NCBI GenBank assembly: GCA_020849895.1
Contig: JADZFN010000034.1
Location: 7,942-71,941, forward strand
Length of the DNA stretch: 64,000 nucleotides
Direction of reading: 5' to 3'
DNA from: Verrucomicrobiia bacterium
GTDB lineage: Bacteria; Verrucomicrobiota; Verrucomicrobiia; JABWAM01
Shown here: positions 1-64,000 of the stretch, piece by piece
Position numbering within the stretch: position 1 is the first letter of the stretch
Layout of the letters: each line of letters begins with the position of its first letter
Notes under the pieces: generated by a model
The model's input: the letters and a program-made list of their open reading frames with translations, nothing else
Databases searched by the model: none
Told to the model about the DNA's origin: nothing
Translations under genes and position numbers: made by a program

Positions 1-824
1 CGCAACAGGGCGTGCAACTCGCGCCACGAAGCGTGCGCCACCGTTCGTTCGAGCGTTCGCAACTCTTCGATCAACAGGCCGATCCCTCGGCGGATCTCTT
101 TCCGATTCGTCTTCGCAATCCCCGCCCACATCTCGGGCGCTCCGGCGGCGATCCGCGTCATGTCGCGAAACCCGTTGCCCACGCCGCCGAGCGCCGCAGG
201 CTCCCTCCGCCCCACCAGATTCACGAGCGCCGCCGCCGTCAGATGCGGCACATGGCTGATCAGCGCCGCCACGGCATCGTGCCGCGCCGGTGAGAGCGCC
301 GTGACGCGTCCGCCCAACGCTTCCCAAAACGCAATCAGTTTCGCCACAGCCGCCGCTGACGAATCCGAGAGAGGCGTCACGAAGCACATCGCGTCCGCGA
401 AAAGATTGGCGTGCGCCGCGCGCAGGCCCACGCGCTCTCCGCCTGCCATCGGATGGCTTCCGATCCACGCGGCCTTGCCGCCGAGGACAGCGCCCACCCG
501 GCGCACCACGGAGCGCTTCGTGCTCCCCACATCGGTGACGAGCGCCCCGCGTTTCAGGCCGGGACGCAGCGCGCGCGCCACGGCGGGCATCGCCTCCACC
601 GTCATGCAGAGAACGATCAGATCGGCGTTGCGCACGGCGTCCGCCGGCGTGCGCGCCACCTCATGCGCGGCGCCCCGGGTCACCGCCTCGTGCGCCGCCT
701 CGGCACGGCGCCCCCAAACCACGATCCGTTTCGCCACGCGCCGCTGCCGCGCCGCGAGACCGATCGAACCGCCGAGCAGGCCGGGACCGAGGATCGCGAG
801 TCTCTGGATGAGCGGCGTTTTCAT
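1..824 (-). CDS. tyrA: prephenate/arogenate dehydrogenase (TyrA family); C-terminus runs off the window
   Basis: My own reverse-strand translation from ATG 824 gives MKTPLIQRLAILGPGLLGGSIGLAAR (GxGxxG), later GSHPMAG, SHVPHL and GFRDMTRIA..PEMW motifs typical of prephenate dehydrogenases. The frame is open to base 1. It is absent from the track because it has no stop in the window. Confidence 0.8.
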   Translation of the reverse strand, partial: MKTPLIQRLAILGPGLLGGSIGLAARQRRVAKRIVVWGRRAEAAHEAVTRGAAHEVARTPADAVRNADLIVLCMTVEAMPAVARALRPGLKRGALVTDVGSTKRSVVRRVGAVLGGKAAWIGSHPMAGGERVGLRAAHANLFADAMCFVTPLSDSSAAAVAKLIAFWEALGGRVTALSPARHDAVAALISHVPHLTAAALVNLVGRREPAALGGVGNGFRDMTRIAAGAPEMWAGIAKTNRKEIRRGIGLLIEELRTLERTVAHASWRELHALL

Positions 825-1132
825 GGCGCGCAGCGCGAGCCTAGCCCGGATCGGCCCCAATGCCACAGCGAATCTCCGCTGTTTTTTGGCTTGCGGCACG
901 AAGAAATTCCGCCTAGCTTGGCATTGTCGCTGAAGCCGGAATCCCGTTGCGTCGGGTGAGGTTTGCCGAAAGTCGCATCCCCCGGGCGCTCGTGGAGGGT
1001 TCGCTAGGCCGCGTTCTGACCGCGGGGATTTCGGATGGCGCAAGGGCTGGTTTTGAAATCTTGGGCGCGAGACCCGCGGCCACGATCGAGGCCCAATGGC
1101 CGAGGCAGCCCAAGGAACAACCCTATCCGACC

Positions 1133-2308
1133 ATGGACAACGAGGCTACGCAATCGAACGAAAAGAAGGACAACGCCGCGCCCGCAGCGGCTCCGAAGAA
1201 AGAATACCCTCTGACCCGGGGAATTTTGGAGCTTTCCGACAAAGGCTTCGGCTTCCTTCGCCAGGAAGAGAAGAACTATCAGCCGTCTCGCGACGACGTG
1301 TTTGTGAACCCCAACGTGGTGCGCGAGCTCGGTCTGCGCGAAGGCCTTTTCCTCGAGGGCGACATGGTCCCCACCAACCGCGGAGGCTACGAAGTCCTCA
1401 ACATCAGCAAGATCAACGGACAGAAGACGGAAAAATACAAGAAGGTCCCCGTCTTTTCCGCGCTGACGGTCATTGATCCGATCGAACCGCTTCACCTCGA
1501 GACCGAGGCGACCACCGTCTCCACCCGGGCGCTCGACCTGTTTTGTCCGGTCGGCAAAGGCACGCGCGGCCTCATCGTCTCGCCGCCCCGCGCAGGCAAG
1601 ACCGTGCTCCTCAAACAGATCGCCAACTCCATCAGCGCGAATCATCCCGAAGTGGAGTTGATGATCATGCTCGTGGACGAGCGCCCCGAGGAGGTCACCG
1701 ACTTCCAGCGCTCCACCAAGGGGCAGGTCTTCGCATCCTCCAACGACGAGGAGCTCAAAAATCATGTGCGCATCCCGAAGCTCGTCAGCGAAATCGCCAA
1801 GCGCAAGGTCGAGTTTGGCAAGGATGTCGTGATCCTGATGGACTCGCTCACCCGTGTGGCGCGCGCCTTTAACAACTACATGAGCAACAGCGGGCGCACG
1901 ATGTCGGGCGGCATTGATGCGCGCGCGATGGAAACCCCGCGGAAGATCTTCGCCGCCGCGCGCAATACCGAGGAAGGCGGCAGCCTGACCATTCTGGCGA
2001 CCATCCTCGTGGACACGGGTTCCCGCATGGACGAACTCATCTTCCAGGAGTTCAAGGGCACAGGAAACATGGAACTCGTTCTCGACCGCGGAATGGCCGA
2101 GCGACGCATCTTCCCCGCCATTGATCTCTACAAATCCGGGACGCGCAAGGAGGAGAAGCTGCTCCCCGCCGACGTGCTCGCCAAGGTGCATCTCCTCCGC
2201 CGCGAGCTCGCGGGGCGCAACCCCATCGAGGCCACCGAAAGCATCGTCCGCGCCATGGGCAAGACGAAGTCGAACCGCGAACTGCTCGACATGCTGGCGA
2301 AGGCGTAG
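1133..2308 (+). CDS. rho: transcription termination factor Rho
   Basis: Track ORF 947..2308 trimmed to ATG 1133 (MDNEATQ...). Contains the GFGFLR RNA-binding motif, Walker A PRAGKT and a typical Rho ATPase core. The 62 upstream codons do not look protein-like. Confidence 0.92.
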   Translation: MDNEATQSNEKKDNAAPAAAPKKEYPLTRGILELSDKGFGFLRQEEKNYQPSRDDVFVNPNVVRELGLREGLFLEGDMVPTNRGGYEVLNISKINGQKTEKYKKVPVFSALTVIDPIEPLHLETEATTVSTRALDLFCPVGKGTRGLIVSPPRAGKTVLLKQIANSISANHPEVELMIMLVDERPEEVTDFQRSTKGQVFASSNDEELKNHVRIPKLVSEIAKRKVEFGKDVVILMDSLTRVARAFNNYMSNSGRTMSGGIDARAMETPRKIFAAARNTEEGGSLTILATILVDTGSRMDELIFQEFKGTGNMELVLDRGMAERRIFPAIDLYKSGTRKEEKLLPADVLAKVHLLRRELAGRNPIEATESIVRAMGKTKSNRELLDMLAKA

Positions 2309-2350
2309 GAAAGAAACTCGAAGGGCGAAGCACGAAGTCGGAAGACGGAA

Positions 2351-3565
2351 TTAAGCCGCGGGTTCCGGTGCGGCGCATGGGGCGCGCCGTTTCAGGGTTT
2401 CGAGGTCCACTTCCCGGCCGTCCACCATGGCCCAAGCCACCGGCCCTTGATGCGCGAGGAGGACGTCCCAGACGCCTGAGGGCCGCGTCGCGGAACACGG
2501 AATCGCGATCCAATCCTTCCACCTCTTCCAGGCTGCGCCTGCGCCGAGGGCTTTTGCAGCGTCGAGAGTCGCCATCGCCACGATCTCGCGAGGGTGCCGC
2601 GCGGGATGCGCGTCGGCGAACGCGCGCATCTCGGCGAACATCGAGAGGTCATCGTTCGAGGCGAGGCTGTCCGTTCCCAGCGCCACCGGCACCCCCGCTT
2701 GCCGCAGCGCGCGCAGAGGGAACGCGGGATGCCCGAGTGTCCGCGTGGAACGCGGGCAGTGCGCGACGGCCAGCGAAACGCCTCGGCGCGCCGCCGCACC
2801 GAGGCGTTTCACGTCGGCGCGGTCGAGGCAGTTCGCATGCGTGAGGACCGCCGGCGCACGGGAGACGGCGATCTCGTCCCACACCGCGGCCAGCGGGGTG
2901 CGCCCGTCGCAATCCGACAGCGGCCGACCGACGCGCCGCATGAAATCGTAGAGGGCGCCGCGCGCTTCGCGAAACATGCGCCATTCGTCTGACGACTCGG
3001 CCACGTGAAGGCTCCATGGCGTGCGAGCGCGCGCACTCCAACGCGCCGCCGCACGCACGACCTCCCGCGCGCAGGTGTAGGGAGCGTGCGGAGCGACGCC
3101 CCCGCGCCATAAGGCCCGACGCGCGCGCACCTCGCGACGCCATGCGTCCCACGACTCCCGATCCGCCTTCGCGTCCGGCCGATACGCGATCTGTTCCCAA
3201 AGCCACCAGACGCGCATCGGCGGGGCGCCGGCGGCGGGGAGCGCCTCGGGGAGGCAGATCCAGTTGAGCATCGCCGTGGTCCCGAACGCAAGGGCTTCGC
3301 GCAGACCCTCCAGGATCGCCTCGCGATAGTCGGCCGCGCGCCATGGCGCCTTCGCTCGCCCAAGGGCCTCGATCCAGCGCGCGAAATTTGGCGCCCGGGG
3401 AATCCGCCCACGCAACGTCGTGTAATCGAGATGGCAATGCGTATTGACGAGTCCGGGCATCAGGAGGACTTCGCCCAGATCGCGCTTCCCCCGCCGCGAA
3501 GCTGCCCGCCCCTCTTGACGCAGGCGGAGTTCGCGGTCGAGGATCCAACGGGCGCGCGGGATCAT
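2351..3565 (-). CDS. amidohydrolase-superfamily protein (chlorohydrolase/deaminase-like)
   Basis: Contains LMPGLVNTHCHLDYT, the HxH metal-binding signature of amidohydrolases, plus later H and D ligand-like positions. The substrate cannot be inferred from sequence alone. Confidence 0.7.
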   Translation of the reverse strand: MIPRARWILDRELRLRQEGRAASRRGKRDLGEVLLMPGLVNTHCHLDYTTLRGRIPRAPNFARWIEALGRAKAPWRAADYREAILEGLREALAFGTTAMLNWICLPEALPAAGAPPMRVWWLWEQIAYRPDAKADRESWDAWRREVRARRALWRGGVAPHAPYTCAREVVRAAARWSARARTPWSLHVAESSDEWRMFREARGALYDFMRRVGRPLSDCDGRTPLAAVWDEIAVSRAPAVLTHANCLDRADVKRLGAAARRGVSLAVAHCPRSTRTLGHPAFPLRALRQAGVPVALGTDSLASNDDLSMFAEMRAFADAHPARHPREIVAMATLDAAKALGAGAAWKRWKDWIAIPCSATRPSGVWDVLLAHQGPVAWAMVDGREVDLETLKRRAPCAAPEPAA

Positions 3566-3643
3566 CGCGCCGTCCTCTTCACGAGAAGCATCCGCCTGCG
3601 CGGACCGGCTCCTCGCGTGGGAGGCATCGCGGCGCTCGCGGCG

Positions 3644-4069
3644 TCAGGCAGCCGCCGGTTTCGCCTGGTCGGCGGGCTTCTCGGATTTCGGCGCAGCGTC
3701 CGCCGCGGGCGCCTGATCGGTCCATTCGAGAATCGCCATGTCGGCGGCGTCGCCGATGCGGCGCACGGCCAGCTTCAGGACGCGGGTATAGCCCCCGTTG
3801 CGCTGGGCGCAACGCGGAGCGACCTCGCCGAAGAGTTTGCTCACAGCCCCTTTCTGCCGGAGCCGCGAGATCGCGAGCCGCCGCGAATGGAGGTCGCCTG
3901 CCTTGCCGAGGGTGATCATCCGGTCGGCGAGCGCGCTCGCGGCGCGTGCCTTCCGGCGAGTGGTCCGGACCTGCCCTTTGAGGATGAGGCTACAGACCAA
4001 GTTGGCGAGCATCTGCTCGCGGTGCGGTTTGGTCCGCCCCAGCTTGAGGGTTTTGTTGCGATGTCGCAT
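3644..4069 (-). CDS. rplQ: 50S ribosomal protein L17
   Basis: Starts MRHRNKTLKLGRTKPHREQMLANL..., follows rpoA, and has an Ala/Pro/Lys-rich C-terminal tail. Confidence 0.95.
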   Translation of the reverse strand: MRHRNKTLKLGRTKPHREQMLANLVCSLILKGQVRTTRRKARAASALADRMITLGKAGDLHSRRLAISRLRQKGAVSKLFGEVAPRCAQRNGGYTRVLKLAVRRIGDAADMAILEWTDQAPAADAAPKSEKPADQAKPAAA

Positions 4070-4096
4070 GGGAAACGCTCCTTGCGGAGAGGAGGA

Positions 4097-5176
4097 TCAA
4101 TCCTCCTGCTCCTGCTTCGTCACCGCCTCTTTCTCCGCCTCCCCTTCGTCTTCCCCTTCCGCCGCCGCAGGCGGCGGCTCTTCCTTGAGAGGCTCCAGCA
4201 GGGCCGCCTCGAACTTCATGCCGAGAGAGAGGCCGAGGTTCGCGAGCTTGTCCTTGATCTCGTTGAGCGACTTCTTGCCGAAGTTGCGGTACTTGAGCAT
4301 CTCCGGTTCGGACTTCTGCGCGAGCTGGCCGACGGTAAGGATGTTCGCGTTGTTGAGGCAGTTCGCTGCGCGGACCGAGAGCTCGATCTCGTTCACGCTC
4401 ATGCTCAGCAGCTTGCGCATCCGCGCCTGCTCCTCGTTGATCTCCTGCTTTGCCGCCTCGAACTCGACCTTCTCCTTGTCGTAGTTCACGTACACATCGA
4501 GGTGATGGCGGAGGATGGCCGAGGCGTGGAGGAGGGCGTCGTCCGGTGTGATGCGCCCGTCGGTCCAAATCTCGATTTCCAGCTTGTCGTAATCCGTGCG
4601 CTGCCCGACGCGGGTGTTGGAAACCGCATAGCGCACCTTGCGCACAGGCGAGAAAATGGCATCGATCGGAATCACTCCGATGGACTGCTCCTTCTTTTTG
4701 TTGTCCTCGGCGGTGGCGTAACCGCGACCGACGCGAACCTCGAATTCCGCCTCGAACTTCAACTTCTTGTCGAGGGTCGCGATCACGTGATCGGGATTGA
4801 CCACTTCGAGGTTTTGATCCGCCTGGATGTCGCCGGCGGTCACCTTCCCCTCCTTATTCACCGAAAGCGTGTAGTTGCGCGGCGTGCGGTCCCGCATCCG
4901 AAGCAGGACCTTCTTGAGGTTCAACACAATCTCGGTCACGTCTTCCTTCACGCCTGGAAGAGACGTGAACTCGTGATCGGCGTGCCCGATCCTGATCGAG
5001 GTGATCGCCGCTCCCTCGATGGACGAGAGCAGGGCGCGGCGCAAGGCGTTGCCGAGGGTGTGCCCGTAGCCGCCCTCGAAGGGTTCGGCGACGAACTTTG
5101 CATAGGACGGGGTGGCGGTGGCCTCGTCGCGGACCAGCCGCGAGGGCATTTCGAAACGACCAAGTTGAATGGCCAT
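4097..5176 (-). CDS. rpoA: DNA-directed RNA polymerase subunit alpha
   Basis: Track ORF 4097..5227 trimmed to ATG 5176 (MAIQLGRFEMPSRL...). Contains the alpha CTD motif ELSVRAANCLNNANI and an acidic C-terminal tail. Confidence 0.95.
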   Translation of the reverse strand: MAIQLGRFEMPSRLVRDEATATPSYAKFVAEPFEGGYGHTLGNALRRALLSSIEGAAITSIRIGHADHEFTSLPGVKEDVTEIVLNLKKVLLRMRDRTPRNYTLSVNKEGKVTAGDIQADQNLEVVNPDHVIATLDKKLKFEAEFEVRVGRGYATAEDNKKKEQSIGVIPIDAIFSPVRKVRYAVSNTRVGQRTDYDKLEIEIWTDGRITPDDALLHASAILRHHLDVYVNYDKEKVEFEAAKQEINEEQARMRKLLSMSVNEIELSVRAANCLNNANILTVGQLAQKSEPEMLKYRNFGKKSLNEIKDKLANLGLSLGMKFEAALLEPLKEEPPPAAAEGEDEGEAEKEAVTKQEQED

Positions 5177-5335
5177 GAGGTGAACTCCTTTTCGGCGCTG
5201 CCGCGGCCGTCTGGCGGCCGTCGGCAAAACGCCAACGATTTTAATCTAGCCGGTAAGGCTCATTTATTCGTTGTCGCCCGCGTGAGGTTCGGGCCGCGCA
5301 GCGGGGGCGAATGACGCCGCGCGGCAAAAAGGGGG

Positions 5336-5950
5336 TTAGCGGGAGTAAAGCTCGACCACGAGCCGTTCGTTCACGATCGGCGCGATCTCGTCGCGGGTCG
5401 GGATGCGCTTCACTTCGCCCCGCGCGGCTTCACGGTCCACGTTCAGCCAATCGGGCGGAGGCGTCATTTGTGTCGCTTCCAAATTCTTTTGCGCGAGCGT
5501 CTTTGCCTTTGCGCGCTCCGCCACTTCCACCACGTCGCCCACCTTCAGGACGCACGACGGCGAAGTGACCTTGCGCCCGTTCACCTTCAGGTGGCCGTGC
5601 ACCACCATCTGCCGCGCAAAGGGGCGCGAGGTGGCGAAGCCGAGGCGGAAGGCGACGTTGTCGAGACGGGTCTCGAGCAGTTGCAAGAGGGTTTCCCCGG
5701 TGACACCGCGGCGGCGCAGGGCCTTGCGGAAGGTGTGCCGGAATTGGCGTTCGTAAAGCCCGTACATGTAGCGGAGCTTCTGTTTCTCCGAGAGCGCCAA
5801 GCCGTAGTCGGACAGCTTTCGGCGGTTTTTGGGGCCGTGCATGCCCGGAGGATGCGGCTTGCGCTCCAAAACCTTCGCGCCCGAGGCGCCGAAGAGTTGC
5901 GCGTTGTGCCGCCGTGAAACCTTGAGTTTTGGACCGGTGTATCTGCCCAT
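5336..5950 (-). CDS. rpsD: 30S ribosomal protein S4
   Basis: Track ORF 5336..6157 trimmed to ATG 5950 (MGRYTGPKLKVSRR...). Confidence 0.95.
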   Translation of the reverse strand: MGRYTGPKLKVSRRHNAQLFGASGAKVLERKPHPPGMHGPKNRRKLSDYGLALSEKQKLRYMYGLYERQFRHTFRKALRRRGVTGETLLQLLETRLDNVAFRLGFATSRPFARQMVVHGHLKVNGRKVTSPSCVLKVGDVVEVAERAKAKTLAQKNLEATQMTPPPDWLNVDREAARGEVKRIPTRDEIAPIVNERLVVELYSR

Positions 5951-5973
5951 GGAAGCGAAGGGTGTAGGGTGAA

Positions 5974-6591
5974 TCAGACGCGGCGCGCCTTGCGGGGGCG
6001 GCAGCCGTTGTGAGGCATCGGGGTCACGTCGCGAATCGCGCTCACCTCGAGCCCGACGGCCTGGAGGGCGCGCACCGCGGATTCGCGTCCGAGGCCGGGG
6101 CCGCTGAGCAGCACCTCCACTTCGCGCATCCCGTGGGACATCGCCTGTCGCGCGCAATCCTGCGCGGCCATCTGGGCGGCGTACGCCGTGCTCTTGCGCG
6201 ACCCCTTGAAACCGGCGCGGCCGGCGCTCGACCAGGCGATGACGTTGCCGCGAGAATCGGTGATCGCAACGATCGTGTTGTTGAAGGTGGCGCGGATGCG
6301 CGCGAACCCGGCGGCGATGTTCTTGGCGCCCTTGGCCTTGACGATCTTGGCCTTCGGCTGCTCGGCGAGAGGGTCGGCGAGGATCGCAGCGGCCGCATCG
6401 GCCGCGGGCGCGCCTCCCGCCTCCGCAGGCGCAGCGGCGGTCTTGGCAGGGCGCTTGCCCTTACGAGGCGTCTTCGGAGCGGCCGCCGCTTGGGCGGATT
6501 TCTCCGCGGCGGCCTCCGGTTTCGCAGGGTTCTCCACCGGCGCGTCGGACGCGGCGGCGGCATGAGACGGTTTCTTTTCCTGTTCAGACAT
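5974..6591 (-). CDS. rpsK: 30S ribosomal protein S11 with a low-complexity N-terminal extension
   Basis: The C-terminal ~125 aa are canonical uS11 ([17 protein letters not shown]...GFKGSRKST...[13 protein letters not shown]). The first ~75 aa are Ala/Pro/Lys-rich. Confidence 0.93.
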
Positions 6592-6625
6592 GGGTCGGTA
6601 AGCTCCTCGGTTTCCGAGCGCGGCG

Positions 6626-7021
6626 TCAGACTTTGCCGGCCTTGGCGTCCTTATTGCGGATCACACCCACGGTCTTACGCGGGCCTTTGCGCGTGCGCGC
6701 GTTCGTGCCGGTGCGCTGACCGCGGACGGGAAGGCCGCGCTTGTGGCGCATCCCCCGGTACGATCCGATCGCCATCAGGCGCCGGATGTTCTGCTGGATC
6801 TCGCGGCGCAGGTCCCCTTCCACCACCAGCTTGCTCTCGGCGATCGCGTGGCTGATGCGGTTGAGCTGCTCGGGGGTCAGGGTCTTGGCCCTCAGATTGG
6901 GATCGATTTCGGCCTTGACGAGGATTTCCCGCGCGCGCGCGGGCCCGATCCCGTAAATATACGGCAGCGAGGCTTCGATCCGTTTGTCTTCCGGTATGTC
7001 TACTCCGAGGAGGCGCGGCAT
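6626..7021 (-). CDS. rpsM: 30S ribosomal protein S13
   Basis: Track ORF 6626..7069 trimmed to ATG 7021 ([16 protein letters not shown]...). Confidence 0.95.
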
Positions 7022-7025
7022 GGCA

Positions 7026-7139
7026 TCATCCCTGTCGTTGTTTGTGGCGGGGGTCCGTGCAAATGACACGGATCACTCCCTTGCGGCGCACGATCTTGCA
7101 CCGCTCGCAAAGTCGTTTGACGGAAGCTCGCACTTTCAT
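7026..7139 (-). CDS. rpmJ: 50S ribosomal protein L36
   Basis: Too short for the track. My own translation is [37 protein letters not shown], with a CxxC..C..H zinc motif. Its ATG overlaps the infA stop (ATGA). Confidence 0.9.
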
Positions 7140-7369
7140 GGCATGAGGACCGCCGCATCCGGGCGGCTGAGAATTCGTCCAGTGGAAAGATCGTAAGGCG
7201 ACATTTCGATGTTCACGCGTTCGCCGGGAAGGAATCGAACAAGGTTCGCGCGTTTCTTCCCAGAAACATGGGCGAGCACCACATGGCCGTTCGGCAGGCG
7301 CACGCGACAGGTCGCGTTCGGCAGCGATTCCGCCACCGCGCCTTCGATCCGTATGGGGTCTTCCTTCAT
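7136..7369 (-). CDS. infA: translation initiation factor IF-1
   Basis: Starts [38 protein letters not shown]..., an S1-like fold sequence. Sits between map and rpmJ. Confidence 0.93.
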
Positions 7370-7418
7370 GATGATGTCGCGTGGATGTCGTCTCCCGACG
7401 TGCGCCTCGAGCGCGCCG

Positions 7419-8216
7419 TCACGAGCGTCCTCCGTGTTTCAGTTTTCGTTGGATTTCCTCCGCCTTTCCTTCGGCCACCGTCAGGATTTCCGGCCCCTGA
7501 TCGGCGACCAGGACGGTGTGCTCGAAGTGTGCGGAGGGTTTTCCATCTCCGGTCACGGCCGTCCATCCGTCGTGCAGGACGCGGACTTCAGGCCCGCCGA
7601 GGTTGACCATCGGTTCGATGGCCAAGATCATTCCCGCCTTCAGCCGGGGCCCTTGTCCGGGGCGTCCGAAGTTCGGGATCTGAGGTTCCTCGTGCAGGCT
7701 CCGTCCGATCCCGTGCCCGACGAATTCGCGCACAACGGACAAGCCGTGTCGGGTGACGTGGCTCTCCACCGCATGCGAAACATCGGACAATCGCGCATCC
7801 GGGCGCGCCTTGTCAATAGCCAAGTAGAGAGATTCTTCGGTAACCTCCATGAGCCGCCGGGCCTCCGGCGCCGCCTCTCCCAACGCCACCGTGGTCGCCG
7901 TATCCCCCACCCATCCCTCGAACACCACACCGAGGTCGAGGCTCACGAGGTCCCCATATTGGACGCGTAGGTCCCGCGGAGTTCCGTGCACCACCTCCTC
8001 GTTCACCGAGACGCAGATGTTGCCGGGAAATTTTTTGTAGCCGAGGAACGCGCTCTTCGCTCCGCGCTCCCGGATCATTTCGCCCGCGCGGCGGTCAATT
8101 TCTCGGACCGAAAGGCCGGGTTCGATCCAGCGCGCGAGGGCTTCGAGCAGATTCGCAGCGAGCGCACAACTGCGTCGGAGCCCCTCGATCTCTCCGGGTG
8201 ATCGGATCGCGATCAC
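7419..8216 (-). CDS. map: type I methionine aminopeptidase
   Basis: This is the C-terminal 265 aa of track ORF 7419..8801. GTG at 8216 overlaps the adk stop (GTGA). Contains NEEVVHGTP...DLGVVFEGWVGD...VREFVGHGIG...LAIEPM...FEHT, the MetAP metal-site pattern. Confidence 0.9.
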   Translation of the reverse strand: MIAIRSPGEIEGLRRSCALAANLLEALARWIEPGLSVREIDRRAGEMIRERGAKSAFLGYKKFPGNICVSVNEEVVHGTPRDLRVQYGDLVSLDLGVVFEGWVGDTATTVALGEAAPEARRLMEVTEESLYLAIDKARPDARLSDVSHAVESHVTRHGLSVVREFVGHGIGRSLHEEPQIPNFGRPGQGPRLKAGMILAIEPMVNLGGPEVRVLHDGWTAVTGDGKPSAHFEHTVLVADQGPEILTVAEGKAEEIQRKLKHGGRS

Positions 8217-8881
8217 GCCGTCGTCGCCTCCCAAACCTTCGCGTAAAGCTCCTCGGCCGTCACGTCCGCATCCATCTCCGCGAAACCGCCATGCCGGCGA
8301 TAATACGCGACGAGGCGAGGCCCCCACTCGCCGTAGACCTTCCACCGCTCGCGGAGCACCTCCAGGTTGTCGTCCTTGCGTTTCTGAAGGGCGGCCCCAC
8401 AGACGTCGCAGACCCCGTCCTTTTTCGGCGGCATTCGCGTGGCGTGATAGACCCTTCCGCACGAAGGACATCCCAGGCGTCCGACGATCCGTTCCTCCAC
8501 GGCGGCGAGAGGGACGTCCAGATGAAGCACGAGATCGAGCCGGGAAGCGCGTTCGTGAAGGAGGCGGTCGAGGCTCTCGGCCTGCGCCACGGTGCGGGGA
8601 AACCCGTCGAAGACGAACCCCGGGGCGGCGTCCTTTCCGAGGTGCGCGGCGACCAGACGGAGCACAAGATCGTCCGACACGAGCCGTCCGCTCGCGGTGG
8701 AGGCGGCCGCCTCGCGGCCGAGGTCGGAACCTGCGGCGATTTCCGCGCGGAGCATGTCGCCGGTGGAAAGATGAGGGACTGCAAGCTTCTTCGCCAGCCA
8801 CGCGGCGGCGGTCCCTTTGCCCGAGCCGGGACCTCCGAGGAGGACGATGCGGCGCCGTTTTCCGGTGGGCTGGGCTTCCAT
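8213..8881 (-). CDS. adk: adenylate kinase (zinc-lid type)
   Basis: Contains the P-loop RIVLLGGPGSGKGT and the lid motif CPSCGRVYH...CDVCG. Confidence 0.95.
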   Translation of the reverse strand: MEAQPTGKRRRIVLLGGPGSGKGTAAAWLAKKLAVPHLSTGDMLRAEIAAGSDLGREAAASTASGRLVSDDLVLRLVAAHLGKDAAPGFVFDGFPRTVAQAESLDRLLHERASRLDLVLHLDVPLAAVEERIVGRLGCPSCGRVYHATRMPPKKDGVCDVCGAALQKRKDDNLEVLRERWKVYGEWGPRLVAYYRRHGGFAEMDADVTAEELYAKVWEATTA

Positions 8882-8937
8882 TTTTCAGCCGTGCTGCGCG
8901 CGCTCTCGTGCCGAAGGCTCTTCTCCGGAGATCGGCT

Positions 8938-10302
8938 TCAGATCCTCCCCCGCATCCTGCCCTTCTTGAGGAAGCCTTCGTAGTTCCGGGTCAGCAGATG
9001 CGTCTCGATCTGGCGCAGGGTGTCGAGCAGGACGCCCACGATGATCAGCAGGCTCGTGCCTCCGAAAAAGCTGGCGGTGAGATAGGGGATGCTCAGCCAA
9101 TCGCCGAGCGAGATGGGGATCACCGCGACGATGGTGAGGAAGACGGCGCCAGCGAACGTGATCCGAGTCATCGTGAAATCGAGGAAGTGCGCAGTTGGTT
9201 TCCCGGGACGCACGCCTGGGACGTAACCTCCGTGCTTCTTGAGGTCGTCGGCGATCTGAATCGGGTTGAAGACCGTGGCGACCCAGAAATAGCTGAAGAA
9301 AAAGATGAGGATCGAATAGACGGTGAGATAGACGCGATGCCCCTCAACCAGCCAGCTCGCGATGCGCTGGAGCCACTCGACGCGCACAAAGCCGAAGATC
9401 GTCTGGGGGAACATCAGGATGGCCTGTGCGAAAATGATCGGCATGACGCCCGAATAGTTCACGCGGAGCGGCATGTAGGTCTGCCCTCCGCCGTACATCT
9501 TCCGCCCCACCATCCGCTGCGCGTATTGCACAGTGACCTTTCGTTGGGCCTGAGTGACCACGATCACGGCGGCGATCACGCCGAAGAACATCCCGATGAA
9601 GAGGAGGGCGTGGACGATGTTGTACTGCTGCGGCACACCGGGAGGCGGGAAGAACATCTGGTAGGCGAGGCCCACCGCCGCGGGGAATTTCGCGAGGATG
9701 TTGATGGCGATCAGGAGGGAGATGCCGTTGCCGATGCCTCGCTCGGTGATCTGTTCACCCAGCCACATCATGAAGACCGTGCCCGCCGTAAGCGTGATCA
9801 CCGTGGTGATCTCGAACCCGAAGCCCGGGTTGAGGACGAGGCTCGCGTCCGCCGGCAACCCGCGGAACATCGGAAGGCTCTGCGGGTTCTGGAACGTCCG
9901 CGCGAACATCAGGCTCTGGAAAAGTCCGATGATGATGGTGACGTAACGCGTGTACTGCGTGATCTTCTGCCGGCCTCCTTCTTCGCGGGAAATCTTCTGG
10001 AGTTGCGGGACCACCGCCGTGAGGAGTTGGAAAATGATCGAGGCGCTGATATACGGCATGATCGTCAGCGAGAAGATGGCGAGATGCTCCAGGGCGCCGC
10101 CGCTGAAGATGTTCATCAACGCAAGCAGGCTGCCGCCCTGGCTCTGCTGCTGCGTATGGAAAAACTCCGCCAGGACGTTCGCATCCACCCCGGGGACCGG
10201 AATGGCGGCCCCGAACCGCGTGATGACAACAATGCCGAGCGTGAAGATGATCCGCTTCTTCAGCTCGGGAATTTTGAAGGCGTTGGCGAAAGCCGAAATC
10301 AT
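8938..10302 (-). CDS. secY: preprotein translocase subunit SecY
   Basis: Track ORF 8938..10404 trimmed to ATG 10302 (MISAFANAFKIPELKKRIIFTLG...). Polytopic membrane protein in the position between rplO and adk. Confidence 0.95.
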   Translation of the reverse strand: MISAFANAFKIPELKKRIIFTLGIVVITRFGAAIPVPGVDANVLAEFFHTQQQSQGGSLLALMNIFSGGALEHLAIFSLTIMPYISASIIFQLLTAVVPQLQKISREEGGRQKITQYTRYVTIIIGLFQSLMFARTFQNPQSLPMFRGLPADASLVLNPGFGFEITTVITLTAGTVFMMWLGEQITERGIGNGISLLIAINILAKFPAAVGLAYQMFFPPPGVPQQYNIVHALLFIGMFFGVIAAVIVVTQAQRKVTVQYAQRMVGRKMYGGGQTYMPLRVNYSGVMPIIFAQAILMFPQTIFGFVRVEWLQRIASWLVEGHRVYLTVYSILIFFFSYFWVATVFNPIQIADDLKKHGGYVPGVRPGKPTAHFLDFTMTRITFAGAVFLTIVAVIPISLGDWLSIPYLTASFFGGTSLLIIVGVLLDTLRQIETHLLTRNYEGFLKKGRMRGRI

Positions 10303-10363
10303 GCGCTGCGTTTCCCGCGGGTGAAAGGTTCGTCGCGGAGGCCATCCCGCGCGGGTTTTTCCG

Positions 10364-10825
10364 TCAGGCGCCCTTCGCCGGTTCGGGCACCTCGGCCTTG
10401 CCACCGGCAGCTTCGATCTTTTTCCGGGCGGACTCGCTGAACAGCGCCGCGCGCACCGTAAGCTTCCGGCCGAACCCGCCCGAGCCGAGAATCTTGATTG
10501 CGTCGAAGCGCCCCCGAATCAGGCCGCGATCGGCCAGGGCCTTGGCATCCACCACGGCGCCCTCGGGAAAGGCCTCGAGATCCCTGAGGTTCACGACGGC
10601 GACCTTCCGCTTGAAGCGCGCGTTATTGAAACCTCGCTTCGGAAGGCGGCGATAGAGAGGAGTCTGGCCGCCTTCAAACCCGTGACGGATGGAACTTCCG
10701 GAGCGCGCGGTCTGCCCCTTGCCGCCGCGTCCGCTGGTTTTCCCATGGCCGGAGCTCCTGCCGCGGCCGTAGCGCTTCGTACGGTGTTTCGCGCCGGGCA
10801 CCGGCTGAATATTGTGAAGTCTCAT
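10364..10825 (-). CDS. rplO: 50S ribosomal protein L15
   Basis: Starts MRLHNIQPVPGAKHRTKRYGRGRSSGHGKTSGRGGKGQ... Confidence 0.95.
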   Translation of the reverse strand: MRLHNIQPVPGAKHRTKRYGRGRSSGHGKTSGRGGKGQTARSGSSIRHGFEGGQTPLYRRLPKRGFNNARFKRKVAVVNLRDLEAFPEGAVVDAKALADRGLIRGRFDAIKILGSGGFGRKLTVRAALFSESARKKIEAAGGKAEVPEPAKGA

Positions 10826-10846
10826 AGGGCAATTCCCGTCAAAGGA

Positions 10847-11446
10847 TCAGACGTTCTCTCGCGCGGCAACCGCGACGCCCCGGCGCTGCATGATCGCCTC
10901 GCGGAGGCGCAACTGCCCCAGGCCCTGGAGCGTGGCCTTCACCACGTTGGCCATGTTGGCGGAGCCGAGAGACTTGCTGAGGATGTCGCGGATTCCCGCC
11001 GCCTCCACCACGGCGCGGACGCCGCCGCCTGCGATCAGACCGGTGCCGGGGCTTGCCGGCTTGAGCATCACACGACCGCCTCCGAAATTGCCTTCCACCT
11101 CGTGCGGGATGGTGTTCTCCCGGAGGTTCACGCGGACCATGCTGTGGCGCGCGATCTCGGTGCCCTTGCGGATAGCATCAGCCACCTCGTTCGCCTTGCC
11201 AAAGCCGTAACCTACCTGGCCTTTGCGGTCGCCGACCACGATGAGCGCGCTGAAGCTGAAGCGGCGACCGCCCTTGACCACCTTGGCGCAGCGGTTCACA
11301 TAGACCACCTTTTCGAGCAGGTCGCTCTCCGTTGCGCCTCCGGAAGATGCGTTCGTTCTTTGGGACCGTCTCACAGGGCGGCGGCGCTCTGCTGCGGCAG
11401 GCGGCGGCGCTGATGGCGGAACGTTCGGGGTGTCGTTGCTGGCCAC
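10847..11446 (-). CDS. rpsE: 30S ribosomal protein S5
   Basis: GTG start preceded by AAGGAGG. Contains [24 protein letters not shown]... and a ~35-aa N-terminal extension. Confidence 0.93.
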
Positions 11447-11460
11447 GTTTCGAATCCTCC

Positions 11461-11829
11461 TTAAAAAGCGAGCCCGGCTTCGCGCGCCGCGTCGGCCAGC
11501 GCCTTGACCTTGCCGTGATACTTGGAACCGGAGCGGTCGAACACGACGGCCTTGATCCCTTTTTGTTTTGCGCGCTCGGCGGCCAGTTGTCCAACCTTGC
11601 CCGCGTGCGCCACGTTCGAAAAGGCCTTTCCTCGGCTCCCCGAACGGACGTCCGATTCCTCAGTGGAGACCGCCGCCAAGGTCACGCCCTTCACGTCGTC
11701 AATGAACTGCACGTGAATGTTGCGTCCGGTAAAACGGACACTCATGCGCGGCCGATCAGCGGTGCCGGTCACCCGGTGACGGATGCGCCAGCAGCGCCGC
11801 TCACGAAGCTCTTGTTTGCTCAAAGCCAT
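11461..11829 (-). CDS. rplR: 50S ribosomal protein L18
   Basis: Starts [20 protein letters not shown]..., ends ...[17 protein letters not shown]. Confidence 0.95.
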
Positions 11830-11863
11830 GGGGTCTCCTCAATCTTGCGTCGAATGCGGCCCG

Positions 11864-12400
11864 CTATTGGACCGTTTTGCCCTCCTTGCGGCGGATCTTT
11901 TCTCCCGCGTAGCGCACACCCTTCCCCTTGTAAGGTTCGGGTGGATAGAAGCGGCGAATCGAGGCAGCGACCTCGCCCACCTGCTGCTTGTCGCAGCCGT
12001 CCACGATGATCTTGGTATTCTCTTCAACGCTGATCTTGATGCCCTCAGGAATGGGAAAAAGGATCGGATGCGAGAACCCAAGGTTCAAGTTCAGGTTCTT
12101 GCCCTGTACCGCCGCTTTGAATCCGACCCCTTCGATCTCGAGCTGCTTGCGGTAGCCTTGCGTCACACCCAGGACCATGTTCCGGATCAGGCTTCGCGCG
12201 AGGCCGTGCATCGCGCGCGCCGCGCGTTCCTCGGACGTGGCGCGGACGGCGAGCTTCTGTCCGTCCACGACGGCGTCCACCGCGCGAGGCAGCTCCAGGG
12301 AAAGTTTCCCCTTAGGCCCCTCGACCTTCACGGTGCGGCCGTTCACGGAGGCCTTCACCTGGGCGGGGATTTCAACAGGTTTTTTACCTATGCGGGACAT
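11864..12400 (-). CDS. rplF: 50S ribosomal protein L6
   Basis: Starts MSRIGKKPVEIPAQVKASVNGRTVKVEGPKGKL... Confidence 0.95.
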   Translation of the reverse strand: MSRIGKKPVEIPAQVKASVNGRTVKVEGPKGKLSLELPRAVDAVVDGQKLAVRATSEERAARAMHGLARSLIRNMVLGVTQGYRKQLEIEGVGFKAAVQGKNLNLNLGFSHPILFPIPEGIKISVEENTKIIVDGCDKQQVGEVAASIRRFYPPEPYKGKGVRYAGEKIRRKEGKTVQ

Positions 12401-12455
12401 GGTTTCGAAAGGCGTTGAGAGTAAGAAGAGGAGAGTCCGGACGAAAACCTCGCGG

Positions 12456-12851
12456 TCACCATACGTGGCAGAGCACCTCGCCGCCGACGTTTTTCTTGCG
12501 GGCCTCCTGGCCCGTCATCACGCCGCTCGAGGTGGAGAGGATGCAGATCCCCATCCCTCCGAGCACGCGCGGGACGTCGCGAGCTCCGACGTAGCGGCGC
12601 AGGCCCGGCGTGCTGATGCGCCGCAGGCCGACGATCCCACCGCCCTCGGCGTCGCCCTTGAGTCCAACTTTGATGCGCGTCTTTCCACCGTCCTTCACCA
12701 CCGCGCAGTCGGCGATATAGCCCTCGCGCTTGAGGATTCGCGCGAGGTCGCTCTTGAGCTTCGAATGGGGAATCTCCACGGAGGTCAGACCGCGCATGCG
12801 GGCGTTCCGCAGGCGGGTCAACATGTCGGCAATCGGATCGGTGACGCTCAT
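12456..12851 (-). CDS. rpsH: 30S ribosomal protein S8
   Basis: Starts [21 protein letters not shown]... Confidence 0.95.
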
Positions 12852-12864
12852 CAGGGGATTTCGG

Positions 12865-13050
12865 TTACCAGCTGGCCTTGGTGACGCCGGGGATCAGCCC
12901 CTGGGTGGCGCGCTCCCGGAAACAGAGGCGGCACATGTCGAAGCGACGCATATACGCCCGCGCCCGGCCGCAGACCCGACAACGGTGATATCGCCGCGCC
13001 GAATATTTCGGTGCGCGCTTCTGTTTTTCCATGAGGCAGGTTTTGGCCAT
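12865..13050 (-). CDS. rpsN: 30S ribosomal protein S14, short zinc-binding (type Z) form
   Basis: 61 aa, with [23 protein letters not shown] (CxxC..CxxC). Confidence 0.93.
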
Positions 13051-13053
13051 GGC

Positions 13054-13602
13054 TCAGTGCTTTCGTTCGTGTGAAAAAGGCAGCCCCAACAGGCGGAGCA
13101 GCTCCCGCGTCTCGGCGGGGGTCCGGGCCGACGTCACGAAGGTGATGTCCATCCCGAGCCTGCGCTTCACCTTGTCGAGCTCGATCTCGGGGAAAATGGA
13201 TTGATCATCCACACCCAAGGTGTAGCTCCCGCGCCCGTCGAAGCTCCGGTTCGGCGTGCCGCGGAAATCGCGCACCCGGGGGAGCGCGGCGTTGAAGAAG
13301 CGCTCCATGAATTCGTACATGCGCGCGCCGCGGAGGGTCACCTTGCAGCCGATCTCCTGGCCTTTACGCAGCTTGAAGTTGGAGATGCTCTTGCGGGCCT
13401 TGGTGACGATCGGCTTCTGGCCGGTGATCAACCCGATTTCCTTCACGGCTTCGTCGAGCGCCTGCTTGTCCGCGGCGGAGCCGAAGCTCGTGTTCAGGAC
13501 GATCTTGAGGACGCGCGGCACCTGCATGGGGTTGCGATACTTTCTGTCCGCCATCAACTGCGGGACCGCCTGCTCGCGATAAAATTTCTTCAGTTCGCTC
13601 AT
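13054..13602 (-). CDS. rplE: 50S ribosomal protein L5
   Basis: Starts MSELKKFYREQAVPQLMADRKYRNPMQVPRVLKIVLN... Confidence 0.95.
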   Translation of the reverse strand: MSELKKFYREQAVPQLMADRKYRNPMQVPRVLKIVLNTSFGSAADKQALDEAVKEIGLITGQKPIVTKARKSISNFKLRKGQEIGCKVTLRGARMYEFMERFFNAALPRVRDFRGTPNRSFDGRGSYTLGVDDQSIFPEIELDKVKRRLGMDITFVTSARTPAETRELLRLLGLPFSHERKH

Positions 13603-13614
13603 CGGTCGTCCGGA

Positions 13615-13878
13615 TTACTTCTTTCCGCCTTTGGCCGCGCGGCGACGATCGTACTCGGCCGCTTCCATGACGTTCGAGATATGGATCGGCGCCTCGCGTT
13701 CGATGAAACCTCCCTGCGGACGGTCCTGAGTCTTGCGCGCCGCCTTCTTCATCATCCGAACGCCCTCGACGATCACCCGTTCTGCCTTCGGATCCACGGA
13801 GAGCACCTTGCCGCGCTTCCCGCGGTCGTTCCCGCCGAGCACCACCACGAGGTCGTTCTTTTTGACACGCGCCTTCAT
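13615..13878 (-). CDS. rplX: 50S ribosomal protein L24
   Basis: Starts [28 protein letters not shown]..., a KOW motif. Its start overlaps the rplN stop by 1 nt (TGATG). Confidence 0.93.
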
Positions 13879-14243
13879 CAGAGCACCTCCGGCGCGAGCG
13901 ACAGGATTTTCATGAAATTCTTCTCGCGCAGTTCCCGTGCCACGGGGCCGAAGATGCGCGTGCCCACGGGGTTCATGTCCTTGTCAATGATCACGATCGC
14001 GTTGCGGTCGAACCGCAGCACGGAGCCGTCCTTGCGCCGGATCGGCTGGCGGGTGCGCACCACCACCGCGTTGACCACGGCGCCCTTTTTCACCGTGCCG
14101 TCGGCGTCCGCCTCTTTCACGTTGGCCTTGATCACGTCGCCGATGCGGGCAAAGAGGGTCGCACGGCCGAGCACGCCGATCATGGACGCCCGGCGGGCAC
14201 CCGTGTTATCGGCGACATCGAGGATGGAACGGACCTGGAGCAT
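13878..14243 (-). CDS. rplN: 50S ribosomal protein L14
   Basis: Starts [26 protein letters not shown]... Confidence 0.95.
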
Positions 14244-14267
14244 GGAAAGCTTCGCGTCGCGGGCGCA

Positions 14268-14591
14268 TCAGGCCGACGCCGCCGCCTCCTCAACGGCATT
14301 TTTGATCTCGGGCCCAGGCGCCTCGGCACGCTCGAGAATCTCCACAAGCCGCCACCTCTTGAGGCGGCTGAGCGGACGGGTTTCCATGATGCGCACGCGG
14401 TCGCCGACCTTCGCCTCGTTCTTCTCGTCGTGAGTGTGGAAGCGCGTAGAGCGCGTCACCACCTTCTCGTAGATGGCATGGCGAACGCGGCGGTCCACGC
14501 ACACCACGATGGTCTTGTCCATCTTGTCGGAAACTACGCGGCCGATGCGCTCCTTGCGCGCGCCGCGGTGCGGTTGATCGGGGGAAGTCAT
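14268..14591 (-). CDS. rpsQ: 30S ribosomal protein S17
   Basis: Track ORF 14268..14942 trimmed to ATG 14591 ([30 protein letters not shown]...). Has a ~20-aa C-terminal extension. Confidence 0.9.
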
Positions 14592-14800
14592 GGCTGGGAG
14601 GGAGTCGCCTTCCGCCTCAGCTCCGTGAGCAGAGTCTCCACGCGGGCGATGTCCTTGCGGATGAGGCGGAGGCGGCTGGGTTGATCGAGTTGACCGGCGG
14701 CCTGTCGCATCCGCAGGTTGAAAAGCTCCTGACGCAAATCGCGCCCTTTGGCGTCGAGCTCGGTCGGTGTGAGGGCGCGCAGTTCGGAAATTTTCATCAT
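14588..14800 (-). CDS. rpmC: 50S ribosomal protein L29
   Basis: Track ORF 14588..15103 trimmed to ATG 14800 ([34 protein letters not shown]...). Its start overlaps the rplP stop. Confidence 0.9.
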
Positions 14801-15225
14801 GCCATCCCTCCTCCGATATGGCGCCGGATAAAACGGGTGCGAATCGGGAGCTTCGCCGCGGCGAGCGCGAGCGATTCCCGCGCGAGGTTTTCCGGAATGC
14901 CGTCCAGCTCGAACAGCACGTTGCCCGGGCGCACCACGGCAACCCAAGTCTCGGGCGCCCCCTTCCCCTTCCCCATGCGTGTCTCGATCGGCTTCTTGGA
15001 GACGGACTTGTCCGGAAAGACGCGGATCCAGACCTTGCCCTTGCGTTTCATGTTCCGGGTGAGAGCGACGCGCGCCGCCTCGATCTGTGTCGTCGTCAGC
15101 CACGCGCGGGCCAGCGTCTGCAGGCCGTAGGACCCGAAGTCAATGCGCACCGCGCGGCTGGCCGTGCCGGCGCGACTTCCGCGCTGCATGCGGCGATACT
15201 TCACTCTGGCGGGCATCAAAGGCAT
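14797..15225 (-). CDS. rplP: 50S ribosomal protein L16
   Basis: Starts [22 protein letters not shown]... Confidence 0.95.
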
Positions 15226-15275
15226 GGGGAATCAATAAAAAGCAGAAAAGGAGAAGGGAGAAGTTGAGAGGGGCG

Positions 15276-15926
15276 TCAGGCGGCCTTTTTCAGCGACGGA
15301 CGCTTGTCGCCTTTGTAGATCCAAACCTTCACCCCGATCTTTCCGTAGACGGTGAAGGCCTCGGCAAAACCGTAGTCAATGTCAGCCCGAAGCGTCTGCA
15401 GGGGGACCTTGCCCTCGTGGTAACGCTCCATGCGTGCCAGCTCGGCGCCGCCGAGGCGCCCCGAACATTGGATCTTGATCCCTTCGACACCCAGGTTGCG
15501 CGCGGTCTGAATGGCTTTCTTCATCGCGCGGCGGAACGAGATGCGGCGCTCCATCTGGAGGGCCACGTTCTCCGCCACGAGCTGGGCATTCGTTTCCGGC
15601 TGAGTCACCTCCTGGATTTCCACCCACACCTCGCGCAATGACGTGAGGCGGCCGATCTCCTCCTTAAGCTTGTCGTGCTCGGCGCCTTTGCGCCCGATGA
15701 CGATCCCCGGCCGCGCCGTATGCACGGTGACGCGGATGCGCTGAGCGGCGCGCTCGATGTCAATGCGCGGCACGGCGGCCTGCTCCAGCTTCTTGTGCAA
15801 GAACTCGCGGATCGCGAGATCTTCATGCAGGAATTTTCTGAAGTCGCGGCCGGGCGCGTACCAACGCGACCGCCAGTCTTTCGACAGCGCGAGGCGAAGC
15901 CCGATAGGATGGCATTTTTGACCCAT
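15276..15926 (-). CDS. rpsC: 30S ribosomal protein S3
   Basis: Starts [24 protein letters not shown]... Confidence 0.95.
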
Positions 15927-15948
15927 GATTCGAGTTGGGGAAAGTCCT

Positions 15949-16296
15949 TTAATTTACACGCTTCGCTTCATCGCTCAACACAATTTTTATATGACTGGTC
16001 CGCTTGCGGATTTGCGACCCCGATCCGCGCGCGCGCGCGGTGTAGCGCTTGAGAGTCGGTCCCGTGCCGGCGATGGCCTCGACGACGCGCAGCGATCCGC
16101 GCGAGAGGTTGGCGTTTGTCTCGGCATTGGCGACGGCCGAACGCAATGTCTTTCCGACCATCCGTGCGGCCTTCCGAGGAATGGAATCCACCACCGTCAG
16201 GGCCCGCTCCACAGGCAGCCCCTGAATTTCCAGCGTGACCTCCCGCACCTTCCGGGGAGAAATCCGCGCATATCTCGTAATCGCCTGCACTTTCAT
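15949..16296 (-). CDS. rplV: 50S ribosomal protein L22
   Basis: Starts [20 protein letters not shown]... An unusually AT-rich 35-nt leader precedes the ATG. Confidence 0.95.
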
Positions 16297-16331
16297 ATTT
16301 TTAAAATTTGGTTTGGTTTAACCGTCTCTGC

Positions 16332-17105
16332 TCAAAATCTGCTGAGGACCGCTGTTTCTCCGGCCCGGATGGGGCGGTCCGCGTCCATCCGTTCGATCAG
16401 CGCCAGCGAGGCGTGTTCCCTAGTCTCGGCGACCACCAATCTCGCCGTGACCTCCTTGCCGCGATTCACTTCCCAAAGCATCCCCACTCTCACCCCCTCG
16501 GCGCGCCCCGCACCGAGCGCTGCGACGCCGAGGTCCGCGCGAACCGCCGTCACCTTCGCCGAATGCGTCGCGCGCGAACCGTCGTCGAGCCAGGCGGCCC
16601 GATTCCGTTCTCTCCCTTCGCTCCACTGCCGCGCGGCGCGCAACTGCCCTTCGAGCGCAGCCCGCCGCGCCGGATCCACTTTTTGCGCCGTCTTCAGGGC
16701 CTTTTCGGAATCCAGCGTCAGCCGTCGCAAGCGGTCCTCGATTCGAGTGATCTCGGCTTCGGCGTCCCGGAGTTGGTGCAGCGCCTGAAGCAGGAGGGCG
16801 CGCCAGTCCGCCGACGATCGCGCCTCGGCGTCGTCTGCCGCGAGTCCGGAAAGGCCGTCCCGCAAAGCGGTTTCGAGACGGGCGAGGTGGTTGCTGGCCG
16901 TCGCCGTCTCGCGCGTCCGCACCGTCTCGGCGCGGCGCAGCTCCGCATTTTCGCGGCGTAACGCCTCGATCGCCACGCGAAGCTCCTGGGCTTCCGTGGC
17001 GCCCTGAGGCGCCGCCGCCTGCAAAGAACAAACCGTCAAAATTCCAAACCCCAGCGTGGCGACGACCTTTCGTCGCCCCTCCCGCTTCGCGGGCTGCCGT
17101 CGCAT
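16332..17105 (-). CDS. hypothetical secreted coiled-coil protein inserted between rpsS and rplV
   Basis: Starts with a basic n-region plus a hydrophobic segment, MRRQPAKREGRRKVVATLGFGILTVCSLQAAAP (signal-peptide-like). About 150 aa of heptad-like Arg/Glu/Ala/Leu-rich sequence follows, then a ~75-aa C-terminal Val/Gly-rich beta-like domain. GGGAGGA lies 5 nt upstream of the ATG. The ORF exactly fills an otherwise unexplained 826-nt gap in the S10 operon. Confidence 0.7.
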   Translation of the reverse strand: MRRQPAKREGRRKVVATLGFGILTVCSLQAAAPQGATEAQELRVAIEALRRENAELRRAETVRTRETATASNHLARLETALRDGLSGLAADDAEARSSADWRALLLQALHQLRDAEAEITRIEDRLRRLTLDSEKALKTAQKVDPARRAALEGQLRAARQWSEGRERNRAAWLDDGSRATHSAKVTAVRADLGVAALGAGRAEGVRVGMLWEVNRGKEVTARLVVAETREHASLALIERMDADRPIRAGETAVLSRF

Positions 17106-17121
17106 CTCTTCCTCCCACCCG

Positions 17122-17403
17122 CTACTTGGCCGCGGCCTTCTCCGTGTGCGCCCCGTGCTTCTTGAAGGTGCGTGTCGGCGAAAATTCTCCGAGCCGGTGT
17201 CCGACCATGTTTTCGGTCACGAAGACCGTGTTGAACACCTTCCCGTTGTGTACGAGGAAGGTGTGCCCCACAAACTCAGGCAGGACCATGGAGCGGCGCG
17301 ACCACGTCTTGATGGGCTTCTTCACTCCCGACGCGGCCATCTGAACCACCTTTTTCATCAGGTGATCGTCGGTAAAAGGGCCTTTTTTGAGGGATCTTCC
17401 CAT
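17122..17403 (-). CDS. rpsS: 30S ribosomal protein S19
   Basis: Starts [19 protein letters not shown]... Confidence 0.95.
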
Positions 17404-17424
17404 ATCGTCGAATTCAGGTTGAGC

Positions 17425-18261
17425 TTAGCGTTTGCGGCGTTGGACGATGAAGCGGTCGGTGACCTTGTGCTTCTTGCGCGTCTTGAGTCCCTTGGCGATC
17501 TGTCCCCAAGGAGAAACCGGGTGGTGCCAGCCGCCGCCTCCCTTGCTCTTGCCCTGGCCGCCGCCCATCGGATGGTCAATGGGGTTCATCACCATCCCGC
17601 GGACGCGCGGACGCCAGCCGAGGTGGCGCGTTTTGCCGGCCTTGCCGTACGAAATCGTCTCGTGCTCCACATTCCCCACCTGTCCGATCGTCGCCGAACA
17701 GTTCAGGTGCACGCGGCGAATCTCACCCGACGGAAGCTTCACGTTGGCGTAGTCGCCCTCCTTGGCCATCAGCGTGGCCGCCATGCCGGCGCTGCGCACG
17801 AGCTGGCCGCCGCGTCCCGGCGTCAGCTCGATATTATGTATGGGCAGCCCCATCGGGATCGTGCGCAGGGGAAGGGAGTTGCCCACTTCGGGAGGCGCTT
17901 CGACGCCGCTGTGAATTTCGCGCCCCACCTCCAGCCCGAGCGGCGCCAGGATGTAGCGGAGTTCGCCATCCGCGTAGCGGAGCAACGCGATCCGCGCTGA
18001 ACGCGTCGGATCGTATTCGATGCTCTCCACCTTCGCGGCGACGCCGTGCTTGTCGCGTTTGAAATCCACAAGCCGGTAGCGCTGCTTGTGACCGCCGCCC
18101 CGGTGACGCATCGTCAGGCGTCCGTAGGCGTTTCTTCCGCCCTTTTTGCGCAGGGGTTCGGTCAGCTTCTTCTCCGGACGACTCCGGGTGATCTCCTCGA
18201 AACTCGGAGAGGTCTTGAAGCGGATGCTGGGGGTATACGGCCGGTAAGTCTTGATGGCCAT
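17425..18261 (-). CDS. rplB: 50S ribosomal protein L2
   Basis: Starts [25 protein letters not shown]..., later ...GGGEGKS-like [10 protein letters not shown]. Confidence 0.95.
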
Positions 18262-18392
18262 GGAGAAAAAGCGGGAGGAGGTGGAAGGACGGAAACTAGA
18301 AGTGGGGAGTGGGCAGATGAGGGCGAAAAGGGAAAAAGGCTGCGAGTGGGATGGAACGCTTCGGGTTTCTCACTTCTCGCCGTTCATGAAAA

Positions 18393-18680
18393 TCAGACGC
18401 CGAGATCAATCTTGTCCCCCTCTTTGAGGATGACCACCGCCTTCTTCCAGTCCGAAGTGCGGCCCGCTTGTTTCGTGCGTGCGCGGCGGAGCTTGCCGCC
18501 GCAGTTCATCGTGTTCACGCGCACGACCTTGACGTTGAAAATGCGCTCCACCGCCTGACGCACCTGAATCTTGTTCGCCTTCGGATCCACGGCGAAGACG
18601 TAGCCGTTGTGCTTTTCCTGGAGGGCAGACCCCTTCTCGGTCAGGCGCACGCGGCGGATAATGTCGTAGGGGGTTTTCAC
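18393..18680 (-). CDS. rplW: 50S ribosomal protein L23
   Basis: Track ORF 18393..18755 trimmed to GTG 18680, which overlaps the rplD stop (GTGA). Sequence reads (V)KTPYDIIRRVRLTEKGSALQEK... Confidence 0.88.
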   Translation of the reverse strand: MKTPYDIIRRVRLTEKGSALQEKHNGYVFAVDPKANKIQVRQAVERIFNVKVVRVNTMNCGGKLRRARTKQAGRTSDWKKAVVILKEGDKIDLGV

Positions 18681-19315
18681 TGGGCGGCCTCCAGGCCCTG
18701 ACTGCGCGCCGCCAGGGCGTCGAGCGCGGCGCGCGTGAGCACAAGGCGTTCGCAATTGAGAATCTGATACGTATTCACATCGGCGGCCATCGCGGTGTTC
18801 ACCCGGGCCACGTTTCGCGAGGCGCGCCGCAACGCTTCGGTGGGCTTCTCGTGAACCACGAGCGCAGACCCCTCGACCTTGAGTCCCCTGAGGATTTCGA
18901 CGAAATCGCGCGTTTTCGCGCTGGGCACATCAAGCGATTCGACCACGAGCGCGCTGCCGTCCTGCAACCGTCCCGCAAGCGCCTGGCAGAACGCGAGGCG
19001 GCGGACCTGGCGGGGCATGCGCTTGCGGTAATCCCGCGGCTTCGGCCCGAACACCACGCCGCCCTTGCGCCAGACCGGCGAGCGGGCGTAACCGGCGCGG
19101 GCGCGTCCGGTCCCCTTCTGCTTCCAGGGCTTTTTCCCGGAGCCGGCGACTTCGGCAACCGTCTTTGTGGAGGCGGTGCCGGCGCGCCGGTTGGCCAGAT
19201 GCGTGACGATCGCGTCATGAGCGACCTGAGGGCTCACCTTGCTGAAATCGCTCCGAAGCGCGATTTCATGCTCGCCTTTCGGAGTGCCGTCCTGATTGAG
19301 AATCTTGATCTTCAT
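18677..19315 (-). CDS. rplD: 50S ribosomal protein L4
   Basis: Track ORF 18677..19417 trimmed to ATG 19315 (MKIKILNQDGTPKGEHEIAL...KPWKQKGTGRAR...). Confidence 0.93.
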   Translation of the reverse strand: MKIKILNQDGTPKGEHEIALRSDFSKVSPQVAHDAIVTHLANRRAGTASTKTVAEVAGSGKKPWKQKGTGRARAGYARSPVWRKGGVVFGPKPRDYRKRMPRQVRRLAFCQALAGRLQDGSALVVESLDVPSAKTRDFVEILRGLKVEGSALVVHEKPTEALRRASRNVARVNTAMAADVNTYQILNCERLVLTRAALDALAARSQGLEAAQ

Positions 19316-19319
19316 GGCA

Positions 19320-20021
19320 TCAGGCCTTCTTCGCCGAAGGCTTCTTGGCCGTGGATTTCTCCACGAGCTTCTTTCCCTTGATCGAAGGGCGAATGACAAG
19401 ATGTGATCCGGGCGCACCGGGAACGCAGCCGCGCACGAGGAGAAGATTCTCGCCCTCGCGCACCTGCATCACGCGGAGGTTCTGAACGGTGATCCGGGTG
19501 TCGCCCATGTGACCGCCCATGCGAGCGTTCTTCCAGATGCGTCCCGGCCAGGCGCGCATCCCGATCGCACCGGGCCGGCGATGCGTCTTGGAACCGTGCG
19601 CCGCGCCGCCTCCCGCAAAACGATGGCGGCGGACGACGCCCTGAAACCCCTTGCCCTTGGAAATTCCGATCACGTCCACAAACTGACCGACGGTGAAACG
19701 CGTGGCGTTCACGCTCTCACCGGGCTTGAGGCCCTCGCCGGCGCCGAGGCGAAACTCGCGGATGAAGGCGAATCCGTCGGTCTTCGTCTTGGCGTCGCCT
19801 CCCTTTGCCTTGCGGACATGCCCGAGCTGGGCGCGGGTCGTATTCTTCTCCTTGCGCACGCCGTAACCGAGCTGGACGGCTTCATACCGGTCGGTGGTTG
19901 CGGTCTTGCGCTGGAGGACGGTGCACGGCCCCGCTTCGATCACCGTCACCGGGTGCAACACCCCCTGGTCGTCGTAGATCTGGGACATCCCCAGTTTTTT
20001 TCCAAGCAGGCCCACGCTCAT
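19320..20021 (-). CDS. rplC: 50S ribosomal protein L3
   Basis: Starts MSVGLLGKKLGMSQIYDDQGVLHPVTVIEAGPC... Confidence 0.95.
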   Translation of the reverse strand: MSVGLLGKKLGMSQIYDDQGVLHPVTVIEAGPCTVLQRKTATTDRYEAVQLGYGVRKEKNTTRAQLGHVRKAKGGDAKTKTDGFAFIREFRLGAGEGLKPGESVNATRFTVGQFVDVIGISKGKGFQGVVRRHRFAGGGAAHGSKTHRRPGAIGMRAWPGRIWKNARMGGHMGDTRITVQNLRVMQVREGENLLLVRGCVPGAPGSHLVIRPSIKGKKLVEKSTAKKPSAKKA

Positions 20022-20023
20022 GG

Positions 20024-20332
20024 CTAGATCTTGATCTGGATGTCCACGCCGGCCGGTAGGTTCAGCTTCTTGAGCTCGTCCACGGTCTTGGCGGTGGGGT
20101 CAATAATGTCGAGCAGACGTTTGTGCGTCCGCACCTCGAACTGGTCCATGGACTTCTTGTCCACGTGCGGCGAGCGATTGACGGTGAAACGCTCGATCCG
20201 TGTAGGGAGCGGCACCGGACCCGAAACCCGCGCGCCGGTGCGCTTGGCGGTCTCGACGATTTCGGACGCCGAGGCGTCGAGCAGCCGGTAGTCGAAACCC
20301 TTGAGGCGGATTCTGATGCGCTGATGGTCCAT
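20024..20332 (-). CDS. rpsJ: 30S ribosomal protein S10
   Basis: Track ORF 20024..20380 trimmed to ATG 20332 ([19 protein letters not shown]...). Confidence 0.93.
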
Positions 20333-20382
20333 GGGAAAACGAGAGCCTTTCAGATTATCGGTTTTTTCACGCGAGGCCAAGA

Positions 20383-22575
20383 TTATTTCTTCTGTGCCTC
20401 CAGAATTCGGGCGAGCACCTGTTCGGGCACGCGCTCGAAGTGCGAGGGCTCCATTGAATAGGCGGCGCGCCCCTTGCTCAGCGAGCGGATGTCGGTGGCG
20501 TAGCCGAACATCTGTTCGAGCGGCACTTCGGCATGAACGAGCACCGTCGCCCCCTGCGTCTCGATATTCATGATCTTGCCGCGCCGGCGGTTGAGGTCGC
20601 CGAGGAGATCGCCTTGATATTCGTCCGGCGTGATCAGCTCCACCTTCATGATCGGCTCGAGGATGATGCAGCCAGCCTTCTTCATCGCGTCCTTGAAGGC
20701 GAAGATGCCGGCCATCTTGAAGGCAAGCTCGCTGGAGTCCACTTCGTGGTAGGTGCCTTCCAAGATCTCCACCTTGACGTCCACCACCGGATACCCGGCG
20801 AGCACTCCGCCCGCGATGGCCTCCTCGACGCCATCAATCGAAGGACCGATGAACTCCTTCGGGATGCTCCCGCCAACCACCTTGTTTTCGATGATGGCGC
20901 CGGAGCCTTTTTCTCCGGGATAGACCTTGAGGATGACGTGGCCATACTGGCCGCGCCCGCCGGATTGGCGGATGAATTTGCCTTCGCCATCCGCCGCCTT
21001 GGTGAGCGTCTCGCGATAGGCGATCTGCGGCTTGCCGGCATTCGCCTCGACCTTGAACTCGCGGAACATGCGGTCGCGGATGATCTCGAGGTGGAGCTCG
21101 CCCATCCCCTGGATGATCATCTGTCCAGTCTCCTGATCGGTCTTGACGCGGAAGGTCGGATCTTCCTCAGAAAGCCGCTGGAGCGCTTCGCCCATGCGCT
21201 CGCGGTCGCCCTTGGTCTTCGGCTCGACGGCCATCGAGATCACGGGCTCTGGGAAAGTCGGCGGCTCGAGCAAGATCGGATGGTCTTCGTCGCACAGCGT
21301 GTCGCCGGTGGTGATGTTCTTGATTCCGACCAAGGCGGCGATGTCGCCGGAGTAGACGGTGTCCACGTCCTCACGCTTGTCGGCCTGGATCATCAGCACC
21401 CGGCTGACGCGTTCCCGTTTGTTCGTCCGCGGGTTGTAGATGGTGTCGCCCTTCTTGAGCTTGCCTGAATAGACGCGGAAGAAAACCAGTTTGCCGACGT
21501 AAGGATCCGTCCAGAGCTTGAACGCCAGAGAGCTGAACGCGGCGTGGTCGGTGGTGGGTGCTTCGACCTTTGTTTCGTGGGCGTCCGGGTCCTGACCGAC
21601 CGCCGCAGGGATGTCGAGAGGCGAAGGCAGGTAATCCACAACGGCGTCCACGACGTTCTGGACCCCGCGCTTCTTGAACGCCGAACCGCAAAACACCGGC
21701 ACCATTTTGATTGCGATCGTCTGGCGGCGCACGGCCTGTTTGAGGAGCAGGTCCGGAATGGGTTTCTCCTCGAGGAAGAGGTTGGCCACCTCCTCGTCGA
21801 GATCCGCCACCGCCTCGACCAGTTCCTGGCGCGCCTTCTTTGCCGCCTCGGCGAGGTCCGCCGGAACATCGATCACTTGGAAAACCATCCCGTTGTTCTT
21901 TTCGTTTTCGGCGTCCTCAGGCCAGAGGAAGGCCTTCTGGGAGACGACGTCCACGACTCCTCGGAAGGTGTCGGCGCTCCCGATCGGGAGCGCAAGCGGC
22001 CAAGCGTTGGCGCCGAGCTTCGTCCGGAGATCGTTGAGGGCCTTCGCGAAGTTCGCGCCGACGCGGTCCATCTTGTTGACGAATGCGATGCGCGGCACGT
22101 GATACTTGGTGGCTTGGCGCCAGACGGTCTCCGACTGCGGCTGCACGCCGGCGACGCCGCAGAAAACGGCAATGGCGCCATCCAGCACGCGCAGCGAGCG
22201 CTCCACCTCGGCGGTGAAATCCACGTGGCCCGGAGTGTCAATGATGTTGACGCGATGTTTGATTCCGGGGAAAAGCTTGACGACTTCCTCCTCGGGTTTC
22301 TGACTCCAAAAGCAGGTGGTGGCGGCCGAGGTGATCGTGATGCCGCGTTCGCGCTCCTGCTCCATCCAGTCGGTAACGGTGTTCCCGTCATCCACGTCGC
22401 CGATCTTGTGGACCAATCCGGTGTAGAAAAGGATGCGCTCGGTGGTCGTGGTCTTGCCGGCGTCAATGTGCGCGGCAATCCCGATGTTGCGCGTGAGCTG
22501 CAGCGTATAAGGACGCTTCGGATCGTTCGGATTGTCTCCGTTTCCTGGCGTTGAAGTCTGTGCGGCGGGGGGCAT
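20383..22575 (-). CDS. fusA: elongation factor G
   Basis: Contains [20 protein letters not shown]...DTPGHVDF...NKMD. The ~20-aa N-terminal extension has no internal alternative start. Confidence 0.95.
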
Positions 22576-22632
22576 GGAGGCGTAAGAAAGGCGAAGGGAC
22601 GAGGGCGGCGGGTCTTCCGTCGGAGAGCGACC

Positions 22633-23106
22633 TTACCAGCGCAGATGCGCGAAGGCCTTGTTGGCTTGGGCCATCTTGTGGACGTCGTCGCGCTTCTTCA
22701 CGGCGGCCCCCTGCCCGTTGAAGGCGTCAAAGATTTCGTCGGCAAGGGCCTTCTTCATGGAAACGCCCTTGCGCCCATCGGCCAAGCGCACCATCCAGCG
22801 GAGGGCCACGGAAAGCTGACGTTCGGGAGCGACCTCGACGGGCACCTGATAGGTGGCGCCGCCGACGCGACGCGATTTTACCTCGACACGCGGACGGACG
22901 TTGTCGAGAGCCTTGTTGAGCACTTCGATCGGATCGCCCTTGCTGGCTTTTTCGCTCAGGATCGCGAAAGCCCCGTACACGATGCGCTGGGCGGTGGCCT
23001 TCTTGCCGCGCCACATGACGGTGTTGACCAAACGGTTCACCACCGGGCTGTTGTAGCGGGAATCGGGGCGTTGGGGACGGCGTTCAGCTCTGCGGCGGCG
23101 GGACAT
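22633..23106 (-). CDS. rpsG: 30S ribosomal protein S7
   Basis: Starts MSRRRRAERRPQRPDSRYNSPVVNRLVN... Confidence 0.95.
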   Translation of the reverse strand: MSRRRRAERRPQRPDSRYNSPVVNRLVNTVMWRGKKATAQRIVYGAFAILSEKASKGDPIEVLNKALDNVRPRVEVKSRRVGGATYQVPVEVAPERQLSVALRWMVRLADGRKGVSMKKALADEIFDAFNGQGAAVKKRDDVHKMAQANKAFAHLRW

Positions 23107-23156
23107 GGGGAATCAAGAGTGGAAGTGAGGAAGGTAAATCGCGTGAAAAGAAGAGG

Positions 23157-23576
23157 CTATTTCTTGGCGGCCTCGGCGGAGGCGGCGGCAGCCTTGGCGC
23201 CACCGGCCTTCGGACGCTTGGCGCCGTACTTCGAACGCCCACGGCGACGCCCTTCGACTCCGAGGGTGTCGAGCGTCCCGCGCACGATGTGATAGCGGAC
23301 GCCGGGGAGGTCCTTCACCCGGCCGCCGCGCACCATCACGATCGCGTGCTCCTGCAGGTTGTGGCCAACTCCACCGATATACCCCCAGACCTCGGTGCCG
23401 TTGGTCAGCCGCACACGGGCCACCTTGCGGAGCGCCGAGTTCGGCTTCTTCGGCGTCATCGTCTTGACCTGGAGGCAGACGCCCCGACGCTGCGGGCTGC
23501 CGGAGAGCGCGGGCGATTTGGATTTGTCGCGCACCTTCTGGCGGCCCTTGCGGATGAGCTGGTTGATTGTCGGCAT
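23157..23576 (-). CDS. rpsL: 30S ribosomal protein S12
   Basis: Starts [24 protein letters not shown]..., with an Ala/Lys-rich C-terminal tail. Confidence 0.95.
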
Positions 23577-23643
23577 GATTTCGTCGGGGGAAAAGGTGAA
23601 GGATAAGGACGTTTGCGCAGGAGAGCAAGAGGGTTCTGCACGA

Positions 23644-27739
<4,096 letters not shown>

Positions 27740-27747
<8 letters not shown>

Positions 27748-30700
27748 AGGTCGTCTCTTCGTTTTTGTGCACTTGGACGTCGAGCCCGAGGCACTGCATT
27801 TCCTTCATGAGCACATTGAAAGATTCGGGAATCCCCGCCTGAAGCGAGTTGTCCCCCTTTACGATGGACTCGTAGGTCCGCGTGCGTCCGGCGACGTCGT
27901 CGCTCTTCACGGTGAGCAGCTCCTGGAGGGCGTTGGCGCATCCATAGGCTTCCATTGCCCACACCTCCATTTCGCCGAAGCGCTGGCCGCCGTATTGCGC
28001 CTTGCCGCCCAACGGCTGCTGGGTGACGAGCGAATAAGGGCCGACCGCGCGCGCGTGGATCTTGTCGGCGACGAGGTGGCCGAGCTTCATCATATAGATG
28101 TAGCCCACGACCACCTCCTGATCGAAGGTGTCGCCGGTGCGCCCGTCGTAGAGGCGCACCTTCCCGTGTTCCGGAAGCTTCGCGTCGCGAAGATATCTGC
28201 GGATCTGTTCCTCCTTGATGCCGTCGAAGACGGGGGTCGCCACGCGAAAGCCGAGCAGTTTCGCCGCCCAGCCGAGGTGGGTCTCAAGCACCTGCCCGAC
28301 GTTCATACGCGAAGGCACGCCGAGCGGGTTCAGGACGATGTCCACCGGGTTGCCGTCGTCGAGGAAGGGCATGTCCTCCTCGGGCACGATTCTCGCGATC
28401 ACCCCCTTGTTCCCATGGCGTCCGGCCATCTTGTCTCCGACGCTGAGCTTGCGTTTGCTCGCGACGTAGACCTTCACCTGCTTGATGACACCGGGGTCCA
28501 CCTCGTCTCCGCTCTCCAGGCGCCCCATGTTTTGCTGGTGCTCCATGTCGAGGTCTTCGAATTTCTTCTCGTAGACCCCGATGATCTCGCGGATCTTGAT
28601 GCGGATGGGGCTCGGATCAATCTCGACGTGCTTGTACACCGAGGCGAGCTTGCGGAGCAGCGTCTTGGTGATCTTGCGATTGGACTGAATGATGACCTCG
28701 CCCGTCTCGGCGTTCACGACGTCGAGCGGGATCTTCTCGCCGAGGAGGATGTTGCTGAGCGCCTCAGTGAGCTCCTCGCGGAGCTCGGTGACGCGTTTGG
28801 CGTACATCTCCTTCTCGGACTTGATCTGGCGGCGCGTCTCGGTGGGCGTCAGCTTGGAGCGGTGGGTCTCCTTCTTGCTGGAGACCTTCACGTCCATGAC
28901 GATTCCATAAACGCCGCTGGGCACCATGAGGGAGGTGTCCTTCACGTCGGCGGCCTTCTCGCCGAAGATCGCGCGCAGGAGGCGCTCCTCGGGAGCGAGC
29001 TCGGTCTCGCTCTTCGGGGTGATCTTGCCGACGAGAATGTCGTTCGGCTTCACCTCGGCGCCGATGCGGATGACGCCGTCCGCGCCCAGATTCTTCAGAG
29101 CCTCTTCTCCGACGTTCGGAATGTCGCGCGTGATCTCCTCGGGGCCGAGCTTGGTGTCGCGCGCGCTCGCTTCGAACTCGTCAATGTGGATGCTCGTGTA
29201 GACATCGTCGCGCACGACCCGTTCGTTGACGAGGATGGCGTCCTCGAAGTTGTATCCGTGCCACGGCATAAACGCCACGAGCAGGTTGCGCCCGAGCGCG
29301 ATCTCGCCGCGGTCGGTGCAAGGGCCGTCCGCGAGGACCTGCCCCTTCTTGACGACTTCGCCCTTGCGGACGATGGGGCGCTGGTTGAGGCACGTGCCGG
29401 CGTTCGAGCGCATGAACTTGCGCAAGTCGTAGACGTGGATCCCTTCCTCGGCGTCGGTGCGCAGCTTTTTCTTTGTCTCGGAAAGCTTGCCGTCTTTCGT
29501 CACGACGATCTGGCAAGCGCTCACGGAGGCGACGCGGCCGGACGATTCCGAGACGACGAGGACCTTCGAGTCGCGTGCGACGCGCTCTTCGAGACCGGTC
29601 CCGACGATGGGGGCTTCCGGTTGGAGGAGCGGCACGCCCTGACGCTGCATATTCGAGCCCATGAGGGCGCGGTTGGCGTCGTCGTGTTCAAGGAAGGGGA
29701 TGAGGCCGGCGGCTACGGAGACGAGCTGTTTCGGCGAGACGTCCATGTAATCCACACGAGAAGGCTCCACTTCGATGAAGTCGCCCTTGAAGCGCACGCT
29801 CACGCGCGGCCCCTTGAGGCGGCCGTCGGATTCCACGAGGGAGTTGGCCTGGGCAACGACGAACTTTTCTTCCTGGTCGGCGGTGAGGTAGTCCACTCTC
29901 TCGAGGACGCACCCGTGCTCGACCTTGCGGTACGGCGTTTCGATGAAACCGAACTCGTTGATGCGCGCGAAGGTGCTCATCGAGGCGATGAGCCCGATGT
30001 TCGGTCCTTCTGGCGTCTCGATCGGGCAGATGCGCCCGTAGTGGCTGGAGTGGACGTCGCGGACCTCGAAGCCGGCGCGGTCGCGGCTCAGGCCGCCCGG
30101 CCCGAGGGCGCTGAGGCGCCGCTTGTGGGTGAGCTCGGAAAGCGGATTCGTCTGGTCCATGAACTGCGAGAGCTGGCTGCGCCCGAAGAAGTCGCGCACG
30201 ACGGCCGAGAGGGCCTTCGGATTGATGAGCTTCTGCGGCGTCATCGTCTCGATGTTCGTGTCGAAGAGCGTCATGCGCTCGCGAACAAGGCGCTCGGTGC
30301 GGTCCAGTCCGAGGCGACACTGGTTGGCGAGGAGCTCGCCCACCGTGCGCACACGACGGCTGCCGAGGTGGTCAATGTCGTCCACCGATCCTTCCCCACG
30401 CCGCAGACCGATCAGATACTTCATCGCGGCGATCACGTCCTCTTTCGTGATGATGCGCTGCAGGGGGTCCTCGGTCCCGAAGTCGGCCTTCCGGTCCGCA
30501 AAAAGCTTCTGGTTGATCTTATAGCGCCCGACGCGGCCGAGGTCGTAGCGTTTCGGATCGAAGAAGGTGCGCTTGATCAGGGAGCGGGCGTTGGCGACGG
30601 TGGGCGGATCCCCGGGCCGGAGGCGATGATAGATCTCCTTGAGCGCCTCCTCCTCGTTGCGCGCGGTATCCTTTTTGAGGGACTTGAGGATAACTCCTTC

Positions 30701-31549
30701 GTCCGCGCTCGTATCCACCACGCGCACCTTGTTCACCTGCATGTCGAGGAGCTGGCGAACGATGATCCGGGTGAGCGAATCGTAGGCGCGCGCGATGATG
30801 GCGCCCTTTTCGACGTCCATCGCGTCTTCGATGAGCACCTTGTTGGCGAGGCTGGCCTCATCCATGTCACGCGTCAGCGGCAGCTCCGTGACCTTGTAGA
30901 ACAGGTTGATGATATCGGCGTCTTTTTCATAGCCAAGGGTGCGCAGGAGGGTCGTGGCCAGAAACTTGCGGCGGCGGCGGCGGCGGTCGAGGTAGACGTA
31001 GAGGAGGTCGCTGGTATCGAACTGCACCTCGAGCCAGGATCCGCGGTCGGGAATGATGCGGAAGGAGTGGAGGCTCTTGCCGTTCGGATGGATCGTTTCC
31101 TCGAAGCAGATGCCGGGCGAACGATGGAGCTGGCTGACGATCACCCGCTCGGCGCCGTTGATCACGAAGGAGCCCTGCTCCGTCATGAGCGGCATTTCAC
31201 CCATGAACACGCGTTCCTCTTTGGATTCCTTGTGTCCGTCGCGATCCTCGGTCAGGCGGAAGATGACGTGGAGCGGCGCCGCGTAAGTACTCCCCTCGCG
31301 GACGCAGTCCAGCCAGGAGACGCGCTCCCGCTGATCGCCGATTTCGTAACGCACGAAGTCGAGCGTGGTCTTTCCGTCGTAGCTCACGATCGGGAAGACC
31401 TCCTTAAAGACGGCTTGAAGCCCCGTGTTGCGGCGCTTCTCGGGCGACACGTTCGCCTGCAGGAACTCCTCGGCGGAGCGGTTCTGCAGTTCGATGAGGT
31501 TGGGAGGCGCGATCACCTCCGTCACTTTCCCGAAGTTGGTGCGTTCCAT
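27740..31549 (-). CDS. rpoB: DNA-directed RNA polymerase subunit beta
   Basis: Track ORF 27740..31615 (GTG) trimmed to ATG 31549 ([22 protein letters not shown]...). Conserved beta blocks are present throughout. Confidence 0.96.
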
Positions 31550-31660
31550 GGCTTTCTCTCTTCTGTTCCGGCGCGCGGCCGGAGGGGCGCCTCCCCCGCC
31601 GGGGTCCGGGGCCACCCGGACTCCCTGCGGGAGATGGCTTGAGGCGCGGTCGAGGCGAGG

Positions 31661-32038
31661 CTACTTGATCTCGACCTTCGCGCCGGCGGCTTCGAGCTTC
31701 TTCTTGATCTCGTCGGCTTCTTCCTTCGTCACGCCTTCCTTCACGGTCTTGGGCGCGCCCTCGACGAGGTCCTTGGCCTCCTTGAGGCCGAGCGAAGTGA
31801 CGGCGCGAACTTCCTTGATCACGTTGATCTTGTTCGCCCCGGTCTCCTTGAGGATGACGTCGAAGGTGGTCTTGGCTTCGGCAGCGGGTGCCGCGCCTCC
31901 GGCAGCGGGCGCGGCGGCCACGGCGACGGGCGCGGCGGCGCTGACGCCCCAAGCCTGTTCGAGTTCTTTCACGAGGTTCGCCATCTGCAGCACGGTGAGC
32001 GCGCTGAGCTGGTCAATGAGTGCCTTATTGTCCGACAT
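31661..32038 (-). CDS. rplL: 50S ribosomal protein L7/L12
   Basis: Starts [32 protein letters not shown]..., ends ...EAGAKVEIK. Confidence 0.95.
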
Positions 32039-32180
32039 GTTCTGATCCTAGTGTCATCGGCGCTCCGAAGGCCTCCGGAGCGATTGACCCCGGGAGCCCC
32101 CAGGGCCGATGGTTCACGTGTTGGGTTGTTGGGTTGTGTGGTGGTCTCCCCATCGAGGGGAAAAGAGGTGGAGGGCGGGG

Positions 32181-32693
32181 TTAGGTGGATTTCGCAGCTT
32201 TCGCCTGCGCAAGACGGGCGAAGCTTGCGGCGGGTTCGCTCGCGAGGCGCACGAAGCTGGAGGCGGGCGTCATGAGGAGCCCGAGCAGTTTGGCGCGGAG
32301 GACCTCGATCGAGGGAAGATCGGCGATCTCGTGGACCTGTTCGGCGGCGAGTTCGACCTTGTCGAGGATGCCGGCCTTCACGCGCAGTTTCTTGAACTCC
32401 TTGTGAAAGCCCCTGACGGCGGAGGCGGCGCCGGAGATATCGGCCTCCCCGTACACGACGGCGGTCGGCCCCTGAAGCGCCGCGTCGGCGACCGACGGCC
32501 CCAGCTTCTTGAGGAGGAGGCGAAGGATGCTGTTTTTGACGACGACCGCGCGCGATTTCGAGCGGGTCAGCCGCTTCCGCAACTCGGTGAAGTCGGCGAC
32601 GGTCAGGCCGGTGTAATCCGTGAGGATGAGGAAGGGCGACCCGGCAATTTTCTTTTCGATCTCGTCGGTGATGGATTTTTTTTCGGGGCGCAT
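32181..32693 (-). CDS. rplJ: 50S ribosomal protein L10
   Basis: Track ORF 32181..32723 trimmed to ATG 32693 (MRPEKKSITDEIEKKIAGSPFLILTDYTGLTVADF...). Confidence 0.9.
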   Translation of the reverse strand: MRPEKKSITDEIEKKIAGSPFLILTDYTGLTVADFTELRKRLTRSKSRAVVVKNSILRLLLKKLGPSVADAALQGPTAVVYGEADISGAASAVRGFHKEFKKLRVKAGILDKVELAAEQVHEIADLPSIEVLRAKLLGLLMTPASSFVRLASEPAASFARLAQAKAAKST

Positions 32694-32733
32694 GGAAATC
32701 AGTGGAAAATGGGAAATGTGCAATGAGCAATGT

Positions 32734-33432
32734 TCATCCTACGACTGCGAGGAATTCCTTGAGGTCCACGGGCACCCCCGGGCTCATCGTGGTGGAAAGG
32801 GTACAGCTCCCGAGAAAGATCCCCTTCACGGTGGAGGGGCGGGACTTCACGACCGCCTCGATCACGGCACGGGCGTTGGCGGAGATCTGATCGGCCTCGA
32901 AGCTCGCCTTGCCGACGGCGACGTGGAGGTTGGCGTTCTTGTCCATCTTGAACTCGACGCGCCCAGCCTTGAACTCGCGGATGGCCTTCGCCATGTCCTC
33001 GGAGACGGTGCCGGTCTTGGGGTTGGGCATCAGGCCCTTGGGACCGAGCTCCTTGCCGAGCTTGCGCACCTCCTGCATGGCGTCCGGCGTGGCGACGGCG
33101 ATGTCGAAGTCGAACCAGCCGCCCTTGATCTTGGCGATGATCTCCTTGAAGCCGACATGCTCCGCCCCGGCGGCACGGGCGGCCTCGGCCTGCGCCCCCT
33201 CGGCGAAGGCGACCACGCGCACCTGTTTACCGGTACCGTGCGGGAGCGGAACGGTCCCACGGACCATCTGCTCGGACTGTTTCGGGTCCACGTTGAGCTT
33301 GATGGAGAGGTCCACCGACTCGTCGAACTTGGCCCGGGGAAATTTCTTGAGCACGACCACCGCTTCCGCGAGCGGATAGCTCTTCCCGTTCTCGATGAAC
33401 TTGGCAGACTCTTTGTAGCGCTTGCTGGGCAT
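32734..33432 (-). CDS. rplA: 50S ribosomal protein L1
   Basis: Starts MPSKRYKESAKFIENGKSYPLAEAVVVLKK... Confidence 0.95.
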   Translation of the reverse strand: MPSKRYKESAKFIENGKSYPLAEAVVVLKKFPRAKFDESVDLSIKLNVDPKQSEQMVRGTVPLPHGTGKQVRVVAFAEGAQAEAARAAGAEHVGFKEIIAKIKGGWFDFDIAVATPDAMQEVRKLGKELGPKGLMPNPKTGTVSEDMAKAIREFKAGRVEFKMDKNANLHVAVGKASFEADQISANARAVIEAVVKSRPSTVKGIFLGSCTLSTTMSPGVPVDLKEFLAVVG

Positions 33433-33507
33433 AAGACTATTTCAGTTTCCTATATGGAGAAAGCGAGCTTCACAGGAGTTGGCTTGATGCGAAAATTCCT
33501 AAAACGG

Positions 33508-33933
33508 TCAGTCCACGACCTCGATGCCCATCGAGCGGGCGGTGCCGGCGATGGTGCGGTAGGCGGCTTCGTCGCTGGCGCAGTTCATGTCCTTGGCCTT
33601 CTTGGCCACGATCTCCATGATCTGCTTGCGGGTGACCTTGCCGACCTTGTTGCGGTTCGGCTGGCCGCTCGCGGTGGCGATATTGGCCGCCTTCTTGAGG
33701 AGCACGGGGGCGGGCGGCGACTTCGTGATGAAGGTGAAGGTCTTGTCCTTGTAGACGGTGATGACGACCGGGAGGATCTCGCCGGCCTGCTTCTGGGTGG
33801 CCGCGTTGAACTCCTTGCAGAACGCCATGATGTTGACTCCCTGCTGGCCGAGAGCGGGACCGACGGGAGGCGCGGGGTTGGCCTGCCCAGCGGGGATCTG
33901 GAGGCGAACGATTCCTGTGACTTCTTTGGCCAT
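33508..33933 (-). CDS. rplK: 50S ribosomal protein L11
   Basis: Starts [43 protein letters not shown]... Confidence 0.95.
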
Positions 33934-33978
33934 ATCAGTAAGCAGTAAGCGGTGAGCAGTGAGCGGTCAGAGCGAGGA

Positions 33979-34539
33979 TCAGGCTTTTTCGACCTGCCAG
34001 AATTCGAGTTCTACGGGGGTCGAGCGCCCGAAAATAGAGACGGAAACCTTGAGCTTGCCCTTCTCCTGATCCACCTCCTCGACCACGCCGGTCATGCCCT
34101 TGAAGGGGCCGTCGTTGACGTTAAGCGTCTCGCCGCGCTCGAAGTTCACTTTCGGCACGACGCGCTCCTCGCGGTCCTGCATCTGGGCAAGGATCTCGTC
34201 CACTTCGTGCTTAGGCAGCGGGATGGGGCGCTCTCCGCCGACGAAACCGAGGACGCCCGGGGTTTCGCGGATGAAGTACCAGGAACGGTCAATGAGCTTC
34301 TCATGCTCGTCCACCAGCTTCAATTGGATGATGAGGTAGCCGGGGAAGAACTTGCGGGTGGTGGTCGCGCGCTTCCCGCGCTTGACCTCCTCGACGCGCT
34401 CGGTGGGGATGAGCACGCGCGTGATGAGGTCGGCGACCTCCTCGCGCGCCTTGCGCTTCTCGATGCTGTCGAAGACCTTCTGCTCCTGCCCGGGAACACA
34501 GTGCAGCACGTACCATTGAGGTTGGAGGTCGGCGCTCAT
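33979..34539 (-). CDS. nusG: transcription termination/antitermination factor NusG
   Basis: Contains WYVLHCVPGQEQKV..., an NGN domain, and a C-terminal KOW (GPFKGMTGVVEEVD). Sits between secE and rplK. Confidence 0.93.
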   Translation of the reverse strand: MSADLQPQWYVLHCVPGQEQKVFDSIEKRKAREEVADLITRVLIPTERVEEVKRGKRATTTRKFFPGYLIIQLKLVDEHEKLIDRSWYFIRETPGVLGFVGGERPIPLPKHEVDEILAQMQDREERVVPKVNFERGETLNVNDGPFKGMTGVVEEVDQEKGKLKVSVSIFGRSTPVELEFWQVEKA

Positions 34540-34549
34540 GGGAAGATCC

Positions 34550-34747
34550 TTATCGCGTCACCACCAGGCTGAACACGCGTCCGATCAGGAAGTCGCAACC
34601 AAAGATGAATCCTCCAAGGGCCGCCATGGTGACGACAATCACGGTTGTGGATTCCTGAAGCTCCTCCCGCGTGGGGCGGGTGCACTTCAGAATCTCCTCC
34701 CGCACTTCGCGGAAGAACCTTCGGATGTTGTCGAACCATGTTTTCAT
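34550..34747 (-). CDS. secE: preprotein translocase subunit SecE
   Basis: 65 aa. Starts MKTWFDNIRRFFREVREEILKCTRPTREEL... followed by one TM helix. In the canonical position upstream of nusG. Confidence 0.9.
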   Translation of the reverse strand: MKTWFDNIRRFFREVREEILKCTRPTREELQESTTVIVVTMAALGGFIFGCDFLIGRVFSLVVTR

Positions 34748-34783
34748 TCAAAAGGCGAACGTAAGCACGCGGGAAGATCAGGC

Positions 34784-34859
34784 TGGCACGGCAGGAGGGA
34801 CTCGAACCCCCGACCCGCGGTTTTGGAGACCGCTGCTCTACCAACTGAGCTACTGCCGT
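34784..34859 (-). tRNA. trnW: tRNA-Trp (anticodon CCA)
   Basis: Hand-folded 76 nt: acceptor ACGGCAG/CTGCCGT, D-arm TAGCTCAGTTGGTAGAGC, anticodon loop CTCCAAA, T-arm GGGGGTTCGAGTCCCTC, encoded CCA. Coordinates are anchored on the secE start. Confidence 0.9.
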
Positions 34860-34872
34860 AAGTCCCCGCCTT

Positions 34873-35028
34873 TCACTTCTTCTCCCGGTGGAGCTGATGT
34901 TTGCCGCACCACCTGCAGAACTTGCGGATCTCCAACCGCTCGCTGCCCTGCGCCTTCTTGTTGCGGGTAGAGATGTAGTTCAGGCGCTTGCACTCCGTGC
35001 AGGCGAGCTGGATGGCCTCGCGCGGCAT
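34873..35028 (-). CDS. rpmG: 50S ribosomal protein L33
   Basis: Too short for the track. My own translation is MPREAIQLACTECKRLNYISTRNKKAQGSERLEIRKFCRWCGKHQLHREKK, with a CxxC..CxxC zinc ribbon. Confidence 0.88.
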   Translation of the reverse strand: MPREAIQLACTECKRLNYISTRNKKAQGSERLEIRKFCRWCGKHQLHREKK

Positions 35029-35032
35029 GGGG

Positions 35033-36229
35033 TCAGGCGAGGATGTCGCTCACGCGTCCCGCGCCGACGGTCTTGCCGCCTTCGCGGATGGCAAAGCGCA
35101 TCGCCTTCTCCATGGCGATCGGAGTGATCAGCTCCACCTCGATGGAGACGTTGTCGCCAGGCATCACCATCTCGACGCCCTGCGGCAGCTTCACCGAGCC
35201 GGTCACATCCGTCGTGCGGAAGAAGAACTGCGGGCGATAGTTGCTGAAGAACGGTGTGTGGCGGCCACCCTCGTCCTTGCTGAGGACATAGACCTCCGCC
35301 TTGAACTTGGTGTGCGGGGTGGTCGTGCCGGGCTTCGCGAGCACCTGGCCGCGTTCCACCTCCTCCTTCTTCGTGCCGCGCAACAGCGCGCCGATGTTGT
35401 CGCCCGCCTGCCCCTCGTCGAGCTCCTTGCGGAACATCTCGACGCCGGTGACGACGGTCTTCGTGGTGGGACGGATGCCAATGATCTCCACCTCCTCGCC
35501 CACCTTGACCTTACCGCGCTCCACGCGGCCGGTAACCACGGTGCCGCGGCCTTCGATCGAGAATACGTCCTCGACCGGCATCAGGAACGGCTGATCCACG
35601 TTGCGCACGGGAGTCGGGATATAGCTATCCACGGCCTCCATGAGCTCCAGGATGCACTTGGCGTCCGCGTGCGTGGGATCGCCCGCGGCGAGCGCCTTGG
35701 CGGCGCTGCCCTTGACGATCGGAATCTTGTCGCCGGGGAATTCATACTGGGTGAGGAGCTCGCGCACCTCCACCTCGACGAGGTCGAGCAACTCCTTGTC
35801 GTCCACCATGTCGCACTTGTTGAGGAACACGACGAGCGCGGGGACGCCGACCTGCCGAGCGAGCAGGATATGCTCGCGCGTCTGCGGCATCGGGCCGTCG
35901 GCGGCGCTGACCACCAGGATCGCACCGTCCATCTGGGCAGCGCCCGTGATCATGTTCTTCACGTAATCGGCGTGACCAGGACAGTCCACGTGCGCGTAGT
36001 GCCGCTTGTCGGTCTGATACTCAACGTGGCAAGTGTTGATGGTGATCCCGCGCTCCTTTTCCTCAGGCGCGTTGTCAATTTGATCGTACGCCTTTGCCTC
36101 GGCAAACCCCTTCTTCGCGAGAACGGTCGTGATCGCCGCGGTCAGCGTGGTTTTGCCGTGGTCAACGTGGCCGATGGTGCCCACGTTCACGTGCGGCTTG
36201 TTGCGGATGAACTTGTCTTTGCCAGCCAT
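35033..36229 (-). CDS. tuf: elongation factor Tu
   Basis: Track ORF 35033..36415 (its TTG start lies inside the tRNA) trimmed to ATG 36229 ([34 protein letters not shown]...). Confidence 0.97.
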
Positions 36230-36370
36230 AATCGAAGTGTGTGTTTGGTTTTCTCCTTGTTTCGCGGTCGTCCGCGCGCGCTCGCGCTCGGCCACCCGCC
36301 TTCTTCGCGCCCCGTGCTCCCTAAAAGCCTGCCTCCCCTCGTCGCCGCGCGAACGCGGCCAGCCGCCGGG

Positions 36371-36446
36371 TGGAGCCCACGACCAGGATTGAACTGGTGA
36401 CCTCGTCCTTACCAAGGACGTGCTCTACCAACTGAGCTACGTGGGC
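36371..36446 (-). tRNA. trnT: tRNA-Thr (anticodon GGT)
   Basis: Hand-folded 76 nt: acceptor GCCCACG/CGTGGGC, GTAGCTCAGTTGGTAGAGC, anticodon stem-loop CGTCC-TTGGTAA-GGACG, T-arm CCAGTTCAATCCTGG, encoded CCA. Confidence 0.9.
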
Positions 36447-36583
36447 GATCCAGTTTCCCAGCCAGCCGGGCTCACCGGCCGTCTTCAAGCCCGCCCCTCG
36501 GGCCGTAAAAAGACAGAACGCCCCTCCGAGGGCATCTTGGAGATGCGCATGGAAAAGGCCTTCCGCTTTCCGAAGAAACGCAA

Positions 36584-36612
36584 TTTCTACACGATTCTCC
36601 GGGACCTGTCAA
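36584..36612 (-). promoter_or_regulatory. candidate sigma-70-type promoter for the tRNA-Thr/tuf transcription unit
   Basis: The minus strand reads TTGACA (36612-36607), 17 nt, then TAGAAA (36589-36584), about 135 nt upstream of tRNA-Thr. The -35 is perfect; the -10 matches only 4/6 and lacks the final T. Confidence 0.3.
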
Positions 36613-36665
36613 CCCCCTAATTTCAACTTTTTTTGCGCGGCGCGATGCCCCTCTTCCAACCGCCC

Positions 36666-37265
36666 TCACGCCTTCCCCTCGATGAACGCGTAGCAAAGGA
36701 GATGGAGAACGTGCATCTGAGCGTCTTCCGCACGCCCATAATGCGAGGTCTCCACACGGATCACGCGTCGCGCCGTACGCGCCATGCGACTATCGGCCTT
36801 CCCGCCAACCAAGGCGAGTGTCGTCAATCCCGCGGCATTCGCCCAGTCGAGCGCCTTCGCCACATTCGGCGAATTGCCGCTCACGCTCACTCCGAGAAAA
36901 AGATCGCCCGCCTTCGCGTAATTCCGCAATTGCTCCACGAAGACGTCGTCATATCCCACGTCGTTCGACAGCGCCGTCATCCAGGAAACGTTGTCGTTCA
37001 GCGAAAGCACCCGAAAGCGTGGCGGCGCATCCACCGCGTCCGGCGCTTTCGCGGGTCCCGCGCCGAACCCCGAGGCGCCCTTGCCGAGATCCACCGCAAA
37101 ATGGGAGGCGTTCGCCGCGCTGCCGCCGTTGCCGCAGAGATAAATCCCCCGTCCTTCCCTCCTCGCGGCGGCCAAGAGGCCCACCCACGTCGCAATCTCC
37201 TCTGTCGGCAGGGCGGACGTTACGCGGCTTTGGTCCTTCAGATATTCGCAGATCCAGTTCTTCAT
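36666..37265 (-). CDS. gmhA: SIS-domain protein, D-sedoheptulose-7-phosphate isomerase (GmhA)-like
   Basis: Contains IYLCGNGGSAANASHFAVDL and LFLGVSVSGNSPNV motifs as in GmhA/DiaA, plus a Gly/Ala/Pro-rich insertion after the first motif. Confidence 0.75.
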   Translation of the reverse strand: MKNWICEYLKDQSRVTSALPTEEIATWVGLLAAARREGRGIYLCGNGGSAANASHFAVDLGKGASGFGAGPAKAPDAVDAPPRFRVLSLNDNVSWMTALSNDVGYDDVFVEQLRNYAKAGDLFLGVSVSGNSPNVAKALDWANAAGLTTLALVGGKADSRMARTARRVIRVETSHYGRAEDAQMHVLHLLCYAFIEGKA

Positions 37266-37508
37266 GCGCGCGACCCTACTCCGATTTTGGCGCGTTGGAC
37301 ATGAAAAAGCGCAGCGCCGGTTCGCTTCCGAATTTCATCTCGAAGCCCACTTTTCCATGGCGATCAGACGGCCGCTGGCGTCGCGGGAGGAGATCCTGCC
37401 GCGGGAGTCCTTTCGTGCGGCGTCCGTCGAAACAAACGCATGGAACTACCGTCTCGTACGGCGGCCCGTGGTTGGAGGTTGTTCGCGGCATCGGGAATTC
37501 GCCATCCC

Positions 37509-39530
<2,022 letters not shown>

Positions 39531-39549
39531 GCGAAAGAACGCGCGGCGC

Positions 39550-39864
39550 CTACGTTTCGAACGAGGTGCCGCACCCGCAACTGCGTTTGGCGTTGGGGTT
39601 GGAAACTTTGAATCCCGCGCCCGTGAGGCCGTCCACGTAGTCAATCTCGCAGCCGTCCACGAACGGGAGCGCCTTCGGATCCAGGACGATCCGTCCTCCG
39701 CTTTCACCGACGACCACGTCGCCGGGACGCGCCTGGTCCACGCTCATTGCGTATTGCATGCCGGAGCATCCGCCCTTTTCGACGCTGATGCGAAGCGCAG
39801 CGCCCGGCTTTCCGGCGACGAGGCTGCGAACCTGTTCGGTGGCGTGGGGGGTCAGCGTGATCAT
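39550..39864 (-). CDS. HesB/IscA-family iron-sulfur cluster insertion protein (ErpA/IscA-like)
   Basis: 104 aa. Starts MITLTPHATEQVRSL...ISVEKGGCSGMQY and ends ...CGCGTSFET, the family signature. Confidence 0.9.
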   Translation of the reverse strand: MITLTPHATEQVRSLVAGKPGAALRISVEKGGCSGMQYAMSVDQARPGDVVVGESGGRIVLDPKALPFVDGCEIDYVDGLTGAGFKVSNPNAKRSCGCGTSFET

Positions 39865-39961
39865 GGCGAGAGAAACCTAGGCTTCCCGCGCGCCGTGTCA
39901 ACTCCTGTCAACTCCTGCCGACTTGATTTCCTCCCGAGGTGCGCGAATCATGCGGTGCTTC

Positions 39962-41758
39962 ATGGACCTCGCGCGCATCCGCAACTTCTGCATCATCGCG
40001 CACATTGACCACGGGAAGACGACCCTTTCGGACCGCCTGCTGCAGGCGACCGGGACCGTCGCGGCCCGTGAGATGCGCGACCAACTTCTCGACGGCATGG
40101 ACCTCGAACGCGAGCGCGGGATCACGATCAAGGCCCACCCCGTCCGGATGCGCTACCAGGCGAAGGACGGCGCGGAGTATCAGCTCAACCTGATTGATAC
40201 ACCGGGCCACGTGGACTTCGCCTACGAAGTCTCCCGCAGCCTTTCCGCGTGCGAAGGCGCCCTGCTCCTCGTGGACGCCGCCCAGGGGGTGGAGGCGCAA
40301 ACGGTGGCGAACGTCCACCTTGCGATGAAGCAGAAGCTGACGGTCCTTCCGGTGATCAACAAGATTGATCTGCCGAACGCCGACATCCCCTCCGTGCTCC
40401 ACCAGATCGAGGACATCCTCGCCATTCCGCGTGAGGACGTGCTCCTCGCCAGCGCGAAAGTCGGCGCCGGCGTGCCCGAGATTCTCGAGGCAGTCGTCCA
40501 TCGCATTCCTCCGCCCCGATCCACACTGCCGGGCGTTCTGCGGGCGCTCGTCTTCGACTCGGTCTTCGACACGTTCCGTGGGGTGGTCACCTACGTGCGC
40601 GTCTTCGACGGCGAGACGGCCCCCGGCGCGACGGTCCGCCTCCTCCGCTCGGGCCGCGACTACGAAGTCAAGGAGGTCGGCGCCTTCGTGCCCGAAATGG
40701 TGAAGACCGACGCCCTGCGCACCGGCCAGGTGGGCTACGTGATCGCCAACATCAAGACCACCGCCGAGGTGAAGATCGGGGATACGATCACCCTCGCGCG
40801 TACGCCCGCGAAGACCCCGCTTCCCGGCTTTCAGGAAGTCCATCCGATGGTGTTCAGCGGGATCTATCCGATCGACACCTCGAACTTCGAGCATCTCAAG
40901 GCCTGCATGGCCAAACTGCAGCTCAACGATTCCGCCTTCGTCTACCAACCCGAGAGCTCGGTCGCTCTCGGGTTCGGTTTCCGTTGCGGCTTCCTCGGCC
41001 TTCTCCATATGGAGATCATCCAGGAGCGCCTCCGCCGCGAATATCAGCAGGACATCATCGCCACCTATCCGAGCGTGATCTACCGTGTGGTCCGCACCAA
41101 CGGGGAAAAGCTGGAGGTGGACAACCCCGTCCACCTCCCCGACCCAAGCGTGATCGAGCGGATCGAGGAGCCTTATGTCCGCGCCTTCGTCATGGTCCCA
41201 AACACCACAATCGGAGACGCGATGAGCCTGATCCTCGATCGGCGGGGCACGTGCTCGAACACGGAAACGCTCGACGCGCGCCGCGTGATGCTCACCTGCG
41301 AAATTCCGCTCAACGAAATCCTCGTGGACTTCAACGACAAGCTCAAGAGCCTCAGCCGCGGTTACGGCTCGATGGATTACGAGCCGATCGGCTATCGTGA
41401 GGGCGACCTCGTAAAGCTCGATATCCTCGTCAACCGCGAGCCTGTGGACGCCTTCTCCTGCATTGTCCACCGCGCCAAGGCGGAGACCCGAGGTCGCGCC
41501 CTCGCTCTCCGTCTCAAGGAGGTCATCCCCTCGCAGCTCTTTCAGGTCGCCATCCAGGCCGCCATCGGCGGAAAGATCATCGCCCGCGAGACCGTACGTT
41601 CCGTCGGAAAAAACGTCACCGCCAAGTGCTACGGCGGCGACATCACCCGCAAGCGCAAGCTCTGGGAGAAACAGAAGGAAGGCAAAAAGCGGATGAAATC
41701 CGTCGGCACCGTGAACATCCCCCAGGAAGCGTTCATCGAGGTCCTCAAGACGAACTGA
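39962..41758 (+). CDS. lepA: translation elongation factor 4 (LepA)
   Basis: Track ORF 39923..41758 (TTG) trimmed to ATG 39962 ([27 protein letters not shown]...). ATG 39950 is an alternative start. The C-terminus [17 protein letters not shown] is typical of LepA. Confidence 0.93.
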
Positions 41759-41777
41759 GTTTTCCCCCATCCTTCCC

Positions 41778-42884
41778 ATGCCCCCCACCCCACGCACCAA
41801 GATCGGTCTCGTCGGCTGCGGCGCCATCAGCCCCGCCTACTTCAAGGGATTGAAACCGTACGCGTTCCTCGAGGTGGCTGCCTGCGCCGACCTCGACCTC
41901 GAGCGCGCAAAGACGCGCGCCACCGAGTTCGGCATCTCCCGCGCATGCACCGTGGAGGAACTGTTCGCCACTCCCGACCTTGAAATCGTCGTCAATCTCA
42001 CCATCCCCTCCGCCCACGCCTCCGTCGCTCTGAAGGCGATTTCGGAAGGCAAGAGCGTGATCAGCGAGAAACCGCTCGCTCTCAACCGGGAGGAGGGTCT
42101 TCGGGTCCTCGAAGCCGCGAAGAAGAAGGGCGTGCGCGTGGGTTGCGCCCCGGACACCTTCCTCGGAGCGGGCATCCAGACCAGTCGTAAGCTGCTCGAC
42201 GACGGCTGGATCGGCGCCCCCGTCGGTGCCACGGCCTTCATGCTCTGCGCCGGTCACGAACGGTGGCACCCGAGCCCCGAATTCTACTACCAGCGGGGCG
42301 GAGGTCCCCTGTTCGACATGGGGCCTTACTACCTTACCTCCCTGATCAACCTCCTCGGCCCGGTCGCGCGGGTCGCGGCCTTCGCGAAAAAAACCCATCC
42401 GACCCGCGTCATTGCCAGCGAACCGAAGCGAGGACAGGTCATCTCCGTGGAGGTCCCAACGCACGCCTCGGCCTCCCTGGAGTTCCGAAACGGCGTCATC
42501 GGGACGCTCATCATGTCGTTCGACGTCTGGGCGCACACCCTTCCGTGCATCGAGATCTACGGCACCGAGGGCAGCCTCTCCCTCCCCGACCCGAACGGTT
42601 TCGGAGGCGTGATCCGTCTCCGCCGCAAGGAGAACAAGGATTGGGGAGAGATTCCCCACGCGTTCCCCGAGCGCTCCCGCGGCGCAGGACCGGCCGACAT
42701 GGCAAAGGCCCTCCAATCCGGACGCCCGCACCGCGCCAGCGGCGAACTCGCCTTCCACGTCCTCGACGTGATGTGCGCCATCCATGAATCCGCCGAGGCG
42801 GAGCGCGCGATCGACGTGCGCAGCACGTGCGACCGCCCCGCCCCTCTCCCTCTCGATCTCGTCGCCGAGGAGATGGACGCCTGA
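41778..42884 (+). CDS. Gfo/Idh/MocA-family NAD(P)-dependent oxidoreductase
   Basis: N-terminal Rossmann motif KIGLVGCGAISPAY, then a family-typical EKP motif (VISEKPLAL). Confidence 0.85.
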   Translation: MPPTPRTKIGLVGCGAISPAYFKGLKPYAFLEVAACADLDLERAKTRATEFGISRACTVEELFATPDLEIVVNLTIPSAHASVALKAISEGKSVISEKPLALNREEGLRVLEAAKKKGVRVGCAPDTFLGAGIQTSRKLLDDGWIGAPVGATAFMLCAGHERWHPSPEFYYQRGGGPLFDMGPYYLTSLINLLGPVARVAAFAKKTHPTRVIASEPKRGQVISVEVPTHASASLEFRNGVIGTLIMSFDVWAHTLPCIEIYGTEGSLSLPDPNGFGGVIRLRRKENKDWGEIPHAFPERSRGAGPADMAKALQSGRPHRASGELAFHVLDVMCAIHESAEAERAIDVRSTCDRPAPLPLDLVAEEMDA

Positions 42885-42897
42885 AGGGAACACACGC

Positions 42898-43208
42898 ATG
42901 GAACTCCAAAATCAAACCGTCCTCGTCACCGGCGCCGGCAGCGGCATCGGACGCGCCCTCGCGCTCGAGTTCGCACGCAACGGGGCCCGCGTGGTGGTGG
43001 CGGGCCGCCGCACCCAGCGCCTCGAGGAAACGGTCTCCCTCATCCGCAGTTCGCCGAGGGAAAGACGCGCGCCCCCGAGGACGTCGCCCGCGCAACGATC
43101 CGCCTTCTCGCCATCGCCCGTCCCGAGCACAGCGGCCGGGATTACTCGGCTTCAACCGATTTTTCGAAGTGGCCATCCGGCGAGGAGAAACCTTTCCGCC
43201 AATCCTGA
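42898..43208 (+). pseudogene. short-chain dehydrogenase/reductase remnant (internal deletion plus frameshift)
   Basis: From ATG 42898 the frame reads MELQNQTVLVTGAGSGIGRALALEFARNGARVVVAGRRTQRLEETVSL (SDR N-terminus, TGxxxGIG) and then degenerates. Another frame from ~43023 reads ...FAEGKTRAPEDVARATIRLLAIARPEHSGRDY...*, an SDR C-terminus. The catalytic core with YxxxK is missing. Confidence 0.55.
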
Positions 43209-43302
43209 AATGAATTTTCTCCTTGCGACACCGGACTGAACAAAAATCCTCGGCGAACAGGCCGCTCCGCCTTGCCAGTCCGTCCGTCTGCCCTCTTTCT
43301 CC

Positions 43303-44196
43303 ATGAACAACGCCATCAAAGTTGCCCTGATCGGACTCGATACGAGTCACACCGTGGAATTCGCCCGTCGCATGCAGGCGCCGGACTGTCCGCCGGACCA
43401 AAAGGTCTCCGGACTGCGCGCCACCGCCTGCATGAGGTTCCCCACCCCGTTCCAAAGCAAGGAGGGCCTCGACGACCGTCAGAAAATCCTCGAAGGTTGG
43501 GGCATCCGGGTGACTCCGAGCTTTGAGGAAGCTGTCTCAGACTGCGATGCCGTGATGCTGGAGATCAACGATCCCGCGCGGCATCTCGAGTATTTTGCGC
43601 GCGCGACGGAACTCGGCAAGCGCGTCTTCCTCGACAAACCGCTCGCCGACACACTCGCGAGCGGGCAGGAGATCGCCAGGATCGCCGCGGCGAAGAAGAC
43701 CTCCTTTTTCTCGGCGTCATCGCTCCGCTTCGTGCCGCAACTCCTCAAGGCCTGCGACGAACTCCCGAAGCCGCTCCTCGCCTCGACCTACGGACCCGTG
43801 GGCAAGGCGCCGGCGGGCAGCTCGATCGTCTGGTACGGCGTCCACGCCTTCGAGATGCTCCAGCGCGCCATGGGCCGCGGCGCGCAGAGCGTCTTCGCGA
43901 GAGCGGACGACGCGGGCGTCGCCGCCGTCGTTCGCTATCCGGAGAAGCGCCGGGGCGTGGTCGAACTGAGCTTCGTTTCCTATGCCTACGGCGGCAGCCT
44001 GCGCGACGACAAGAAGATCGTTCCATTTGTCAACGACGCGAGCCGTCTCTACTCCGACCTGCTGCTGCAAATCCGTGCGTTTTTCCGAGGAGCGCCGCCG
44101 CCGGTCGCGCAAGAGGACACCCTGGAAGTCATGGCGTTATTGGACGCGGCGCAGCGCTCCGCCGACAGCGGACGCGAAGAGGCGGTCAAGATCTGA
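43303..44196 (+). CDS. Gfo/Idh/MocA-like oxidoreductase
   Basis: Starts MNNAIKVALIGLDTSHTVEFARRM..., later ...VFLDKPLA. Rossmann-type N-terminus of the family. Confidence 0.75.
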   Translation: MNNAIKVALIGLDTSHTVEFARRMQAPDCPPDQKVSGLRATACMRFPTPFQSKEGLDDRQKILEGWGIRVTPSFEEAVSDCDAVMLEINDPARHLEYFARATELGKRVFLDKPLADTLASGQEIARIAAAKKTSFFSASSLRFVPQLLKACDELPKPLLASTYGPVGKAPAGSSIVWYGVHAFEMLQRAMGRGAQSVFARADDAGVAAVVRYPEKRRGVVELSFVSYAYGGSLRDDKKIVPFVNDASRLYSDLLLQIRAFFRGAPPPVAQEDTLEVMALLDAAQRSADSGREEAVKI

Positions 44197-44222
44197 AGCG
44201 CGCGGCCCGCGTTCCGCCTCCG

Positions 44223-44360
44223 ATGAAAGAATCCTGGCTCCTGAGACAGACACCGAAGACCGTCTCCCGGATCAGAACGTTGGCCGTGTTTCTCCTGCTC
44301 GGCGGACTCGGCCTTCTCGCGCTCGGGCTGATCTGGCTGCTCGACCGCCGGGGAATCTGA
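44223..44360 (+). CDS. possible 45-aa single-pass membrane peptide
   Basis: My own translation is MKESWLLRQTPKTVSRIRTLAVFLLLGGLGLLALGLIWLLDRRGI. It has one clear hydrophobic helix flanked by basic residues. No homology can be claimed. Confidence 0.25.
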   Translation: MKESWLLRQTPKTVSRIRTLAVFLLLGGLGLLALGLIWLLDRRGI

Positions 44361-44630
44361 CGGACTCGCCGCCGGACGGGTGGAGATGCGCCGAAACCGC
44401 TGTCGCACGGAGAGTTCCGAGAGCGCGGAGGAAGGACTGCGTCGTTGCGATATCCCAGTTTCCTGATCCGTACGCCATCCTCCTGCCCGCCCCTTCGCGC
44501 GCGCCGCCTGCTCTCGGACCGTTATCCCGATCTCCCGCGAAACGAAGATGGCTTTTCATAAAATCTCGCGCGTGCATCTCCCACAGCCCGTCGCGAGGCC
44601 TTGGTATTTCCGATCTTCGAGAAATCCGGA

Positions 44631-46760
44631 TCAGGGCGCGGCTTCCTTCCAGCCTTTGATCCGTTGAACGGAAGAGCTGCCGGTTGTGTAAAGCTCTCCG
44701 TTGCTGAAAAGCAGGCGCGCATACTTTTCGTGGATTTTGCCCACGGGACGGCAGACGAGGTCTTTCGGATTGATTCGAAAGATCAATGTCCAGCCGTTCT
44801 CGTCGGTCGCCCCCGTCCAGACCTGCCCCTCCGGCCCCAAAACGAAACCGTTGGAGCGCACCGGCACCGCAAGGTCGCCACGAGAAGCTCCGCACACCTT
44901 TGCCTTGACCATCCGCGTCTGCTCCGTCTTTCCGGTCTTCAGATTGAAACGGTAGAGCACACTCGAGCCGCTTTCGAGCTGTCCCACGCCCACTGCCGTG
45001 TCCGGCGCGGTTTGGATCACGCCAAGGAGCGCTTTCACCCTTGGGAGCGGAATGTGCTTGCCGACGATCTTCTGCGATTTCACGTCGAAAACGAAGAGCG
45101 CCCCTTCCTCCGCCGCTGCGCCGGGGAGCTGTTTGTTGTATTGAACCGTCGTGGCGATGAGCAACGTATCGCCGTGATCGGCCGACGACATCCAGCCAAT
45201 CTGGTAATGGTTAAACGCGCCTTGATCCTCGAAAACGCCGGTCGTCCGTCCTTCGGCATCGGCCCACGCGAGCGCGAACCCGTAGTAGTAACGATGCCTC
45301 CGCGCGATGAGATACACCCGCCCGTCCGAAGCCGGCGTCAGGCAGCATCCGATGTGCGCGCCGCCGGTCGTCGCCATCAACGAGGCGACCAGGCGCGGGT
45401 TGGCGTCCGCCTGCTCCATGGGAATGCCCGGCTTCCCTGGCAGCGTTACGGTCGAAGTCTGCGGCTTGGAGGTCTCGTAGACGACGAGCCGCGTCCCAGG
45501 ATAGCCTGCGACAAACACGTTCTTGCCGACCGCCGCGACCGTGTAGCTGCTGGTTCGCGTCGTCACGAGTTCGTTCCGGGCGCCTTGAGGGTCGGCGAGA
45601 AGCATCGGACCGTAACCCCGCGCCACGCCGGCGATCCGTCCGTCGGGCAGCGCGGCAAGCTCGATGAGCGCTTCTGAAGCCAGCCCGGCTTCAATTCTCC
45701 CCTCGCGAAAGTTTTCCGTCGAACCGCCTTCGGGAATGAGCACGCGAAAGTGGAGATCGCCTTTCGCCAGCGGCGAATCGTCAAGAATCGCCTCGGGGCC
45801 TTTTCCGGTGAAGCCGGGGCGGTCCGCGTTCTTGGCCCGAAGCCCCCGTTGGTCGGCGGTGATTTCTTCGGCGCCGCCGTTTTCGAGCAGCAGATAGATT
45901 TTGTTCTTATGCTCGTCGGTGACCTCCGCGAGGTTTCCGTTCACGCTGATCCAGCCGGCCGCGGGACGGGAGGCGAGCACCTTGCGCGCCTTCGTTTCAC
46001 GATGGATCGCCAGGAGCTCAGTCGGCCCCGTGCCACGCACGGCGCAATAGATATACCGGTCGTCCGCCGAAAGATAATAGACATAGCCCCCGTCGGTTCC
46101 CTCGCCGCCGATCTTGCCGTAGGAGGCGAACTTCCCCGTCTTCGGATCGTAGAGGGCGAGATCGGTTCCCGTACCGCCGCCGAGGGCGATCATTCCCTCG
46201 GGCGTTGCTGCCATGCGATAAAGGGTCGCGGAGGGTTTCGGCCCAGGAAAAGGCTCGCCGAGATCGGTGAGCGTATCGGTGGCGGGATCATAAACCGCGA
46301 GACGGGGCATCACGTTCATCCCCAGATAAAGTTTTCCGTCCAGCCACAGAGCCGACCACGCCTCGAGCGAAGGGATGCAGACCGGCAGCTCGCGGACTGT
46401 CCCCTTCTCAAAATCCACGGAGGCAAAATACGATTTCCGCGTCGTGCGCTGATCCTTTTTGAAAAAGACGAGCTGACGCCATGGGGACCGGTCGTTTGCG
46501 CGGCCTGAGGGGATGAGACGATGGATAAAAAAGCCGCTCGCAAGGCCGAATCTCTCGGTCTCGAGAACGGGAACTTCGCCCTCGGCGATCACCTCGCCTT
46601 CGGCGCTCGACGGAGGCGGGGGCGTGGCGTTCTCGTCGAGCGGTGGGGATGCGGATTCCGCCGCGACGGCGGCGTTTTCGCGCAGCCAAATACTCACGAG
46701 CAAGACCGTGGCGGCGCAGAAGAAAAAGGGCAGTGTCCGAGAAAAGCGAAGGCGAGGCAT
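44631..46760 (-). CDS. large secreted hypothetical protein (possibly beta-propeller-like repeats)
   Basis: 709 aa. Signal-peptide-like N-terminus MPRLRFSRTLPFFFCAATVLLVSIWL, a Pro/Ser linker, then many short Gly/Tyr/Val strand-like repeats. Amino-acid composition is protein-like, unlike the overlapping ORFs. Confidence 0.7.
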   Translation of the reverse strand: MPRLRFSRTLPFFFCAATVLLVSIWLRENAAVAAESASPPLDENATPPPPSSAEGEVIAEGEVPVLETERFGLASGFFIHRLIPSGRANDRSPWRQLVFFKKDQRTTRKSYFASVDFEKGTVRELPVCIPSLEAWSALWLDGKLYLGMNVMPRLAVYDPATDTLTDLGEPFPGPKPSATLYRMAATPEGMIALGGGTGTDLALYDPKTGKFASYGKIGGEGTDGGYVYYLSADDRYIYCAVRGTGPTELLAIHRETKARKVLASRPAAGWISVNGNLAEVTDEHKNKIYLLLENGGAEEITADQRGLRAKNADRPGFTGKGPEAILDDSPLAKGDLHFRVLIPEGGSTENFREGRIEAGLASEALIELAALPDGRIAGVARGYGPMLLADPQGARNELVTTRTSSYTVAAVGKNVFVAGYPGTRLVVYETSKPQTSTVTLPGKPGIPMEQADANPRLVASLMATTGGAHIGCCLTPASDGRVYLIARRHRYYYGFALAWADAEGRTTGVFEDQGAFNHYQIGWMSSADHGDTLLIATTVQYNKQLPGAAAEEGALFVFDVKSQKIVGKHIPLPRVKALLGVIQTAPDTAVGVGQLESGSSVLYRFNLKTGKTEQTRMVKAKVCGASRGDLAVPVRSNGFVLGPEGQVWTGATDENGWTLIFRINPKDLVCRPVGKIHEKYARLLFSNGELYTTGSSSVQRIKGWKEAAP

Positions 46761-46911
46761 GACGTCAGCGTATAGAACAGCCCTCGATTTAACCAGAAAA
46801 TAGGGCGTCCTTTTCGGTTTTTGACTGTTTCCAAAAGAGACGGTTCCCGATAGAATCTCCCACCGCGATCAAGAATCCGCCGCTTCGGCAAGCCCGTCCG
46901 GGAAACGATTC

Positions 46912-47646
46912 ATGAACTCCGCCTCCGATAAATTTCCCGAAGCCCAAGCTCTCACGGGGCGCCGCCTCCCCTGCGCGCTTCGCCCCCTGCGCACCGTTCC
47001 TTCCTTCATTCGCGTCCCGCATCCCGCGTCCCGCTTCGCCTTTACCCTCATCGAACTCTTGGTGGTCATCGCAATCCTTGCGATCCTTGCAGCGCTCCTG
47101 CTGCCGTCGCTCAAGAATGCCCGCGAACAGGCCAAGAGCCTCCAGTGCGTCAACAATCTCCGGAATCTGGCGCAAGCGCTTTTGATCTATGCCGGAGAAT
47201 CGGATGGAAAGCTCCCCCCGCCTACCGACACCAACGCTCCCGTTGCCTACTGGTCTTACAAACTCCGAAGCACTTATGGCCCGGCGGTCATGAAATACAT
47301 CTGGGACGTCAAAGAAATCACTCCTGCACTCATCTGCGCAAAAAATCCGCACAACTTCAATCTTGGGGGCTACAACACGCTGTATAGTTACAACTCGACC
47401 ATTCAGTACTATAGCCGGATTGATACGGTGCAAAATTCGGCGGGGTTGATTTTGGCCATGGACGCAGGACCGGGCCAGCTCCCCGGGCGTCCGCAATTGT
47501 ACTGCTTCGCAAAAACCTTGGGAGATGTTTCGAGCGCACAGCAAGCCCTCTATCATTTCGGGAAGATCAACGTGGTCTATGCCGACGGGCATGCCGCACG
47601 AATCCCTTCGAATGACATGACGGCGGCGGCTCTGACTCCGAAATGA
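46912..47646 (+). CDS. prepilin-type N-terminal cleavage/methylation domain protein with C-terminal H-X9-DG motif
   Basis: Contains [24 protein letters not shown], the class III signal/pseudopilin N-terminus, and a C-terminal [13 protein letters not shown] (H-x9-DG). An unusually long 43-aa leader precedes FTLIE if ATG 46912 is the start. Confidence 0.85.
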
Positions 47647-47895
47647 AGAACTGTTGAAGACGATGGCCTCCCAGGCGGCAGCAACCCCTCTTCTCCGTCA
47701 TTTTTTTCCGCGCCTCATGCGAGTCGTTCGCGTTCCTGGATTTTTCTTGGTCTTGGGGTCCGGATCGGAGAAGATGAACTGGCACGCAGTTCGGTGAGAA
47801 AAGAGGAAAATTTGCTCCATGATCTTATCCTTTGAAGAACCACTCGGCTTCAGGCGCGCCGGTCCGCCGTGCCCATCCGCGGAGGTCGTCCGCCG

Positions 47896-49464
47896 ATGAG
47901 CGCATCGGTCTCTCTCTACGACACCACCCTGCGCGACGGGACTCAGGCGGAGGGCGTGAACTTTTCGTTTCAGGACAAGTTGCGGCTGGTGGAAAAGCTG
48001 GACGCCTTCGGCGTTCACTACGTCGAGGGAGGATTTCCCGGCTCGAACGACAAGGACATCGCGTTCTTCAAGGCCGCGCGAAAGCTGCGGCTGAAGCATG
48101 CACGTCTCGCGGCCTTCGGGGCCACGCGCCGCCCACGCGGCGCGGTCGCTTCGGATCCTCAGGTGCGTCTGCTGCTGGACAGCGGGACGCCCGTGACGAC
48201 GATCGTGGGGAAATCCTGGTTGCTCCACGTCCGCGAGGTGCTGCGGACCACGCCGGAAGAAAATCTGGCGATGATCGCCGACACCGTGCGTCATCTGAAG
48301 CGGCACGGGCGCGAGGTGATCTACGATGCCGAACATTTTTTCGATGGCTACAAGGCCGACACCGGCTACGCCCTGCGCGCGCTCGCGGCGGCAGCGGAGG
48401 CCGGCGCGGACTGGATCGTGTTGTGCGACACGAACGGCGGCTCGCTCCCGCGCGAGGTCGGCGAGATCACGCGTGCGGTGATCTCCGCGCTCCCCGTGAA
48501 AATCGGCATCCACACGCACAACGACGGCGGTTTCGGCGTGGCGAATGCCCTCGCCGCGGTTGAGGCAGGCGCGACGCAGGTGCAGGGCACGATCAACGGT
48601 TACGGCGAGCGGACGGGCAACTGCAACCTGGTGACCGTGATTCCCAATCTCCAACTCAAGATGGGCAGGAAAACGGTGCCCGTCTCCTCGCTGCGGCGGC
48701 TGCGACCGCTCTCCCTTTTCGTGGACGATCTGGCGAACCTGCGCCCCGACCCACGGGCGCCGTTCGTCGGCGACAGTGCATTCGCGCACAAGGGCGGGCA
48801 GCACGTGAATGCGATGGCGAAGAGCCCCGTCACCTACGAACACCTCGCGCCCGAACTTGTAGGCAACCGCCGCCGTGTCCTCGTGGGCGAGCTTTCCGGG
48901 CGCAGCGCCGTGCTGATGAAGGCGCGGGATCTCGGGATGCGTCTCGACGCGGATTCGCCGGAGGTTCGGGAGATCCTCGCGCAGGTGAAACGGCTGGAGC
49001 ATCAGGGGTTCGAGTTCGAGGCGGCGGATGCCTCTTTCTACCTCCTCGTTCGGCGCGCACTCCACCGTCGGGAACCTCCGTTTCGCCTCGTCGAGTATCA
49101 CATCTCGATGCGGCGCGCCGAGGGACAAAAGGCCGGCACCACCGAAGCCACGCTCAAGCTCGCCCTCAAGGGCGGCCTCACCCACACCGTGGCCGAAGGG
49201 GATGGACCGGTCAACGCGCTCGACGGCGCGCTCCGCAAGGCGCTGCGGCCGCATTTTCCCGGCATCGCGCGGATGCGGCTCACCGACTACAAGGTGCGCA
49301 TCCTCGATTCGCGAAGCGGCACGGCTGCGCGCACGCGGGTGCTCATCGAATCGAGCGACGATAAGGGAGACTGGGGGACCGTCGGAGTGTCGGACAACAT
49401 CATCGAAGCGAGCTGGCAGGCGCTGGCCGATTCGATGGAATATTTTCTGCTCCGCCGAGGCTGA
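47896..49464 (+). CDS. cimA: citramalate synthase / 2-isopropylmalate synthase family (CimA-like)
   Basis: Track ORF 47869.. trimmed to ATG 47896. Contains VSLYDTTLRDGTQAEGVNFS, HTHNDGG and a C-terminal LeuA-dimer-like regulatory domain. Assigning CimA rather than LeuA is an inference from the N-terminal pattern. Confidence 0.85.
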   Translation: MSASVSLYDTTLRDGTQAEGVNFSFQDKLRLVEKLDAFGVHYVEGGFPGSNDKDIAFFKAARKLRLKHARLAAFGATRRPRGAVASDPQVRLLLDSGTPVTTIVGKSWLLHVREVLRTTPEENLAMIADTVRHLKRHGREVIYDAEHFFDGYKADTGYALRALAAAAEAGADWIVLCDTNGGSLPREVGEITRAVISALPVKIGIHTHNDGGFGVANALAAVEAGATQVQGTINGYGERTGNCNLVTVIPNLQLKMGRKTVPVSSLRRLRPLSLFVDDLANLRPDPRAPFVGDSAFAHKGGQHVNAMAKSPVTYEHLAPELVGNRRRVLVGELSGRSAVLMKARDLGMRLDADSPEVREILAQVKRLEHQGFEFEAADASFYLLVRRALHRREPPFRLVEYHISMRRAEGQKAGTTEATLKLALKGGLTHTVAEGDGPVNALDGALRKALRPHFPGIARMRLTDYKVRILDSRSGTAARTRVLIESSDDKGDWGTVGVSDNIIEASWQALADSMEYFLLRRG

Positions 49465-49610
49465 GAGCGCCGCTCCGAGCGCGGGCTGGATTAAGCGGTC
49501 GCCGATCTTCTCCCGACATTCCTGACCGCGCCTCAAATTGAACTGGCGAATGGCGCACGGTTCGGCAAAAACTCCGGACGCCATCCTGCGGACGCGATCG
49601 TCCTTCCGCC

Positions 49611-50432
49611 ATGAGAACCGCGATTTTCCGGCTCGCCGTTGCGGCGTGGATTCCGATCGCATCGGCTCAAGTGGACGCGCGACGCTCGCGGGTCGAGTGG
49701 GAGCTTTCCTCAGGGCCTACAGAGGGTTCCACGCACCCGCAGGATGTGAATTTCGATCGGACGGCGAAGATGCGCGTCCATCTCTTCAGCCTCCAGCGGT
49801 TGTCCCGCGAGGTTCGGATGCAGTTCCTTTTCTTCTACGACGAGGTGAGTTCCTCCGGCAAGGTGGAGGGCAAAGTGGAAACGCAAGAGCAGGTCGCGCG
49901 CATCGTGCGTGCGGGCGATCACATGGTCGCGAGTGACGGATTCCGCCTGAGCGGGAAGATCACGAAGAAAGGGACGCTGACCGGAATGCGATGGGTGGGA
50001 TGCGTGGCACGCGTCTACGAGGAGGGCTGCCTCGTGTTCGAGCATTACCAACCTGTCACGGTCAAGGAACTGGCGGCGAAGGTGTCGGGTCCCGCGGTGG
50101 AGGCTCGCCGCGAAACTCCTCCCCCGCTTCCGTCCGCGAAGCCACTCTCTTCGCCTTCCGCGTCTCCCGCATCGTCTCCGGACGGAGGGGCGACGACCGT
50201 GCTGGGCGTCGCCTTCACCGCCGCGGAAGCGAAAGCGGCGCTCGAGGCCGCGAACACGCTTTCGGAGGAAGATCTCATCCGGAAGGTCGGCCTGACGAGA
50301 AAGGCGGCAAAGAACGTCGTCGCCGCCCGTCCGGTCGCCGCGATCGGCCAGTTGCCGAAGATTAGTTACGTGAAGGCCGTCGCGCTGGCGGCGCTCAAGA
50401 ACTACGTTTCCTCCGACGAAGCAGGCAAGTAG
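49611..50432 (+). CDS. secreted hypothetical protein with C-terminal helix-hairpin-helix (ComEA-like) region
   Basis: Signal peptide MRTAIFRLAVAAWIPIASAQ, a ~150-aa unknown domain, a Pro/Ser linker, then EEDLIRKVGLTRKAAKNVVAARPVAAIGQLPKISYVKAVALAALKNYV (HhH-like). Confidence 0.65.
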   Translation: MRTAIFRLAVAAWIPIASAQVDARRSRVEWELSSGPTEGSTHPQDVNFDRTAKMRVHLFSLQRLSREVRMQFLFFYDEVSSSGKVEGKVETQEQVARIVRAGDHMVASDGFRLSGKITKKGTLTGMRWVGCVARVYEEGCLVFEHYQPVTVKELAAKVSGPAVEARRETPPPLPSAKPLSSPSASPASSPDGGATTVLGVAFTAAEAKAALEAANTLSEEDLIRKVGLTRKAAKNVVAARPVAAIGQLPKISYVKAVALAALKNYVSSDEAGK

Positions 50433-50474
50433 CGTCCCCCGCCCTTCTCGGCTCAAGACGACACCGAAATCGGA

Positions 50475-51470
50475 TCAGTTGACCGTCGGGACGATCTCCC
50501 GCTTCCCGCTGCGGAGCGAGGCGAGGAGGGCGTCGGCGATGGCGACGGATCGGAGTCCTTGCTCGGGCGTCGTCAGGTCGTCAGGTTTCCCCTCCACGGC
50601 GGCGAGGAACCCCCGAATCTGCGCGCGATAGAGGTCGTCCCGTTCGACGGCAATCGTTTCGCTTTCGGGCATTTCCTTTTCGGGGCGGCCGATCTCGAGG
50701 CGGCCGGCGAGGAGGTCGTAGCGCGCCCAGCCTCGATCGCCGAGCAACTCGACGCACCCCGGTTGCGGTTTCGCTACGTAGTCCACGTGGATTTCGAAGA
50801 GGAGCGGTTCCGCGTAATCGAGCACGGCCGAAAACACGTTGGGATTGGAGGTGAGCTCGAGACGGCCCGCCTGGATTCCACGCGCGTAAGCGCCCACAGG
50901 CGCGCGGCCCGCAAGCCAGAGGCCGAGATCGAGCCCGTGCGCGTAATCCATGACGATCGCCCCGAAGACCGCACGCTGGTGGCGCGATCGGGAGCATTCA
51001 AGCGTGATGTAGCTGCCGACCGCGTAGCGCATCTGGAGGAGTTGACCAAGCGTTCCCTCCGCGAGGAGGCGCTTGAGCCGCAGCATTCCGGGGTGAAAAT
51101 GGTACATATACCCGACGCGGAGGATGCGCCCGGCCGCCTGCTGATCGGCGGCGAGCTGTTGCGCCGAGGCGAAGGTGTCGGTCATCGGCTTCTCGCAGAG
51201 CACGTGCGCGCCGGCGCGCAACGCTGCCGAGGCGATGGGCTGATGGGAATCGTGCGGGGTCGCCACGACGGCGAGGTCGGGTTTCGAGGCGAGCGCTGCG
51301 CTGAGGTCGCTCCACGCGCGGACATTGCCGAGGAGCTTGCGGGCCTCATCGAGTCCGTCGGGACGGGAGTCGCAGACCTCGACGACGAGATCGGGGTGTT
51401 CCTTGCAGAGGCGGGCATGGCGCAGGCCGATGGAACCGGCGCCGATGATGAGGATGCGGCGGGAGGGCAT
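50475..51470 (-). CDS. Gfo/Idh/MocA-family oxidoreductase
   Basis: Rossmann N-terminus RILIIGAGSIGLRHARL, then HVLCEKPM. Confidence 0.85.
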   Translation of the reverse strand: MPSRRILIIGAGSIGLRHARLCKEHPDLVVEVCDSRPDGLDEARKLLGNVRAWSDLSAALASKPDLAVVATPHDSHQPIASAALRAGAHVLCEKPMTDTFASAQQLAADQQAAGRILRVGYMYHFHPGMLRLKRLLAEGTLGQLLQMRYAVGSYITLECSRSRHQRAVFGAIVMDYAHGLDLGLWLAGRAPVGAYARGIQAGRLELTSNPNVFSAVLDYAEPLLFEIHVDYVAKPQPGCVELLGDRGWARYDLLAGRLEIGRPEKEMPESETIAVERDDLYRAQIRGFLAAVEGKPDDLTTPEQGLRSVAIADALLASLRSGKREIVPTVN

Positions 51471-51543
51471 AAAGAAGCGGTTGAGAGCTGCGGACCCTGA
51501 AGAGGAGAAAAATGCGCGAATCGAAATGTCGCAGGGGTTTTGT

Positions 51544-52740
51544 CTATGGAGAAGACGACATCTTGCGCGCGGCGGCCTCGATCCGCTGAACGCTCATCAT
51601 CAACGCTCGTGGGGTGTGAAAGAAGCCCTTGTAGTGGTTTCCCTTGCAAGCGGAGGCTACGCGCCCCTCGCGGTCGAGGTAGCCAAACCAATGGCCGTAT
51701 TCGGGATCGGGAAAATGCATCCACGTATAGTCGACGACCTTCTCGAACCAGGCCCGCCAGCGCGCGGGGCCTTCTTCGAGAAGGGCGAGCACCAGCGCAT
51801 AAAGGGCCTCGGTGTGAGGCCACCAGAGCTTCATGGCGTGTTCGATCTGGAAAAGAGGTTTGCCTTCGAGATCCATGAAATAAAAAAGACCGCCGTATTC
51901 CCGGTCCCAACCGAGCTCGAGCGAGCCTTCGAGGGCGTCGAACGCCGTTTTCCGCGCGCCGTCATCGGGATAAAATTCGAGGAGGTGGAGAAGGAACCAC
52001 GCCACTTCGATGGAGTGGCCTGGATTGAAGAGGCGCCCTTCGGGAAGGGCGGCGAGGCTGCGTCCGTCGAGCGCCACGTTTTCGCGAAAGACGCGATGCA
52101 CCGGATCGTAGTGGCGAAGGATCGCGGGGATGCAGTCGCGGAGCACCTCGCGGAAACGCGGGTCGGAATCCACCTGCGCGAACTCGATGGCGAGCCCGGC
52201 GCGGACCATGGCGTTGGCGAGGTTGCTCATCGGGATCTGGCCCTCCAGGAGCGGACGATCAATAAGCGCGGGGTTTTCGAGCCAGGCGTGGATTCGCCAG
52301 AAGAGGTCGGTCGCGGCGCGGCGGAAACCGTCGTCGCCGGCGGCAAGGGAATATTCGAGCAGGCCGAGGTCCACGAAGACGCCGGGGTAGACCTTGCGCT
52401 GGAAGAAGAGCGGACGACCTTCGCGGTCGAGACTGAACCAGACGCGCCCGCGGGCGTCGAACGCGTGCGCACGGAGGAAGGAGGCGCCGAGCTTCGCGGC
52501 ATCGAGATACTCGGGCTTCGCGGCCCACTGGTTCCAAAGACGGGCGAACATCCAGGTGAAACGCCCTTGGAGCCAGAGGTATTTTCGGTCGTCATAGACC
52601 GACCCGTCGCGATCGAGGCAGGAGAAATAGCCGCCGAATTCCCGATCGAGGGCGTGCTTCAGCCAGAAAGGGATGATGTTTTCATCGAGTTCCTTCCGGA
52701 ACTTCCCGGCCCAGGGAAGAAGACTTTGCGCGGCGGTCAC
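51544..52740 (-). CDS. N-acylglucosamine 2-epimerase (AGE) superfamily isomerase/epimerase
   Basis: Track ORF 51544..52839 trimmed to GTG 52740, which overlaps the upstream SDR stop (GTGA). Contains IIPFWLKHALDREFGGYFSCLDRDG...KYLWLQGRFTWMF, typical of alpha6/alpha6-barrel AGE-family enzymes. Confidence 0.8.
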   Translation of the reverse strand: MTAAQSLLPWAGKFRKELDENIIPFWLKHALDREFGGYFSCLDRDGSVYDDRKYLWLQGRFTWMFARLWNQWAAKPEYLDAAKLGASFLRAHAFDARGRVWFSLDREGRPLFFQRKVYPGVFVDLGLLEYSLAAGDDGFRRAATDLFWRIHAWLENPALIDRPLLEGQIPMSNLANAMVRAGLAIEFAQVDSDPRFREVLRDCIPAILRHYDPVHRVFRENVALDGRSLAALPEGRLFNPGHSIEVAWFLLHLLEFYPDDGARKTAFDALEGSLELGWDREYGGLFYFMDLEGKPLFQIEHAMKLWWPHTEALYALVLALLEEGPARWRAWFEKVVDYTWMHFPDPEYGHWFGYLDREGRVASACKGNHYKGFFHTPRALMMSVQRIEAAARKMSSSP

Positions 52741-53516
52741 TTGAAGCGAGTGAACCCGCCGTCCACGACGAGGTTGTGTCCGGTGATGTAGGCGGCGGCG
52801 TCGCTCGCCAGAAAGGCGACGGCACCCTTGAGGTCCCAACCGTCGCGCCCCATGCGCCCCAGCATCGTGCGGGCGGAGTAGCCGGCGATGAACGACCCGG
52901 GCTGACCGCGCTCGAACCCGCCGGGGGAGACGGCGTTCACGCGGATCCCATGTGCGCCAAGATAGGCGGCGGCATCGTAGGTGAGGCCAATCACGCCGGC
53001 TTTCGCGGCGGTGTAGCCGACCGGGTTCCGCATCGTCGTGCCCGCATAGACGGAGCGGTCGCGTCCGACGAGGGAGCTGACCGAAGCGATGTTGATGATC
53101 GCGCCTTTTTTTCTGGGCATCATCCTTCGCGCCGCCTCGCGGAGACAGAGAAACGTGCCGGTGAGATTGAGGTCCAGCAAGTCCTGCCAGCTTTCGAGAG
53201 GTTCGGTCTCGAGCTTCCCCGTCGCGGCGACAGAGCCACCGGCGTTGTTCACCAGGATGTCGAGCCCACCGAAGGTTTCGGCAGCAAGACGAAAGATTTC
53301 GATGACCGCCGCCTCGTTGCGAACGTCCAGCGCAAGGCCGAGGGCTTTGACGCCGTGAGCTTTCGCCAAGCGGTCGGCGGCGTCCGCGGCCTTTTTCGAC
53401 TCGCGGGAGGTGATGACGACGTCAGCTCCCGCTTCGGCGAGGCCGGTGGCGATCTCGAAACCGAGGTTCTGTCCGCCGCCGGTGACGAGAGCGGCACGCC
53501 CCTTGAGGCTGATCAT
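52737..53516 (-). CDS. SDR-family oxidoreductase
   Basis: Track ORF trimmed to ATG 53516 (MISLKGRAALVTGGGQNLGFEIA...). Contains NNAG and the catalytic YTAAK. Confidence 0.88.
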   Translation of the reverse strand: MISLKGRAALVTGGGQNLGFEIATGLAEAGADVVITSRESKKAADAADRLAKAHGVKALGLALDVRNEAAVIEIFRLAAETFGGLDILVNNAGGSVAATGKLETEPLESWQDLLDLNLTGTFLCLREAARRMMPRKKGAIINIASVSSLVGRDRSVYAGTTMRNPVGYTAAKAGVIGLTYDAAAYLGAHGIRVNAVSPGGFERGQPGSFIAGYSARTMLGRMGRDGWDLKGAVAFLASDAAAYITGHNLVVDGGFTRFK

Positions 53517-53644
53517 TTGCAGAAAAGAAGGCGGCGCGCGCATGCCTCAAAAGGAAAGGACGACGGTGGGGTTGTCAAGCGCGTTCCCAGTGGGAAAAGG
53601 CTCGATCCGCGCGGCTTCCCACAAAATCAGAGAACCGCTGATTC

Positions 53645-53658
53645 TTGATTTGAATCAA
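53645..53658. promoter_or_regulatory. FNR/CRP-family binding-site candidate (TTGAT-N4-ATCAA)
   Basis: The sequence cTTGATttgaATCAAg is an exact match to both half-sites of the FNR consensus, extended to 7-bp arms (CTTGATT/AATCAAG). Its centre lies ~82 nt upstream of GTG 53733 and ~135 nt upstream of the divergent SDR gene start. Confidence 0.5.
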
Positions 53659-53732
53659 GGAATCTGAGGAGTCCGCCGTGCAGCATCCCCTCCGACGCGG
53701 CTTCTCATCCGAATCCCAACCTCTCATCCGTC

Positions 53733-56621
53733 GTGCATTCTCCTTCGCTTCCGGACAATTCCCCGGTGAAACCGGGGGTGGTCTCGTCGGCCTTCCTACT
53801 TCTTGGAGGCGCATTTTTTCTCCTGTTCTGCGCGGAACTCCTCATGGTGCCCGAGTGGTTCGTGACGGGAGCGCGCGACGCCGGCATGGCAGCAGTGCTT
53901 CATGCGGCGGTGCTGGGCTGGCTGCTGTCTGTGGGGTTTGGCGTCGTCTATCTCCTGCTCTCCGCGCTCCGCGCGACTCGACGGGGCGAAGGCCTTGCGG
54001 GACGGGTTCATTTCCTTTGCCATCTGACGGCCTTGGGCCTCTTGCTCCCCGCGTTCGCCCGATGGGACCTTGCGCTGGTGGCGCACGCAGGCACCCTGAT
54101 GCTGGTCGGGTTCCTCATCTTTGGAACGCTTTGCACGGGCAGTCTGGAAAAGGGGAGGCGCCTGCCGATGGTTCAGGTCACCATCGTCAGCAGCCTGACT
54201 TGGCTTTTCTTGACGCTGATTCTTGGGATTCTGGCGGCCGCTAATTATTATTGGACGTTTCTGCCGATGGGCACTTTGCGGGCGGTTCACGCCGGCATGC
54301 ACGCGGGGTTCGGCGGTTATGTGGTCCTCCTGCTCGTAGGGCTTTCGTATCCGCTGTTTCAGGCGGAGGCGCGCGGGAGCATGGAGCGGAGGCTCTGGGT
54401 GTTCCTCCTTTGCAACAGCGGCCTTTATCTCTCGGTGCTGGGGATCGCCTTCAGTTTGCCGGTGCTGCTTCCCGCGGTATTGCTCATCCTGGCGGGCCTC
54501 GTCCTTTACCTCATGGAGGCGATGGTCGGATTGCAGCTGCGCCATGGGCCGGCGGACGCCTGGGTTTGGGGGCTGCTGGCGGGTTTTCTTTCCATCCTGT
54601 TGCTCATGGGGCTGGGCCTCGCACTCGGCTTGAGCTCCAGCCAGACGCCTGTCGCGCTCGGGCGGCTGGAAAATCTATATGGCTTCTTGTGGATCACGAT
54701 CGCCACGGGTCTTCCGCTCTGGGCCGTGGCGGGCCGCATGTTGCAGCCCCGCGCGGGAAACCGGCGGCGGACCCGGATCACCCTGTTCTTCTACGTGACC
54801 GCCGCCCTCGTGGGTGGCTGGGGAATTTTTATCGGAAGCCCGCGCGGAGTGCGCGTCGGCGGACTGCTCCTCCTCCTGGGCGGCGGGGATCTACTCCTCA
54901 CGCTGCTGCCGGGATTGTGGACGGCGCTTTCGGGCCGCGTATCGCGCACGGAAGACGACCGCAAGGCCGCCGTCGAAACGGCGAACGAACGACTCGGACC
55001 GCCGATCGTGGTCTGGGCGATCCTGGTGGCGGTCGTTGCATGGATCCTCGCGGGGCTGCTGCCGCATTCGGGCGCGCACCGTCCGCGCGTGATCAGTGTC
55101 GAGAAGAGCGTCTCGATGAACGGAGACGGCCCGGCCTGCCCGGTGCGGCGTTGGATCGGCCTCAAGAACGATTCACTGGCCCGCGGAAAGAATCTTTACG
55201 GCCAGCATTGTGCAACCTGCCACGGAACGACCGGCGCGGGCGACGGCAGCGCGGCGATTTATCTTTATCCAAAACCGCGCAACTTCACCGCCGGCCAGTT
55301 CAAGCTCCGTTCGACCGCCTCGGGCATGCCGACCGACGAGGACCTTTACCGGGTGATGAGCGCCGGGATGTCAGGCAGCTCGATGCCGTCCTTCGCGCAC
55401 CTGTCCGAGCAATCCCGCCGCGATCTGGTGGAGTATGTCAAGCGCCTCAGCCAGGCGGAGGAGAATGGACGGATGGTGAATTGGTTCAAGGAAACTCCGC
55501 CGGGCTCCTCGCTGCCCACGCCACGCAAGCCGGAGTTCACGCCCGAGCTCGCGGCCGCCGGCAAGCGGGTCTATCAATCCCAGGATTGCAAACGCTGTCA
55601 CGGCCCGGAAGGACGCGGCGACGGGCCGGAAGCGGCGACGTTGAAAGATTCCTGGGGCGGCCGCCTGCGCCCGCGCAGTCTGGTCCAGGATCCTTTCCTT
55701 GGCGGTGACGCCGCAGAATCCATTTTCCTGAGAACGGCGACGGGAATCGGCGGCACGCCGATGACGGCCTATCCCGACACACAGATCAAGCCGGAGGACC
55801 GTTGGGCGTTGGTCGCCTACATCCGCTCCCTTCGTCAGCAAGCCGGCACGCTGGACGAAGGGGCCCCCAGCGCCTCACCCGTCGCTGAGCCGGTCGCCCG
55901 CCATCTGAAGGGCGCGCTGCCTTCTTCCCCCTCCGATCCGTCATGGGACGCGCTGCCCGTCGCGCTCGTAGCCGTCAATCCGGTGTGGCGCACGACGCAG
56001 CCGACGCGCCACGCCGCCCTCCGCGCCGCGCATGACGGCAAAGATCTCGCGCTGCTGCTCGAATGGTCGAATCCTGAACCGGTGCTCGGCGGTGGGCGCG
56101 TCCAGGATTACACGGATCGCGCGGCGCTCCAGTTCAGCCTCCACGCGAGCCCTGGATTCCTGGGCATGGGCGATCCATTTCGCCCGGTGAACCTGTGGCA
56201 GTGGAGCTGTCGTCGCCGCGCAACCAGCCAGGGACCCCAGGCGCTCATGATGGACATCTATCCGGAGAAGAAAGCGGACCTCTATCCCGACGGACGCAAG
56301 CTTGTCTATTCGGCTGAAATGGCGGGGAATCTCGTCGCGGAGGAAGGGGTGGACGCCATCGAAGACGCCAACGCCCAAGGCCCGGGGACGCTCGCGCTGC
56401 AATCCGCGGCTGATCAGAATGTCATCGGCGCGAGCGCATGGTCGGAAGGCAAATGGCGGGTGCTTTTCCGGCGGAGCCTGGTCCCGAAGGGGCGCGCCGA
56501 CGTGGACCTCGCCCCGGGACATCGCGTTCCGGTGGCGATCGCGATTTGGGACGGACGCACCCGCGATCGCAACGGACAAAAAAACGTCTCCGCCTGGCAT
56601 TTCCTCACCCTTGAACCCTGA
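53733..56621 (+). CDS. fusion protein: polytopic membrane domain + two c-type cytochrome domains + EB_dh (type II DMSO-reductase gamma-subunit-like heme-b) domain
   Basis: GTG start. Residues 1-~440 contain about 13 hydrophobic helices with several intramembrane His (LHAAVLGW, HFLCHL, VAHAG, AVHAGMHAGFGG). CATCH lies at aa 493 (nt 55209) and CKRCH at aa 619 (nt 55587), with downstream Met candidates (SSMPSF, GTPMTAY). The C-terminal ~240 aa (AALQFSL...VNLWQWS...WSEGKWRVLFRRSL...VAIAIWDG...) resemble the ethylbenzene-dehydrogenase gamma/cytochrome c-552-DMSO-reductase-like heme-binding domain. Confidence 0.8.
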   Translation: MHSPSLPDNSPVKPGVVSSAFLLLGGAFFLLFCAELLMVPEWFVTGARDAGMAAVLHAAVLGWLLSVGFGVVYLLLSALRATRRGEGLAGRVHFLCHLTALGLLLPAFARWDLALVAHAGTLMLVGFLIFGTLCTGSLEKGRRLPMVQVTIVSSLTWLFLTLILGILAAANYYWTFLPMGTLRAVHAGMHAGFGGYVVLLLVGLSYPLFQAEARGSMERRLWVFLLCNSGLYLSVLGIAFSLPVLLPAVLLILAGLVLYLMEAMVGLQLRHGPADAWVWGLLAGFLSILLLMGLGLALGLSSSQTPVALGRLENLYGFLWITIATGLPLWAVAGRMLQPRAGNRRRTRITLFFYVTAALVGGWGIFIGSPRGVRVGGLLLLLGGGDLLLTLLPGLWTALSGRVSRTEDDRKAAVETANERLGPPIVVWAILVAVVAWILAGLLPHSGAHRPRVISVEKSVSMNGDGPACPVRRWIGLKNDSLARGKNLYGQHCATCHGTTGAGDGSAAIYLYPKPRNFTAGQFKLRSTASGMPTDEDLYRVMSAGMSGSSMPSFAHLSEQSRRDLVEYVKRLSQAEENGRMVNWFKETPPGSSLPTPRKPEFTPELAAAGKRVYQSQDCKRCHGPEGRGDGPEAATLKDSWGGRLRPRSLVQDPFLGGDAAESIFLRTATGIGGTPMTAYPDTQIKPEDRWALVAYIRSLRQQAGTLDEGAPSASPVAEPVARHLKGALPSSPSDPSWDALPVALVAVNPVWRTTQPTRHAALRAAHDGKDLALLLEWSNPEPVLGGGRVQDYTDRAALQFSLHASPGFLGMGDPFRPVNLWQWSCRRRATSQGPQALMMDIYPEKKADLYPDGRKLVYSAEMAGNLVAEEGVDAIEDANAQGPGTLALQSAADQNVIGASAWSEGKWRVLFRRSLVPKGRADVDLAPGHRVPVAIAIWDGRTRDRNGQKNVSAWHFLTLEP

Positions 56622-56625
56622 CCTT

Positions 56626-59600
56626 ATGAGCGAGCCCGACTTCTCTCCGCAAGGAAACGCCGACCCGACACACGAAGGCGACGCGTCCCATTTCAGCCGA
56701 CGCGCCTTTCTCTGTCTCGCCGGCCTCGCCGGCGCGGGCGCTTTGGCGTCCCAGTATCTTCCGACGCGCTTCCTGCGTCCCTCTCGCGATATCAAGAATC
56801 CCCTCGCCTACTATCCCGAGCGCGGTTGGGAATCGGTCTATCGCAATCAGTATGCGCATGACGGGACCTTCTCCTGGGTGTGCGCGCCGAACGACACCCA
56901 CAACTGCCGCGTGCTCGCCCATACGCGCAACGGGGTCATCGTCCGCATGGGCGACCAATACGACGTCGGGACCTACCGCGATCTTTACGGGAACACGGCC
57001 TCGCAGAATTGGGGCATCCGCCAATGCGCCAAGGGCTATACCTTCCACCGCATCGTCTACGGGCCGTTCCGGCTCAAGCATCCCATCGTCCGTCGAGGAT
57101 GGAAACAGTGGGCGGAGGCGGGGTTCCCCGATCTCACGCCCGAACTTCGGTCGAAGTTCCGCTTCGACGACCGAGGAAACGACGAGTTCGAAAAAGTTGG
57201 TTGGGACGAGGTCAACCGCCTGATCGCAAAGGCGCTCAAGTCCATCGCCACGCGGTACAGCGGCGAAAAAGGCGCGGCGCGCCTGAGGACGGAAGGTTAT
57301 CCCGAGGAGATGATCGCGGACATGGGCGGCGCCGGCACGCGCACGATTAAGACGCGCGGAGGCATGGGACTGCTCGGTGTCCTGGGCAAATACGGAATGT
57401 ATCGCCTCTGCAATTCGCTCGCCCTCCTCGACCAGCACGTGCGCGGAGTTCCGGACGAACAGGCGCGCGCGGGACGCATCTGGTCGAACTACACCTGGCA
57501 CGGCGATCAGGCGCCCGGCCACCCCTGGGTGCACGGCCTCCAGAACAGCGAGTGTGACTTCAACGACCTCCGCTCCTCGAAGCTCATCATCATGAACGGC
57601 AAGAATCTTGTCGAAAACAAGATGGCTGAGGCGCACTGGTTCATCGAGTGCATGGAGCGCGGCGCGAAGATCGTCGTGATCGCCCCCGAATACGGCGCGC
57701 CCTCGACGAAGGCCGATTACTGGATCCCCGTCCGCCCCTCCACCGACGCTGCGCTCTGGCTCGGCGTCGCTCGGATCATGATGGACCGGGGCTGGTACAA
57801 GGAGGATTTCGTCAAGCGCTTCACCGATTTCCCGCTGCTCGTCCGCGCCGACAACCTGCGCCGCCTGCGGGCCCACGAGGTTTTCCCGGGATATCAAGGG
57901 CGGCTCATCAAGGAGGGTGCGAGCTTCACCGTCCAGGGACTGACCGAGGAACAGTATGCCAAGACCGGGGATTTTGTGGTCTGGGACCAAATGAGCGGCG
58001 GACCGAAGCCCATCACTCGCGATGAGGTCGGCGAGAAGATGACGGGATTGGATCCCGCGCTCGACGGCCGCTGGAAAATCCGACTGGCAGACGGTCGCGA
58101 GGTGGAGGTCTTCGCGCTGTGGACCCTCTATCGGGAACACCTCAAGGATTACGATCTCGATACGGTCGCGGAAGTCACCCACGCGCCCAAGGAACTCATC
58201 GAACGATTGGCGCATGATTGCGCCACGATCGAACCGGTCTCGATCCATCAGGGGGAAGGGATCAACCACTGGTTCCACGGTACGGAAGCCAACCGCGCCT
58301 CCTATCTTCCTCTCATGCTGACCGGCAACATCGGGAAACGGGGCGCGGGCAGCCACGGCTGGGCCGGCAACTACAAGGCCGCGCTCTTCCAAGGATCGAA
58401 GGAAACCGGTTACGGATTCAAGGGATGGGTGGCCGAGGACCCGTTCCATCCGCTGCTCGATCCGAAGGCGCCCGGCAAGGAGGTCCATGCGCGCCCCTGC
58501 TTCAAGGATGAGGAGCCCGCCTATTGGAACCACGGAGACGTGCCGCTCATCGTGAACACGCCGAAGGAGGGGCGAAAGTGTTTCACCGGCAAGACGCACA
58601 TGCCGACACCGACCAAGGCGATCTTCTTCTGCAACGTCAACCTCATCAACAATGCGAAGTGGTGCTACGGGATGATCAAGAACGTCAACCCGCGCGTCGA
58701 GTTGATCGTCACGATGGACATCCAGATGACGGCTTCGGCCCAGTTCGCCGACATCGCCCTGCCGGCGAACTCCTGGGTCGAGTTTCAGGACCTCGAAGTC
58801 ACCGCGAGCTGCTCGAACCCCTTCCTGCAGATCTGGAAAGGCGGCATCAAGCCGCTCTATGACTCGCGCGACGACCTCGCCATCCTCGCGGGCATCGCGA
58901 AGGCGTTGGGCGACGAGACCGACGACCGCCGCTTTCACGATTACTTCCGTTACGAGCTCGAGGGCAAGCGTTCAGTCTATCTTCAGCGCCTGCTCGACAC
59001 CTCGACAACCACCGCGGGCTACAAGCTCGAAGACATCATGGCCGGCAAATACGGTCCGCCCGGTGCGGCGCTGATGCTTTTCCGCACCTATCCACGAATT
59101 CCGTTCTACGAACAGATTCACGACAACCTCCCGTTCCACACGGACACGGGGCGGATGCACGCCTACAGCGACGATCCCACCGCGATCAGCTGCGGAGAAA
59201 ACTTCATCGTGCATCGGGAAGGTCCCGAGGCCACACCCTATCTTCCGAACGCGATCCTCTCCAGTAATCCGTATGTGCGTCCCAACGATTATGGGATCCC
59301 TCTCGACGCCCAGGGTTGGGACGAGCGCACCGTGCGCAACGTCAAAATGAACTGGGCGGCCATCAAGAAGAGCAAGAACTTCCTCTGGGAAAAGGGCTAC
59401 CAGTTCTACTGCCTGACTCCGAAGTCGCGTCACCGCGTGCACTCGACATGGTCGAACGTGGACTGGCACCAGATCTGGGATTCCAACTTCGGCGATCCAT
59501 ATCGGCTCGACCGACGGCTCGCCGGCGTGGGCGAGCACCAGCTGCACATCAATCCCGCCGCCGCGCGCGATCTGGGCATCAAGGACGGGGATTACGTCTA

Positions 59601-60111
59601 CGTGGACGCCAACCCCGCCGATCGCCCGTATTACGGGGCGACGCCCGCCGATCCGTTCTACAAGATCAGCCGCTGCATGCTGCGCGTCACCTTCAACCCG
59701 GCCTATCCCTACCACGTCGTGATGATGAAACACGGAACCTACATTGCCACCCCCAAGACCGTGAAGGCGCAGCAGGAGCGCCCCGATGGCATGGCGATGA
59801 GCGACGACGGCTACATGGCCAATTTCCGCTTCGGTTCGCAGCAGTCCATCACGCGCAACTGGCACATGCCGATGCACCAGACGGACACGCTTTTCCACAA
59901 GACGAAGGCCTTCATGGGCTTTCTCTTCGGAGGCGAGGCGGACAACCACGCCCTGAACACCGTCCCGAAGGAATGCCTCGTGCGCATCGTCAAGGCCGAA
60001 GACGGCGGCCCGGGCGGCCGCGGCATGTGGAAACCCGCCACCGAAGGCATGTCTCCGGGCGGCGAGGATGAACGGATGCAACGCTACCTGCGCGGCGATT
60101 ACGCCGCCTGA
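56626..60111 (+). CDS. Tat-exported molybdopterin oxidoreductase, type II DMSO-reductase-family alpha subunit (NarG/NxrA-like)
   Basis: Track ORF 56302.. trimmed to ATG 56626, 4 nt after the upstream stop. Twin-arginine signal SHFSRRAFLCLAGLAGAGALA. FS0 cluster motif C86-x3-D90-x3-C94...C134. WHGD294QAPG aligns with the NarG Asp Mo-ligand region. 1161 aa. Confidence 0.88.
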   Translation: MSEPDFSPQGNADPTHEGDASHFSRRAFLCLAGLAGAGALASQYLPTRFLRPSRDIKNPLAYYPERGWESVYRNQYAHDGTFSWVCAPNDTHNCRVLAHTRNGVIVRMGDQYDVGTYRDLYGNTASQNWGIRQCAKGYTFHRIVYGPFRLKHPIVRRGWKQWAEAGFPDLTPELRSKFRFDDRGNDEFEKVGWDEVNRLIAKALKSIATRYSGEKGAARLRTEGYPEEMIADMGGAGTRTIKTRGGMGLLGVLGKYGMYRLCNSLALLDQHVRGVPDEQARAGRIWSNYTWHGDQAPGHPWVHGLQNSECDFNDLRSSKLIIMNGKNLVENKMAEAHWFIECMERGAKIVVIAPEYGAPSTKADYWIPVRPSTDAALWLGVARIMMDRGWYKEDFVKRFTDFPLLVRADNLRRLRAHEVFPGYQGRLIKEGASFTVQGLTEEQYAKTGDFVVWDQMSGGPKPITRDEVGEKMTGLDPALDGRWKIRLADGREVEVFALWTLYREHLKDYDLDTVAEVTHAPKELIERLAHDCATIEPVSIHQGEGINHWFHGTEANRASYLPLMLTGNIGKRGAGSHGWAGNYKAALFQGSKETGYGFKGWVAEDPFHPLLDPKAPGKEVHARPCFKDEEPAYWNHGDVPLIVNTPKEGRKCFTGKTHMPTPTKAIFFCNVNLINNAKWCYGMIKNVNPRVELIVTMDIQMTASAQFADIALPANSWVEFQDLEVTASCSNPFLQIWKGGIKPLYDSRDDLAILAGIAKALGDETDDRRFHDYFRYELEGKRSVYLQRLLDTSTTTAGYKLEDIMAGKYGPPGAALMLFRTYPRIPFYEQIHDNLPFHTDTGRMHAYSDDPTAISCGENFIVHREGPEATPYLPNAILSSNPYVRPNDYGIPLDAQGWDERTVRNVKMNWAAIKKSKNFLWEKGYQFYCLTPKSRHRVHSTWSNVDWHQIWDSNFGDPYRLDRRLAGVGEHQLHINPAAARDLGIKDGDYVYVDANPADRPYYGATPADPFYKISRCMLRVTFNPAYPYHVVMMKHGTYIATPKTVKAQQERPDGMAMSDDGYMANFRFGSQQSITRNWHMPMHQTDTLFHKTKAFMGFLFGGEADNHALNTVPKECLVRIVKAEDGGPGGRGMWKPATEGMSPGGEDERMQRYLRGDYAA

Positions 60112-60116
60112 ACGCT

Positions 60117-60377
60117 ATGCCAAAGGACGAAACCGACCGTGACGATCCGTTGGAGCTTAACGGCGCGGTCGTGCCGTGCTCCGAAGACAACGACGAGGAA
60201 ATGGCCGTGGCCTTCATCGAGGAGTTCCTCATGCTCGACTATGAGCCGGCGCACCTCCTGGATATCTTTCGGGACCCGAATCACGTCGGGCCCCATCGCG
60301 TTTATGTGAACAAAGGCGAAGCCTGGGTGGCCGGACTGATCGCCAAGACCCTCGAACCCTGGACCCAATCCTCATGA
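60117..60377 (+). CDS. 86-aa acidic hypothetical protein between the alpha and beta subunit genes
   Basis: Starts MPKDETDRDDPLELNGAVVPCSEDNDEEMAVAFIEEFLMLDYEPAHLLDIFRDPNHVGPHRVY... The ATG lies 5 nt after the alpha stop, and its stop overlaps the beta ATG (ATGA). I recognise no family. Confidence 0.6.
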   Translation: MPKDETDRDDPLELNGAVVPCSEDNDEEMAVAFIEEFLMLDYEPAHLLDIFRDPNHVGPHRVYVNKGEAWVAGLIAKTLEPWTQSS

Positions 60378-61645
60378 GCCAAGTGTACAACTGGCATCTC
60401 GGGCGCGACATGGCCTATCCCTACGAGGCCAGTTATCCCGACCTGCAATTCGCCTTCGTCTTCAACACCAATCGCTGCATCGGCTGCCAGTCCTGCACGA
60501 TGGCCTGCAAGTCCACATGGACCTTTTCAGCGGGACAGGAATACATGTGGTGGAACAACGTCGAGACCAAGCCCTACGGCGGCTACCCGCGCCATTGGGA
60601 TGTGAAGCTCCTCGACATGCTCCACCAGGTCAACGGCGGCCCCGGCGAATGGTCTCGCGCGTCCGACACCCGTCGCGCGCCGTGGGGCGAATTCCACGGG
60701 AAAACCATCTTCGAAACCGCGCCCAACGCTCCTACGGAAAACGGCTCCCAGACTGCGCTCGGCTATCTCCCGTCCGATGAGGAATGGAACACACCCAACC
60801 TTTTCGAGGATAACCCGGTCAACGCCCGCGCCACGAAAAAAGGCGAATACTTCAAGAGCGGGACGGAAATGCCTTCGCATGACGCCTGGTTTTTCTATCT
60901 TGCGCGCATCTGCAACCACTGCACCTATCCCGCCTGCCTCGCGGCTTGCCCACGAAAGGCAATCTACAAGCGTCCGGAGGACGGCATCGTCCTCATTGAT
61001 CAGAAGGAATGCCGGGGCTACCGCAAGTGCATGGAAGCGTGTCCTTACAAGAAGACCCACTATCGTGCGACCACACGGACGACCGAGAAGTGCATCGGCT
61101 GCTATCCGCGCATCGAGGGCAAAGACGCCGACGCGAAAGGACGCCCCTTCACCACCCGTTGCATGAGCGCCTGCATCGGTCAGATCCGTCTGCAGAGCTT
61201 CATCAAGCTGAACGGAGACGGCACTTGGGCGGAGGAACGCAACAACCCGATCTACTACCTCGTGCATGTCGCGAAGATCGCTCTTCCGCTCTATCCACAG
61301 TTCGGCACCGAACCCAACGGCTTTTACATCCCGCCCCGCTGGGTGCCGCGTCCCTACCTGCACCAGATGTTCGGTCCCGGCGTGGATGCCGCCATCGAGA
61401 AATACACCGCTCTCGACCGCGAGACCCTCGCCGTCCTCCAGCTCTTCGGGAAGGACAAGCACATCTGCCGCCGCTATGAGATCCGCGAAGGCCCGAAGGT
61501 CTTCGAGAAGGAGATCCGGGGACGGAAAGTGGAGATCTTCAACGACACCATCATCGGCTACGACGCGGATGGACGAGAAATCGTCCGCGCCACCGTCGAG
61601 GAACCGCTCCACGTCCGGAACGCAAAGCATGCCAACTCGATCTGA
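60374..61645 (+). CDS. iron-sulfur beta subunit of type II DMSO-reductase-family enzyme (NarH/NxrB-like)
   Basis: Four ferredoxin-type Cys groups: CIGCQSCTMACK, CNHCTYPACLAACP, CRGYRKCMEACP (a 3Fe-4S-type group with Y where NarH has W) and CIGCYPRIE...RCMSACIGQIR. The N-terminus is MSQVYNWHLGRDMAYPYE...EYMWWNNVETKPYGGYP. 423 aa. Confidence 0.9.
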   Translation: MSQVYNWHLGRDMAYPYEASYPDLQFAFVFNTNRCIGCQSCTMACKSTWTFSAGQEYMWWNNVETKPYGGYPRHWDVKLLDMLHQVNGGPGEWSRASDTRRAPWGEFHGKTIFETAPNAPTENGSQTALGYLPSDEEWNTPNLFEDNPVNARATKKGEYFKSGTEMPSHDAWFFYLARICNHCTYPACLAACPRKAIYKRPEDGIVLIDQKECRGYRKCMEACPYKKTHYRATTRTTEKCIGCYPRIEGKDADAKGRPFTTRCMSACIGQIRLQSFIKLNGDGTWAEERNNPIYYLVHVAKIALPLYPQFGTEPNGFYIPPRWVPRPYLHQMFGPGVDAAIEKYTALDRETLAVLQLFGKDKHICRRYEIREGPKVFEKEIRGRKVEIFNDTIIGYDADGREIVRATVEEPLHVRNAKHANSI

Positions 61646-62420
61646 CTCTCCAGCAGCGGCTTCCTCCGCAGTCGCCGTCGCGGCGGCGCGGGCGTTCGCC
61701 TACCGCTTTCTCTCCGAAACCTTCGCTTATCCCGAAGCGGAGGGCTGGGTTTGGGCGCAGGCGAAGGAGACTGGAGAGACGCTGGCTCGCGCTGCCGCCG
61801 ACGCGTGGCCCGATCACCCTGAAATCCGAAAAGCGGCCGAGGAAGCCGTCCACGCGCTCCGCGAGGTTTCCCTGGAGGCTGCGCGCGCCGACCACCTCCG
61901 CGCCTTCGGCTACACCATCCGCGGCGCCTGCCCTCCGCACGAGATCGAATACGGCGATACGAAGGCGGACGCCCTTTTCCGTCCGCATCGCCTCGCCGAT
62001 CTCGCCTCGCTCTACCGCGTGTTCGGGCTCGAGATGAGAGAGGAAATCCGCGAACGCCTGGATCATCTCGCCATCGAGTGCGAGTTTGCCTCCCTCCTCG
62101 CGGCGCGCACGGCGCACGCCGCGCAGGAAGGCCATGCCGAAGGGCAGGAGTCCTGCGAGAGCGCTTGGAAACTTTTTCTCGGGGAACACCTCGGGCGCTG
62201 GACGCCCTCGTTCGTCTCGCGCCTCGGGCGCGGCGGAACCGCTCCATGGCTCCAGCGCGCCGCGGCGTTTCTCATGGCGGTCGTACGCGTCGAGTGCGCC
62301 GCCCTCGGCCTTCAGCCCGGCTCCGCAGAAATCGAGCTCGTCTCCTACGACGAGGACGACGACGCTTTTTGCGCCGAGAAATGCGGCCTCCCTGTAGGAA
62401 AAACCGACGGTGCGCCGTGA
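61629..62420 (+). CDS. TorD/NarJ/DmsD-family redox-enzyme maturation chaperone (delta subunit-like)
   Basis: Track ORF 61266.. trimmed to ATG 61629, which overlaps the beta end by 17 nt. Contains ARAFAYRFLSETFAYPEAEGW...ADHLRAFGY...PHEIEY...DHLAIECEFASLL...FLGEHLGRW, the pattern of TorD-like chaperones. Confidence 0.75.
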   Translation: MPTRSDSPAAASSAVAVAAARAFAYRFLSETFAYPEAEGWVWAQAKETGETLARAAADAWPDHPEIRKAAEEAVHALREVSLEAARADHLRAFGYTIRGACPPHEIEYGDTKADALFRPHRLADLASLYRVFGLEMREEIRERLDHLAIECEFASLLAARTAHAAQEGHAEGQESCESAWKLFLGEHLGRWTPSFVSRLGRGGTAPWLQRAAAFLMAVVRVECAALGLQPGSAEIELVSYDEDDDAFCAEKCGLPVGKTDGAP

Positions 62421-63352
62421 AGATCCGTTTCGACCGCGACCTGATCGAGGCCGCCTATCTCTCGGCCGGTCCTCGGGAAGATCTGGACCGCGAAGAGCTG
62501 TACGATCTTCGCGACGAACGCGAACGCAACGAGGCGTTCGGCGCGCATCACGCCCGCTGGTTCCGCAAAGCGGGGTTCGAGGCCAGACTCCTCGGCGCAT
62601 TCGCCGAGTGGCCGAGGGTGGGCGAGAACTGCGAGGAAGCCGTACTCCGTCGGGTGCGCAACCCGGCCGACGAGTTCGCAGAGCTGTTCCGCAATCGCGA
62701 AGGGCTTTCCCGCGTGGGCGTCGGTCTGCGCGCGAGCCGTCTCACGGACGGGTCGTACCTTCCTTTTCTGCGCCACGAGCTCGCCCACCTCGACGATATG
62801 TTCGACCCCGGGTTCGGCTACCCCGGAGAAGTTCCCCGGGACCCCTCGCCCGCGGCGCAGCTCCGGAGAGAACGCTACCGCATCCTCTGGGACCTGCGCG
62901 GAGACTCCCGTCTGCAGCGGCGTTTCCCGGACGCCCCCGATTTCTCAAAGGCCCTGGCGCGCCACCGGAGCGAATTCGAACGCGTCTTTTCCTTCATGGA
63001 CCTTGCGGAACGCGAGGCGCTCTTCGACGAGATCACGAGCGAGACGTCGGCCCCGCATGCCCGCCTCTGGGAAGTGGCCTGCGACCCGCGCCACCTCCGC
63101 GGTCGGGAGAGTGTCGAAGCGCCTGGCGCGGAGTGCCCCCTCTGCAGGTTCAGCACCTTTCAGTGGGCGTCGAACGAGGCGCGGGAAACCGCCGCACCGG
63201 CGATCCGAAACGAGTTTCCCGATTGGCGGCCGGAACACGGCTGCTGCGAGCGGTGCGCGGAGGTCTACGCCGCTGTCCGTTCCTCGGCGATTCCTCCGAC
63301 GGTTCTGCTTCCTTCTCGCCTTTCGCAAAGCTCGCGCGTCCTCCTCCAATAG
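62417..63352 (+). CDS. hypothetical protein with HExxH motif and C-terminal Cys4 (zinc-ribbon-like) motif
   Basis: Track ORF 62078.. trimmed to GTG 62417, which overlaps the chaperone stop (GTGA); ATG 62381 is an alternative start. Contains LPFLRHELAHLDDMFDP (HExxH) and a C-terminal CPLCRF...(~35 aa)...CCERCAEVY. Confidence 0.6.
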   Translation: MKIRFDRDLIEAAYLSAGPREDLDREELYDLRDERERNEAFGAHHARWFRKAGFEARLLGAFAEWPRVGENCEEAVLRRVRNPADEFAELFRNREGLSRVGVGLRASRLTDGSYLPFLRHELAHLDDMFDPGFGYPGEVPRDPSPAAQLRRERYRILWDLRGDSRLQRRFPDAPDFSKALARHRSEFERVFSFMDLAEREALFDEITSETSAPHARLWEVACDPRHLRGRESVEAPGAECPLCRFSTFQWASNEARETAAPAIRNEFPDWRPEHGCCERCAEVYAAVRSSAIPPTVLLPSRLSQSSRVLLQ

Positions 63353-63463
63353 GGCGATCTTTCAGCGCTTCCGCACGGCGACAGCGGGCATGGCGAGATC
63401 CTCCCGCCCCTGCCTCCTTTCCGCCTTGAGTCGAGTTTTTCCGCCGGACAAAATGAAACGATC

Positions 63464-64000
63464 ATGCTCCGAGCCGGAATCGTCGGTCTACCCAACGTGG
63501 GCAAAAGCACGCTCTTCAACGCGCTCATCCGCGCGCGAAAAGCGGATGCCGCCAACTACCCCTTCTGCACCATCGAACCGAACATCGGAGTGGTCGCCGT
63601 GCCCGATCCGCGTCTCGACCGCCTCGCCGAGATGTCTCGTTCGGCGAAGAAGGTCCCTGCCGCGATCGAGTTCGTGGATATCGCCGGGCTCGTCAAAGGC
63701 GCCAGCCAGGGCGAAGGGCTCGGCAACCAATTCCTCACGCACATCCGCGAAGTGGATGCAATCATCCAGGTCGTCCGCTGTTTCGAGGATGCAAACGTCC
63801 ATCATGTAAGCGGCAGCATCGAGCCGTTGCGCGACATCGAAGTGATCGCAACGGAACTCGTCCTCGCCGATCTCGCCTCGCTTCAGCGCCGCAAGGACAA
63901 ACAGGGGAAAGCGGCTCGTAGCGGCGACAAGATCGCGCAGGCCGAAATGCGCGTCATCGAAAAAATCGAACCGCATCTCGATGGAGGAAAGCCCGCGATC
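63464..64000 (+). CDS. ychF: ribosome-binding ATPase YchF (partial; continues past the window end)
   Basis: My own translation from ATG 63464 is [54 protein letters not shown]...[24 protein letters not shown]... The frame is open to base 64000. Confidence 0.9.

Follow-up and report, generated by a model that had tools for sequence, protein, structure and literature searches.

Genes of the nitrite oxidoreductase (NXR) type are widely used as metagenomic markers of nitrite oxidation. The NXR-ABC complex of Kuenenia stuttgartiensis (KsNXR; PDB 7B04; Chicano et al. 2021, PMC8387239) catalyzes the reaction in both directions; diagnostic residues of its alpha subunit KsNXR-A are C67, D71, C75 and C115 of the FS0 site, the substrate-coordinating Asn70, which is replaced by Ile in ethylbenzene dehydrogenase, and the molybdenum ligand Asp275 (PMC8387239). 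In Nitrospira and Nitrospina, the genomes code for a chaperone resembling TorD, an alternative NxrC that has two c-heme sites, a diheme cytochrome c and a protein described as "putative zinc-finger" (PMC3578206). Thermogutta terrifontis and Methanoperedens, which reduce nitrate, have enzymes of the same clade (PMC10732223; PMC5673643). A gene cluster of this type is present in a 64-kb stretch of DNA (the window) from a bacterium of the Verrucomicrobiia.

The cluster comprises six co-directional genes on the plus strand (53733–63352), with intergenic gaps of +4, +5, −4, −17 and −4 nt: a gamma fusion (53733–56621; 962 aa, GTG start), alpha (56626–60111; 1161 aa), x (60117–60377; 86 aa), beta (60374–61645; 423 aa), delta (61629–62420; 263 aa) and y (62417–63352; 311 aa). 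All six open reading frames, at most 5 nt apart or overlapping, are present on this strand as claimed in the initial annotation, and Pfam and NCBIfam matches as well as motifs agree with the domain content stated there; the start of the cluster, however, had been placed at position 53645, which belongs to an FNR-type box and not to a gene, the first gene starting at 53733. The tight spacing suggests that the six genes are co-transcribed. A scan for promoter and terminator consensus sequences yielded counts no higher than shuffle level. A co-directional gene coding for a YchF-like GTPase, starting near position 63464, follows y outside the cassette. The housekeeping proteins EF-Tu and NusG place the host in the Verrucomicrobiia, their 90% clusters being named Verrucomicrobiae or Verrucomicrobiia, and the nearest alpha homologues come from Verrucomicrobiota metagenome-assembled genomes (MAGs), in line with the non-nitrifying PVC host that had been proposed. 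The host is a heterotrophic soil or water bacterium of the Verrucomicrobia.

Alpha scored 1681 bits against Kuenenia NXR-A (7b04_B; residues 23–1158, 59% identity over 896 columns) and beta 576 bits against NXR-B (7b04_A; full length, 63% identity). The homology search put the Kuenenia enzyme far ahead of the other solved enzymes: the next-best solved enzyme, PcrAB, reached about 200 bits (PcrA, 198 for alpha), EbdAB 141 and 196 bits, and NarGH 109 and 167 bits for alpha and beta, respectively, the alpha scores against PcrA, EbdA and NarG being 8–15 times below that against NXR-A. Alpha matches the Molybdopterin and DMSO_red_II_alp families and beta, which contains 16 Cys, the Fer4_11 and DMSO_red_II_bet families; the subfamily matched in NCBIfam is the generic type II DMSO-reductase one, with scores that stay below its cut-offs. 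The Tat motif SRRAFL of alpha (residues 24–29), followed by a hydrophobic stretch, aligns with the Tat region of KsNXR-A. Likewise, C86-x3-D90-x3-C94 and C134 align with the four FS0 residues of KsNXR-A, and N89 and D294 are found at the positions of the substrate Asn70 and the molybdenum ligand Asp275. Both the Tat signal and the Cys-x3-Asp-x3-Cys motif had been noted initially, and the end-to-end alignment with retention of the diagnostic residues supports the earlier view that alpha and beta resemble the periplasmic NXR of Nitrospira, Nitrospina and anammox bacteria. Membership in the periplasmic NXR clade is supported by bit scores, identities and aligned residues, with the Kuenenia enzyme as the sole NXR reference. 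Alpha is the Tat-exported Mo-bisMGD catalytic subunit; beta, a subunit with four Fe-S clusters, has no signal peptide and is probably a Tat hitch-hiker.

In its C-terminal part, gamma combines an EB_dh domain with a pair of cytochrome c domains (motifs CATCH at 493 and CKRCH at 619). The diheme region (aa 478–700; 55164–55832) matches Pfam Cytochrom_C and Cytochrome_CBB3 and scored 164 bits against the diheme cytochrome 6h5l_B of Kuenenia. For the EB_dh heme-b domain (aa 755–950; 55995–56582), the Pfam E value is 1.7e-20 and the score against NXR-C (7b04_C) is 78 bits; the Met of a GMGD motif at 811 and the Lys of an NGQKN motif at 947 align with the ligands Met155 and Lys305 of KsNXR-C. The AlphaFold2 (AF2) model of the gamma N-terminus (pLDDT 78.5, pTM 0.81) shows 12 transmembrane (TM) helices and one anchor helix, which accounts for the approximately 13 helices counted previously. 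This thirteenth helix (aa 425–441; 55005–55055) corresponds to the N-terminal signal or anchor helix of standalone gamma subunits, as matched by an alignment of the junction with the related loci L081 and L082, where the 12-TM protein and gamma are encoded by two genes. Going by the model and by positive-inside loop charges read from the sequence, it would carry the C-terminal heme domains to the periplasm.

The preceding 12-TM domain (aa 1–401; 53733–54935) has no Pfam or NCBIfam match, and its close relatives have no Pfam match either, including PF05940 (NnrS) at threshold. The best Foldseek matches of the model in the PDB were CcoN of cbb3 oxidase, bo3 oxidase and NO reductase (NOR), with TM scores of 0.55–0.60 and E values down to 3.5e-5, and all among the top 50 matches were subunit I of cbb3, bo3, aa3 or NOR. 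Distant members of the 12-TM family match Pfam COX1 and NnrS, and the family profile (A3) aligned with an NnrS-positive protein from locus L070 at an hhalign probability of 97.2% (E 3e-11); the profile of the close subclade alone (A2) gave a weak 14%. The family profile retrieved just one chance match from the PDB sequences; the fold relationship is derived from the AF2 model and Foldseek. As modeled, the domain is a distant relative of NnrS with the fold of heme-copper oxidase (HCO) subunit I, a relationship which Foldseek and hhalign bring out and which the initial annotation had not recognized. Its conserved His residues (57, 93, 97, 118, 186 and 190) are confined to TM2, TM3, TM4 and TM6. 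There is no His in TM7 or TM10, the six-His ligand set of HCOs is not reproduced, and the CuB triad is without counterpart even under a circularly shifted correspondence. In the family, TM2 has an almost invariant His and TM6 an HxH motif (Hx3H here), both of them located on the periplasmic side. The domain most likely binds one or several b-type hemes and may serve gamma as membrane anchor and as point of electron entry or exit, and judging from its sequence and model it is most likely not an O2 or NO reductase.

The 12-TM family, with 479 cluster representatives, typically consists of standalone proteins some 420–450 aa long, and within it a fusion to a cytochrome c/b subunit was found in just the window copy and in L083, a locus of another assembly with 90% identical alpha, which contains the same fused gene with 72% identity over 960 aa. 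In L081 and L082 the 12-TM gene and gamma are strictly adjacent or overlapping, separated by a stop codon or a 4-nt overlap. The fusion claimed for the first gene is real, but its TM part is elsewhere normally a separate gene or absent. An assembly or sequencing artifact, considered because of a single-member cluster on one contig, is ruled out by the fusion in L083, and a spurious 12-TM reading frame in high-GC DNA is ruled out by the homologues and the GC3 profile. A literature search yielded no report of an HCO/NnrS–NxrC fusion.

Delta matches Pfam Nitrate_red_del (E 1e-21) and TIGR03482 (E 9.8e-18), as befits a maturation chaperone of the TorD/NarJ type. The small acidic protein x (pI 4.2) has no match in searches of Pfam and NCBIfam; in 75 loci its gene occupies the same place between alpha and beta, and the N-terminus, MPKDE.D..DP.EL.G, is conserved. 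The predicted cytoplasmic protein y, encoded downstream of delta in most loci, contains the motifs HELAH at 120 (HExxH, 120–124), CPLC and CERC, and D127 and Cys 240, 243, 277 and 280 are invariant in its alignment (A4). It has no Pfam or NCBIfam match, and its 77 homologues are all named hypothetical protein or left unnamed. Its AF2 model (pLDDT 90) gave no significant Foldseek match in the PDB (best E 0.1); a weak similarity to ChlB, in its HExxH oxygenase domain (E 0.1, TM about 0.25), was dismissed as evidence. Presumably y is a maturation factor, and both conserved proteins, x and y, probably have an accessory role or one in maturation in the cytoplasm.

The conserved set is no rarity: hundreds of public genomes carry it, under the labels "nitrate reductase / nitrite oxidoreductase alpha" or "molybdopterin-dependent oxidoreductase". 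A search of public genomes yielded 529 genomic relatives. Gene order was compared in the best 80 of these 529 loci; the matches listed (the best 80 loci and 120 proteins) are all closer relatives than the Nitrospira and Nitrospina references. Given a contig of sufficient length, essentially every complete locus among the 80 keeps the order gamma-alpha-x-beta-delta-y, with a gamma of the diheme-c/EB_dh type. Carriers among the best 80 belong to the Verrucomicrobiota, Phycisphaerae, Omnitrophota, Methylomirabilota and others. Genes for molybdenum cofactor biosynthesis, ScdA/hemerythrin, Rrf2 regulators, qNOR and NnrS-DUF1858 proteins (including NnrS-DUF1858-ScdA_N) occur near the cassette in relatives, a neighborhood typical of nitrate/nitrite respirers, denitrification and NO stress. 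An identical six-gene cassette with 75% identical alpha is found in Limisphaera sibirica VF2 (L034); a literature search for "nitrite oxidoreductase" in connection with Limisphaerales returned nothing.

The perfect FNR/CRP-family box reported upstream of the cluster (TTGAT-N4-ATCAA; TTGATTTGAATCAA, 53645–53658, no strand assigned) is present; its last base lies 74 nt ahead of the GTG with which gamma starts. It is the sole perfect match in the 64-kb window; when one mismatch is tolerated, the matches number 3 versus 0.58 expected. At the same tolerance, a box is positioned −99 to −190 nt from the start of the cytochrome c domain in 23 of 41 verrucomicrobial loci, compared with about 0.3 expected (overall density, 83 matches in 1.5 Mb), while loci L042–L080 contain no box at that upstream position. 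The sister locus L083 has a one-mismatch box upstream of its fused gene; L081 and L082, the two closest relatives with separate genes, are without an FNR box. The box is a predicted binding site of a CRP/FNR-family regulator.

The operon encodes an NXR-type Mo-bisMGD enzyme that is exported to the periplasm by the Tat pathway and that, in our judgment with a fair degree of probability, acts here as a dissimilatory nitrate reductase induced by a CRP/FNR-type regulator under anoxic or nitrosative conditions. That the enzyme may run reductively had been suggested before and is the best-supported reading, because the box is conserved and because cassette-bearing Limisphaera isolates respire nitrate. 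L. sibirica VF2 and L. vallis are capable of anaerobic nitrate respiration and do not grow lithoautotrophically, nor do these carriers respire selenate; "distant NarGHI homologs" are limited to these two species and are not present in the strictly aerobic L. ngatamarikiensis (PMC13608581). The cassette of L034 is a candidate counterpart of these homologs, the link to nitrate respiration being correlative. According to the proposed mechanism, a CRP/FNR-family regulator would bind the box at 53645–53658 and induce the operon under anoxic or nitrosative conditions, and delta would insert the molybdenum cofactor ahead of Tat export. Electrons would be passed from menaquinol via a membrane module to the two c-hemes of gamma, and from there via the Met/Lys-ligated heme b and the beta clusters FS4 to FS1 to FS0 (3Cys/1Asp) and the molybdenum site, where periplasmic nitrate would be reduced to nitrite. 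In most carriers the membrane module would be alternative complex III or a bc complex, connected by soluble or anchored cytochromes; in the window lineage it would be the fused NnrS-like domain.

The catalytic direction is not readable from the sequence, and the closest biochemically characterized enzymes are nitrite oxidoreductases. A true nitrite oxidoreductase working oxidatively is nevertheless unlikely here. Electrons from periplasmic nitrite would then flow via heme b and the c-hemes to a terminal oxidase, either of the cbb3/caa3 type or, in the window lineage, the fused oxidase-like domain, and the benefit to the host would be additional energy (mixotrophy) or the removal of toxic nitrite in a micro-oxic setting. 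For passing nitrite-derived electrons to a cytochrome c oxidase, the diheme-c gamma would be just as suitable. Micro-oxic genes, for example cbb3 oxidase operons, are likewise driven by FNR-type boxes, so the box is compatible with micro-aerobic nitrite oxidation. A gamma with c-hemes moreover fits the expected high-potential electron donation to cytochrome c (PMC3578206), and nitrite oxidation has been proposed for the same clade in a study of Planctomycetota MAGs (PMC10732223). However, the cultured carriers are nitrate-respiring organoheterotrophs without lithoautotrophic growth, the neighborhoods are of the denitrification and NO-stress type, and the oxidase fold of the fused domain, which would suit a terminal oxidase, comes without the TM7/TM10 His, i.e., without the canonical CuB and helix-X pattern.

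The fused domain may, with a rather low probability, be a redox-active heme (possibly heme/copper) membrane module that exchanges electrons directly with the c-hemes of the NXR gamma subunit. To our knowledge, no biochemical activity has been established for NnrS, which reportedly is an NO-stress protein under the control of NnrR. The relationship of the 12-TM family to NnrS and the occurrence of NnrS-DUF1858-ScdA_N, ScdA/hemerythrin, Rrf2 and qNOR genes near the cassette in other loci are consistent with a domain that stands outside the electron path and shields the enzyme or the cell's iron centers from NO formed from nitrite, a role that has been proposed for NnrS, the fusion simply ensuring co-expression and co-localization. 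Such a protective role appears quite improbable, as the covalent fusion to a three-heme electron transfer subunit in two genomes points to a physical redox complex, and so does the strict adjacency or overlap of the two genes in sister loci. Finally, a different substrate (chlorate, perchlorate, selenate or an organic compound) might be considered, given that many members of the type II DMSO-reductase family are promiscuous and that the NCBIfam matches are generic, but this is very improbable in view of the conserved substrate Asn and molybdenum-ligand Asp of KsNXR, the high identity to NXR-A, the far lower scores against PcrA, EbdA and NarG, and the lack of selenate respiration in the Limisphaera carriers.

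The cassette occurs in hundreds of heterotroph-like genomes, with a conserved FNR-type site and ties to nitrate-respiring isolates, and for these reasons the NXR marker probably reports anaerobic nitrate reduction in a large part of the clade, which would change the reading of nitrogen-cycle gene inventories. Its seven-part architecture (gamma, alpha, x, beta, delta and y, plus an optional NnrS-like membrane protein), a conserved minimal system not described as a unit before, includes the uncharacterized proteins x and y, the predicted fold of the latter being without match among solved structures. The cassette itself is not unique; the new element is the 12-TM domain fused to gamma. The fusion of an NnrS-related protein with a cytochrome suggests, as a strong hint to the role of this family, that its members are redox partners of periplasmic cytochromes. 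If the domain is redox-active, an NXR-type enzyme that is otherwise soluble or loosely anchored would become, through the fusion, a membrane complex complete in itself, namely a menaquinol:nitrate oxidoreductase or, in reverse, a nitrite-oxidizing complex with its own terminal acceptor site. The NnrS-related family would then for the first time have a biochemical role, that of a partner to c-type cytochromes in the periplasm.

Comparison with described systems places the locus closest to Kuenenia NXR-ABC. Full-length homology extends to alpha, to beta and, within gamma, to the EB_dh part, and the Tat signal, the 3Cys/1Asp FS0 site, the Asp ligand of molybdenum, the substrate Asn and the Met/Lys-coordinated heme b are common to both. 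Whereas the Kuenenia enzyme is encoded in a 15-gene cluster (kustd1699–1713), a compact six-gene cassette is found here, in a heterotrophic host and without an anammoxosome or tubule context; compared to NXR-C, gamma has an extra diheme-c domain and, in the window lineage, the N-terminal 12-TM domain. The NXRs of Nitrospira and Nitrospina (Lücker et al. 2010, 2013; PMC3578206) belong to the same periplasmic clade, as judged via the Kuenenia enzyme, and the chaperone, c-heme and zinc-finger proteins encoded in their genomes may correspond to delta, gamma and y. In these bacteria, however, nxrAB(C) are adjacent and the accessory genes dispersed, in contrast to the compact cassette, and the proposed membrane partner is cytochrome bd-like rather than NnrS/HCO-like. 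Among the heterotrophic, facultatively anaerobic carriers of related enzymes, Limisphaera (PMC13608581) shares the phylum and Thermogutta terrifontis (PMC5673643, PMC10732223) the superphylum with the host; in Limisphaera sp. VF-2 (L034), gamma is a plain protein of some 530 aa that has a single N-terminal helix, and within reach of the cassette there is no gene of the NnrS-like kind. NnrS (PF05940) and CcoN (PDB 3MK7, 8SMR) are, like the window domain, bundles of 12 TM helices whose N-terminus lies inside (Foldseek TM 0.58–0.60 to CcoN), but the window domain differs in being fused to a cytochrome c/b subunit and in having no His in TM7 and TM10. The soluble enzymes PcrAB, SerABC, ClrABC, EbdABC and DdhABC as well as NarGHI are of the same superfamily and follow the same logic of alpha, beta, EB_dh-type gamma and TorD-like delta, yet their scores of 100–200 bits are much lower than those of Kuenenia NXR. 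As pointed out in the initial annotation, the subunit lengths differ from those of NarGH and of the shorter Ser/Clr/Ddh/Ebd enzymes, with 1161 aa for alpha versus 899–976 or 1247 aa and 423 aa for beta versus 333–352 or 512 aa in the soluble type II DMSO reductases and NarGHI. NarGHI faces the cytoplasm, with a His-type FS0 and the diheme-b anchor NarI; the Tat motif, the Asp-type FS0, a gamma combining EB_dh and cytochrome c domains, and the confirmed gene order gamma-alpha-x-beta-delta-y distinguish the locus described here from cytoplasmic NarGHJI.

The cassette, six genes in the order gamma-alpha-x-beta-delta-y on the plus strand of the window, comprises gamma (53733–56621, GTG start, a 962-aa fusion protein), alpha (56626–60111, 1161 aa), x (60117–60377, 86 aa), beta (60374–61645, 423 aa), delta (61629–62420, 263 aa), and y (62417–63352, 311 aa). 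The tight, co-directional packing reported in the initial annotation was confirmed, with intergenic distances of +4, +5, –4, –17, and –4 nt; position 53645, however, which had been taken as the start of the cluster, belongs to an FNR-type box, and gamma begins only at 53733. High GC3 and low GC2 characterize the reading frames of gamma, alpha, x, and beta, as expected of real genes in local DNA of 64% GC. Pfam and NCBIfam searches agreed with the domain content assigned previously, namely two cytochrome c domains and EB_dh in gamma, Molybdopterin/DMSO_red_II_alp in alpha, Fer4_11/DMSO_red_II_bet in beta, and Nitrate_red_del/DMSO_red_II_cha in delta, which is a TorD/NarJ-type chaperone; the same searches gave no match for x, for y, or for the N-terminal ~450 residues of gamma. 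Since all NCBIfam scores of the cassette proteins were far below the curated cut-offs, the NCBI models provide only generic names. A co-directional gene coding for a YchF/Ola1-like GTPase (63464–64000, plus strand) begins about 111 nt past y; this adjacency is not kept in relatives.

When alpha and beta were compared with all PDB sequences, both matched nitrite oxidoreductase of Kuenenia stuttgartiensis (KsNXR, PDB 7B04) best. Residues 23–1158 of alpha align with NXR-A (7B04_B) at 1681 bits, followed by the perchlorate reductase subunit PcrA (198 bits), ethylbenzene dehydrogenase (141 bits), and NarG (109 bits); beta aligns with NXR-B from end to end (576 bits), followed by PcrB (207), EbdB (196), and NarH (167). 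Identities to KsNXR, counted from the printed alignments, are 59% for alpha (896 columns) and 63% for beta. The FS0 ligands of KsNXR are C67, D71, C75, and C115, its substrate-coordinating residue is N70, its Mo ligand D275, and the haem-b ligands of NXR-C are M155 and K305 (PMC8387239). At the aligned positions, alpha carries the equivalent residues C86, N89, D90, C94, C134, and D294, and the Met of a GMGD motif and the Lys of an NGQKN motif of gamma occupy the positions of the haem-b ligands. A twin-arginine motif, SRRAFL, is located at residues 24–29 of alpha.

The contig was placed by means of a conserved housekeeping block comprising rpoC, rpoB, L7/L12, nusG, and tuf (23644–36424, minus strand). 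Named members of the 90% clusters of EF-Tu and NusG are Verrucomicrobiae or Verrucomicrobiia MAGs, supporting the non-nitrifier, PVC-like host proposed initially and assigning the contig to the Verrucomicrobiia; the clusters of rpoB and rpoC contained only unnamed members. Ribosomal protein genes also occur in the window, and cluster mates of alpha are named 'molybdopterin-dependent oxidoreductase [Verrucomicrobiae bacterium]'. When one genome per GTDB species was scanned, 529 stretches encoding an alpha relative were identified. The majority of the best 80 of these 529 (69–77% identity) belong to Verrucomicrobiota, among them the isolate Limisphaera sp. VF-2, followed by Phycisphaerae and other Planctomycetota, Omnitrophota, Methylomirabilota/Rokubacteria, 'Deltaproteobacteria'/Binatia, Acidobacteriota, and Sumerlaeota. 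Conservation of the six-gene order, a check suggested in the initial annotation, was observed among these best 80 of 529 loci wherever the contig is long enough, with a gamma composed of dihaem c and EB_dh parts. Alpha homologues make up at least 2192 90%-clusters in the protein database, where they are labeled 'nitrate reductase alpha subunit', 'nitrate reductase / nitrite oxidoreductase, alpha subunit', or 'molybdopterin-dependent oxidoreductase'. Judging from the 529 relatives, the kept gene order, and the conserved x and y, the cassette is a widespread conserved unit and no oddity of the window genome; it is poorly described as a unit, though the kind of enzyme is known.

Local variants occur among the 80 loci: in L042, 4.3 kb separate gamma from the alpha gene downstream of it, 1.7-kb inserts separate alpha from beta in L060 and L065, y is displaced by ~4 kb in L018, and the cytochrome c and EB_dh parts are separate ORFs in L079. 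Seven loci (L009, L014, L017, L031, L039, L040, and L072) have a cassette of verrucomicrobial type (74–76% alpha identity) on oddly labeled contigs; the labels Bifidobacteriaceae, Hyphomicrobiales, Myxococcales, Bifidobacterium, and Akkermansia muciniphila are probably mis-assigned bin taxonomies.

The FNR-type box noted upstream of the cluster was verified as a perfect palindrome, TTGATTTGAATCAA, at 53645–53658, and is the sole perfect site of this type in the window. Searching the loci for TTGAT-N4-ATCAA with up to one mismatch revealed a box just upstream of gamma, 99–190 nt before the cytochrome c domain match starts, in 23 of 41 verrucomicrobial loci, and in none of the loci L042–L080 at that position. 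All loci together contain 83 such sites in 1.5 Mb, so that about 0.3 would be expected in the intervals of the 41 loci. Among four closer relatives by alpha identity (L081–L084), L083 has a one-mismatch box immediately upstream of its fused gamma gene, and L081 and L082, the closest relatives with a separate NnrS-like gene, have no FNR box. The conserved CRP/FNR-family site could equally be used by an NO-sensing regulator of the Dnr/NnrR type. An A/T-rich palindrome, e.g. AAACAAGATAAAAAGATAAATATATCTTTTTATCTTGTTT, is located upstream of the NnrS-like gene in L081 (9880–10000) and L082 (9880–9960), and genes of Rrf2-family regulators are found nearby (L081, 3166–3591; L082, 5707–6147); palindrome and regulator may place the same operon under NO-responsive control of the NsrR type.

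KsNXR catalyzes the reaction in both directions (PMC8387239). Physiology of Limisphaera, related enzymes, and gene neighborhoods, together with the FNR-type site, favor the reductive option already considered in the initial annotation, and we think it probable that the window enzyme acts as an anaerobic periplasmic nitrate reductase in this host. According to a 2026 description, both Limisphaera vallis and L. sibirica VF2 use nitrate and nitrite for anaerobic respiration, do not grow lithoautotrophically, and possess MK-7 and alternative complex III; 'distant homologs of NarGHI' were reported only for these two and are absent from the strictly aerobic L. ngatamarikiensis (PMC13608581). The cassette is present in the VF-2 genome (L034). 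Thermogutta terrifontis and Methanoperedens, both of which reduce nitrate, have enzymes of the same clade (PMC10732223; PMC5673643), for which authors working on Planctomycetota MAGs also hypothesised nitrite oxidation (PMC10732223); micro-oxic nitrite oxidation by the window enzyme appears unlikely to us. Consistent with nitrate reduction, neighborhoods in the relatives contain genes for Moco biosynthesis, ScdA/haemerythrin, qNOR, and NnrS-type proteins.

Of the accessory proteins x and y, x occupies the same place in 75 loci, and its acidic N-terminus is strongly conserved. All 77 detectable homologues of y are named 'hypothetical protein' or lack a name; four Cys and one Asp are invariant among them, and the ExxH part of the HExxH motif is nearly so. 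No signal peptide is present in y, and its confidently predicted structure (pLDDT 90) showed no significant likeness to solved PDB structures; the faintest hint pointed toward ChlB (8s5f) and its HExxH oxygenase domain. The counterpart of y may be the 'putative zinc-finger protein' conserved in nxr regions of Kuenenia, Nitrospira, and Nitrospina (PMC3578206). The dihaem-c domain of gamma (55164–55832) is most similar to Kuenenia chain 6h5l_B (164 bits), which was crystallised together with an HAO-type octahaem protein; a 2026 preprint lists 6H5L as Kuenenia HAO structure. A putative hydroxylamine oxidoreductase and Nar-like genes co-occur only in the nitrate-respiring Limisphaera strains (PMC13608581).

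A single ORF of 385–770 aa (mostly 510–600 aa) encodes gamma in 77 of the 80 loci; this gamma comprises two c-haem domains, EB_dh, and no more than 1–2 hydrophobic helices at its N-terminus. The N-terminal 12-TM domain of the window gamma has only eight word-level homologues, all standalone proteins of 410–467 aa. In the close relatives L081, L082, and L084 (alpha identities of 85%, 86%, and 83%), the NnrS-like protein is encoded by a separate gene directly upstream of gamma, in-frame and one stop codon apart in L081, and overlapping by 4 nt in each of the other two. That the fusion is an artefact, the fused gamma being the sole member of its protein cluster, is ruled out by the same fusion in L083 from the independent assembly GCA_029558365.1 (alpha 90% identical; fused protein 72% identical across 960 residues, its linker having diverged); it is therefore real and common to two related genomes. 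The NnrS-like/oxidase-fold domain is fused here and operon-linked in sister genomes, and thereby makes an uncharacterised family of membrane proteins accessible to testing.

An exhaustive profile search (E ≤ 1e-3) yielded 479 cluster representatives of this family, typically of 420–450 aa; among the members listed, the length of 962 aa is unique to the window protein. Distant members match Pfam COX1, among them the cassette neighbor in L014 (E 6.5e-15) and the member in L001, and the family profile aligns at 97% probability over 384 columns with an NnrS/DUF1858/ScdA_N protein whose gene lies close to the L070 cassette. The AlphaFold model (pLDDT 78.5, pTM 0.81) has 12 TM helices and an anchor helix. 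Each of the 50 top-ranking PDB matches of the model is a subunit I, either from a haem-copper oxidase or from an NO reductase, with cbb3 CcoN in first place (TM 0.60). Loop charges suggest that the N-terminus and all even-numbered loops are cytoplasmic, so that helix 13 would carry the haem domains to the periplasm. His is conserved in 99% of the family at the position of H57 (TM2) and in 89% and 84% at the HxH of TM6, which in the window subclade reads H186-x3-H190 with Gly at position 188; two His in TM3 are conserved in ~57%. TM7 and TM10 have no His; thus the canonical CuB triad and the helix-X pair are not reproduced. We conclude that the domain is a distant NnrS relative with an oxidase fold and not a canonical O2 or NO reductase; binding of b-haem(s) close to its periplasmic side is plausible. 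Proteins of ~650 aa combining ScdA_N, an NnrS-type 12-TM domain, and two DUF1858 domains are encoded within 5–8 kb of the cassette in an Acidobacteriota MAG (L070, 18723–20675) and a Phycisphaerae MAG (L044, 4912–6858). Beside the cassette of L014, a small gene (3780–4301), DUF2249-like by eye only, adjoins the NnrS-like gene upstream.

The lengths of the catalytic subunits had initially been described as unlike those of NarGH and the shorter type II enzymes, which was borne out against the PDB proteins. Together with bit scores, ligand residues, and the Tat motif, all compared with PDB sequences and with Kuenenia as reference, they support the assignment of the window enzyme, proposed at the outset from its sequence, to the periplasmic NXR clade. 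NarGH (1247 and 512 aa) and PcrAB/EbdAB (899–976 and 333–352 aa) differ from the window alpha and beta in length, whereas the NXR subunits of 1148 and 410 aa match them.

Follow-up and report, generated by a model that had tools for sequence, protein, structure and literature searches.

The window analysed here, a stretch of 64,000 nucleotides from a Verrucomicrobiia bacterium, carries an operon for a periplasmic enzyme of the nitrite oxidoreductase (NXR) type whose haem subunit is fused to a membrane module with the predicted fold of haem-copper oxidase (HCO) subunit I. The fusion points to a previously undescribed wiring of a periplasmic enzyme into the membrane. The module belongs to a family outside the characterised ones and is the new part of the locus. 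Literature searches on the fusion architecture, on NXR in Verrucomicrobiota, on the DUF2249/DUF59 cassette and on a link between NnrS and HCO yielded no account of this arrangement.

The fusion gene (53733..56621, forward strand, GTG start) encodes a protein of 962 aa, P0009 in the protein databases. All its parts lie on the forward strand. The HCO-subunit-I-like module (aa 1-401; 53733..54935) comprises 12 predicted transmembrane (TM) helices. It is followed by a cytoplasmic linker (aa 402-424; 54936..55004) of low pLDDT, variable among the fused proteins, and by a 13th TM helix (aa 425-441; 55005..55055), placed by AlphaFold, the loop charges and the junctions of split relatives. The chain continues with a dihaem cytochrome c domain (55140..55847; Pfam Cytochrom_C and Cytochrome_CBB3) carrying two CxxCH motifs and ends with an EB_dh haem b domain of the NxrC type (55995..56618; Pfam EB_dh). 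In the AlphaFold models the first 12 helices fall within aa 16-400. The cytoplasmic loops hold at least 14 Lys and Arg residues and the periplasmic ones two, a bias that sets the N-terminus inside and the haem c and EB_dh parts outside. The 13th helix, which takes the chain to the periplasm, corresponds to the signal-anchor with which gamma begins in relatives that keep the two genes apart. The domain order, the approximately 13 helices in the first 440 residues or so and the periplasmic location of the haem domains had been proposed in a preliminary description of this DNA, and Pfam, AlphaFold and the loop charges agree with it on all three.

The fusion is genuine and the reading frame is not a product of chance. 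A database search for the same domain fusion, suggested in the preliminary description, returned two fused orthologues, P0159 (962 aa, 72% identity to the window protein) and P0160 (961 aa, 70% identity, on at least 24 contigs from several samples), both at 100% coverage. These were recovered with the full-length query and missed by a word-indexed search with the module alone. The fused protein of 961-962 aa thus occurs in three lineages, the window included, and the three differ by in-frame indels in the linker, as expected of a real, evolving linker. In about ten further relatives the membrane module and the gamma subunit are separate genes, adjacent or overlapping. Their stop and start overlap or abut in L001, L002, L004, L005, L008-L010, L015 and L016, the junction falling at the site of the fusion linker, and in L001 the two genes share a frame with one stop codon between them. 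The single-polypeptide state is lineage-specific, and in most relatives the module is a separate gene abutting gamma.

The remaining genes of the operon identify the locus, by sequence, as a periplasmic NXR-type nitrite oxidoreductase or nitrate reductase with NxrA, NxrB, an NxrC-type gamma and a chaperone. The molybdopterin catalytic subunit (alpha, NxrA type, 1161 aa; 56626..60111, forward strand) matches Kuenenia stuttgartiensis NxrA (7b04_B) over its full length with 1681 bits (query 23-1158 against chain 3-1142). Its N-terminus carries the signal SRRAFL, in agreement with the Tat export assumed earlier and with a periplasmic place next to the c and b haem domains. The segment CAPNDTHNCR aligns to CSPNDTHACR of KsNXR-A, so that the Asn/Asp pair ('PND') at FS0 and the active site is kept; in KsNXR-A, Asn70 positions the substrate and Asp71 is an FS0 ligand (PMC8387239). 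A conserved acidic protein of 86 aa (60117..60377, forward strand), whose gene separates alpha from beta in all the related operons inspected, has no family match. The NxrB-type FeS subunit (beta, 423 aa; 60374..61645, forward strand; Fer4_11, DMSO_red_II_bet) and the TorD/NarJ-type chaperone (delta, 263 aa; 61629..62420, forward strand; Nitrate_red_del, DMSO_red_II_cha) match TIGR03478 at 3e-75 and TIGR03482 at 1e-17, respectively, both below the trusted cut-offs and hence assignments at the subfamily level. The last gene (62417..63352, forward strand) encodes a conserved cytoplasmic protein of 311 aa that bears an HExxH motif and, at its C-terminus, a cluster of Cys residues. Neither Pfam nor NCBIfam matches it, and in L002, L005 and L020 its orthologue is likewise the final gene. 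The overlapping open reading frame 62410-63429 was rejected as a spurious high-GC frame.

In the gamma part, the CxxCH motifs CATCH (55209-55223, C493) and CKRCH (55587-55601, C619) start exactly at the two nucleotides given in the preliminary description. The cytochrome c domains span aa ~480-570 and 607-700 in Pfam, and M551 and M677 are, from their position, candidate distal Met ligands of the c haems. Over ~220 residues that include both CxxCH motifs, the dihaem domain matches chain B of 6H5L, a Kuenenia dihaem cytochrome, at E=7e-47. The EB_dh domain (PF09459, aa 755-950) scores 74.5 bits against a Pfam cut-off of 33.3 and matches KsNXR-C (7b04_C) at E=9e-21. Its presence had been predicted, and only its start needs correction, lying nearer to nt 55995 than to nt 55890. 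M812 (56166) and K950 (56580) are the predicted Met/Lys ligands of haem b, as they align to Met155 and Lys305, the reported haem ligands of KsNXR-C (PMC8387239). The earlier view of type II gamma subunits as small haem b proteins and nothing more does not hold for this clade: of 80 NXR-like loci, drawn from several phyla, nearly all carry upstream of alpha a gene for a gamma subunit of ~540 aa with dihaem c and EB_dh domains. Such subunits are not rare, and alt_NxrC proteins of Nitrospina with one to three haem c sites and a haem b domain were described in 2013 (PMC3578206).

The membrane module alone has no match in Pfam (E<=10), in NCBIfam or among PDB sequences (phmmer). Its AlphaFold model (pLDDT 90.7, pTM 0.90) retrieves HCO and NO reductase (NOR) subunit I in Foldseek matches 1-39, all with a TM score of ~0.6; beyond these, the 50 matches listed contain only unrelated folds below 0.3. 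The profile of the module family, which comprises ~480 clusters at 50% identity, matches cbb3 CcoN at E=2e-15 and NorB at 9e-4. Pfam COX1 is matched by distant members of the family, at best with 4e-15, and not by the window module itself. The modelled module therefore has the fold of HCO subunit I and, by profile comparison, appears to be its remote homologue. The preliminary description could not place it in NarI, NrfD, HCO or NnrS by eye; the HCO fold and probable remote homology now provide a place, without the canonical ligands. A CydA-like (bd-like), NarI or NrfD/PsrC partner was rejected for lack of any Pfam or NCBIfam match, and neither Foldseek search has a bd oxidase, NarI, PsrC or ACIII chain among the 50 matches listed.

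Three 4-helix repeats are visible in the sequences of the module family (E about 1e-12 to 1e-14, with controls). Owing to this three-fold internal repeat the register relative to HCO is ambiguous: the alignment to CcoN is colinear but shifted by eight helices, while NorB and Foldseek give a 1:1 correspondence. Given this ambiguity, no circular permutation is claimed. Membership in NnrS (PF05940) was also rejected at family level, with no match for the module at E<=10 and none for ten family members at E<=1. The module-family profile (A2) reaches a probability of 0.4% against the canonical NnrS profile (A4) and of 0.7% against the NnrS of L005. Against the NnrS-annotated protein of L146 it reaches 96.8% (E=2e-10), and through this one bridging protein a remote relationship to NnrS may exist.

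Six histidines lie in the TM helices: H57 (codon start 53901) on helix 2, H93 (54009) and H97 (54021) on helix 3, H118 (54084) on helix 4, and H186 (54288) and H190 (54300) on helix 6. All fused proteins keep the six, as do most of their nearest relatives, which substantiates the conserved histidines on four helices noticed earlier. H97 is replaced by Tyr or Phe in P0010 and P0012, the two most distant NXR-linked members. H57 occurs in 115 of 116 members of the module family and H190 in 96 of the 116; within the internal repeat they occupy symmetry-equivalent positions. In the family profile, whose register is ambiguous, H57 aligns to CcoN H347, the low-spin haem b ligand of helix X, and CcoN H60, the ligand of helix II, falls at family column 186, beside H190 and the helix 6 His cluster. 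H118 and H186 form a clade-specific signature that tracks the association with NXR. The strongest candidate ligand of a high-spin haem, H188, is lost in the NXR-linked clade, and an HxH motif like that of oxidase helix X is present in the wider family. The six canonical histidines of HCO comprise two ligands of the low-spin haem (helices II and X), one of the high-spin haem (X) and three of CuB/FeB (VI, VII and VII). Helices 7 and 10 bear no His; the module thus lacks this haem/CuB set and, for that reason, is not classed among the oxidases or NORs. A role of H93 and H97 as CuB-like ligands was rejected, as both are sited at the cytoplasmic end of helix 3. H186 and H190 are separated by a single helical turn and point the same way, which precludes that each serves a different haem as ligand.

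The genomic surroundings vary. A module gene is found within 6 kb upstream in only 3 of 80 NXR-like operons of this clade and, consequently, is not essential to the NXR-like enzyme. L005 sits in an island with NarK, NnrS, NrfH and NrfA, where NrfH and NrfA are above the NCBIfam cut-offs and NarK is a sub-threshold subfamily match (2e-64). Other relatives have Rrf2 and ScdA/hemerythrin neighbours. Outside NXR operons the module family occurs beside cupin, DUF2249/TusA and DUF59 genes and once next to a NirK-type gene, which in L013 carries a cytochrome c domain. In the NXR operon of L146, from Phycisphaerae, an NnrS-annotated fusion occupies the upstream slot of the module. The neighbours outside NXR operons and the L146 fusion are hints of a role related to NO rather than to quinol.

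Taken together, the module is best read as a haem b redox module through which an NXR-type enzyme connects its periplasmic haem wire to the membrane, a reading that the balance of sequence evidence somewhat favours. Close to its periplasmic face, helices 2 and 6 would hold between them (H57/H190) at least one bis-His haem b, as the counterpart of the low-spin haem of oxidases. The 13th helix would tether the dihaem c domain directly above the module, as CcoO and CcoP sit on CcoN in cbb3 oxidases. Electrons could then pass in either direction between the membrane haem b, the two c haems, the Met/Lys haem b of EB_dh, the FeS centres of NxrB and NxrA and the Mo centre, with the module as the membrane terminus of the wire. 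A contiguous path of this kind had been suggested before, and it fits all the sequence evidence. In these heterotrophic Verrucomicrobia the most probable physiological direction is from quinol to nitrate, i.e. respiratory nitrate reduction. The NarK/NnrS/NrfHA island of L005 and the Rrf2 and ScdA/hemerythrin neighbours elsewhere speak for this direction. In vitro, nitrate reduction by KsNXR is faster than its nitrite oxidation (PMC8387239). A quinol partner would be the presumed source of the electrons, and no quinol site was identified in the module.

Several observations weigh against the reading as a haem b wire. Roles are proposed for H57 and H190 and none for H93, H97, H118 and H186. The canonical six-His pattern is missing, the HCO register is ambiguous and most operons have no module. 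A periplasmic path from quinol to nitrate is, furthermore, not itself electrogenic.

A possible but doubtful alternative is that the module is an electron sink, a divergent oxidase- or NOR-like catalytic site that reduces O2 or NO and is fed by nitrite oxidation or, more generally, by the c haems. On this view the fused protein would act on its own as a nitrite:O2 or nitrite:NO oxidoreductase, or as a nitrate reductase that also detoxifies NO by itself. In every characterised HCO, electrons enter subunit I from c haems or quinol, and the layout of the window protein, an N-like module followed by TM-anchored c haems, copies that of cbb3 oxidase. The NO/N2O couple is far more positive than that of nitrate/nitrite, which would make the oxidation of nitrite by NO exergonic. 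The NXR clade has six conserved TM histidines, the same number as HCO, the HxH motif of the wider family resembles helix X, and the family recurs with N-oxide and NO-stress genes (NirK-type in L013, Rrf2, ScdA, the L146 fusion). However, the absence of His from helices 7 and 10, the missing COX1 match of the window module, the loss of H188 in the NXR-linked clade and the position of H93 and H97 away from the CuB/FeB ligand sites all argue against such a site, and the hosts and neighbour genes resemble heterotrophic nitrate/nitrite reducers, not nitrite oxidisers.

It is unlikely that the module plays no redox part in the wire and is an anchor or scaffold, or an NnrS-like protein for NO protection or cofactor handling, co-expressed with the enzyme and fused in one lineage. 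Its absence from most related operons, the anchor helix that gamma already possesses, the pairing of the family elsewhere with DUF59, DUF2249/TusA and cupin proteins and the L146 match to the family profile would suit such a role. It would, however, leave unexplained near-invariant intramembrane histidines at positions homologous to HCO haem ligands and an H118/H186 signature that follows NXR. The translational coupling of the two genes and the three fused lineages, each sampled independently, favour a stoichiometric complex, and the canonical NnrS profile has no similarity to the family.

Rather improbable is the notion that the module is a still catalytic, unusually symmetric offshoot of HCO/NOR, the fusion a one-complex nitrite:O2 or nitrite:NO oxidoreductase and the 3 x 4-helix repeat the ancestral triplicated state of oxidase subunit I; nitrite oxidation would then be wired straight to a terminal reductase with no soluble carriers. 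Finally, an assembly or sequencing artefact joining two genes, a concern of the preliminary description that the two-gene state of most relatives and the lone stop codon of L001 might favour, is extremely improbable, and a frameshift or assembly error is ruled out by two independent fused orthologues 70-72% identical over their full length, one of them on many contigs, with in-frame linker indels.

The locus bears on the route by which NXR-type enzymes of the periplasm are joined to the membrane and the respiratory chain. In the solved Kuenenia NXR the last haem is that of NxrC, which needs a partner, none having been identified (PMC8387239), and the Nitrospina NXR likely needs an additional membrane anchor (PMC3578206). 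A partner in the same polypeptide, or in overlapping genes of sister lineages, is a concrete and expressible candidate for the missing membrane link. The three-fold sequence repeat of the module family bears on the origin of the oxidase/NOR fold. NXR-like operons with a dihaem c gamma are widespread in non-nitrifying phyla, which matters for the reading of 'nxr' matches in metagenomes.

Among known systems, the module shares with HCO/NOR subunit I (CcoN, NorB, CoxI, CyoB; COX1) the 12-TM fold and its pseudo-three-fold arrangement, a conserved His aligned to a low-spin haem ligand and TM-anchored periplasmic c-type cytochrome partner domains; among the 50 PDB structural matches listed, no other proteins score 0.3 or more. 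It differs in having its histidines on helices 2, 3, 4 and 6, in three repeats still recognisable in sequence and in the eight-helix shift of its best CcoN register. With NnrS it shares 12 TM helices, histidines and a link to NO/denitrification genes, but it has no PF05940 match. Chain B of 6H5L, which we take to be a dihaem cytochrome of the Kustc0457 type and whose PDB title reads only 'conserved hypothetical cytochrome protein', is a free partner of an HAO-like enzyme, whereas the dihaem c of the window is an internal domain between the TM anchor and EB_dh.

The periplasmic NXR of Kuenenia, Nitrospira and Nitrospina (NxrABC, PDB 7B04) shares with the window a full-length alpha with Tat signal and 'PND' at FS0, NxrB, a TorD-like chaperone, an EB_dh gamma with aligned Met/Lys haem b ligands and a small open reading frame between the alpha and beta genes (cf. 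kustd1701/1702). The window operon differs in being gamma-first, in a gamma with a dihaem c domain and TM anchor, and in its host, a Verrucomicrobium rather than one of the known nitrite oxidisers or anammox bacteria. The Kuenenia cluster lists the CydA-like kustd1712 (PMC6423088), where the window has the fused HCO-like 12-TM protein. In Nitrospina, alt_NxrC has the same combination of haem c sites and a DMSO-reductase haem b domain as the window gamma, and the cbb3 oxidase of N. gracilis, a single chain of 954 aa with 13 TM helices and then c-haem domains, has the layout of the 962-aa protein (PMC3578206). There, however, alt_NxrC and the cbb3 oxidase are separate proteins with separate roles, whereas the fused protein has its haem c/EB_dh part in one chain with an oxidase-like membrane part that is not a canonical oxidase.

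The open reading frame at 53733-56621 (+) runs for 962 codons without a stop. The C-terminal half of its product contains two cytochrome c domains and one EB_dh domain (Pfam), and its first 460 residues give no match in Pfam (E ≤ 10), in NCBIfam or among PDB sequences. The AlphaFold models place 12 transmembrane (TM) helices at aa 16-400 (the membrane module, 53733-54935, aa 1-401), after which come a linker modelled with little order and helix 13 (aa 425-441). The loop charges obey the positive-inside rule, with at least 14 Lys and Arg residues on the even, cytoplasmic loops versus 2 on the periplasmic ones; the N-terminus is thus inside and all residues past helix 13 are periplasmic. The TM part contains the histidines H57, H93, H97, H118, H186 and H190. 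The preliminary description had read the frame, the domain order and the TM histidines in the same way, its CxxCH positions (nt 55209 and 55587) coincide exactly with those found, and its odd helix count with periplasmic haem domains agrees with both the helix models and the loop charges.

The enzyme served by this protein is of the NXR type. The alpha subunit (56626-60111, +) bears SRRAFL as its Tat motif, can be aligned over its whole length with the NxrA of K. stuttgartiensis (7b04_B, 1681 bits) and retains the Asn/Asp pair at the active site and FS0. In the alignment of the EB_dh domain to KsNXR-C, M812 and K950 land on the haem-b ligands Met155 and Lys305. The beta subunit and the delta chaperone are typical for type II enzymes. 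The dihaem c domain (55140-55847) matches the Kuenenia dihaem cytochrome 6h5l_B (E = 7e-47), a chain crystallised with the HAO-like octahaem enzyme of that organism, and this closeness ties anammox electron carriers to NXR-type gamma subunits. RpoB assigns the window to Verrucomicrobiota, being 75% identical to that of Verrucomicrobiae/Chthoniobacterales MAGs. Window positions 1-44000 hold ordinary chromosomal housekeeping genes (rho, EF-G, rpoB, rpoC, M24 peptidase, amidohydrolase), and no further respiratory or N-cycle genes are seen near the operon.

Neither the enzyme nor the architecture of its gamma subunit is of a new kind. The alpha subunit was used to scan one genome per species, which gave 529 loci, and the upstream genes were assessed in the best 80 of these. 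The best 80 loci include ones from Verrucomicrobiota, Phycisphaerae, Omnitrophota, Methylomirabilota and Syntrophobacteraceae, and one from a cultured organism, Limisphaera sp. VF-2; nearly all 80 have a gene for a dihaem-c and EB_dh protein of ~520-560 aa directly 5' of alpha. Across the loci around NxrA homologues (L103-L182), close homologues at 69-77% identity with such a gene upstream occur in all of these groups and also in Acidobacteriota. A dihaem-c and EB_dh gamma subunit is therefore not very unusual. Haem-c-bearing 'alt_NxrC' proteins were noted earlier in Nitrospina (PMC3578206). Together these render outdated, for this clade, the premise of the preliminary description that gamma subunits are small haem-b proteins. 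Since close NxrA homologues are widespread in genomes of no known nitrifiers, metagenomic 'nxrA' matches need not mean nitrite oxidation. In one Methylomirabilota locus, an ORF of ~1020 aa (L181 269-3328, +) is present besides the usual gamma gene; it contains three cytochrome c stretches, EB_dh in the C-terminal half and ~550 N-terminal residues without assignment, and may be another large gamma-type fusion.

The membrane module belongs to a family of its own. A profile built from the nine closest module sequences and searched against 1.84 billion proteins (E ≤ 1e-3) matched 479 cluster representatives, mostly stand-alone proteins of 420-450 aa annotated as 'hypothetical' or, occasionally, as 'cbb3-type cytochrome oxidase subunit 1'. 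With the module model from a 116-sequence alignment (pLDDT 90.7, pTM 0.90), the first 39 Foldseek matches in the PDB are exclusively subunit I of cbb3, aa3 and bo3 oxidases and of NO reductases (TM about 0.6), and those that follow are unrelated folds only (TM < 0.3); the first model agrees. The family profile matches cbb3 CcoN at E = 2e-15 and NorB at 9e-4, and for distant members the match to Pfam COX1 is as good as 4e-15. The module, which could not be assigned by eye, has the fold of haem-copper oxidase (HCO) subunit I and a remote homology to it, with the canonical histidine set missing. No Pfam match to NnrS is obtained, and the canonical NnrS profile shows no similarity to the module family. 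One NnrS-annotated Phycisphaerae protein (L146 912-2861, +), a ScdA_N, NnrS and DUF1858 fusion that occupies the slot 5' of the gamma gene in this MAG, nevertheless matches the HCO-like family profile with 96.8% probability (hhalign), and a remote relationship may exist.

The family is internally triplicated. Helices 1-4, 5-8 and 9-12 match one another at E = 3e-13, 3.5e-14 and 2.5e-12 (hhalign, on the module-family alignment), versus 0.03-0.7 for column-shuffled or reversed controls. In canonical oxidase subunit I, to our knowledge, a repeat of this kind can be seen in the structure only. Because of the repeat, the register to HCO is ambiguous: the CcoN alignment is shifted, with family helices 5-8 on CcoN helices I-IV and the helix II ligand beside the helix-6 histidine cluster, and the NorB and Foldseek alignments are 1:1. 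H57 in family helix 2, present in 115 of 116 members, is placed by the CcoN alignment on the low-spin haem-b ligand of helix X, and H57 and H190 are repeat equivalents. The canonical six-histidine set of HCO is not present in the module, helices 7 and 10 being without histidine, and H93 and H97 are located where helix 3 ends on the cytoplasmic side. The module is consequently treated here as HCO-like by fold and ancestry, and not as an oxidase or NO reductase.

Three grades of linkage are observed between this family and NXR operons. At the loosest, a cassette of cupin, DUF2249/TusA, HCO-like protein and DUF59 (FeS_assembly_P) lies just 5' of the operon (L116 1349-3977; L141 1738-4008), with an HhH-GPD gene taking the place of DUF59 at L103 343-3047. 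The cassette is also found without NXR; further cassette loci are L014 9101-11634, L012 623-2860 and L017 6066-8694. In the second grade, the HCO-like gene either borders directly on the gamma gene or overlaps it (L001, L002, L004, L005, L008-L010, L015/L016), at identities to the window module as low as 31%. The third grade is fusion, in the window and in the proteins P0159 and P0160. Limisphaera sp. VF-2 carries the operon, and the 6 kb covered 5' of it contain no HCO-like gene. The signature of the tightly linked clade is H118 plus H186-x-G-x-H190, that of the general family H188-x-H190, and the NXR-adjacent cassette type combines H186, H188 and H190. The genes near the split operons include Rrf2, ScdA/hemerythrin, NnrS, NarK and NrfHA, NrfH and NrfA scoring above the NCBIfam cut-offs. 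DUF59 is fused to the C-terminus of the HCO-like protein in some Bacteroidota-like members (P0049, P0061, P0062, P0070), and at L013, outside NXR operons, the HCO-like gene adjoins a multicopper gene of NirK type that includes a cytochrome c domain.

We lean towards the module being a haem-b membrane redox unit, placed at the membrane end of the enzyme's wire. Electrons would pass between a putative haem b bound by H57/H190, the two haems c, the Met/Lys haem b, the FeS centres and Mo, a layout that would be analogous to CcoN and its TM-anchored c-cytochrome subunits. The likelier direction, judged from the hosts and the neighbouring genes, would be nitrate reduction driven by quinol, which would be the partner of the module. 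That the module is instead a catalytic electron sink, reducing O2 or NO, has a precedent in HCO and suits the NO-related gene contexts, but the ligand set is missing and H188 is lost in the NXR clade, which makes it the less likely reading. Still less probable is a non-redox anchor or an NO-protection protein. Finally, the preliminary description had raised the joining of separate genes by a frameshift, and this artefact is ruled out by P0159 and P0160 and by in-frame linker indels.

The fusion is genuine, although specific to its lineage. When the membrane part serves as the query on its own, only stand-alone proteins of 410-467 aa are returned, whose genes lie in their contigs immediately 5' of a 537-545-aa dihaem-c and EB_dh gene. 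In L001 the two genes are separated by an in-frame stop and then the next start, in L002, L004 and L015 they share a 4-nt ATGA overlap, and in L005 a 7-nt gap lies between them; downstream of gamma follow alpha, a small ORF, beta, delta and an unknown gene. The full-length query finds the same domain fusion in two proteins, P0159 (72% identity over 962 aa in length) and P0160 (70% identity, 961 aa). P0160 is present on no fewer than 24 contigs, which come from several samples, and its operon has the make-up of that in the window. When the three fused proteins are compared, conservation is lowest in the linker, which varies by in-frame indels; all three keep helix 13, the two CxxCH motifs and the six TM histidines. 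Helix 13 derives from what was the signal-anchor of the gamma subunit, so the fusion preserves the topology.

The operon closes with a gene (62417-63352, +) for a conserved cytoplasmic protein of 311 aa, in which an HExxH motif (FLRHELAHLDDMFDP) and, towards the C-terminus, a cluster of Cys residues (CPLC...CCERC) are present. No family match is obtained for this protein, and orthologues occur in L002, L005 and L020. A listed ORF at 62410-63429 is spurious, an Arg/Pro-rich high-GC frame differing from that of this gene. A YchF-like GTPase gene, recognised by eye from its N-terminal motif only, starts directly downstream from about nt 63465.

What is new is the module family itself, and the recruitment of an HCO-fold, internally triplicated, histidine-bearing membrane protein as a dedicated NXR-type partner, covalent in one lineage; no description of such a partner or of the family was found in the literature. 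Every related operon examined has, always between nxrA and nxrB, a conserved, very acidic 86-aa protein (in the window 60117-60377, +; MPKDExDxDDPLELNGAVVPC...), a position resembling that of the two small unknown genes kustd1701/1702 of Kuenenia. The membrane candidate of the Kuenenia nxr cluster is the CydA-like kustd1712 (PMC6423088), whereas that of the window is HCO-like.
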